A stretch of 32,285 bases of DNA, from the NCBI GenBank assembly GCA_049999805.1, contig JBNGIO010006328.1, positions 332,407-364,691 on the forward strand. The letters are read 5' to 3'. Positions 1-32,285 of this stretch are shown piece by piece. A model generated the notes under the pieces. That model was not told the origin of the DNA. It saw only the letters and a program-made list of their open reading frames with translations, and searched no databases. The DNA comes from Folioceros fuciformis. Lineage: Eukaryota. Made by a program: the position numbers and the translations under genes. Numbering within the stretch: the stretch's first letter is position 1; every line of letters begins with the position of its first letter.

Positions 1-2156
1 CAGTAGAGCTCTCCAACCAGCACTGTCATGTTTGTACGGCATAGACTGCAACATGGTTTCTGCTTCTTCCAGTTTGCCTGATCGGCTGAGAACGTCCACC
101 ATGCAAGTGTAGTGCTCTCCTCTTGGTGTGATTCCATGCAAGTCCACCATCTCCCGGAAGTACTGCCGAGCCTCCTCTACTAGGCCCACATGACTGCAAG
201 CAGCCAGAAGACAAGTAAAGGTTGCAGAGTCAGGCTCCACTCCCCTTTCTCGCATTTCCTCGAAAAAATGCAGAGCCATGTCACACCTGTTATGGTGGCC
301 ATACCCTTTGATGAGAGCAGTCCACGACACAACATTCTTTTTCGTCAATCTGTCAAATACTGTGCGGCCTTCATCCACACTACCACACTTGACATACATG
401 TCTACCAGAGCATTCCCGACCTTGGTCTCTGATTCCAGCTCCCTTTCCAGAATTTGGGCATGGATTTGCTTGCCCTCTTTGATGGCCCCTATGCTACCAC
501 ATGCTTTAAGAATGCCCACAAACGTTATGTCATTAGCAGGAGATGTGCCATCCTGCTCCATGCTTCTGTACAATTCAATGGCTTCCTGACCAAGACCCTG
601 TTGGGCGTATCCTGTGATCATGGCACTCCATGACACAACATCTTTCTTGTTCAATCTATCAAACACAGAGCGCGCCTCCTCTACACACCCACATTTAGAA
701 TACATGTCCACCAGGGCGTTTCCAATGAAGACATCTGATTCAAGCCTCCTTCTTTGGATCTGTGCATGGGCTAACTTTCCATCCTGTAAGGCTGCCATGC
801 TGCCACAAGATTTCAAAACGCTGACAAAAGTATATTTATCCGGTGTGATGTCATGCTGCTCCATGCTTACGAATAACTGGAGGGCTTCTTGACCCAAACC
901 ATGTTGGGAATAGCCTGCTATCATTGCATTCCAAGACACCATATCTCTGGTTGGCAACCGATCAAAGACTACACGGGCATCCTCCAGACTTCCACATTTG
1001 CAGTACATGTCCACCAACGTATTAGCGACATGCACATTAGATTCAGAGCCACTGTCAATCACATCAGCGTGAACCAGTCTCCCAGACTTCAAATCTGCTG
1101 CACTGGCACAAGCTTTGAGCACAGCAACATACACGAACTCATCTGACAAAACACATTTCCGCAACTGCTGATACACTGTCACCGCCTGCTTGGGCTGACC
1201 GTTTTCCACATACGCTGAGATTATTGACGTCCAGCAGAATGCATTCGGTTTAGGCAGTTTGCTGAAAACTCTGGCCGCCTCCAGCAGATCCCCGTGGAAG
1301 CCATACATGCGTATGATGCGATTTGCCAGAAACATATTCAAATCATGCCCAGTGCTTACAGCAAGAGCATGAACTTGCTTGCCGAGCACCAAATCCTTGT
1401 TTGCAATACACCCTTGCAGGAGACGATACAACATGTCAGAGCTGATGCAGCTTTCGTGATGTTCCATCCTGTCCAGAGCATGAAAAGCCTTCTGGAGCTC
1501 TCCCTCATCACATAGTCTGCTCCAGGCTTCAAATACAAACACAGCGTCGTCATGCTCTGCCACCCTGCCCCGTCCAGAGAATGGCCAGAAGTGTCATAAC
1601 CAGGACGTTTGTAGTGCCCACCTGGTATCCAAGCAAGCATCCAGAACTGAAAATGCAGACGTAACAAGGGAGGGGCTCAGTGCTAGATTCCCACAGCTTG
1701 AATAAATGTTGAAAAGTACCTGCCATGACGTTTCTCCGACTGATAGCTAGCATCTTGAGCCCAGCGGTGACGCCGTGAGTTCTGTGTGCAGGAGATTTTC
1801 ATGCGATAGTGTTCATCAACCAAACAAGCGGCTAAGGGACCACTTAACTTCCCATCAAAAAACCAGGAGTACCTTGTTGAGCACCAAAACTTTCCACCAC
1901 GACTCTTGTGCAACTGACCCATCTGCAAGCGAGCTGGGACGTCAACAAACGAGACCCAGAACTCTCCAAAGCTGTTTGAATCGAATGCATCCATCCACAC
2001 GGAAGCACAAATGGTACCGTGGCGTTTATCTGTGCTCCGCAGACTGGACAGATGCCTGTACCAATCCTCCAGAGGGCTGTAAGGGCCTGATCTGCCTCGC
2101 ACGATGCTGGACACAGAGGCATGTCGGCCGAACGCACGGATACGGCCACTCCTCAT
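1..2156 (-). CDS. PLS-class pentatricopeptide repeat (PPR) protein, probable organellar RNA-editing factor; 3' end lies beyond the window start
   Basis: A minus-strand frame is open from 1593 to position 1 (absent from the ORF track because it has no stop in the window). It encodes P-L-S repeats (FCWTSIISAYVENGQPKQAV, VYVAVLKACASAADLKSG) and terminal L2/S2/E1 motifs (DSATFTCLLAACSHVGLVEEARQYF, EHYTCMVDVLSRSGKLEEAETMLQSMP, SAGWRALL). The 5' end is uncertain: first in-frame ATG at 1467, or upstream exon(s) from ATG 2156 (MRSGRIRAFGRHASVSS, transit-peptide-like) joined by a phase-compatible GT-AG intron 1719-1565. Confidence 0.88.
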
Positions 2157-2430
2157 TCCGCTGGCCCAGTCTCAAGACTTCCAAACCGTTTGGACAGTTA
2201 ACCCTGACAGGCTTGCACACATCACAGGAGACATGCCATCTGCCTGCGTGGGGAGAGGAATCCACGAGCACAATGGGAGCTACAACTCTTACTCTTGAGG
2301 CTTCGGTGTTTTGCATGCGTGATTGCAAGAGTCCAGGTTCTGAGGTGTCTGACGCTGGGTAGTTGGAAGGATCAGCTGCCCGGAATCGGAGTTTGTGCTG
2401 GGTGGGCTACCACCCAGAGGGACAGGTGCC

Positions 2431-5400
2431 ATGGATCCGAGAAAAACAAAGCGAGAGCTTCTTGACTTGGAGGCAGCCATGAAAGAGGACCAGGAGGCCC
2501 TGCAAATGATGGACCAGAGAGAGCGGGCTATCAAGGAGAGGGAGGATGCTTTGCGGGAGCTGCAAGAGAGGGAGGCTGCCTTGAAGCAGAGGGAGGATGC
2601 GTTACAAGAGTTGCGGCAGAGGGAAGAGGCCTTGAAACAGAGGGAGGACGCTCTGCGGCAGCTTCGGGAAAGGGAGGAGGCTCTGAAGCAGAGGGAGGAT
2701 GCCGCCCTCCTTGAATTGAGACGCAGGGAGGCGGCTGTGAAACAAAGGGAGGACGAGTTAAGGGGCTGGGGAGCAACAACAGCAACCCGAGAAACAGGTC
2801 GGGCCGTCCCTGAGTTCGTGCCTCAGCAAATATCCTTTTCTCCTCCTCCGTGCACCAGTTCCTTTGGACAGAACAGTGGCTATGAGAAGATCTCTGAAGA
2901 AAGGTACCGGATTCGATCGTGTTGGAATATGCAGAGGTTGAGGTATTCGTACTGTAGTCATGTTATCTAGTGGTTGCTCTCTGCTACCTCAGAGAGAGCA
3001 TGGAGAGTGAGGACGACTACAATTATGCCTCTGACAGAACGGGAATGGAGGAGGAGGACTACACATCTGCTGATGGCAGTGATGAGGAATTTGATGAGGA
3101 AACCATGTACGACAACACCTCTGGGGGCGATGACTTCGAAACAGACGCCCCAACATCACCAGATGGTGAAGAGTCTGAAGAATTGGAGGAGGAATTTCAG
3201 AAGCCTCTCACAGCAGCACAGAGAAGATGGAGGAGGGCCTACTTCTTGATAAGGAAGCATCTGGTAGGCAACGTTCTCGTTTCTTCATCTTCCACAGCTT
3301 CCATGATTCAGGATCCACAGCCTCCCTACATTTGCAGACTATTACAAAACATGGCATGCGTACTACGGTTGGCACGGGAGCAGAAATGGAAGGTTTTGCT
3401 CTAGGCTTCGTGCCAGCGAAACATCCTGTACGGATGAAAGTCTTTGCTTTATTGTATCACCAGTATCCACACCCGGCAGTCGGCCAAACTTCATTTCATT
3501 CTCGTACATGTTCTAGCTTCTTGGGACTTGGGAGAACCTACTCTCCTTCACCTCTCATACGCAGACGCACTGAGTACTGTCTGGCCTTTCTCATATGCGC
3601 ACACCTCATAATACTGGTTATGAAGGCACAAGTGGAGGATATTGGGATGAAGCCCAACCGATCAGCACTAGACCTTGCAGACGCCGTGGTGACCTTTTTG
3701 TACACGTATGGACTTGTCGCCATCCTGGCCACGTGCTTGCCTAGCTTCAGTCCTGAAAAAGGTTGGCTGAACATACTCAACTCAACTCAAATGTTTCAGC
3801 GTTGAGATGCTTCTGCGTATTCTCTGCTTGGGCTTTGTTCGGGGTGAGCACACGTTTCTCAAGAACAGCTACAACAAGCTTGATTTTGTCATCGTCTTCG
3901 ACTCGTGGTAAGCTTCTGTGCTGCTTTTTCACTCGCATTGATTCCCGCTCCCGCAGATGATGCCATCAACGCCATGACTTCAACACCTTTCCTGTGTCTG
4001 CTAAATGTGTGAGGCTGCTAACTCTAGTCTCTCTTGTGTGACTCGTAGGATACATCTTTTAGTCAAACTGATCACCAAGAAGGACACATTTGCCCGAATC
4101 GCAGTATTTCGTGCTTTCCGAGTGCTGCCGATTCTGCGGTCATTCTCTTTCTTTGGAAATCTCTTAGTATGTGGTCAATGTTGCTCTCCCATGCAGTTGT
4201 TTTCTACCCTCACAACTTCCGCACACCAGAACAGACTTGATTCCACATGTGGCTTGTACCTCAGGCAATATTGGAAGCCAGCAGGCGTTGCATTGCTCCT
4301 CTCAATAATGTTATCCTCCTCACATTCTTCATTCTCTCCTTCTACGGCCTAGTGGGTGTTCAAACCTTTGGAGGGTCCCTGAGCCGCAGGTAGGATATCA
4401 CAACTTGCTCTCATGCTTCTACATTCCGGCTCTTGGGAAGTAAGAATGTTGTCCTCATAATAGCAAAGAGGAAAGTCCCTACAGCTCCTCATATATGAGA
4501 CTCGTCGTAAAGACCCACCACCATGTCTACATGAAAACCACCCCTACTTCATCCTTCACAAACTGAACTTCACAGGTGCGTAAACTTCTATCCCCTATCA
4601 AACACAACATTCCAAGAGCAGTTCCCTGAAAAATCATGTGGAATCGGGAAAGGTTACCAGTGTCCTAATCAACAAGCCTGCGAGGTAGGCCACGATCGTC
4701 TGTCCTTCCATTCATTCAATACGTCTTCTGTGCGATGTACATAATCAAAATCACCCTCCTCAAGCAACTTGATTGAATTGTTCTCACTCACATTCAAAGT
4801 TTCTGGAAAATCCAAATTGGGGAGCAATGAACTTCGACAGTTTCCCGTATGCCATTCTGACGATGTTCCAAGTAAGCAAGTTTCCAGATCTCACAACTTG
4901 CTAGTAGAAAAGACCAATATTCTATAAAAACAATTAATTTCCCACTCATTAAACAAACAGGTTATAACTTTTGCTGGGTGGAGTACTATAATGTACTCAG
5001 TGGAGGACGCTGAAACTCCAGCATCAGGTAAGTATATGCTCATATCATGAATACATTATTAAAAATATTTAATTTTTTAATATTAATAATAATTTTAATC
5101 GCAGCTGTCTACTTCATCACTTTATGTGTCTTTGGAAGCTACTTCCTAGTTAGTGTTTTCGTTGCAGCTATTAGTGGCGTTTTCTTAAGAGTTCGAAGAG
5201 AGCACCAGGTTAAGTGTTGATTGAACTAAAATCTCCTACAAACCCATTACATATACCACTTACAAAGCAAACATATCTTCATTCCACCAGATTCTCATCA
5301 AAAGACACCGCCAAGTAGCACAATCCTCTCTTCACAGCTCCAAAGTGATGGAGAAAGTTTACAAGGCAGTAGGATATGATGCCAGTGAAAGACCCTCATG

Positions 5401-8400
5401 GCAAGGACAACTTCACAGGAAATCAATCAAGGTTGTGAAAACAGCCCACAGACGAACCTTGAAGATGTTCCAATCCTTTTCCAAAGTAATGTTGGGTCTA
5501 AGAAAACCAAGTCTGGCAGACAATTTTCCAACATCTCTGCCTCTAGGACCCTTCTCCATTAACTACACTATGACAGAAAGAATCAAAGCTTTGGTGCTCA
5601 GTCCTACCTTCATATATGGCGCTCAGATTATGATCACCATGAATCTTTGCATACTTTGCTTATATCACGAAGGAATGTCCGACCAATTCCATGATTTATT
5701 ATGTATCCATAAAATCTCTTTCCTATCAATGCTAAGGGTCTCTTTTTGCTCTCTCCATGAGTCCCTTAATTAATTAAAAAAAACAGACGTTCTGGAAGCC
5801 ATAATGCTTTTAGCTTTCATCGTTGAGATGTGCTTACGATTCATGGCAGTAGGATTCAAGGAGTTCATTGATGACGGTATTCTTCCATTTATTCATCTTT
5901 TGTTTTTAGAGTTTTTTAAACTTTATTTCATAATCACGTTCCTAATATTTAATCCCGATATTTTGCTCCAGGTATGAACGTGTTTGATGTCGTTGTGATC
6001 GTATTATCCTGTGTTTCATTAGCAACTCGTTTATACCCAAATATCTCAGCAATCAGAGCTTTGCGTTGGTTTTACCGACCTGGAAAAAGTGATGTTACAA
6101 ATCGGTCTATCATGGTTTGCAAATCCAGTTCCTTTTCACTAATTTGTTGATGAGAAGAGTTCGTTATAATACAAGTTAGTAGAATAACATAGGGTTAAGA
6201 TGTCTTTAAAGCATCATCCTACATGCTTAAGGTTTGTTGTGCAGACTGATTGTATTAGGAGTTTGGGAGCCTTATCGAGCTTAGTATTCTTCTATTGCCT
6301 GATCATTTTTATTTATGCTATTATAAGCATGGAGCTTTGGGGTGGTGAGTTCTATGATTTTGATGATGGGTATCCGAGACAAAATTACGATACCATATTC
6401 CGAGCAATGCTCTCTTGGTTCATAATCACCACAGCAGAGAGCTGGCCATGGACTATGGGTAATGCAATGCGGCCTGGAGTAAGGAATAAGTAAATGACGC
6501 AACATAGATATAACATGTTACCTATTGAATGATGCTTTTGAGCTAAATGAATGTTAGGAATGTTGGTTAATGTGTGTTAGTTAGTTAGTGTTGTTCTGAA
6601 AGATGCAAAGACAATCATCCTTGCAGATGGACCGCACCAGTTTTGTTCGTGTTTTACTTTGGGTTCACCGTGTATGTCATTCTCAATTTGATCATAGCTA
6701 TTATCCTAGAGAAGAGTGAGATGACGGATCGGCAGAAGAAGCATATACAAAAGGTTTGACTGGTGCCCACCACTTTGTGGTAGTGAATATTGTTGTTTTT
6801 GTTTGGAATAATGAAGGAAAGTGTTCCTGCCATCCATGGCATGGCAGACCGAGCTCTTGAAAGCCATGAGGAAGAAACATGCACATTCGAGTTACACGAA
6901 CAGACGAGGGAGCTGGTTTGTGGATGCCATGTCCACAGCTCATGCCAGTGTGAAAGGGTTGGCCAGGACGATAAACTCGTCCATGAGAGTGAGCCAGATT
7001 TACATCCCAGGACGGTTGTCCATGCTGGTCTATCGTGGGCGAAAAGGGAGAGCGGAGACCAGGAGTCCTGGGTCTGGGAATGGGCTGGTTGGCGAATCCT
7101 CTCAAGCTTCCATGCCTGCATCTTCGTTGAACGAGCACACCCATCATGTCCATGGTCTGCCACATCATGCTAATCTGCGCCGCAGGTCCACCCAGCGAGG
7201 ATACCAGCTGCTTCACCAAACAGGCTTCCGAGGAAGCTTAGGGAGGGAGGGGAGTGTGAGGCCTACTGCATTGGAGAGCTCTGTGTTGGCTTTGATGGAG
7301 GAACAGGAGTCTGGGTACCAGCCAGAGCCCAGTGAGCCGATGCAGGATGTGGCTTGGCCTGGTGATGAGAGGAGTAGGACTCGGGCATCCTTTCGGCTTG
7401 CTGACTTCGAGGAATTTGAGGGCACTAGTGCTCGAACCAAGGCCCCCTGGTATATCACGGATTCGGCCCTGTTTCTGTTCAGGAGTGAGAACAAGTTTCG
7501 AGTGGTTTGTCAGAGGCTCATGGATAGCAAGTGGTATAGGAGATTCATATTCTTGATGGTCTTCGTGAGCATTGTTGCAACGGTTGAAACCAGTCCCCAG
7601 GGAAAGCCAGTTGTGGCTCCGATTGTCATTGACAGCGCCAACAAGGCTGTGTTAGTGGTTAGTGCTTCTGTTGGAGGAGGGTGTGCGTGATACCATTATG
7701 CTTCAGGGTGGACGTAGCATGTAAGTATCCCTGTGCCTTGCAGGTGTTTGGACTGGACATAGTGTGCAAAAGCATCAGCTATGGGTTCCTGCTCACTCCG
7801 GATGCGTATTTGGGAGATGCTTATAATTTCTTGGATCTGTTCAACTTTATCGTTGATCTGTTAGCAACTCTGCCTGGCTGGTCTCAGTACTGGCTGAGAG
7901 TGCTCAGGATGCTTGTTGCCTTCCGTCCTACAAGGCTTATTGTCCGAATTTCTGGTCTTCGGGATCTTGTTACGTCCTTGCTTTTCACTATTCCAGCCAT
8001 CGCATCGACTCTGGCCTTCAGTCTGACTATTTTTGCCATATTTGCAACAATAGGGCTGCAGCTCTTCAGGGGCCGGTTCAATGCTTGCAATGACGACTCA
8101 GTCAGTAATCGCCTCGAATGCGTGGGCGTGTTTGAGAATTCGTCAGGTAAGATTGTGGAACAGGATAGCTGATTAGCATCCCAGCTCTCATGTCATTATG
8201 TTGTTGGCTGATGCTGTGACTGCATCAGGAGTCCTTGCACCTCGTCTTTGGGAGACGCCTACCTATCATTTTGATGACATCGGCAATGCCATGCTGTCTC
8301 TTTATGTTTGCTCGACATTCGACAACTGGGTCTCCTATTTTTTGAATACAGCCATGGATATCCCCTCAGATCCGAATGACCAGCCGACAAGAAACCACAG

Positions 8401-10413
8401 CTATCTGAATGCCCTGTTTTTTGTAGCATTTGTCTTCATAGGGGGACACTTCGTTGTGCGTATGTTTGTGGGAGTGTTTGTGGATCAGTTTGGGATTGTG
8501 TCAGGCTCTAAGCTACTGACTGAGCGACAGAAGCTGTGGAGAGACAATAACCGGATAATTCAGAGGCTTTCACCAACTCGAATGCCAACCAAGCCTCGTG
8601 GAAAGCTCCGAAGCGTATGCTTTAGGATTGCTCATTCAGTGGGTTTTGGACGGCTGATTGTGCTCCTGGTCGTAGCTAATTTCGTCTGCCTAGCCAGCCA
8701 GTCATTTCATGCTAACATAACACCCAAGGTCTCAGCATTGGAGCACAGATTCATTCTAGTTGATGCAGCGTTTGTGTTCGTGTTTTCCCTGGAACTCGCC
8801 ATCAAGCTTCTTGGCTCTAAGGTAAGCCTTGTTTGCTGTTTCCTCAGATTGGTGCTACACGGGCAGGCATTCGTACTTCCTCCTAACATGTTTGTTGCAC
8901 CTGCTGTGGTATGACGGTGGGCAGTTCCATGACTGGTGCGTAAACTTCTGGAACTTCTATGAAGCCATCATAGTTATCGGGTCAGCATTTTGCATCTTTC
9001 CGGCCAGAGGAACCACCAGGCTCAAAGTGGGGCGTGTGTTTTTCCTTGTCCGAATATTTCGAATCATCCGATACATCCCTCCTCTCCACGCACTGGTGCA
9101 GACTGTGTTTGTGAGTTTGCCTTCAATGGTGTACATCATAAGTCTGCTCTTGATCATTCTTTTCGAGTTCGCTGGAGTTGGAGTCCAGATGTTCTCCCAT
9201 GTCAGGGATGGAGCTTGCATCGGTCCCCACATGAACTTCAGGACGTTCGTAAATGCATTTGTGGTTGTGTTCCAGGTTCGGTTTCTCCTCCTGCCTAACT
9301 CCTCATCGTCTTGCTCTGGTATTCTACCTCGAAGTCGGATGTGACAACCTCAGTACCTGCCTTTGTCCCGTCACTCCTAACAAACCGTTTGCTGCCAGGT
9401 TGCCACAGCTGATAACTGGTCTTGCATCATGAACGATTGTCGAGTACAGTACCCTTCGTGTGCCAAGAGCAGTAATCTGACTCAAGACGAATGCGGTTTG
9501 CCAACAGGAGCTCTCGTCTACTTTATTTTCCTGGTGGCCTCAACTACATGGATCTGCACCAACTTGTTTGTGGCTGAGATCCTGGATACCATCACCTTCG
9601 GATTGTTGAATGAAGAGGCCATGATCACCCCCAGCCATCTGCTCGACTTCCAGACGCTGTGGGCTCACAGTGAATTCGACCCGAAGTATGATCTTCACCC
9701 AAAAACATGGGTCTTGCTTGCATTTGCCCTTTCCGTATCCGTTCTTTTATGCCATCTTCTCGGGGTTCCCTGCGCAGGAGGAAGGGGTTCATCGGGCTCC
9801 ACAAACTTCGAACTTTCTTGAATTGCCTGGGCCTGCCCTTGGGCCGAAGGCCAAATGCTCCTGCCAAGTGGTGAGATTGATGTCACCTGATCCTCCATCG
9901 TTCAAACCTGGTTCAGTATGGATGCTCAGAGACGCTTCCTGGTATCAGGTATACGAGGATCGAGTACGAGGTCATGAGTTTTCACCAACGGGGCAAGGGC
10001 GTCCCATTCAAGCAGTTGCTGGAAACACTCACCCTCTACAAGATCGGGGCACAGGTATTGAACACCGCAAATGCAACGATCTAAAGCCACGCTCATCAGG
10101 ACAGACGCTTGTTAGAATACACTGAGGGGCTGGCAATTTAACGCAGGGCCTGGAGCTTGCCTTGCGGATAGAAAGGGAGAAGCAGATACAGCACGTGTAC
10201 AGGCATGGAGCTGCCACGAAAATTCAAGCAGCGATCAGAGGGTTCATTGTGAGGGCCAGGTTGAAGAAGTGGAAGGAGTCCAATGTGGAAATTGATCCTG
10301 CATCCCTGGATGCTGGGCAAAAATTAGATCCCGATTCTGAGTTCACTTTCAGGATAAAGAACATGCTGGATCTCAAACGGGAGATTTTCATGCTCAAGAC
10401 GTTGTGGTTCTAA
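2431..10413 (+). CDS. Four-domain (4x6TM) voltage-gated cation channel alpha subunit, Cav/Nav superfamily, ~1,879 aa, 24 exons
   Basis: Hand-spliced GT-AG exons that keep frame: 2431-2903, 2993-3263, 3338-3462, 3565-3705, 3800-3907, 4049-4166, 4265-4389, 4576-4684, 4800-4871, 4961-5027, 5105-5208, 5291-5702, 5787-5876, 5972-6114, 6245-6489, 6627-6753, 6848-7657, 7744-8146, 8229-8821, 8925-9275, 9399-9685, 9778-9870, 9949-10054, 10147-10413 (5640 nt). Four S4 segments (FRAFRVLPILR; IRALRWFYR; LRVLRMLVAFRPTRL; KVGRVFFLVRIFRIIR), four pore loops (ITFAGW, TTAESW, STFDNW, ATADNW), an EF-hand-like FDPKRKGFI and an IQ motif (AATKIQAAIRGFIVR). Confidence 0.92.
2533..2760 (+). repeat. Coding tandem repeat (~51 nt / 17 aa, ~4.5 copies) forming an N-terminal coiled coil of the channel
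   Basis: IKEREDALRELQEREAA / LKQREDALQELRQREEA / LKQREDALRQLREREEA / LKQREDAALLELRRREAA / VKQREDEL. Confidence 0.85.
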
Positions 10414-10579
10414 TTTGTGAGCTCTGAAAATGGTTTCCCCGTGAAGATGAAGTCGCTTGCTTGAACCAGTGAAGACAGTCTGTCTTGCAACTTACTCATT
10501 CACCAGGGTGCCGGAGGAACCCGCCAGCCCACGGTGGATACTGTAGGCAGACTTTGGCCTACTCACATCCCTGGCTGCT

Positions 10580-11212
10580 ATGGCCGCTGCCCAGTTGCTT
10601 CCCGGACGAACCCTTCATATCCCTGCGCCAGTCCTTCGTCGGCTACCTCCTCTTCCTCGGTTACGTCCGGTGGGTGGGAGGATTAGGCGCCTTGAGGGAC
10701 CCTGCACGGTCTTCGTGAGGGCCTGCAGCGATGCCGGGAACCCGTCCCCCAGCGCCGTACCGGGGACGGGATTCGAGGACCCCAACAAGGAGCTTGCTAC
10801 ACCCGCCTGGAAGAAGTGGCCGAGGGATGCGGCGGACGTGAGGGCGCAGGTGGCCAAGCTTGGTCTTGCTGCGGTCCTGGCTTACGGCCTCTTTGATGGT
10901 GTCACCTACACCACCTTCTTTTTCCTGGCTTTCCTGGGCTACGAGAAGAGCACGGGGAACAACCCGGCTGCCAACATCCAGGCCCTGCTTGGCATCGTCA
11001 TCACCATGTGGGCCGGCAACAATGTGACCAGACCCTTCCGGGTAGCTGGAGCAGCTGCCATCGCTCCTGTTGTTGACAGGTTCTTGAAGAAAGTGCAGAA
11101 GGTGCTGAAGCTTCCAAACCAAGCTCTCGCTTTCATGCTGGTGGTGGCTTCTTTCGCCTCCGTCTGCTTCACGCTCGTTGGCCTTCTAATCCTGTCACGG
11201 TGGGGAAGATGA
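10580..11212 (+). CDS. Plant membrane protein, probably plastid-targeted (tentatively DUF1279/FAM210-like), 210 aa, intronless
   Basis: Clean ORF with an Arg/Pro-rich transit-peptide-like N-terminus, then hydrophobic blocks AKLGLAAVLAYGLFDGVTYTTFFFLAFLGY and MWAGNNVTRPFRVAGAAAIAP resembling a conserved plant family recalled from memory. The family name is tentative. Confidence 0.8.
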   Translation: MAAAQLLPGRTLHIPAPVLRRLPPLPRLRPVGGRIRRLEGPCTVFVRACSDAGNPSPSAVPGTGFEDPNKELATPAWKKWPRDAADVRAQVAKLGLAAVLAYGLFDGVTYTTFFFLAFLGYEKSTGNNPAANIQALLGIVITMWAGNNVTRPFRVAGAAAIAPVVDRFLKKVQKVLKLPNQALAFMLVVASFASVCFTLVGLLILSRWGR

Positions 11213-11845
11213 CATCCTTCCTTTCAACAGCTTGCGGTTTGGATTGGATGGGCTGGCAGACGGTGTCTTCTTCTGGACAAGAAAATTCAGGTGCGGGGTT
11301 TCAGGGCTGCCTCAAAGCTGCTATTGCCCACGAATGTTGCCCAACAGAGATTGTCGGTTCATGCCTCTCCTACCGGCAGCTTTGCTTTCTCCTTCTTGGA
11401 TCATGCCACAGGTGCTCTTAGGAGTCTCTGCTGCATACGCCTCGGCAAGGTGTGAATGAGTCTGTCAGTGCATGTCCCGAGGAACCTGTCTAATTTTCTG
11501 GCTTTCTAACCACTTCGTAAGCTTTGGGGCTAGACTACAGTAGTCAGTCAAGGGGAAGATTCGGTGGGGCTAGACTACAGCAGTCAATGAGACAGGTACG
11601 GTTAGTTGAACATGGCCCGTGCACTGTGAATTCCTTTTCCATGGCTTTCCATGATACCACCCGAGATTCGTGGGCAAGGGTGTACTCAGTACTTCAGAAC
11701 AGGTGGAGCAAAAGCAAGAGGTGTGATCAGCTGATGCATTTCACTGCCGTGGAATTTTGCTGCAATCACAAAAAATGCATCTGTACATGGAAGGAATGAA
11801 TAGGAAAAGAGCCTTGGACAAACCAAAAGCTTCGGGGCAAGCCAA

Positions 11846-14234
11846 CTACGACTCGGGATCTATTTTTCCACAGAAGAGCTTCTCGCAGGATTTCGGTGTC
11901 AACTGCTCCACACACGCAGGGCAATCGTCCCTCACACTTCTAAAAGAGTAGTAGGCAAAAAGTTCCTCAGGAAGGCCCTCCCCCTCAGCGGATAGGGAGT
12001 CCTGGGTTTCAGAAACTTCGATGTGTAGCCTCTGACGGCCAAGTTGCCTGAGCATGTGCCCAGCTGCATATGCAGGGGCACCTTCCACCCAGAAGTACTT
12101 CAGATGCGGCCCTGCTTGCGTGAAGGCCTTGGCCACCCCCTCAGCTGTGAAAGGACAGTGCCGAAACTCGAGTCGTTTGAGACTGCGGCAGCCCCGAAGC
12201 AGATCCTTCAACCCATCGTCGTCGTCCCCAGTGCAAACGAGGCAAATCCATTTCAATGTGGACCCACCGTTCTCCCCGATGTGGCGCAAACCGACATTCG
12301 TCAAACTGCCAGCCCTCATCGCCAGCGCCAGCTTAGTGAGCGACCTACACCTTTGCATAATATACAGAATGCCCTCGTCTATGGGAAGAAGCTGCGAGTG
12401 GTCCACCTTTTGGACTATGATCAAGCGCAAGTCGTTCAACTTCCTGCAGTTCTCCCCCAAAGCCTTCAACGCATCGTTGGACAATTTGGCAGCATAGACA
12501 GTGAGAAACTTCAGCTCGGGACACCCTCTTGCCAGCGCTGTTATGCCCTCCTGCGTGACCTCGTTCTCAGCATCCTCGTCTACGTCCAACCTCTCCACTC
12601 TAAGCTTCTTCAAGGACTTGCAATGCACAGCAATCACTCGAAGTCCGGCATCCCCAATCATGGGCCTCACCTGGTAAGAAGCAAATACGTCCCGTCAGTC
12701 AAACTCCAAATGAACCACACCACACCACACCACCATTCTGGACATCCTTCCTCACCTCGAGCGCCTCCAGGTGCTTGCAATGGGCAATAAGCTCCATAAC
12801 AGTCTCCCGACTGAGATCAGCCAACTTCAAGTCCAGGTTCCGGAGCGTCCCACTCAACGGCAGCAGCATGGGCAGATGGAAATCCGCAGCATCGTACAAG
12901 CCGGAGAGCGACACGAGCCTGTCAGGCAACAGCCGCCCAAACCTCCCGACCTCGTCTTCCGGAAACAAGCCCGTCCCAAGCTCCGTCAGCGCAGGAGCTT
13001 TAGCCAAAACCTCCCAACACGCGTCCTGCTGCTCCCACACCCCCAACCTCAGGCTCCTCAAACCAAGACAAGACCGAACAAGCAACCCCAAGTCCTCCAA
13101 CTCCGGCCCCTTGGCGTCGGGTTCATCATCGTCCCCCACCCCTACCGGGTCAGGATCCGGCAGCAGCAGCTCCTCCAGNNNNNNNNNNNNNNNNNNNNNN
13201 NNNNNNNNNNNNNNNNNNNNNNNNNNNNNNNNNNNNNNNNNNNNNNNNNNNNNNNNNNNNNNNNNNNNNNNNNNNNNNCCCCCCGCATGTCGTCCATCCG
13301 GCTGCTGGCCATGTCCAACGTCCTGAGCGACCTGCCACGCGTGCGCCACTCCAGCCCCCGTCACCCAGAGCAGCGAAGCAACTCAATTCCTTACCAACTA
13401 ACTCCGAGCAACCCAATTCCAGCCCGACTCCGGGCAACCCAGAATCCGACCGCCAATTCCCAACCCAACCCCGGGCACCGAAATTCCAAGCAACCCTCTT
13501 CCAAGCCAAGTCCAAGCAGCTCAATCCCAAACCCAACCCCGGGCTCCGGAATTCCAAGCAACCCACTTCTAAGCCAAGTGCAAGCGGCTCAATCCCAAGC
13601 CACTCCACTCCAATCCCATCCTGGACCCGACGGAAGCGTACCTGCAGGAGCGGGCGAGCATGAGGAGGCCGTGCGCGGAGAAGCCATCGCACTTATCCAG
13701 CACGAGGCGCTGGAGGGCGCGGCCGCATCCGGCCGCCAGGGTCTCCAAATCCGCGTCGCTCACGACAGCCCGCTTGAGGTAGAGCGACTCGAGGGCGGGG
13801 TACTTGGCAGCGATAGCGCGGATCCAATCCCCGGCCCGGCCGCCCCAGTCCGCTGCCAGCTGCTGGAACTCCATGGCGCGCGGGCGACACTTGAGCTTGA
13901 TGCGCTTGAGGCTGTGGAACCTCTGAGTGAGCCGGTGCGGGTACGCCGCATAGCAGTTGGCCACGGTGACCTCGGCCCGCACCCGGCCGTCCACGAAGCA
14001 CCAGTGCGAGCAAACCTCCGAGGCCGCGTGCAGCGCCGAGACGTCCGATTCCAGGTAGCGGAAGATGGTCTCCAGCAGCGGGCCGCGCAGGACCTGTTCC
14101 ACGGCCCCCTCCTCCTCGATCTCCTGCGGCACCGAGCGCAGCAGCCGCTTGGAACTGGCCATGGCAGCTGCAGGCCTCTGCTGCGGGCAAGGCTGGGGAC
14201 TCGGCTTGAAGCCCCGACACGCTCGCCTCATCAT
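11846..14234 (-). CDS. COI1: COI1-like F-box/LRR protein (jasmonate/oxylipin co-receptor family), 3 exons, exon 2 interrupted by an assembly gap
   Basis: Exons ~14234 (start uncertain: ATGs at 14456, 14234/14231, 14162)-13642, 13331-12756 and 12670-11846. Motifs VTVANCYAAYPHRLTQRF, LKCRPRAMEF..DWGG, LVLDKCDGFS, IGDAGLRVIAVHCKSLKKLRVER and the C-terminal LFAYYSFRSVRDDCP match COI1 (AYYSLAGQRTDCP) better than TIR1 (IYRTVAGPR). The two intron positions are those typical of COI1/TIR1 genes. Confidence 0.85.
13179..13278. other. Assembly gap (100 N)
   Basis: Run of 100 N inside exon 2 of the COI1-like gene. Confidence 1.
13462..13597. repeat. 68-bp tandem duplication in intron 1 of the COI1-like gene
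   Basis: aacccaaccccgggcaccgaaattccaagcaaccc...ctcaatccca at 13462 and a near-identical copy at 13530. Confidence 0.8.
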
Positions 14235-15570
14235 CTCCGCCCGCACCAGCTCCTCTTCCTGCTTCTGCTTCTGCTTCGGCTTCTGCTTCCTCTCCTCCTC
14301 GTCAGCATCGCACCTGCTCGGCTCCCGCCACCCGCATCCAGAGCCGCGCCCAGGCCCGCGAAGGACCAGGAGAGGAAGGAGACGAGGAGGCGAGGAGGCA
14401 AGGAGGCAAAGAGGGAAGTGAGGACCTTCCGTCGTCGTTGCAGAACCTGCCGGCATTCGTCGCCTTCTGGCTCTGTTTCTTCTCCTCGTCTTCCATCCAC
14501 CACGCGTCAGGCCGGGCCAGGCACTGTCGGATAGCCTTTACTCACGCAGATCCACCCCCCCCCGTCCTTCTCATAATCTCTCCCACAACGACTCGTCCGA
14601 TTAGATACATACTACGTAAACGACATAGCATTCTTTGGCGCAAGCTGCAAACAATGGCCTCCACCAGTACCACTTGGCTTTCCTCCCGCCCGAGCACTCT
14701 CTCGCTCTTACGCTGCGCCTCGTCTCGATTCGCGCAAACATTAAGTACCAAACATATCAGTAGTAAATTTAGTCAGTAAATAAACAAATGAAGTAAACAA
14801 AACTCTGTCGGGGTTATTTTTTTACTGGCTCCATAAGGTGAGGAGATATGTATCTCGTTTTCGTGTTCCGTGAGACAGCAGTCCACAGGAGTCCACGTAT
14901 GTCTATTATTTTGTGACATGTCGGGGAGTTAGATGCAGTATAAAAGTCAGGTTACAAGAAAAGAGGAGAGCGAACACGGAAACCCCAGGGCAGTAGGCAA
15001 GACGACAACACCCAGATTTATAATCGCTAGACCCTGCAAGGTGCAGCTGCTGCAACAGCGACCCGGGGGGACCAGATTGGTTCCCGCCGGGATGGAATAT
15101 GGAACCAACTCACTCGAAGTTCCGCTAGCAAGAAAGCTGGAAACGAATTACGAGATATTTGGCTTTCTTGTCGGTCGGGTCAGGGATGCGTTGCTGGCGA
15201 GAATCAGAGTTAGCATCTACCACGAATCCACGACTCCCCCGCCGACACCGCACTACTCACATGCTAAACTGTACATAGTACTGACAACGGAAGGCCACTC
15301 ACTCACCAGAGGGTTACGGAAACGATGACGACTCCCCATACTCCTTCGGACACACCTAGGATGAAGGATATTACTGAGCTTCCTTGGACCTGCTACTTGC
15401 CCGGTACTGGACTACCAATGAACACAGTTCTTGGAGCTCCCTCGCTTCCGTGTCGTACCACCACCAGTCACGGGCGGAACACTAGGCCGACACTCCTGTC
15501 AGCGTCGTGTGCAGCTCTACACAATCCTGAAGGGTGGAAGGAGGGCGACCTGCCTGACAGCCTGCGTGAA

Positions 15571-17578
15571 TTATTCAATGTGTTGATAGCCTGGGAGCAG
15601 AGATGTCACGAATCCTACCACCACCATCTGCACTTCCTTGAGGACACCCCACCAATTGGGTCCCGGCGCCTGCTCTGGACGATCCTCTGGAGCCCCTTCT
15701 CCTTCTGCTCGCGCCACGGCCAACTGTTGGGTCGGGTCGGCCTCAGGATTGTCAGCTGCAAGTGGATTCCCGGCCGCTGTATTGCCTTGGACGGGCTCAC
15801 CTACGTTTGCTTCGACTGCTGTCATGCACGACAAGTTTATTTCATCAGGGACGGAGGGCACGATGGGCATTCACAAACACACCATGCTTACCAGGGGCTG
15901 CCTCCACCTCTGGAGCTGCGGCGGGGGGTGGCATCATGGCACGCTGTGCACTCTGGGAAATCCATCGCAGCAACGGAGCCAATGCTCCAGTCTGATAGCT
16001 GGCATACAGAGAAACAACAACAGTCACTGTTGGACTACAGACGACCGTGTTTTGTCATCAACTGAAAATCGTCACACGATTCCACAAAAGGATGTCTCCA
16101 TGCTAGGTTAAGGGAGACAAGAGCTTTGTGAAAATTCGCAAAATTGAATAGCACCACGAAATTGAAAACATATCGCTTTCTGTCCTCAGGCCAAGATAGA
16201 GTGCAGGCCACGGTGTGAACACGTCCCAGAAACAATGCAGCACCTCCGTAAAACAAGTTGGACGAGAGTTTGCAACTTACAGATAAACGCCAGCTGCCAG
16301 AAATAAGAGAAGGGCCAATCGGTCCTTCGATCCATCATGATTGAAGACCACCACCACCACAGCTAACTTCATGATCAGAAACAGGTCTAGCTGAAATCCC
16401 ACTTGGAATCTCCTCACCACCTGCCTGGGGATATCAGGCCTTCCTGCTCTTCCTACTGCGCCAGGGCGGTAACGAAGTCCTCCCTGAGCTCCTAATTCCC
16501 GTTCGGCTGGTGCACCTCTTGCAGCTTCAGCCTGCCCTGCTGCAGGAGTAGCTGTTGTACCAGGTGAATCTGGGGAAGGGGGGCCCCTGCAAGTACAAGC
16601 CTGTGGTTAGAAGAAAATGAGCAAGAGCAGGATCATCATTGTTTACGAAACCACGTGCCTCCGCAAGGTGGAGCAAGGGTTCCACGCAGACTTAGCAAAC
16701 AGAGATTGCACCCCACGCAGCATGCAGAGAAGGACCAAACGACTCACACATAACCTGGAGGCTAATAGGGGAGAAAGGAAGAGGTTGAAGAAACTCACAG
16801 CGGGAAATTAAGTGTCAAAGGAACAAGACCACCAGGTGGATAACCCGACAGAGGCCCAAGATACGGGAACAGAGGAACTGCGTATACTCCCCCTTGCAGT
16901 TGGTTTTGTTCTTGCAACGGTGCTTGAAAAAAACTCGGATTCCCAGGGTGGTGAAAGAAAGGGCCCATGGGCGGTGGGAAGCCCGAAAGATCTGGTCTTG
17001 AGCCACTTCCAGAAGCTCCAATGGAATTCACCGGGGGTAGGAAGACCCAAGGAGCGAAATTAGCGTCGACGCCAATAACCTGCGAGTAAGAAGTAGCAGG
17101 GAGAACTCAGACTACAGCCTGCCCGATTGCAGTCGCGAAGCTTTCGTGACGCTCCCCCACCAAATCCTAACCAGCACCGATGACTCCGCACGACTTCAAC
17201 AACGTTCATACCACTGTCAGCGCAACCTGAACTTACCCGTGGACAGCAGCCGGGATCAGATGCCGAGGCCGGACCAGAGTGACCTGTACCGGCCACAGCA
17301 GGCTCCTGCTGAGCATCAGGATCACTGGAACCTTTACCCCCCACATCACTCTGCTGCTCAGCATTGAGGGCATCAGAATTCTTCGGACACCCAGGCTTTC
17401 CATCCTCCTGCACCTCCGAGTTCACCACCTCCGCAGGCGAATTCTCAGCCTTCTCCAGACTTCCAGCTTTCTCCACACTGTCAGCCTTGTCCAGACTCTC
17501 AGCCTTCCCTACCACCGCTTCCGCCGGCCTATCATGCAACGAATCCTCGACAGCCATGTCTGATGCTGATGCACACAA
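15571..17578 (-). CDS. EBS7: EBS7-like plant ERAD component (ER membrane protein), 5 exons
   Basis: Exons 17578 (or 17557)-17237, 17079-16799, 16586-16281, 15998-15892 and 15818 (or 15815, NAGNAG)-15571 splice in frame. Conserved core QVVRRFQVGFQLDLFLIMKLAVVVVVFNHDGSKDRLALLLFLAAGVYLYQTGALAPLLRWISQ and C-terminal WWGVLKEVQMVVVGFVTSLLPGY resemble Arabidopsis EBS7 as recalled. Confidence 0.75.
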
Positions 17579-18104
17579 CGCCTCAACAGATCCGATCCCG
17601 AATACCTAAACACAAGAACTGCTGTGTCAACTCTACATCCACGCTGAGATATCCACAACTCGCAAAACCTGGGTACAACCTAGACTGCAACGCTTCACAA
17701 CAAAGCCAGAGGCGCAGGACCTCTGTTCATCCATTCCTCCATTCTACCTCGGAATGGCGTCAATCTATAATTCCCCTTCCTCTCGATACACAGAAAAGCT
17801 GCAGGACGAAAATGGTTCGCGGCAGCACATACCTTCAGTGCTGGATAGCTACATCAGAGATCATCGTCAGCTCACCGCTTACTGGCGCGGAGCACATGGC
17901 TGCAAAAATTCTCCGTGTGGTGGAGACGCTTCGAGGATCCTCAGGCCAAATGATCGCAGAGGTGGGAGAACTCCGGATACCAGGAATTAGTCATTTATTC
18001 GTAGCTTGCGAACGAAGCTATTGAATCCGAGAGGAACTTCTACATGAACTTGCTAGGTATGAGATGTGCACACTCGAGCCCTAGATACTTCTTCGTTTTT
18101 CGCA

Positions 18105-19660
18105 CGGTCGACCCTTACAGCTGCGGGGGCCATTCGCAAATCGATGCAGACGGTACCCAGCCCTAACAACATCTCCTTTCGTGTCAAGACATGACAGATC
18201 TTTCATCTCAGTGAACCTGCGGCGGTCACAGCACATGCGAAGGTGTGCCCCTCGGAGTGTTCAAGAGACCAAATGCCAATGCCAGCTTCTCGGCATGCTG
18301 ACAGAAGGCAACTTCCTTTTTCTTCTCACCCAGTGGCTTGAGCGCCAGCTTTGTGTGAGCTGCGTGATCTCCTTCCTCCTTCAGACGTGCATTCGTACTC
18401 CCTACCTTCAGCGTAAACCACCTCTCGTTTCTCCCTCCTTCAGGCGTGCATTCGTACTCCCTACCTTCAGCGTAAACTCCCTCTCGTTTCTCCTACCACA
18501 AATCTGCGTACTGATCTTAGTATTCAACTCCGTAAAACCCCTCTCGGTTCTCCCACCACAAATCTGTGTACTGATCTTAGTATTCAACTCAATGGTTACC
18601 ACTGCAGGTTTCATGTTAGCTCCTGCTGACCTTCTCTGTGTTTCAATCCTTTCCATAACCTACTTCCGTCTGCATGAGCTTTGGCCATGGGTAGATAGGC
18701 TGGGGGTGCTTAACGATGCTTTCAAAACAGCACGTCGCCCTCTCTCTACTCCTTTGACTTTTTCAGGCATTCAGCAAAGACGTCAAGCCCCCTCGATGAC
18801 TTCGGCCGTTACATGACAAAAGCATGTCTGCCTCAACGAAAAGGCAAGCACGCACAGGAATATCGATGATGCAGGTATACTGCTCAAGAGGTTTGCCAAG
18901 GTGTTCAGCCATGGAATCAAAAGTGCTTGCGACCCTGGTGGACCAGTCCCTCATGACTACAAGCTATTACAAGGCAACTGAAAGTAGTGTCATCAAGCTG
19001 AACACCGGCCACGAATATGACCTCAAGATAATCTAACCCCTTGTGACCTTCATCACAAGCACCAGACCCAGATACCAGGGCCCTCCATGTGACCTCATCT
19101 GTACTCTCTAACGTATCAATAACTTATCTGCAGCCTCCAGTTTGCACAGTTTGCATACACGTTGACCAGGCAGTTCCCCAACACTACATTTCCCACCAGT
19201 GCGTGGTACAGCAGACATGTTTCTACAATCAGCAAATGCAGCCGCCTGCAGGGATTGAGAAAGAAAGCAAAAAGTACCATAGTCAGGGTTTTGTGGGCAT
19301 CTTCTACTTCAGCACATGGTGCATATATGTCCACCACACCGTTGCCCAACCCAAACAGTATCCAGCAGTACTTTCTCGACAGACTCCAAATGCAGCTCCC
19401 TGCCTTTACGTAAGGCACCACTGTTTGCACAGGCCTTCAAAAGGCAAGGAAAAGTACCATGGCTAGCTAAACTCAGGAGCCCCTCCTGCTCCATCTGTCC
19501 ATGCACGACAAGCGCATCATGTGTGAGCAAGGCCTTGCTGTGCATACGTGCCCAGCGATCAGGGCATTCCTTGTGACCACAACCTTTTCGGCCAAGCCGG
19601 CTGTCCTCGTTTACACAAATCTGTGAGTGCAGCTGCCTGCCCGACTACAGGGCACAGGTG
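18105..19660 (-). pseudogene. Decayed PLS-PPR gene with a DYW:KP domain of the GRP subtype (U-to-C RNA-editing factor family)
   Basis: Fragments in shifting frames: TFPCLLKACANSGALRKGRELH; LGNCLVNVYANC; FDSMAEHLGKPLEQYTCIID; MERIETQRRSAGANMKPAVVTIELN (KP box); VHRFVVGE; LKVGSTNARLKEEGDHAAHTKLALKPLGEKKKEVAFCQHAEKLALAFGLLNTPRGTP (HAEKLA at 18297-18280); after a frameshift RMCCDRR...YRLHRFANGPRSCKGRP (GRP at 18113-18105). Multiple frameshifts, loss of the LxVTKNL segment and a broken CxxCH. Confidence 0.88.
18376..18590. repeat. Two adjacent ~59-60-bp tandem duplications inside the DYW:KP pseudogene
   Basis: tcagacgtgcattcgtactccctaccttcagcgtaaac at 18381 and 18440; ctctcgtttctcctaccacaaatctgcgtactgatcttagtattcaactc at 18481 and 18541. 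Confidence 0.85.
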
Positions 19661-20213
19661 CAAAAGCAAAACTCAGATGGTTAGCCAAAGACCAGGCCCT
19701 CTACTTATAATTGTGATTTAGTGGTCTAATTACATGAATGAGTTTGTGGTCATGAACACCCACAATTAAAGCCCAAAATCTTTGTACCAAGGTGGTTCTT
19801 CAACCCTCAATGGACATAATGTTCAAACTCAAACTTGCAATAATGAAATCTAACTTCAACCAATCTATCTCCATGAACTCTTTTCCCCAGCACCAAATTC
19901 TTCACAGTGTGATGATCTAGGTACCTAGGCCTCACCAACATCCAACTCTTTTATAACATAGTAGTAACATTCCAAGCCAATCTCAATGAACTTCTTATTG
20001 GCTCATATCTTCGTGACCTTCTAGAATATAGTAAGATTCACTCGGCGTATGTGATGTCGGCATAAATACATAGGAGACCTAGCTTTTGAATCCTCAGAAA
20101 GAGGAAAAAGTGGCATGGTTTAGCTTGTGTTTTTTCAAACATCATATTGTATAATAGTCAAATCCTAACTTCAATTAACTTGGACATATGAACATCCTTT
20201 TACCAACACCAAA

Positions 20214-20304
20214 CTCGTTGTAGTATAGTGGTATGAGTACATAGACCGAACGTTCAATACCCGGACACTCGGCCTAGACCCGGGTTCGAATCCCGGCAAC
20301 GAGA
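20214..20304 (+). tRNA. Atypical tRNA-like gene, copy 1 (tRNA-Asp-type body, 35-nt anticodon arm; anticodon not assignable)
   Basis: Acceptor stem CTCGTTG/CAACGAG plus A; A box TAGTATAGTGG; D stem GTAT/GTAC; T arm CCGGG-TTCGAAT-CCCGG; long arm TAGACCGA-19 nt-TCGGCCTA; upstream CAA; T-runs at 20327-20337. Confidence 0.65.
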
Positions 20305-20503
20305 TTAATGGAAGTGGGTTAAAGCATTTTAGTTTTTCATGCATCATCCATTCAACTAATGGATTATACCTAAGTTAGATGTTCCTTTGATTAGATTGTC
20401 CAAGATGAAGAAGACCAAATCAATTTTCTGCATATGAATATCCATTTATGAACATCAAACTCTTTGTAGTAGATTACTATCACAAGTGATATGGAACAAC
20501 AAA

Positions 20504-20553
20504 CTCGTTGTAGTATAACGGTATGAGTACATAGGCCGAACGTTCAATACCCG
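20504..20553 (+). pseudogene. 3'-truncated tRNA-like copy 2
   Basis: ctcgttgtagtataacggtatgagtacataggccgaacgttcaatacccg, then jumps to the spacer; no B box or 3' acceptor strand. Confidence 0.75.
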
Positions 20554-20733
20554 AACGTTTAGTTTTTCAAACACCATCCATTAAACTAATAGAGTATACA
20601 TGAGTTAGATGTTCCTTTGATTAGATTGTCCAGGACAAAGAAGACCAAATCAATTTTCTACATATGAATATCCATTTATAAACATCAAACTCTTTGTAGT
20701 AGAGTCGTATCGCAAGTGGATTCGAACACCAAA

Positions 20734-20825
20734 CTCGTTGTAGTATAGTGGTATGAGTACATAGGCCGAACGGTTCAATACCCGTACGCTCGACCTAGAC
20801 CCGGGTTCGAATCCCGGCAACGAGA
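20734..20825 (+). tRNA. Atypical tRNA-like gene, copy 3 (36-nt anticodon arm)
   Basis: Same acceptor, D and T arms as copy 1; arm TAGGCCGA-20 nt-TCGACCTA; T8 run at 20843-20850. Confidence 0.65.
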
Positions 20826-21234
20826 TAGAAGTATAAAATTGCTTTTTTTTAAGCATCATCTACTTTAACTTCTTTTTTTAGTAACCCAACTGATTATAGA
20901 AGAAAAAGAATGCTATTAGAGTTTACAAAGGATGGTACTTAAGAACTTGTACCATGGCATAACCTGCCTACTATTGTATACCACCCATGGTACACTTAGG
21001 TACCATGGTATACCACCGAGGATGGATATGCATCATGGGACTTGGAATTTAATAACTTATACCATGGTATAGGTTCAAAGGGCATTCTTCCTTTCAGACA
21101 GTGCCCTTCCGAGGGCATCTTGCTCTAATTATGTTGTAAAGGGCATTCTTCCCATCTAAGTATGTTTCAAAGGGCATCCTTCCTTTCAGGCATCGCATCT
21201 AAGTAACGATTTGAGCACACGATGCATGTCCTTT

Positions 21235-21360
21235 GGAAAGTGGTCTTCCATCTCAACATCCTTATTGCATAACCTACAAATTTGAGACTCCACCATATGG
21301 CTTTTTGGCAAAGCCATATGTGTTCGGCTCAAGATTTTGAGATGATGAGACCCTAATCCA
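21235..21360 (-). mobile_element. Small remnant of a non-LTR (LINE) retrotransposon ORF2 C-terminal zinc-binding region
   Basis: Translation GLGSHHLKILSRTHMALPKSHMVESQICRLCNKDVEMEDHF resembles the RLxSHxLxIE...RICxxC...VEDExHF motif that follows LINE reverse transcriptases. Confidence 0.5.
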
Positions 21361-21448
21361 TAGTGGTATAAGTGCAGGGGCCAAATGTCACAACAAGAAG
21401 ATAAGTACAGGGGTCGAATGTCACAACAAGAAGACTCAACCCAGACCC
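21360..21448 (+). pseudogene. Two partial, tandem, degenerate fragments of the tRNA-like element (D arm + long arm)
   Basis: atagtggtataagtgcaggggccaaatgtcacaacaagaag then ataagtacaggggtcgaatgtcacaacaagaagactcaacccagaccc; both align to the interior of copy 4. Confidence 0.7.
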
Positions 21449-21463
21449 ATTTTGAACATTGAA

Positions 21464-21553
21464 CTCGTTGTAGTATAGTGGTATAAGTACATGGGTCGAA
21501 TGTCACAACAAGGACACTAGACCTAGACCCGGGTTCGAATCCCGGCAACGAGA
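21464..21553 (+). tRNA. Atypical tRNA-like gene, copy 4 (34-nt anticodon arm containing TGTCAC, Asp-like)
   Basis: CTCGTTG/CAACGAG plus A; A and B boxes intact; arm TGGGTCGA-ATGTCACAACAAGGACAC-TAGACCTA; T-runs at 21576-21585. Confidence 0.65.
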
Positions 21554-21750
21554 GTGACAAATCATTATGTCACGGTTTTGCTTTTATTTGTTCAACCTCA
21601 AACCTCATTAGTGGACCAATGTGTGAAAGGTAAAGGAAAATCCTAAATTTAATGAACATCCATAGTCAATAGCTAACAAAAAGCTAACTTTAATAAATAT
21701 TCATTAGCTAATATTTATTGATATTAGAAAAAGAAAATTTATATAAAAAC

Positions 21751-22008
21751 ATGTATATGTACATAACAGTCATAGAAAATGCCTATGTAGTAAGAATGTA
21801 TATGTACATAGCAGTCATAGAAAACGCCTATGTAGTAAGAATGTATATGTACATAACAGTCGTAGAAAACGCCTACGTAGTAAGAATGTATATATATACA
21901 TAGCAGTTGTAGAAAACGCTATGTAGTAAGAATGTATATGTACATAGCAGTCGTAGAAAAGGCCTATGTAGTAAGAATGTATATGTACATAGCAGTCGTC
22001 GACAACGT
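21751..22008. repeat. 45-bp minisatellite, ~5.7 copies
   Basis: Unit atgtatatgtacatagcagtcgtagaaaacgcctatgtagtaaga starting at 21751, 21796, 21841, 21886, 21932 and 21977. Confidence 0.95.
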
Positions 22009-22111
22009 ATGAAAATGAGAAGTCATCCTGGCCGGTCTGTCCAGGTGGTGCCACCCGGACGCCAAGGCTGGTCCTAAGCTTGGCAGCATGCATCGAGCTA
22101 TCTCCTCCTTC

Positions 22112-23973
22112 ATGCGGGGCTCTATACGTAGAAGGCTATTCAGCACACTTGCATCGGGTATGTCGAAGCTTGATTTCTTGGTCGCTTTCGGCCAATGTCA
22201 CTTCTTGCGTCTCTTGCTGCATGCGTTTTTCTGTAGCCGCAGAAAGCATGTCAAACCGTGATGCTCGATCGCAGTAGCTTGAAGCTTGCTGTGATGATCA
22301 AATTGTAACAGCAGGAGCAGATGGTGAAAGGACGACAGATGGAGCCCCGATTTTTATTGGTCGCACGGACAAGGCAGGACGAGGATTGTTTGCCGCTCGA
22401 GATCTAGCTGCACCGCATTTGATTCACTCTTTAGACCCTGTTCTTACTCATCCTAGTCTGGAAGCACTTCACAAGGTGTGGTACTTGAGGAGCGTTGCTG
22501 GTGGCCGGATGAGTGGTTGAAACTTCGTTCCTTATGTGTCTTGGTCTTGGTGTTCAGGTTTGTTATTTTTGTTTGCGGCATGGGAGTGGTGAGAGGCCGT
22601 TGACACCATTTTCAGAGTTGCTGGGACTGGTTGACAGGACGGTAAAGCATGTGGGAACACATGAAGGCCGATCCGTGGACGATGTTGCTACCTTCTGCAG
22701 CCGAGAGTGTGCGACGGCCGCAAAGGTATCCCTTGCATGTTGCGTAGGAGTGGAGTTTGGGATGACAGAAACTGAGCTTCGTCTTAATTGTGCGGATGCT
22801 GTGACAAATGTGCCAGGGCTTCTTTTCTGTCGAGAGGAGAGCTGACTGGTCGGACTTGTTAGAGTACTGCAGGTATTCAGTTGTGAAAGTTCTTTGTAGG
22901 TCTGGGTGACTGCGGTTCTTTTTTGTAATGGTAAGTTTTACCTGTGGCAGTGAACATCACTTGAAGTTCCCGCTGATGGGAAGGCGACTGGCTTGCATGG
23001 TTGTGTCGAAGGAGGTTTCTCCGGATGTACTGAACATGTTGTGTTATGCTAGACTCCCGCATGGCATCCCTCAGTCGGTTAGCAGCCTCGCCCGGCATGC
23101 CTACGTTATGTCATCCCTTATGTTGCAGTCGGTGTGTGTTTCTGTGCTGTTTAAGACTTCATGCTTTCACTGCAGAAGCTTATTTGTTTAGGCCGCTGTT
23201 TGGCCCCAGTGGAAGCATGAAAGTCAACTGCTGCGTGGAGCTTTATCTGCTGGAGGCTTTGCTGAAGCTGTCAGATGTATCCCTCGATCCAGTTTCCACT
23301 GTGAACAGTTTTGCAGCTTCTGGGAAGACTTAATGCTGGAACTGCTTGTGCTTCCTTAATGGTATGCAGTCCTGACAGATGAGTGGTATGCTGGCATTGT
23401 CTCACGACTGCATGTGAACTGTTTCCGGGTGGAAACCCTACATGGTACTGACCTATCGTTGGAAGAAGCCGCTGCAGCCTCCGTAATGCGAGACGGTGGG
23501 GTTGGGTCTGCAGTTTACCTCTTGCCCTCACTCTACAATCACGACTGTGGTAGGCCTGACCTCGTGCCAAGGCTTGCTCTGTGTCTCAACATTTTATAAA
23601 GGCTCTTCACGTCTCTCTTATCCATTTTAACTCTAACCGTTGACTGGTGCTTCCATTTTATGCAGAGCCCAATGTCAATGTTACGTGGTTGGACAACGCG
23701 ACAGCACACTTTCAAACTCAGTGTCCAGTCAAAGCAGGTATCCGTGGAATGTTGTTGAAGGATGTCAAAGACTCCTGCTTGTGCAACGTAGTAGGAACGA
23801 AAGATGTTGCGACACCGTAGATCATGTTCAGAGGCATTTCTCCCATGTCAGGCGAGGAGTTACGCATCTGCTACTTGGACGCAAGCTGGTCGCATGATGC
23901 CCGGAAACAGTTTCTGTTCGAGTCCTACGGTTTCATCTGCGAGTGCTCTCGTTGTTTGCGAGGAGAGGATTAA
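22112..23973 (+). CDS. ATXR4: SET-domain lysine methyltransferase, ATXR4/SDG38-like (SMYD type), 9 exons
   Basis: Exons 22112-22157, 22312-22475, 22558-22725, 22817-22872, 22951-23077, 23210-23276, 23370-23549, 23666-23737 and 23852-23973 splice in frame. Motifs: MRGSIRRRLFSTLAS (presequence-like), AGRGLFAARD, VCYFCL, FCSREC, GSAVYLLPSLYNHDCEPN, GEELRICYLD and post-SET YGFICECSRC. Confidence 0.88.
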
Positions 23974-24542
23974 TGATTTTGATTAATTATTCGTGGAATT
24001 AAGGAGCACGAAGTTGATTAGGACGTACTCTGTAAGTCCTGTTCACCCTACACAAATGTTCTTTCTTCGCCTCGCCCCTCGTTCGTTTCGCTCCATTCCA
24101 CCTTGGCGGGCTGCATTACTTATTTTGCCATGTGCACTGTGTTTCACGCTGTAGCTTATTATCTGTCCGAATCGCCGTGTTCGTTTTTATGATTCCATCG
24201 CTGCATTTTTCCTTCAATTTCACAGGCTACATGTTAAAGGTATCAAGAATGCGCAACTGAAGTTGGCTAGCCAATGGGTAGTGCAGAGGTGTGTGCACTC
24301 TTAACGCCGACGACAACAAGAGGGAGAAACTATACAACGGTTCGCCTACATATCACTAATGTACTTTCACCGAGAAGAATATATGGCATATATATTCAAA
24401 TTATAGATAGAAAAACAACATTCCGACTTCAGCGTCACTCGCTCGGCATCAGCAGTAGACGCGCTAGCGCATCTATAGTACAAGAAAAAGATTGTTTATA
24501 ACTCCAGTCCGTAAGCTCGACAAATGGAGAAAGCGAGCTCTC

Positions 24543-25605
24543 TTAAGCGCCGGGGACGAAGTTGGTGGCGTAGGCCCAGGCATTGTTGACCGTGGGGTCG
24601 GCCAAGTGATCAGACAGGTTCTCAATGGGACCCTTGCCGGTGACAATGGCCTGGAAGTAGAAGCCGAACATCGAGAACATCGCCAGTCTGCCATTCTTGA
24701 GCTCTTTCACCTTCAACTCAGCGAAGGTGTCGGGGTCGTCAGCCAGACCCAAGGGGTCGAATGAGCCGCCGGGGTACAGGGGGTCAGTCACCTCCCCCAA
24801 CGGTCCGCCGGCCACACGGTAGGCCTCGACGGCTCCCATAAGGATCACCTGGGAGGCCCAGATTGCAAGAATGCTCTGGGCGTGGATGAGGCTTGGGTTG
24901 CCGAGGTAGTCCAGGCCTCCCTCAGAGAAGATCTGCGAGCCGGCCTTGAACCACACCGACTCCCCGAAGGTCACGCCGTTCTTGGCCAGCAGCTCGGGTG
25001 TGACGCACCCGAGAGTTCCAAGCATGGCCCAGCGGGCATGGATCACCTCCAGCTCCCGGTTCTTGGCGAAGGTCTCGGGGTCTGCGGACAAGCCCGCACT
25101 GTCCCAGCCGTAGTCGCCGGGGAATTCTCCCTTCAGGTATGAGGGAGTGTCCGCGGAGAAGGGGCCGAGCCACTTGGGACGGTCAGGGCCGTACCTGCAT
25201 GCAACGACATCAAACAATCTAAGATCGGCAAGCCATGACATCTCCTCAACGTCCACAATTCAATCCTCCTTCGACACACAAGATATCCGGTGCGCATCCT
25301 CGATATCCTACTCCAACTTCGTGCGCACCGCTAGACAACAATCAAGATCCGAGAGACGAGGAATCCACTACACATTCTAAACTCCTCACAAGTTCAATCT
25401 GCACTGCATTACGCACAATCCGGATCAAGATTTGAAAAAATTGACGGACAGAACGATACCAGATGCTGGATGGAGTGGATGCGCTCTTCCTCATCTGAAG
25501 CTTGGACTCGCTGCTGCCTGCAGCGCTGAGGATCTCGCTGCGCTGGCGGAAGACGCTCTGCCCGGCCAGGGCAGCGCTGGAGGCGCATGCAGTGGCGGCC
25601 GCCAT
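24543..25605 (-). CDS. LHCB2: Major LHCII chlorophyll a/b-binding protein, Lhcb2-like, 2 exons
   Basis: Exon 1 25605-25460 (transit peptide, then [12 protein letters not shown]), intron 25459-25195, exon 2 25194-24543 ([13 protein letters not shown]...[13 protein letters not shown]...[14 protein letters not shown]...[14 protein letters not shown]). The intron within SIW/YG is the Lhcb2-type position. Confidence 0.95.
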
Positions 25606-26186
25606 GGCTAGCGCTGCGGAGCTGGTCGGGCAGGGAATGATCGATGAGTGCGGGGAAGACGGTGGGATGCTGCGGGCGCCTTTCGGAGATCAATTGCGAG
25701 TGCTTTGTAGAGGCGCCGGGGCTTGGGGAGCAGCAGGGCAACATTGAACCCGGCCTATAGGGGTGTCGCACCGGATACCGTGGGATCGTGCTATCCCAGT
25801 TGGATAACGCGTCACATGGTGCCCGGAGTAAAATTTATCACTTCCATTTCTCCGTCACATATATACCTCGCTTCGACCACTCCCCACCACATACATACAT
25901 ATGTCCATTCATCACAGCAATAAACTACAAAAGGTAAAATTTAACAATACTCAACGGTCTTTCATTACTATAGATCTACGATTTTATTTTCTTCTTTCTT
26001 CATACTGATGAGTTTTATAAAGTTTTCATTTAATGTACATGATCTCGTAGAATTTAATGAGCAAGACTAAGTACCCTAAGTATGAGAACCCTAAAAAAAA
26101 TTATTTGATATATTTTATCTTTTTATTTTAAATATAATTTTACGTAAAAAAATTAATTTAATATTAAATTTAATATTGGTGGTAGG

Positions 26187-26224
26187 TTTAGGGTTTTTAG
26201 GGTTTAGGGTTTTAGGGTTTAGGG
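26187..26224 (+). repeat. Interstitial plant telomere-type repeats (T3-5AGGG x5)
   Basis: tttaggg tttttaggg tttaggg ttttaggg tttaggg; opposite-orientation accctaa motifs near 26073 and 26088. Confidence 0.85.
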
Positions 26225-26630
26225 TGGTGATAAAGATTATTCTTGATCTTCACAACTAGTACTCCCAATGAATGGGACTTTCCATCTCTTTTCAAGAATA
26301 GAAAATAGTTATTTTGGGTGTACCCCAACATCAAGTACCATAACTACATCATTCTTAATCTCCACATGGACTCAAAGACTCATTTTAAGTCTTTGGGCAT
26401 TTCTAACATCAACATCTTTAGCCATAATGTGTTCTTTGGATTGCAAAAAAGACGCAGGTGTTCCTCATGGTCAGAGATTTACATGTATTTTTTGAAAAAG
26501 AACTATTTAGAGGTGGATCTTGGTTTGATTTAGTTCGCATACATAACTGGTTCGAACATGACATTGTAGGCTAATGAGGGGTAAGCTGCCCTATATAACA
26601 TCATCCTACCTTCAGCTTCTCATGTTTTCA

Positions 26631-26772
26631 AGAGTTTGGAAGTTGCAATAGTAGTAGTAGTTTAGAAGTTGCAATAGTANNNNNNNNNNAGTTTGGAAGT
26701 TGCAATAGTAGTAGTAGTTTAGAAGTTGCAATAGTAGTAGTAGTTTGGAAGTTGCAATAGTAGTAGTAGTAG
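26631..26772. repeat. 26-bp minisatellite (gtttggaagttgcaatagtagtagta) with an internal 10-N assembly gap at 26680-26689
   Basis: About 5 visible copies around the gap; the true length is unknown. Confidence 0.9.
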
Positions 26773-28224
26773 CTCAATTTGATCATAAAAGTTCTTTTTT
26801 CATGAGCTTTCTTGTCCAATCAATGCTGCCCTCAAAAGCACCCTTTGCAAGAAGTTCAAGTGCTCTAGTTTGAATTACGCCCCCCTCACCATTGGTTGGG
26901 CAAGCATAGCATTGATAGCTTCTCCCTCATCCCTCAACATTCTTAAGAGTTCTTCTCGCCCAAGTTCCTTCTTGATATAAGGTTTGCTTTTCAAACAATA
27001 CTTGAGAAACAAGAAGCTATTTGGGAGTTATTTGGGAACTAGGCCTTGAGTGCAGAACTAGTCTAACTTGGGGAGGTTTATATGTACTTGCTATGCTGCA
27101 GTCTTATTCTAATAGTTATTATATTTAATAAATTTAAAATTTTAAAAAGTTATAAATATAAACGTTGAACCTTTGTTAAAAAAATATTTCGGCGAAGACC
27201 TGTTGAATCAGCCCTCGGGTACGGTACTCGCGTGACAGGGAATCGGGATGGCCGTTTTTGCCGGATTGCAAGCAGTTAAGCGAGTCGACCTCCGTGCAAT
27301 GAATGACACTCGGCAGATGGACGACGTCACACAATTTGCCACCACCGGTAAACCGTTTGATGGACATCCAATGGGAGACGGCAACTGGGTATCGCCATCT
27401 CCCATTATTGGAATGAGCTTCTCTTCATAGCCTTCGTAGTTTCCTTTGGGTCGGGTGCGCCAGGCAACGCAAAGAGTGCAATACCTAAGCGACGCGCGTG
27501 TAGCCAAGGCAGCAAGCCACCTCATGCGGCTCCACCCCTGAAAGAAATAAGATTGACATCATGTAAGTCAATGGCCTGCGTATCAGATATTAAATTGATG
27601 ACAACAGATACTACACTCAAAGTTAGCCGAAAAGCTGTATTAAACTGATGCCGGCAGGTACTACGCTCAGAGTTAGCCAGAAGATCGAGAGAAGTACGAT
27701 TCCTCTGCGTTCTGCACTGAGGCCTTCTCTCGTTCCGGAGGCGCCGTATGCTCCTCACACAATATGGGTTATATGTCCGTGCACTTGAAACAAACAGCAA
27801 CACTCGGCCGTCTTCTGGAACTTTCCTTCTTCGTCTGCGGCTTCTTGTGCTCCAAGTTGAACAGCCATGGTTTGATTCCGTTCGAGAAGCGGGTTGAGAG
27901 CACGGTTGCCACCTCCTGTGAATGCCTCCACAGAGTTTGTTCGAAAGTTGGAACCCGTTCTCGTTGGACCTTTGTTGTGAACATAAATTCAGCTGTGTTT
28001 CCCAGATGCGGATTTAGATCAGGAGAAGCCACCCCTGGTTGCAGGCACGATGTTCTGAGCGCCCGGATAACACATGTGTGACGTGACCCACAAGAGGGCC
28101 TCGGAGAAAGGCATGGAGGCGGTGCGTGAAAGTGTCGAATTGCCTTCGCAACCTGAGAGTAACTGGAGTAAATGACCTGGTCCTACCTTGCATCCCACTG
28201 ACTGACCCAGCGTGCAATGGCTGT

Positions 28225-31200
28225 ATGGAGTGTGTTAAGAGGTCCTGTGCACCTGAATTTAAAGAGCCTACCTTGGTGGAGGACCGTGGCGAGAAAGCCG
28301 GATCCTCCAAGAGAATGTCCGGCTGGAGACCGATATTCCAGCGACGGTTGTGGGTTCGGCCCCACGAGGGCGTTCGGCTGAATGAGTTGTGCGAGTCAGC
28401 AGGAGCGGATGTGGCGGTCCCTGCTGTTGGGAGGGAGATGTGTGAATCCGTGAGACAGCTATGTCATGAGGGCCGTGCGCACGAGGCTGTTGAGGCTTTA
28501 GGAGTTTTGGTGGAGACAGAATTTTGTGTATCCAAAGCTCTCCTGTATGCTGTTCTGAAGCAATGTGTGGCCGAGAAGGATCTTGTTCTGGGTCGCCGCA
28601 TGCATGCCTTGATGGTCAAACAGGGGTATCAATCGGACACGTTCTTGGGCACCCATGTGCTGCGGATGTATTGTTCCCATGGCAGGTTGCAAGACGCGAT
28701 GGATGTGCTGGGATTGGTAGGGAGACCAGATGCCTTCATGTGGTGTGCCATAATTTCTGCGCATGTTAGACATGGGCAAAACAAGGTCGCTGTAGAGCTC
28801 TATCATCGGATGCGCAGTTCAAATGTGATGGCAGACGGTCATGTGTTTGCGACAGCCCTTCAGGCTTGTGCAAGGGGATGGGACTTGAGATCTGGGCAGC
28901 TGGTGCATGCGGATGTGTTGGCCAACGGTCTTGATACTGATTCGTTCATTTGTACTTGCTTGGTGGACATGTATGCGAAGTGTGGTAGCTTGCAGCATGC
29001 CCAGGTTCTGTTTGATGGACTTGAGCAAAAGAGTGTGGTGACGTGGAGTACCTTGATAGCAGGCTATTCTCAGCATGGCAAGGGACAGGAAGCCCTTCGT
29101 CTTTACAAGGCTATGCAAGATGACGGCATGGTGACACCTGATTCCGTGACATTTGTGTGCCTTCTGCAAGCATGTGCAAGTGTGGGCTCCCCAGCTTTGG
29201 AGAAGGGGAGGGAGCTGCACGCACAAGTACGAGGGCAAGGACTTGAAACTGATTTGTTTGTAGCAAACAGTCTGGTGAACATGTACTCAAAGTGTGGCAG
29301 CTTGCAAGAGGCTCGGGGTGTTTTTGACGCACTTGTTCAAAAGGATGTCGTGACATGGAACGCCATGGTAGCAGCATATTCTCAGCAGGGCATGGCCCTC
29401 GAAGCCTTTCATCTGTACACAGTCATGCAAGAGACATGCGTCACCCTAACTAATTCTGTAACATTTGTGTGTCTGCTGCAAGCATGTGCAAGTCTCGGCT
29501 TGAAAGGCTTGGGGATGGGACAGCAGCTTCATGCACAAATCAGAGAACGAAGACTTGATTCTGACGGGTTAGTTGCCAACGGTTTGGTACACATGTATGC
29601 AAATTGTGGCAGCTTGGAAGCCGCTCGGCGAGTTTTTGACGCATTCGGTGACAGAGATGTGGTAAAGTGGAATACCATGATAGCAGGATATTCCCAGCAG
29701 GGCATGGGCCAGGAAGCCCTTCATCTCTACAGTGTTATGCAAGAAGAAGGCATGGTAGCACCCGATCCCGTGACATTTGTGTCTCTCCTTCAGGCATGTG
29801 CAAGCATGGGCCGCCCAGCTTTGGAGACGGGGAAGCACCTTCATGCACAAATTAAAGAGCAAGGACACGAAACTGTTGCAGCTGTGGGCAATAGTTTGGT
29901 GAATATGTATGCAAAGTGTGGCAGCTTGCAAGATGCCCGCAGAGTGTTTGATGGACTCGTTCACAAGAATGTGGTGACGTGGAATGCTATGTTAGCAGGC
30001 TACTCCCAGCAGGGCATGGGCCACGAAGCCCTTGAACTGTACATGGCTATGCAGGACGAAGGGATCATGACACCCGATTCCGTGACATTTGTATCTCTTC
30101 TGCAGGCGTGTGCGAGCATGGGCCACTCAGGTTTGGAGATTGGGAAGCAGCTCCATGCGAAAATCCGAGAAGGTGGACATGAAACTGACATGCCTGTAGC
30201 CAACAGTGTGGTGAACATGTACGCAAAATGCGGGAGCGTTGAGGACGCTGAGAGAGTGTTTAATGGACTAAGTCACAAGAATGTGGTGACCTGGAATGCC
30301 ATGATAGCGGGGTGTTCCCAGCAGGGCAAGGGTGAGGAAGCCCTTGACCTTTATAGCATCATGCAAGAAGAGGGCCTGGTGCAACCCAATGCTGTGACAT
30401 TTGTGTGCCTCCTGCAGTCGTGTGCAAGTGTGGGGACCCAAGCTTTGGAGAAGGGGAAGCAGCTTCATGAGGAAATCAGAGAACAAGGACATGAGGCTGA
30501 TGTGTTTGTAGCCAACAGCTTGGTAAACATGTATGCCAAGTGTGGCAGCTTAGAAGACGCGCAGAGGGTGTTCGATGAGCTTAGTGAAAAGGATGTGGTG
30601 ACTTGGACTGCTCTAATCGCAGGGTATTCTCAACAAGGACGGGGCCAGGAAGCCCTTGATGTATACAGTGCTATGCAAGACGCCGGCACTGCTGCACCCA
30701 GTTCTCTGACATTTGTGCACCTCCTGCAGGCATGTGCAACTGTGGGCACGCCAGCATTAGAGATTGGGAAGCAGCTTCATGTGCAGATTAGGGAACAGGG
30801 ATGCCAAGCTGAGATGTTTGTGGCCAACAGTTTGGTGAACATGTATGCAAAATGTGGGAGCTTAGACGACGCACAGCGTGTGTTTGACGGACTTAGTGAG
30901 AAAGACGTTGTGACTTGGACCGCCCTAATTTCAGGGTACTTCCAGCAGGGCATGGGGCAGGAAGCCCTCCGCCTCTACGGCACCATGCAAGAAATCGGCA
31001 TCGCCGTACCAAACAGTGTGACATTTGTGTGCCTTCTCCATGCATGTGCGAATGTTGCAGCGCTGCATCTCGGCAGGCAGCTACACGCACAGATCGAAGA
31101 ACAAGGACTCCACTTGGATCCATTCCTAGCCTGCAGTCTGATAAACATGTACGGGAAGACTGGGAGCCTGGTCGAGGCGCAGGAATTATTTGATGCGTTG

Positions 31201-31800
31201 CCCGAGAGAGACATCATCGCGTGGAGTGCACTGATTGCAGGCTACGCGTGTCAAGGAGACAGTGAGGTCGTCTTCGACTTGGTCCAGAGAATGGAAGAGG
31301 ACGGCGTACGGCCTACTGACCTAACCTTTCTCAGTGTGCTGGTAGTATGCAGTCACGCAGGCCTGGTGAACAAGGGGAAAGAGCACTTCGAAGCTATGAG
31401 GTACCTCTACGGCATCGCTCCAAGACCGGAGCACTACAGCTGCATGGTGGATCTCTTGGGCCGTGCAGGCCACCTGGAGGAGGCAATAGCTTTTGTCAGG
31501 ACGATGCCTGTCCTGCCTTCGGCTGCAGAATGGCACACAGTCTTATCTGCCTGTCGGAAGTGGAGTAACGTGGAGCTGGGACTGCATGCTTTCCACCAAG
31601 CAGTGAAGCTGGACAACAGAGATGCCGCTGCTTACGTGTTGATGGCAAACATATACAAGAGTGCCAAGATGTGGGAGCAAGCACACCAGATGGAGGCCAG
31701 GAGACTAACAATGCGGGCCTGGAAGCAAGCTGGGCAGAGCTGGTGGACAGACACGGACGGACAGGTGCATAGTTTTTTGGTTGGAGATGAGAAGCATTAG
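28225..31800 (+). CDS. Intronless PLS-class PPR protein, ~30 motifs + E1-E2 + truncated WW-type E+ (no deaminase domain)
   Basis: The frame is open from 28126; the first ATGs are at 28225 and 28315. Ten P-L-S triplets, with a 312-nt period in the core (MYAKCG-type motif at 29593, 29905, 30217, 30529, 30841) and 37-aa L motifs. It ends P2-L2-S2, E1 (AAEWHTVLSAC), E2, then KQAGQSWWTDTDGQVHSFLVGDEKH*. Confidence 0.95.
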   Translation: MECVKRSCAPEFKEPTLVEDRGEKAGSSKRMSGWRPIFQRRLWVRPHEGVRLNELCESAGADVAVPAVGREMCESVRQLCHEGRAHEAVEALGVLVETEFCVSKALLYAVLKQCVAEKDLVLGRRMHALMVKQGYQSDTFLGTHVLRMYCSHGRLQDAMDVLGLVGRPDAFMWCAIISAHVRHGQNKVAVELYHRMRSSNVMADGHVFATALQACARGWDLRSGQLVHADVLANGLDTDSFICTCLVDMYAKCGSLQHAQVLFDGLEQKSVVTWSTLIAGYSQHGKGQEALRLYKAMQDDGMVTPDSVTFVCLLQACASVGSPALEKGRELHAQVRGQGLETDLFVANSLVNMYSKCGSLQEARGVFDALVQKDVVTWNAMVAAYSQQGMALEAFHLYTVMQETCVTLTNSVTFVCLLQACASLGLKGLGMGQQLHAQIRERRLDSDGLVANGLVHMYANCGSLEAARRVFDAFGDRDVVKWNTMIAGYSQQGMGQEALHLYSVMQEEGMVAPDPVTFVSLLQACASMGRPALETGKHLHAQIKEQGHETVAAVGNSLVNMYAKCGSLQDARRVFDGLVHKNVVTWNAMLAGYSQQGMGHEALELYMAMQDEGIMTPDSVTFVSLLQACASMGHSGLEIGKQLHAKIREGGHETDMPVANSVVNMYAKCGSVEDAERVFNGLSHKNVVTWNAMIAGCSQQGKGEEALDLYSIMQEEGLVQPNAVTFVCLLQSCASVGTQALEKGKQLHEEIREQGHEADVFVANSLVNMYAKCGSLEDAQRVFDELSEKDVVTWTALIAGYSQQGRGQEALDVYSAMQDAGTAAPSSLTFVHLLQACATVGTPALEIGKQLHVQIREQGCQAEMFVANSLVNMYAKCGSLDDAQRVFDGLSEKDVVTWTALISGYFQQGMGQEALRLYGTMQEIGIAVPNSVTFVCLLHACANVAALHLGRQLHAQIEEQGLHLDPFLACSLINMYGKTGSLVEAQELFDALPERDIIAWSALIAGYACQGDSEVVFDLVQRMEEDGVRPTDLTFLSVLVVCSHAGLVNKGKEHFEAMRYLYGIAPRPEHYSCMVDLLGRAGHLEEAIAFVRTMPVLPSAAEWHTVLSACRKWSNVELGLHAFHQAVKLDNRDAAAYVLMANIYKSAKMWEQAHQMEARRLTMRAWKQAGQSWWTDTDGQVHSFLVGDEKH

Positions 31801-32285
31801 CTTGAAAGCAGGATCCGACACTTTTTTTTTCTTTTTTTTCCTCTTCTTTTCCCCCCTGCCTCGAAATCTTCATATGTTCATATGCACAAGACTCAACTAT
31901 GAATGATAGTCTTCAGTATTTATTACATCTTTAAATCTAATTTATCTAATTTATGATGCAGTATGGGACACAAAAAATCACTCAGCTGTGCAAAGTGGTT
32001 TCGCAAAGACGAGTGATTTGAATTTCTTGTTCTTGTTTTATCATCATCAATGCTTCTAGCTCTACAAGTAATTTCTGCAAAAAATATAATTTAACAACCT
32101 TATATTTAGAGAACTTAACAATTTATGATAATAAAAATTTACAAATTTTAATAATCATTATGAAACTATACCTCAAGTTCCTCATGTTTATCTGCAATTT
32201 GACATTTTTGATCATGAAGTTTCTGCTTTCTTCTTTCTATTTCTCTTAAGAATAAATTTTTAGTACCTATAGCCTGCATTTTTGC

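Follow-up and report, generated by a model that had tools for sequence, protein, structure and literature searches.

Which ions drive the flagellar responses of plant sperm is a question raised by a gene in the window, i.e., the whole stretch of 32,285 nucleotides of Folioceros fuciformis DNA analyzed here. This gene encodes a four-domain voltage-gated channel whose selectivity ring, with one residue from each domain, reads A-E-D-D. Passages of reviews up to 2024-2025 (PMC6259924, PMC5824947, PMC6509283, PMC11085791, PMC12455266) still describe four-domain Cav/Nav channels as missing from land plants. A conserved clade of such channels, with a T-type-like EEDD ring, is nonetheless present in bryophytes, lycophytes, ferns, and Ginkgo. 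The kind of protein is itself not new, and the gene can be regarded as a natural experiment within this clade, in which one pore charge has been lost from a channel that is otherwise conserved.

The gene model was built from tblastn searches with three homologues (P0003, P0005, and P0014), along with splice sites, and its parts are collected in the table below. The frame is open over 5160 nt, or 1719 codons, and its sole stop is the terminal one. The initial annotation was thus right that the frame is intact but had spread it across 24 exons, in place of 23 coding exons separated by 22 introns of 74-186 nt, all GT..AG. The least certain junction of the model is the donor of exon 13, which was picked because the resulting length agrees with Selaginella. 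The protein can be aligned end to end with the four-domain channels of Diphasiastrum, Selaginella, Ceratopteris, Marchantia, Sphagnum, and Ceratodon, with 38-45% identity over near-full length to those of Diphasiastrum, Selaginella, Marchantia, and Ceratopteris. All four repeats of these 1591-2039-aa homologues are matched by the 1719-aa model, i.e., four six-helix repeats are present. Pfam Ion_trans matches fall in exons of domains II, III, and IV, and a Pfam IQ match, kept in the relatives, falls in the last exon (24 bits, cut-off 20.3). The alignment across all four repeats, the Ion_trans matches, and the S4 charges bear out the description of the locus as a four-domain voltage-gated channel gene. 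Elsewhere in the window, there are N runs at 13179-13278 and 26680-26689.

Features of the four-domain channel gene, in coordinates of the window
Feature	Position	Strand	Basis
Whole coding region	3000..10413	+	ATG 3000, TAA 10411-10413; tblastn and splice sites
Exon 1: start codon, acidic N-terminus	3000..3263	+	gene model; downstream intron retained in run X1 contig
Exon 2	3338..3462	+	gene model; contig shows joint 3462/3565
Exon 3: domain I S1	3565..3705	+	tblastn, gene model, contig
Exon 4: domain I S2-S3	3800..3907	+	tblastn, gene model
Exon 5: domain I S4 (ARIAVFRAFRVLPILR)	4049..4166	+	tblastn, gene model, alignment with relatives
Exon 6: domain I S5	4265..4389	+	tblastn, gene model
Exon 7: Cys-rich extracellular turret, domain I	4576..4684	+	gene model
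Exon 8: domain I descending pore helix (NFDSFPYAILTMFQ)	4800..4871	+	sequence, tblastn, gene model
Exon 9: domain I filter VITFAGW	4961..5027	+	sequence, gene model, ring alignment, 6jpa_A alignment
GCT, Ala359: domain I ring position	4973..4975	+	residue-to-coordinate mapping, ring alignment
Exon 10: domain I S6	5105..5208	+	tblastn, gene model, alignment with relatives
Exon 11: I-II linker, domain II S1	5291..5702	+	tblastn, gene model
Exon 12: domain II S2	5787..5876	+	tblastn, gene model
Exon 13: domain II S3-S4	5972..6114	+	tblastn, gene model; donor GTTTGC
Exon 14: domain II S5, pore TTAESW	6245..6489	+	tblastn, model; Pfam Ion_trans 48.8 bits
GAG, Glu691: domain II ring position	6437..6439	+	residue-to-coordinate mapping, ring alignment
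Thr696 and Gly698: ascending limb of domain II pore	6452..6460	+	alignment with land-plant rows
Exon 15: domain II S6	6627..6753	+	tblastn, gene model
Exon 16: II-III linker, domain III S1	6848..7657	+	tblastn, model; contig continues past 7657 to 7720
Exon 17: domain III S2-S5	7744..8146	+	Pfam Ion_trans 65.6 bits; 45-51% identity to homologues
Exon 18: domain III pore STFDNW, S6, III-IV linker, domain IV S1	8229..8821	+	contig joints on both sides
GAC, Asp1186: domain III ring position	8321..8323	+	residue-to-coordinate mapping, ring alignment
Exon 19: domain IV S2-S5, S4 RLKVGRVFFLVRIFRIIRY	8925..9275	+	Pfam Ion_trans 69.7 bits; contig joints
Exon 20: domain IV pore ATADNW, S6	9399..9685	+	gene model, ring alignment; contig joints
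GAT, Asp1474: domain IV ring position	9411..9413	+	residue-to-coordinate mapping, ring alignment
Exon 21: proximal C-terminus	9778..9870	+	tblastn, gene model, contig
Exon 22: proximal C-terminus	9949..10054	+	tblastn, model; next intron retained in contig
Exon 23: IQ calmodulin-binding motif (ATKIQAAIRGFIVRARLKK), stop	10147..10413	+	Pfam IQ PF00612

Transcript contigs of run X1 cover ten of the modelled introns, with six spliced as modelled, three retained, and one replaced. The six junctions matched exactly are 3462/3565, 8146/8229, 8821/8925, 9275/9399, 9685/9778, and 9870/9949, and include both joints flanking exon 18. Where the contigs cover the gene, they have zero base differences from the window. 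Their coverage lies outside exons 4 to 15, and for the domain I pore exon the model is based on genome sequence and homology.

Residue-to-coordinate mapping placed the four ring codons and the motifs VITFAGW, TTAESW, STFDNW, and ATADNW where the initial annotation had read them. Each of the four pore loops (FAGW, AESW, FDNW, ADNW) has its conserved tryptophan, two positions after the ring residue. The canonical rings with which the annotation had compared them agree with the relevant parts of PMC6259924 and with Table 1 of PMC10983803.

The origin of this ring can be read from its relatives. In a tree from a quick IQ-TREE search (LG+G4, 1539 columns, SH-aLRT support), the 14 land-plant rows form one clade, with 100% SH-aLRT support, apart from algal and animal channels. 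The clade takes in Marchantia, moss, lycophyte, fern, and Ginkgo sequences, along with the window gene, which is one branch of a three-way polytomy with mosses plus liverworts and vascular plants. The lineage of the gene, which we would guess to be that of a hornwort, is thus a land-plant one separate from the mosses, liverworts, lycophytes, ferns, and Ginkgo sampled. The domain I position is Glu in 10/10 land-plant relatives covering domain I, in 6/6 sister algal sequences, and in 2/2 Cav3 rows. At domain II the residue is Glu, except for Asp in two Ceratopteris rows; at domain III it is Asp in every row, and at domain IV the land plants have Asp and the algal rows Glu. The land-plant ring is E-E-D-D, with E-D-D-D in Ceratopteris, and that of the prasinophyte-like sister sequences is E-E-D-E. 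The window gene departs from the ring of its clade at domain I and agrees with it at domains II-IV. Since the ring of the enclosing clade is E-E-D-D, A-E-D-D derives from a Cav3-like EEDD ring, and on the aligned sequences it is that ring minus the domain I charge. This placement, inside an E-E-D-D clade with E-E-D-E algal sisters, does not bear out the "rotated DEEA" proposed by the initial annotation. The annotation had also considered that A-E-D-D might already be the documented state of this clade; with the P-loops aligned, it is absent from every sampled relative.

The taxonomic distribution of the clade follows a pattern. The named land-plant matches come from Diphasiastrum, Selaginella, Sphagnum, Ceratodon, Marchantia, Riccia, Ceratopteris, and Gb_09885, which we take to be Ginkgo, all groups with flagellate sperm. 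Flowering plants and conifers gave no match, though conifer proteins belong to the database searched. According to the legend of Fig. 6 in PMC4685582, the loss of four-domain channels goes along with that of flagella, and Physcomitrella has a candidate.

On balance, we think it probable that the gene encodes a working land-plant four-domain channel, which passes divalents but holds Ca2+ less tightly, and which probably serves the sperm flagellum. Such a four-domain voltage-gated cation channel would have passed from green algae to land plants, the present copy being intact, and the domain I Glu of its E-E-D-D ring would have become Ala via at least two nucleotide changes. Depolarization would still open the channel, and the ring of three carboxylates would still let divalent cations through. 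By analogy with animal channels, the lost domain I charge should weaken the preference for calcium, with Ca2+ binding expected to be looser by about an order of magnitude; this would lead to weaker Ca2+ block of the monovalent current and to a more mixed Ca2+/monovalent permeability. A guide to the size of the effect is the EEEE locus of Cav1.2, at which a single Ala shifts Ca2+ block about 10-50-fold and AAAA about 1000-fold, as given in a portion of PMC2233694. The initial annotation had likewise suggested a Ca2+-permeable channel of relaxed selectivity, which is plausible in light of the mutagenesis of animal channels. The channel may act in flagellate sperm and govern the flagellar beat, a role suggested by the analogy with Chlamydomonas CAV2 and by the taxonomic pattern of the plants keeping the gene.

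The loss of charge could also be part of an adaptive, lineage-wide change that, together with changes in domain II, produced a mainly monovalent (Na+/K+) or non-selective depolarizing channel, which we regard as unlikely. The domain I Ala is accompanied by unique changes two and four residues past the domain II tryptophan; Q696T and W698G are found in this gene only, the nine other land-plant rows all having Gln and Trp. Moreover, the domain II Glu is followed by Ser (by Ser or Asn in other land-plant rows), whereas Cav3 rows have Asp, and in the part of PMC10120453 that bears on this, neutralizing an Asp at such a position is reported to turn a Cav3 channel to Na+ permeation. A domain I Ala also occurs in the rings of Porphyridium, [Myrmecia] bisecta, and diplonemid channels. 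The position concerned in the Cav3 study of Asp neutralization is said to be in domain II. Against such a change of selectivity, three ring carboxylates are left, and DEEA channels, with the same three negative charges, still carry Ca2+/Ba2+ (a section of PMC10983803). The sampled relatives all come from other lineages, so "lineage-wide" is conjecture.

Outside the altered pore sites, the protein is normally conserved, without sign of decay. Its terminal branch in the tree is 0.57 (median 0.63), and of the 175 columns that do not vary among the nine other land-plant rows, it is changed at 15 (8.6%), the loss in those rows going from 1.8% to 12.6%. In each of the four domains, S4 can be aligned with its counterparts in the relatives and retains its basic residues (R, K, R, R, R, R in domain IV), and the III-IV linker SGSKLLTERQKLWRD and the C-terminal IQ motif are both kept, as in the clade. 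The pore loops deviate from the clade consensus at 5/14 columns in domain I, 4/16 in II, 1/13 in III, and 0/13 in IV. This concentration in domains I and II would be consistent with adaptation in this half of the pore, and also with constraint having been relaxed there.

Relaxed constraint, with the gene heading for loss or for a non-conducting role and the Ala as damage to the pore, is quite unlikely in our judgment. It would account for the additional unique changes in the domain I and II pore loops and for the state of the only contigs found, which retain introns 1, 3, and 22 and carry an aberrant joint, 7720 to 8054, which leaves in 63 bases of the intron, among them an in-frame TGA at 7688-7690, and removes most of domain III S2-S5. 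These contigs look poorly processed, and this could reflect weak or non-productive expression in that sample. In addition, CaV2 filter mutants are reported, in a passage of PMC6899504, to traffic poorly and to carry reduced current, and on this ground channel function may be lost here as well. Set against this are the 1719 open codons with 23 exons and 22 canonical introns, the intact S4 charges, III-IV linker, and IQ motif, and values for branch length and for changed invariant columns that fall among those of other land-plant sequences. With the pore loops taken together, 10/56 columns deviate, a level also reached in Marchantia (13/56), Ceratopteris (10/52), and Ceratodon (10/38).

At the domain I pore exon, the acceptor (AAACAG) and the donor (GTAAGT) are both canonical, and the exon is in phase with its neighbors. 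The introns around it are 89 and 77 nt long, and tblastn with the three homologues picked up a single domain I pore in the window, so there is no space for an alternative pore exon. The Ala codon, GCT, is two positions apart from both GAA and GAG, and therefore Ala is not a single-base slip. Ala359 lines up gap-free with the domain I Glu in every relative, and it also aligns to E292 of the Cav1.1 chain 6jpa_A (ITMEGW 289-294), the latter with weak E-values of 1.6-2.3, which are usual with a query of 22 residues. That the Ala is an artefact, whether of assembly, base calling, or exon modelling, or comes from a rare allele, is very improbable, for although the exon is known from the assembly sequence and the window holds two N runs elsewhere, the neighboring residues are in frame and conserved (VIT.F.GWS), the codon, splice sites, and lack of a second pore are as just described, and the run X1 contigs, over the parts of the gene that they cover, are identical in bases to the window.

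As for what the gene may mean for channel evolution, there is a small chance that, in an early-diverging land-plant lineage, the pore was remodelled on its domain I/II side (E359A, Q696T, W698G), giving a mainly monovalent or non-selective depolarizing sperm channel. If true, this would be an independent, plant-side exit from Ca2+ selectivity, in which a charge was removed, versus the lysine added in animals.

Among known channels, the nearest relatives are Marchantia polymorpha Mp_2g23520, the Selaginella moellendorffii "L-type/T-type/sodium channel-like" proteins, Diphasiastrum O6H91_02G023500, and Ceratopteris KP509_11G019800. These share with the gene its architecture, the ring residues of domains II-IV, the III-IV linker, and the IQ motif, but have Glu in domain I and Gln and Trp in domain II, where the window gene has Ala and Thr and Gly. 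The literature consulted yielded no functional work on the land-plant clade. Animal Cav3 (T-type) channels have an EEDD ring like the one ancestral to the plant clade, and among named matches outside plants, the plant profile scores best with insect T-type channels (about 540-555 bits). However, the three Cav3 rows form a clade of their own, with 100% support, on the opposite side of the tree, and the IQ motif has no alignment in them.

Among solved structures, the best matches are Cav1.1 (1.8e-25, for the domain III-IV exon), Cav3.1 (2.3e-22), Nav1.5 (4e-20), and NALCN (1.6e-15), Nav structures being weaker matches than Cav1. Although Cav1.1 leads this list, Cav1.1 and Cav1.2 have identities of about 30% or less, a different ring (EEEE), and are not the nearest clade. 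The DEEA channels Nav2, DSC1, and honeybee CaV4 have, like the window gene, three acids and one Ala, but their Ala is in domain IV and not domain I, and their acids are D-E-E and not E-D-D. Judged from the rings, the likeness is one of charge count only, probably reached independently from a different starting ring.

Porphyridium purpureum KAA8495059 (A-E-S-D) and [Myrmecia] bisecta KAK9823801 (A-E-N-D) also have Ala in domain I and Glu in domain II. They differ in having Ser or Asn, not Asp, in domain III, and are distant from the land-plant clade; the domain I Ala of these red-algal and trebouxiophyte channels arose independently. Chlamydomonas CAV2, a green-lineage four-domain channel that controls the flagellar waveform, is likened to the gene by function and is the functional model for a role in sperm.

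The model of the four-domain channel gene combines tblastn alignments of three lycophyte proteins with splice signals; the position of the gene is listed below along with the other features of the window. The sequence is eukaryotic and its introns are short, those of the channel gene measuring 74–186 nt and being GT..AG throughout, while the coding sequence of 5160 nt encodes 1719 residues and has its sole stop at the end. When residues were mapped to coordinates, the ring codons, i.e., those of the four selectivity-filter residues contributed one per pore loop by domains I–IV, and the pore-loop motifs reported in the initial annotation proved exact; the A-E-D-D observation is real. The exon count of 24 reported there is replaced by the 23 of our own model.

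Features of the window, with positions, strands, and properties
Feature	Position	Strand	Properties
PLS-class PPR gene	1-1593	-	intron-free in part seen
Open frame directly upstream of channel start codon	2353-2970	+	Glu/Arg/Leu-rich, coiled-coil-like
Four-domain channel gene	3000-10413	+	23 coding exons, 22 introns
Domain I ring codon, GCT	4973-4975	+	Ala359, pore loop VITFAGW
Domain II ring codon, GAG	6437-6439	+	Glu691, pore loop TTAESW
Domain III ring codon, GAC	8321-8323	+	Asp1186, pore loop STFDNW
Domain IV ring codon, GAT	9411-9413	+	Asp1474, pore loop ATADNW
Open frame directly 3' of channel gene	10547-11212	+	221 residues, transit-peptide-like start, hydrophobic stretches
TIR1/AFB/COI1-type F-box leucine-rich-repeat gene	11846-14537	-	Transp_inhibit 49.7 bits
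LHCB (light-harvesting chlorophyll a/b-binding protein)	24543-25259	-	intron-free, Chloroa_b-bind 171 bits
Larger PLS-class PPR gene	28087-31800	+	>1150 aa, E motif, intron-free in part seen

The neighboring genes, namely PPR, TIR1-type F-box, and LHCB, mark a land plant. The best matches of the 1156-aa PPR protein, at identities of no more than 54%, come from ferns and lycophytes as well as from a conifer, liverworts, and mosses. No annotated species in the database comes close to the window, and a hornwort is a conceivable source. The F-box gene is broken by a run of N at 13179-13278. Neither open frame flanking the channel gene has a Pfam match; the upstream one contains a 51-nt tandem repeat at 2533-2702, present in 3.3 copies, and X1, a public run discussed below, has a contig that covers it.

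The domain I Ala is carried by exon 4961-5027, whose splice sites are good (acceptor AAACAG|, donor |GTAAGT) and which lies between introns of 89 and 77 nt. An alternative exon encoding a different domain I pore is ruled out, because these introns are too short to hold one and a single domain I pore was found within the window. RNA editing in plants is organellar, and editing was dropped as the origin of the GCT codon. This codon differs from either Glu codon at two positions, and a route from Glu to Ala via Asp (GAT) is possible.

Regarding transcripts, part of the channel gene is represented in one public run, X1, whose RNA nature is a guess of the database tool. Over 2300-10700 its contigs contain no base that differs from the window and leave a gap at 3842-6919, so that exons 4–15, with the domain I and domain II pore exons among them, lie outside the contigs. 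Ten introns fall in the covered stretches: six are spliced with junctions exactly as modeled, among them the two on either side of the domain IV pore exon; three are retained, i.e., introns 1 (3264-3337), 3 (3706-3799), and 22 (10055-10146); and one is replaced by a joint of 7720 to 8054. At this joint the modeled donor at 7657 is read through and a strong GTAAGT donor at 7721 is used, so that 63 bases of intron, including a TGA in frame (7688-7690), remain, and 333 bases are lost, corresponding to most of exon 17 and most of domain III S2–S5. The skipped part is 45–51% identical to its homologues and matches Ion_trans at 65.6 bits, and therefore any working mRNA must include it; the contig with this joint looks like an unproductive splice form. 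A long X1 contig with retained introns continues ∼2.5 kb beyond 10700, where it enters or passes the next gene.

Family and structure searches place the protein among the four-domain cation channels. Matches to Pfam Ion_trans lie in the exons of domains II, III, and IV, and the last exon carries an IQ calmodulin-binding motif (24 bits, cut-off 20.3). With the 201-residue exon that spans the domain III pore through domain IV S1 as query, the solved structures matched were Cav1.1 (E = 1.8e-25), Cav3.1 (E = 2.3e-22), Nav1.5 (E = 4e-20), and NALCN (E = 1.6e-15). The domain I exon aligns ITFAGW on ITMEGW at 289-294 of the Cav1.1 chain 6jpa_A, which puts Ala359 on E292; the match is weak (E 1.6–2.3), as is to be expected of a query with just 22 residues.

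Relatives were gathered by several routes. A word-indexed search for longer proteins returned 17 matches out of 726 candidates, with a best identity of 51%, and 12 of the 17 bear land-plant names: Diphasiastrum, Sphagnum, Selaginella (six models), Ceratodon (two), and Gb_09885, which we take to be a Ginkgo protein. The exhaustive search of representatives gave 2943 proteins at E ≤ 0.001, 20 of them at E ≤ 1e-30, and its sole close match was the database protein P0020, a 230-aa fragment without domain I that is 83% identical over the domain III–IV exon. Two Ceratopteris and two further Diphasiastrum proteins came from a profile search, and seeding such a search with the domain I exons of the window gave no match above 51% identity. 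Cluster look-ups contributed Marchantia Mp_2g23520 and one Riccia protein, and the nearest non-plant sequences, from Pycnococcus/Pseudoscourfieldia and Prasinoderma; the 17 loci from a metagenome scan, with identities of only 22–42%, were excluded from the analysis. Aligned along almost its entire length, the window channel shares 38–45% identity with the plant proteins.

From the several hundred proteins found, 31 rows were selected for a quick IQ-TREE analysis (LG+G4, 1539 columns, SH-aLRT support alone). They comprise all the full or near-full land-plant proteins and three partial ones (one from Ginkgo, one from Riccia, and that of the second Ceratopteris gene), six of the nearest sequences that are algal or unnamed, named channels of the Cav3 and Cch1 types, and a few others; database proteins P0008, P0010, P0011, P0012, and P0180 and the short fragments P0020, P0021, P0024, and P0026 are omitted. 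All 14 land-plant rows fall into a single clade (support 100%), in which the window channel stands alone in an unresolved three-way split with vascular plants (99%) and liverworts plus mosses (89%). The end branch of the window channel measures 0.57, compared with a median of 0.63.

Ring residues were counted only in a full alignment of 22 rows, as BLAST had mapped partial proteins across domains. The domain I residue is Glu in 10 of 10 land-plant rows covering this domain, in all six algal sisters, and in both Cav3 rows. Domain II has Glu in all three groups, apart from Asp in two Ceratopteris rows; domain III has Asp throughout; and domain IV has Asp in land plants and Cav3 and Glu in the algal sisters. 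The state of the land-plant clade is thus E-E-D-D, the same as that of T-type channels, and the A-E-D-D of the window arose from it by loss of the charge in domain I. For this reason, the initial reading of the ring as a rotated DEEA is set aside. Within the sampling, A-E-D-D occurs in no relative, which answers the point raised in the initial annotation that it might already be the documented state of the clade. Elsewhere, BLAST mapping located a domain I Ala in distant channels, namely Porphyridium (A-E-S-D), [Myrmecia] bisecta (A-E-N-D), and one diplonemid, all far from the plant clade in the tree. Two Ceratopteris richardii proteins, P0181 and P0182, have Asp for Glu in domain II (ring E-D-D-D), and in P0181 the domain III pore Trp is replaced with Val (STFDNV).

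The evidence that the gene is decaying is slight. Among 175 columns invariant in nine other full-length land-plant rows, the window channel differs at 15 (8.6%), and the same test gives 1.8–12.6% for the other land-plant rows. S4 basic residues are retained in all four domains, as are the strongly conserved III–IV linker, domain I S6, and the IQ motif. Three of the 15 unique changes affect the pore, namely E359A plus two substitutions shortly past the domain II filter, Q696T and W698G. Departures from the clade consensus, which is lycophyte-weighted, occur at 5/14 columns of the domain I pore loop, 4/16 of domain II, 1/13 of domain III, and 0/13 of domain IV, for a total of 10/56, which is matched by Marchantia (13/56), Ceratopteris (10/52), and Ceratodon (10/38). 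As a member of the plant clade the window channel is intact, and its ring Ala is unique among the sampled plant relatives.

All the named land-plant matches come from groups with swimming sperm, and there were no matches from flowering plants or conifers, though the database includes conifer proteins. Chlamydomonas CAV2 provides a flagellar model for a role in sperm. A figure legend reports a putative Nav/Cav in Physcomitrella and channel loss following flagellar loss (PMC4685582, Fig. 6 legend). By analogy with Chlamydomonas CAV2, the most likely role of the window channel would be in the sperm flagellum.

According to passages in five papers dated between 2018 and 2025, four-domain Cav/Nav channels are missing from land plants. 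No mention of the locus names Mp2g23520, Mapoly0069s0001, and KP509_11G019800 was found in the literature, the term "AEDD" was not found in the literature searched, and none of the papers searched described which ring the land-plant channels have; the supplements of the 2018 surveys might contain such sequences. Within an already annotated but under-studied clade, the window gene is ordinary apart from a single odd residue; Ala versus Glu offers a clean, testable contrast in a channel family never recorded in plants.

The window channel would still be a depolarization-gated, calmodulin-regulated cation channel. At the EEEE locus of Cav1.2, single Ala substitutions are reported to shift Ca2+ block of the Li+ current ∼10–50-fold, and the quadruple AAAA ∼1000-fold (PMC2233694), and channels with a DEEA ring, which likewise has three negative charges, are described as carrying Ca2+ and Ba2+ (PMC10983803). 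Because of these mutants and channels, the window channel is expected to retain divalent permeation, with weaker Ca2+ binding and a greater monovalent current. This expectation is to be taken with caution by analogy with Cav3.1, in which E-to-D changes in domains I and II reportedly alter gating (10.1101/626069), and with CaV2, whose filter mutants are reported to traffic poorly (PMC6899504). In the 22-row alignment, the domain II Glu is followed by Ser in the window channel, by Ser or Asn in the remaining land-plant rows, and by Asp in Cav3. The study in which a Cav3 Asp was neutralized is said to concern domain II. According to that report, neutralizing the Asp at a comparable position turned a Cav3 channel Na+-permeable (PMC10120453). 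Since Ser or Asn takes the place of the Cav3 Asp, the whole plant clade may, by analogy, be less Ca2+-selective than its ring suggests.

What the first reader, a model, noticed from the sequence alone, without database searches (positions are those of the whole stretch)
20214..21553. Cluster of tRNA-like Pol III genes with an intact cloverleaf body but a doubled, variable anticodon arm
Seen: three full copies (20214-20304, 20734-20825, 21464-21553) plus truncated ones. They share a perfect 7-bp acceptor stem, D stem, identical T arm, A box (TAGTATAGTGG), B box (GGTTCGAATCC) and a downstream T-run. Similarity between copies ends about at the discriminator base, with no SINE-like tail. The anticodon arm is 34-36 nt instead of 17, with an ~8-bp stem around an 18-20-nt segment that can form a second 4-bp hairpin. 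Established: the body matches plant cytosolic tRNA-Asp (GTCGTTGTAGTATAGTGG...GACCCGGGTTCG...CCCGGCAACGGCG). Here both acceptor strands changed together (C1:G72, T2:A71), G73 became A73, and no standard 5-bp-stem register gives the invariant U33. Inference: a tRNA-derived ncRNA family selected for shape rather than decoding. It could be an RNase P/Z-processed scaffold displaying a variable loop, a tRNA-fragment source, or a non-canonical intron-containing tRNA. I do not recognise it as a described class.
Basis: partly seen in the sequence, partly recalled or inferred. Interest (0 to 1): 0.8.

Follow-up and report, generated by a model that had tools for sequence, protein, structure and literature searches.

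The report
tRNA-like genes with overlong anticodon arm
A small cluster of plant genes copied from the aspartate tRNA keeps the tRNA's outer shape letter for letter but has a longer, variable hairpin in place of the decoding arm, so it probably encodes a tRNA-shaped RNA that cannot read codons; whether that RNA is made or does anything is untested.

Summary
Three full copies (20214-20304, 20734-20825, 21464-21553, + strand) and several broken pieces lie in 1.35 kb of AT-rich spacer in a gene-dense land-plant window. All three score as tRNA in Rfam (41.5-43.3 bits) with a 27-34 nt insert in the anticodon arm.

Acceptor, D and T parts are identical in 56-57 of 57 positions. The arm is 66-86% identical, and the flanks are at shuffle level beyond about -20 and +1. 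The body matches a canonical plant tRNA-Asp, but G1:C72 became C1:G72, U2.G71 became U2-A71 and G73 became A73.

ARAGORN in intron mode gives three contradictory anticodons, all with G33, so these are not ordinary intron-containing tRNAs. I found no shared tail, no target-site duplications and no sign of high copy number, so a SINE or LTR-borne tRNA-like is unlikely.

Best reading (confidence about 0.5): a low-copy, tRNA-Asp-derived Pol III tRNA-like family. Its acceptor/T/D "top half" is under purifying selection, and its arm is kept as a hairpin but cannot decode.

No transcript or cross-species evidence could be obtained. Silent, decaying tDNA duplicates remain a serious rival. Interest is moderate.

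The parts
20214..20304 (+). Copy 1, full tRNA-like gene (91 nt). A box 20221-20231; arm 20242-20276; B box 20283-20293; A73 at 20304.
   Evidence: Rfam tRNA 41.5 bits. ARAGORN: tRNA-???, or Val-aac with an 18-nt 'intron'. Fold.
20734..20825 (+). Copy 2, full tRNA-like gene (92 nt). Arm 20762-20797.
   Evidence: Rfam tRNA 42.3 bits in E-value mode; not listed in the gathering run. ARAGORN finds it in intron mode only, as Leu-caa. Body identical to copy 1 in 57 of 57 positions.
21464..21553 (+). Copy 3, full tRNA-like gene (90 nt). Arm 21492-21525. The loop starts ATGTCAC (21500-21506), followed by 11 nt that pair with it.
   Evidence: Rfam tRNA 43.3 bits. Fold -29.8 kcal/mol, z = -2.79. Body identical to copies 1 and 2 in 56 of 57 positions.
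20504..20556 (+). Truncated copy: 5' half plus the first part of the arm, with no T arm. The A box is damaged (TAGTGG has become TAACGG).
   Evidence: 47 of 50 positions identical to copy 1.
20460..20473 (+). 5' stub of a decayed copy (CTCTTTGTAGTAGA), inside the 230-nt tandem unit.
   Evidence: (D6).
20690..20703 (+). Second 5' stub, in the second 230-nt unit.
20328..20788 (+). Two tandem 230-nt units (89% alike). Each carries a stub plus a 5' half; the second runs into copy 2.
   Evidence: (D2).
21360..21463 (+). Decayed copy abutting copy 3, with a 33-nt internal duplication of the D-arm/arm segment (21368-21434) and a degraded T-arm-like end.
   Evidence: (D5).
20327..20337 (+). T runs (T4 and T5) 23-33 nt after copy 1: likely Pol III terminator.
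20843..20850 (+). T8 run 18 nt after copy 2: likely Pol III terminator.
21576..21585 (+). Two T4 runs 23-32 nt after copy 3, preceded by a small hairpin (21554-21573).

Best explanation
These are members of a small, lineage-restricted family of RNA polymerase III genes that descend from the cytosolic tRNA-Asp gene and no longer decode.

Shown:
- Intact internal A and B boxes, no internal T4 run, and T-run terminators.
- An intact acceptor stem, D arm, T arm and the elbow nucleotides (G18 G19, T54 T55 C56).
- An anticodon arm replaced by a 34-36-nt irregular hairpin that differs between copies.
- A body that stays identical while the arm and flanks diverge.

Inferred:
- Each gene is transcribed from its own type-2 promoter.
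- The precursor is cut by RNase P (PRORP in plants) and tRNase Z and receives CCA, because those enzymes read the acceptor/T-arm 'top half' and elbow, which are exactly the conserved parts.
- The product would be an RNA of about 90 nt that cannot pair with codons.
- It has lost the aspartate identity set. All copies have A73 instead of G73 and G10-C25 instead of G10.U25. Copies 1 and 2 have no GUC anticodon loop.
- The cluster grows and decays by local tandem duplication (birth and death). Only copies that keep the whole body stay unmutated.

What the RNA does is unknown. My best guess is a tRNA-shaped small RNA that engages tRNA-handling proteins, working like mascRNA-type tRNA mimics, rather than a translation adaptor.
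For: Rfam. All 3 copies pass the tRNA gathering score (41.5-43.3 against 29 bits), with the whole cloverleaf aligned except for a 27-34-nt insert in the anticodon arm.

Conservation gradient.
- Body: 28/28 and 29/29 identical (c1-c2); 27/28 and 29/29 (c1-c3 and c2-c3).
- Arm: 30/35, 23/34 and 23/35 identical.
- Flanks from -60 to -21 and from +1 to +60 are no better than shuffles: 84, 121 and 170 of 300 shuffles, and 39, 124 and 116 of 300 shuffles, reach the observed identity.
- Body against arm: Fisher p = 0.0066, 5e-5 and 2e-5.
- The positions that distinguish the family from canonical tRNA-Asp (C1, C25, A59 T60, A71 G72 A73) are also identical in all 3 copies. Gene conversion from ordinary tRNA-Asp genes therefore cannot explain the sameness.
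- The truncated copy, which could not work, carries 2 changes inside the A box.

Fourth sequence type. A paralog seen in DNA contigs of the same organism runs at depth 31.8 against about 8-10 in X1, and 19.2 against about 5 in X2. All 14 of its listed differences lie in the D loop and arm, and the 3' body is unchanged.
- Its G20765>T is matched by C20794>A, turning a G-C pair into U-A.
- Its C20766>T turns the C.A mismatch of copy 2 into U-A (pairing read by me).

Structure. RNAalifold recovers the cloverleaf with a long arm by itself, and 2 of 29 pairs (33:60 and 38:55) change on both sides.

Promoter and terminator. A and B boxes are intact. CAA motifs stand at -4 and -10 of copy 1 and at -4 (none at -10; others at -21 and -48) of copy 2. 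T runs follow all 3 copies. CAA and poly-T are the usual plant tDNA signals (PMC11700998, passages).

Not decoding. ARAGORN gives three different anticodons, all with G33. The aspartate determinants are G73, G34, U35, C36 and C38 (PMC9976931, passages).
Against: - No transcript was seen and no relative in another species was found, so function is inferred from paralogs of one genome only.
- Only 3 sequences plus 1 partly seen paralog. On the 3-copy alignment, 367 of 500 shuffles reach the observed covariation, so the formal count is uninformative.
- Each copy has one non-standard pair in the arm helix.
- Copies 1 and 2 fold no better than shuffles: z = -1.27 and -0.96.
- Copy 3 lacks an upstream CAA near the start.
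- The copies sit among decayed fragments, as expected of a dying tandem array.
- In a run that looks bisulfite-treated (C>T 72, G>A 62), the contig over copy 1 shows only 12 changes for 23-24 C or G. About 76-91% are changed in four neighbouring contigs, where the strand is read as in the full report. This weakly suggests that copy 1 is cytosine-methylated, as silent tDNA clusters are.
- 3 of the 17 differences of the paralog contig are not listed, and they may lie in its 5' acceptor strand.
Confidence: 0.5

Rival explanations
1. Silent by-products. This is a decaying tandem cluster of tRNA-Asp pseudogenes with no RNA-level function. The body stays uniform through recent duplication and concerted evolution within the family, or because only the DNA-level Pol III/TFIIIC-binding boxes matter. 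The arm changes fast because it is a methylated, CpG-rich hairpin.
For: - Three intact copies are interleaved with at least 4 broken or decayed pieces and tandem sub-duplications in 1.35 kb.
- The arm differences are mostly transitions at or next to CG or CCG.
- A bisulfite-like run shows about half of the C/G of copy 1 unconverted, against about 76-91% converted in four neighbouring contigs.
- PlantRNA 2.0 files thousands of such 'tRNA-like/pseudogene' sequences in plant genomes (preprint 10.1101/2021.12.21.473619, passages).
- Clustered plant tDNAs can be silenced (PMC12308677, search listing only).
Against: - Flanks of copy 3 against copies 1 and 2 are at shuffle level while the body differs at 1 of 57 positions, so recent duplication alone does not fit.
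- Conversion tracts would not skip the 34-nt arm that lies between the two body halves.
- The acceptor stem and discriminator, which are not promoter elements, are as conserved as the boxes.
- The body has 7 CG dinucleotides, none mutated in any full copy.
- Two or three arm pairs change in a compensated way.
Confidence: 0.3
2. A real but unusual intron-containing tRNA. At least copy 3 would be a tRNA-Asp(GUC) gene with an 11-nt intron at the canonical 37/38 site and an anticodon stem of 8 instead of 5 bp. Copies 1 and 2 would be its mutated paralogs.
For: - In copy 3 the 7 nt after the 8-bp stem are ATGTCAC. That is U33, G34 U35 C36, A37 and C38, or 6 of 7 identical to the canonical loop of L001.
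- The next 11 nt end in GACA, which pairs with UGUC, like the anticodon-intron helix of eukaryotic pre-tRNAs.
- 11 nt is the usual plant tRNA intron length: means 11.5-17 (PMC11700998, passages).
- Copy 3 folds best: z = -2.79, with 2 of 200 shuffles as good.
Against: - The TGTCAC match is not significant in an unpositioned test: 90 of 1000 shuffles.
- An 8-bp anticodon stem would lengthen the adaptor by 3 bp and is not known in cytosolic elongator tRNAs (recalled).
- A73 replaces the aspartate determinant G73.
- Copies 1 and 2 have C33 and an extra T (ACGTTCA, ACGGTTCA), yet their bodies are untouched.
- ARAGORN in intron mode does not find this model and gives Ser-act for copy 3.
- No intron-containing tRNA-Asp was found in 69 angiosperm genomes (PMC11700998, passages).
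- Embryophyte introns are confined to tRNA-Tyr and tRNA-eMet, plus Ile in Ginkgo (PlantRNA 2.0 preprint and PMC13578239, passages).
Confidence: 0.08
3. Part of a mobile element: the tRNA-related head of a SINE, or a tRNA-like sequence carried in the LTRs of a miniature LTR retrotransposon (Helenus/TRIMp3).
For: - The sequence is tRNA-derived with conserved A and B boxes and a non-functional anticodon region, as in SINE heads and Helenus LTRs (PMC10886601, passages and section 3.5).
- Several copies lie close together with tandem sub-repeats.
- Helenus is reported from one plant, a lycophyte (same paper).
Against: - Similarity stops at the discriminator base, with no shared body, tail, poly-A or simple repeat.
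- The longest words shared by the 30 nt on either side are 4-5 nt, reached by 188, 398 and 206 of 500 shuffles, so there are no target-site duplications.
- There is no repeat pair beyond the tRNA-like part with a short internal region between. The spacings are 290, 230 and 730 nt, against LTR 120 + internal 85 for the plant Helenus.
- A T run follows each copy within 18-29 nt, so a Pol III transcript could not reach a second LTR.
- Contig depth points to fewer than about 10 copies at 80% likeness or more.
- The full 3' acceptor strand is kept, which SINE heads usually lack (recalled).
Confidence: 0.07

Closest known systems
Plant cytosolic tRNA-Asp(GUC) genes
   Same: - Positions 2-19 and the segment from the variable loop through the T stem into the acceptor strand are identical to a canonical plant tRNA-Asp (L001:2106-2177, minus strand).
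- Same A box and the same kind of type-2 Pol III gene, with an upstream CAA and a downstream T run.
   Different: - The anticodon arm is 34-36 nt instead of 17, with no standard loop.
- C1:G72, U2-A71 and A73 replace G1:C72, U2.G71 and G73.
- G10-C25 replaces G10.U25.
- The D loop is 2 nt longer and the T loop reads TTCGAAT instead of TTCGATC.
- Rfam score is 41-43 against 60 bits.
'tRNA-like / tRNA pseudogene' class of PlantRNA 2.0
   Same: [quoted passage not shown] These copies would be filed there.
   Different: That class is defined by exclusion and is mostly high-copy debris in large genomes. Here a low-copy set keeps every body position while the arm and flanks diverge.
mascRNA-type tRNA mimics (tRNA-like small RNAs cut out by RNase P and RNase Z and given CCA; recalled, no call)
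   Same: A cloverleaf-like RNA with an intact acceptor/T 'top half' and a non-decoding anticodon arm. This is the working model proposed here.
   Different: mascRNA is cut from a long Pol II transcript in vertebrates and has a shortened arm. These are free-standing Pol III genes in a plant with a lengthened arm. Processing has not been tested here.
Intron-containing plant tRNA genes (tRNA-Tyr, tRNA-eMet)
   Same: - Paralogs have identical 'exon' parts and a variable middle.
- Copy 3 has an 11-nt stretch after A37 that pairs with the anticodon.
- The acceptor end C1:G72 + A73 equals the eukaryal tyrosine set (PMC9976931, table passage).
   Different: - Variation also affects the stem that would be exon.
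- There is no U33 in the standard register.
- The three copies give three different 'anticodons'.
- The body is Asp-like, not Tyr-like.
tRNA-derived SINEs and Helenus (TRIMp3) LTRs
   Same: A tRNA-derived Pol III promoter module with a non-functional anticodon region (PMC10886601).
   Different: No tail, no target-site duplications, no LTR/PBS/PPT layout and low copy number. The complete acceptor stem is kept.
Silenced tandem tDNA clusters of Arabidopsis (Ser-Tyr-Tyr, Pro)
   Same: Local tandem amplification of Pol III genes, with possible cytosine methylation (PMC12308677, listing only).
   Different: Those clusters hold canonical, decodable tRNA genes in regular arrays of many units. This is an irregular 3-copy cluster of non-decoding derivatives.

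Membership tests
Canonical decoding tRNA (tRNA-Asp) | Matches the tRNA covariance model above threshold. | tested here: met
   41.5, 42.3 and 43.3 bits against a gathering score of 29. The score comes from the body only, with a 27-34-nt insert.
Canonical decoding tRNA (tRNA-Asp) | 5-bp anticodon stem and 7-nt loop with U33 and a purine at position 37. | tested here: not met
   The arm is 34-36 nt. In the standard register, position 33 is G in all 3 copies.
Canonical decoding tRNA (tRNA-Asp) | Aspartate identity set: G73, G34, U35, C36, C38 (PMC9976931). | tested here: not met
   A73 in 3 of 3 copies. GUC with C38 is seen only in copy 3, in a register shifted by 3 bp.
Intron-containing tRNA | Removing one stretch at 37/38 leaves a standard anticodon stem-loop. 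| tested here: not met
   Not met for copies 1 and 2. Copy 3 fits only with an 8-bp stem.
Intron-containing tRNA | Paralogs share one anticodon that agrees with the body's isotype. | tested here: not met
   ARAGORN gives Val-aac, Leu-caa and Ser-act on an Asp-like body.
Intron-containing tRNA | A spliced mature RNA exists. | not testable with these tools
   No RNA run holding the locus was available.
tRNA-derived SINE | tRNA-related head with A and B boxes. | tested here: met
tRNA-derived SINE | tRNA-unrelated body and a LINE-like, A-rich or simple-repeat tail shared by copies. | tested here: not met
   Downstream identity is 33-38 of 65-69 columns, which is shuffle level.
tRNA-derived SINE | Target-site duplications. 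| tested here: not met
   The longest shared flank words are 4-5 nt, reached by 188-398 of 500 shuffles.
tRNA-derived SINE | Many dispersed copies. | tested here: inconclusive
   Contigs of the same organism show only one further sequence type, at about 3.5 times single-copy depth. No whole genome could be searched.
Helenus / TRIMp3 | tRNA-like sequence inside two LTRs that flank a short internal region with PBS and PPT. | tested here: not met
   Direct repeats do not extend beyond the tRNA-like part plus about 10-20 nt upstream, and a T run follows each copy. PBS complementarity was not searched. The published plant consensus is in closed supplements.
RNase P/Z-processed tRNA mimic (mascRNA-like) | Intact acceptor stem, T arm and D/T elbow nucleotides. 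| tested here: met
   7-bp acceptor stem, 5-bp T stem, and G18 G19 and T54 T55 C56 kept in 3 of 3 copies.
RNase P/Z-processed tRNA mimic (mascRNA-like) | Precise 5' and 3' cleavage and CCA addition in vivo. | not testable with these tools
   Needs RNA data or enzyme assays.

The most novel reading that the evidence does not exclude
The family is a chargeable but non-decoding tRNA. Its acceptor end has been re-specified from the aspartate set (G1:C72, G73) to exactly the eukaryal tyrosine set (C1:G72 + A73; PMC9976931, table). The aspartate determinants G73 and U25 were removed in all copies and the GUC anticodon loop in copies 1 and 2, and the anticodon arm became a free, variable hairpin. Such an RNA could be tyrosylated by cytosolic TyrRS. 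It could then serve outside the ribosome, for example as an amino-acid donor, a synthetase or transport decoy, or a carrier for the variable hairpin. That would be a free-standing cellular counterpart of the tyrosine-accepting tRNA-like ends of plant viruses.
Probability: 0.06. Interest if true: 0.8.

Novelty: new variant of a known kind. Interest (0 to 1): 0.4.

Why it matters
Plant genomes hold thousands of 'tRNA-like' sequences that databases set aside as probable pseudogenes because function cannot be told from sequence. This cluster is a clean, low-copy case. The parts read by tRNA-processing enzymes are frozen, while the decoding arm is replaced and drifts with partial compensation.

If the RNA is made, it would be a rare example in plants of a free-standing Pol III tRNA mimic. 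It would also be a handle on what tRNA-shaped RNAs do outside translation. The switch of the acceptor end to the tyrosine identity set gives one concrete, cheap test.

If the RNA is not made, the locus is an ordinary dying tDNA array. The conservation pattern would then need a DNA-level explanation.

Tried and rejected
Searches for relatives:
- Whole-genome search: no genome is held for this window.
- Strict two-part pattern in metagenome contigs: 0 hits.
- Relaxed pattern in metagenome contigs: 1 hit. It is an ordinary plant tRNA-Asp that matched only because of a 42-nt local duplication.
- Same relaxed pattern in prokaryote genome contigs and in viral contigs: 0 hits each.
- Earlier findings of this scan: nothing for this genome, this sequence or look-alikes. 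The word search returned only phage and bacterial tRNA-Asp cases of no bearing.

Expression:
- No RNA holder was listed for the stretch.
- The one run guessed to be RNA (X4) laid only on 21237-21289, a repeat, and not on the copies. This says nothing about expression.

Literature:
- The 18-nt 5' end of the RNA appears in no paper text.
- Searches for extended or long anticodon arms in tRNA-like RNAs and for tRNA-like genes in non-seed plants found no description of this kind.

Other ideas tested:
- Type-3 promoter: no plant USE-like motif lies near the copies. There are 13 matches in the window against 13.9 expected, none between 16.4 and 31.6 kb.
- Arm as a duplicated T arm: local alignment is only marginal, with 65, 44 and 70 of 1000 shuffles as good. 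Rejected as unproven.
- Residual likeness of the arm to the canonical Asp anticodon arm: none for copies 1 and 2 (613 and 970 of 1000 shuffles). Copy 3 has only the TGTCAC word (90 of 1000).

Lineage: the best PPR relatives are at most 50% identical and come from lycophyte, fern, conifer, moss and liverwort. I can say only that this is a land plant with no close relative in that database.

Neighbouring ORFs at 17-19.5 kb and 22.5-23.3 kb have no Pfam match.

The sub-threshold Rfam hits (SpF41 sRNA and others) only reflect the tRNA shape plus a T run.
Full report
**Setting.** The window is gene-dense land-plant nuclear DNA.
- Two long PLS-type PPR genes: 1-1563 (minus strand) and 28126-31800 (plus strand).
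- A chlorophyll a/b-binding protein gene: 24543-25256 (minus strand).
- An ion-channel fragment, a TIR1-like F-box ORF and a U2 snRNA gene (27450-27644, minus strand).
- The best PPR relatives are at most 50% identical and come from lycophytes, ferns, a conifer, mosses and a liverwort. No closer lineage can be named.
- No whole genome is held.
- The finding lies in a 1.5-kb spacer of 39% G+C between regions of about 50% G+C.

**Observation.**
- Three full copies stand at 20214-20304, 20734-20825 and 21464-21553 on the + strand. Their 27-nt 3' segment occurs exactly three times, against none in 100 shuffles.
- Rfam's tRNA model matches all three end to end (41.5, 42.3 and 43.3 bits; gathering score 29). 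It has to skip 27-34 nt in the anticodon arm.
- RNAfold and RNAalifold both return a cloverleaf: a 7-bp acceptor stem, 4-bp D stem, 5-bp T stem and a long arm made of an 8-bp outer helix and a short inner helix.
- On the 3-copy alignment, 69 of 72 pair cells are standard pairs. The three exceptions are one per copy, in the arm.
- A box, B box and elbow nucleotides are intact. No copy has an internal T4 run, and T4-T8 runs begin 18-29 nt downstream of each.
- Around the copies lie a 5' half with a damaged A box (20504-20556), two 5' stubs, two 230-nt tandem units and a decayed, internally duplicated copy abutting copy 3.

**Origin.** A relaxed pattern scan of metagenome contigs fetched a canonical plant tRNA-Asp(GUC) (L001:2106-2177, minus strand; Rfam 60.3 bits). 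Aligned to it:
- The copies share positions 2-19, and the run from the variable loop through the T stem into the acceptor strand.
- They differ at 1:72 (G:C became C:G), 2:71 (U.G became U-A), 73 (G became A) and 25 (U became C, so G10.U25 becomes G10-C25).
- The D loop has two extra nucleotides, two T-loop positions differ, and the whole anticodon arm differs.

**Conservation pattern.**
- Body: 57/57 identical (c1-c2) and 56/57 (c1-c3 and c2-c3).
- Arm: 30/35, 23/34 and 23/35 identical.
- Last 20 nt upstream: 12/20, 12/21 and 10/20. These share AACACCAAA in copies 1 and 2.
- Everything further out is no better than shuffled sequence.
- Body against arm: Fisher p = 0.0066, 5e-5 and 2e-5.
- The family-specific body positions are as constant as the Asp-like ones, so conversion from ordinary tRNA-Asp genes does not explain it.
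- The truncated copy has two changes in 28 body positions.

**A fourth sequence type.** DNA contigs of the same organism add a fourth type at about 3.5 times single-copy depth.
- It aligns to 20721-20826 with 17 differences and 4 gaps.
- The 14 listed differences all lie in the D loop and arm, and the 3' body is unchanged.
- Three differences are unlisted. They may lie near the contig end, that is, in the leader or the first acceptor bases.
- Read against the pairing of copy 2, G20765>T goes with C20794>A (G-C to U-A), and C20766>T repairs the C.A mismatch with A20793.
- Among the three window copies, pairs 33:60 and 38:55 each run C-G, C.A, U-A.
- This is suggestive of a maintained helix. It rests on very few sequences, and the shuffle control on three rows is uninformative: 367 of 500 shuffles reach the observed value.

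**Is it a decoding tRNA?**
- In the standard register, position 33 is G in all three copies.
- ARAGORN in intron mode returns Val-aac (18-nt intron), Leu-caa (8-nt intron at 32/33) and Ser-act (17-nt intron). In default mode it returns tRNA-??? and Asp with GTC at an impossible place. This refutes an ordinary intron-containing tRNA.
That is 6 of 7 identical to the canonical Asp loop, and it is followed by 11 nt whose GACA pairs with UGUC.
- That looks like a relic of an Asp anticodon loop with a canonical-site intron on an overlong stem. The word match is not significant without positional weighting (90 of 1000 shuffles).
- Copies 1 and 2 have C33 and an extra T.
- The literature passages I read report no intron-bearing tRNA-Asp in 69 angiosperm genomes (PMC11700998). 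They restrict embryophyte introns to Tyr and eMet, plus Ile in Ginkgo (PlantRNA 2.0 preprint; PMC13578239).

**Is it mobile?**
- There is no shared tail, and no flank words beyond chance: 4-5 nt, reached by 188-398 of 500 shuffles.
- There is no LTR-like repeat beyond the tRNA-like part, and a terminator follows each copy.
- Depth shows no sign of many copies.
- Helenus (TRIMp3) elements carry tRNA-like sequences in LTRs and are known from one lycophyte (PMC10886601, passages and section 3.5). The layout here does not fit. The published consensus is in supplements I could not see.

**Mechanism.**
- Shown: the promoter and terminator anatomy, the cloverleaf, the selective gradient, and the loss of decoding and of aspartate determinants (identity sets from PMC9976931, passages).
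- Inferred: transcription by Pol III, end-processing by RNase P and tRNase Z, and CCA addition. The conserved parts are the ones those enzymes read (established knowledge, recalled).
- New lead: the acceptor end now equals the eukaryal tyrosine set, C1-G72 + A73 (PMC9976931, table). The listed eukaryal sets show this only for Tyr. This is a lead for a charging test, not evidence of charging.

**Against activity.**
- No transcript evidence could be had.
- Run X3 behaves like bisulfite data (C>T 72, G>A 62). Its contig over copy 1 has 12 changes for 23-24 C or G.
- Other X3 contigs over the stretch: 20 of 22 and 32 of 36-37; 9 of 11 and 46 of 54 if these two contigs are G>A type, as their listed changes indicate; and 61 of 80-81 in a contig that also covers copy 3.
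- This is a weak hint of methylation, because I could not see the positions.

**Verdict.** The interpretation 'selected for shape, not decoding' is the best reading, but it is only partly supported. I rate the family a new variant of a known kind (tRNA-derived Pol III tRNA-like genes) and of moderate interest. It would rise sharply if a processed or charged RNA, or orthologs with covariation, were found.

Noticed in passing
window 27450-27644 (-): A full-length U2 spliceosomal snRNA gene (Rfam 82.6 bits) lies 6 kb from the cluster, between the chlorophyll a/b-binding protein gene and a PPR gene. No USE-like motif was found near it at 2 mismatches or fewer.
   Followed up: partly
window 21751-22007: A 45-nt tandem repeat (5.7 copies, 90% alike) lies directly downstream of copy 3. 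Its nature is unknown.
   Followed up: no
window 20940-21300: A stretch between copies 2 and 3 has repeated GGTACCATGG-type palindromes and three 27-31-nt repeats (21074-21192). Parts of it (21168-21224, 21237-21291) match other contigs of the same organism at 84-87%, including one contig of a run guessed to be RNA. It is probably a dispersed repeat or MITE.
   Followed up: partly
L001 2105-2260 (-): In a plant-like metagenome contig, an ordinary tRNA-Asp(GUC) gene is preceded by an exact 42-nt tandem duplication of its upstream leader plus its first 22 nt. This small parallel shows that 5' stubs arise beside tRNA-Asp genes.
   Followed up: partly
window 20100-21551, run X3: One DNA run of the same organism shows almost only C>T and G>A differences (72 and 62), as bisulfite data would. 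Conversion looks lower over copy 1 than over its flanks.
   Followed up: partly
window 12771-14534 (+) and 13569-14456 (-): A 587-aa open frame without any Pfam match overlaps, on the opposite strand, an ORF with a TIR1-type (transport inhibitor response) domain. The long frame is probably a shadow of the G+C-rich F-box gene.
   Followed up: no
window 21554-21585: The 3' trailer of copy 3 forms a 6-bp hairpin directly before the T runs. Copies 1 and 2 have no such hairpin.
   Followed up: no
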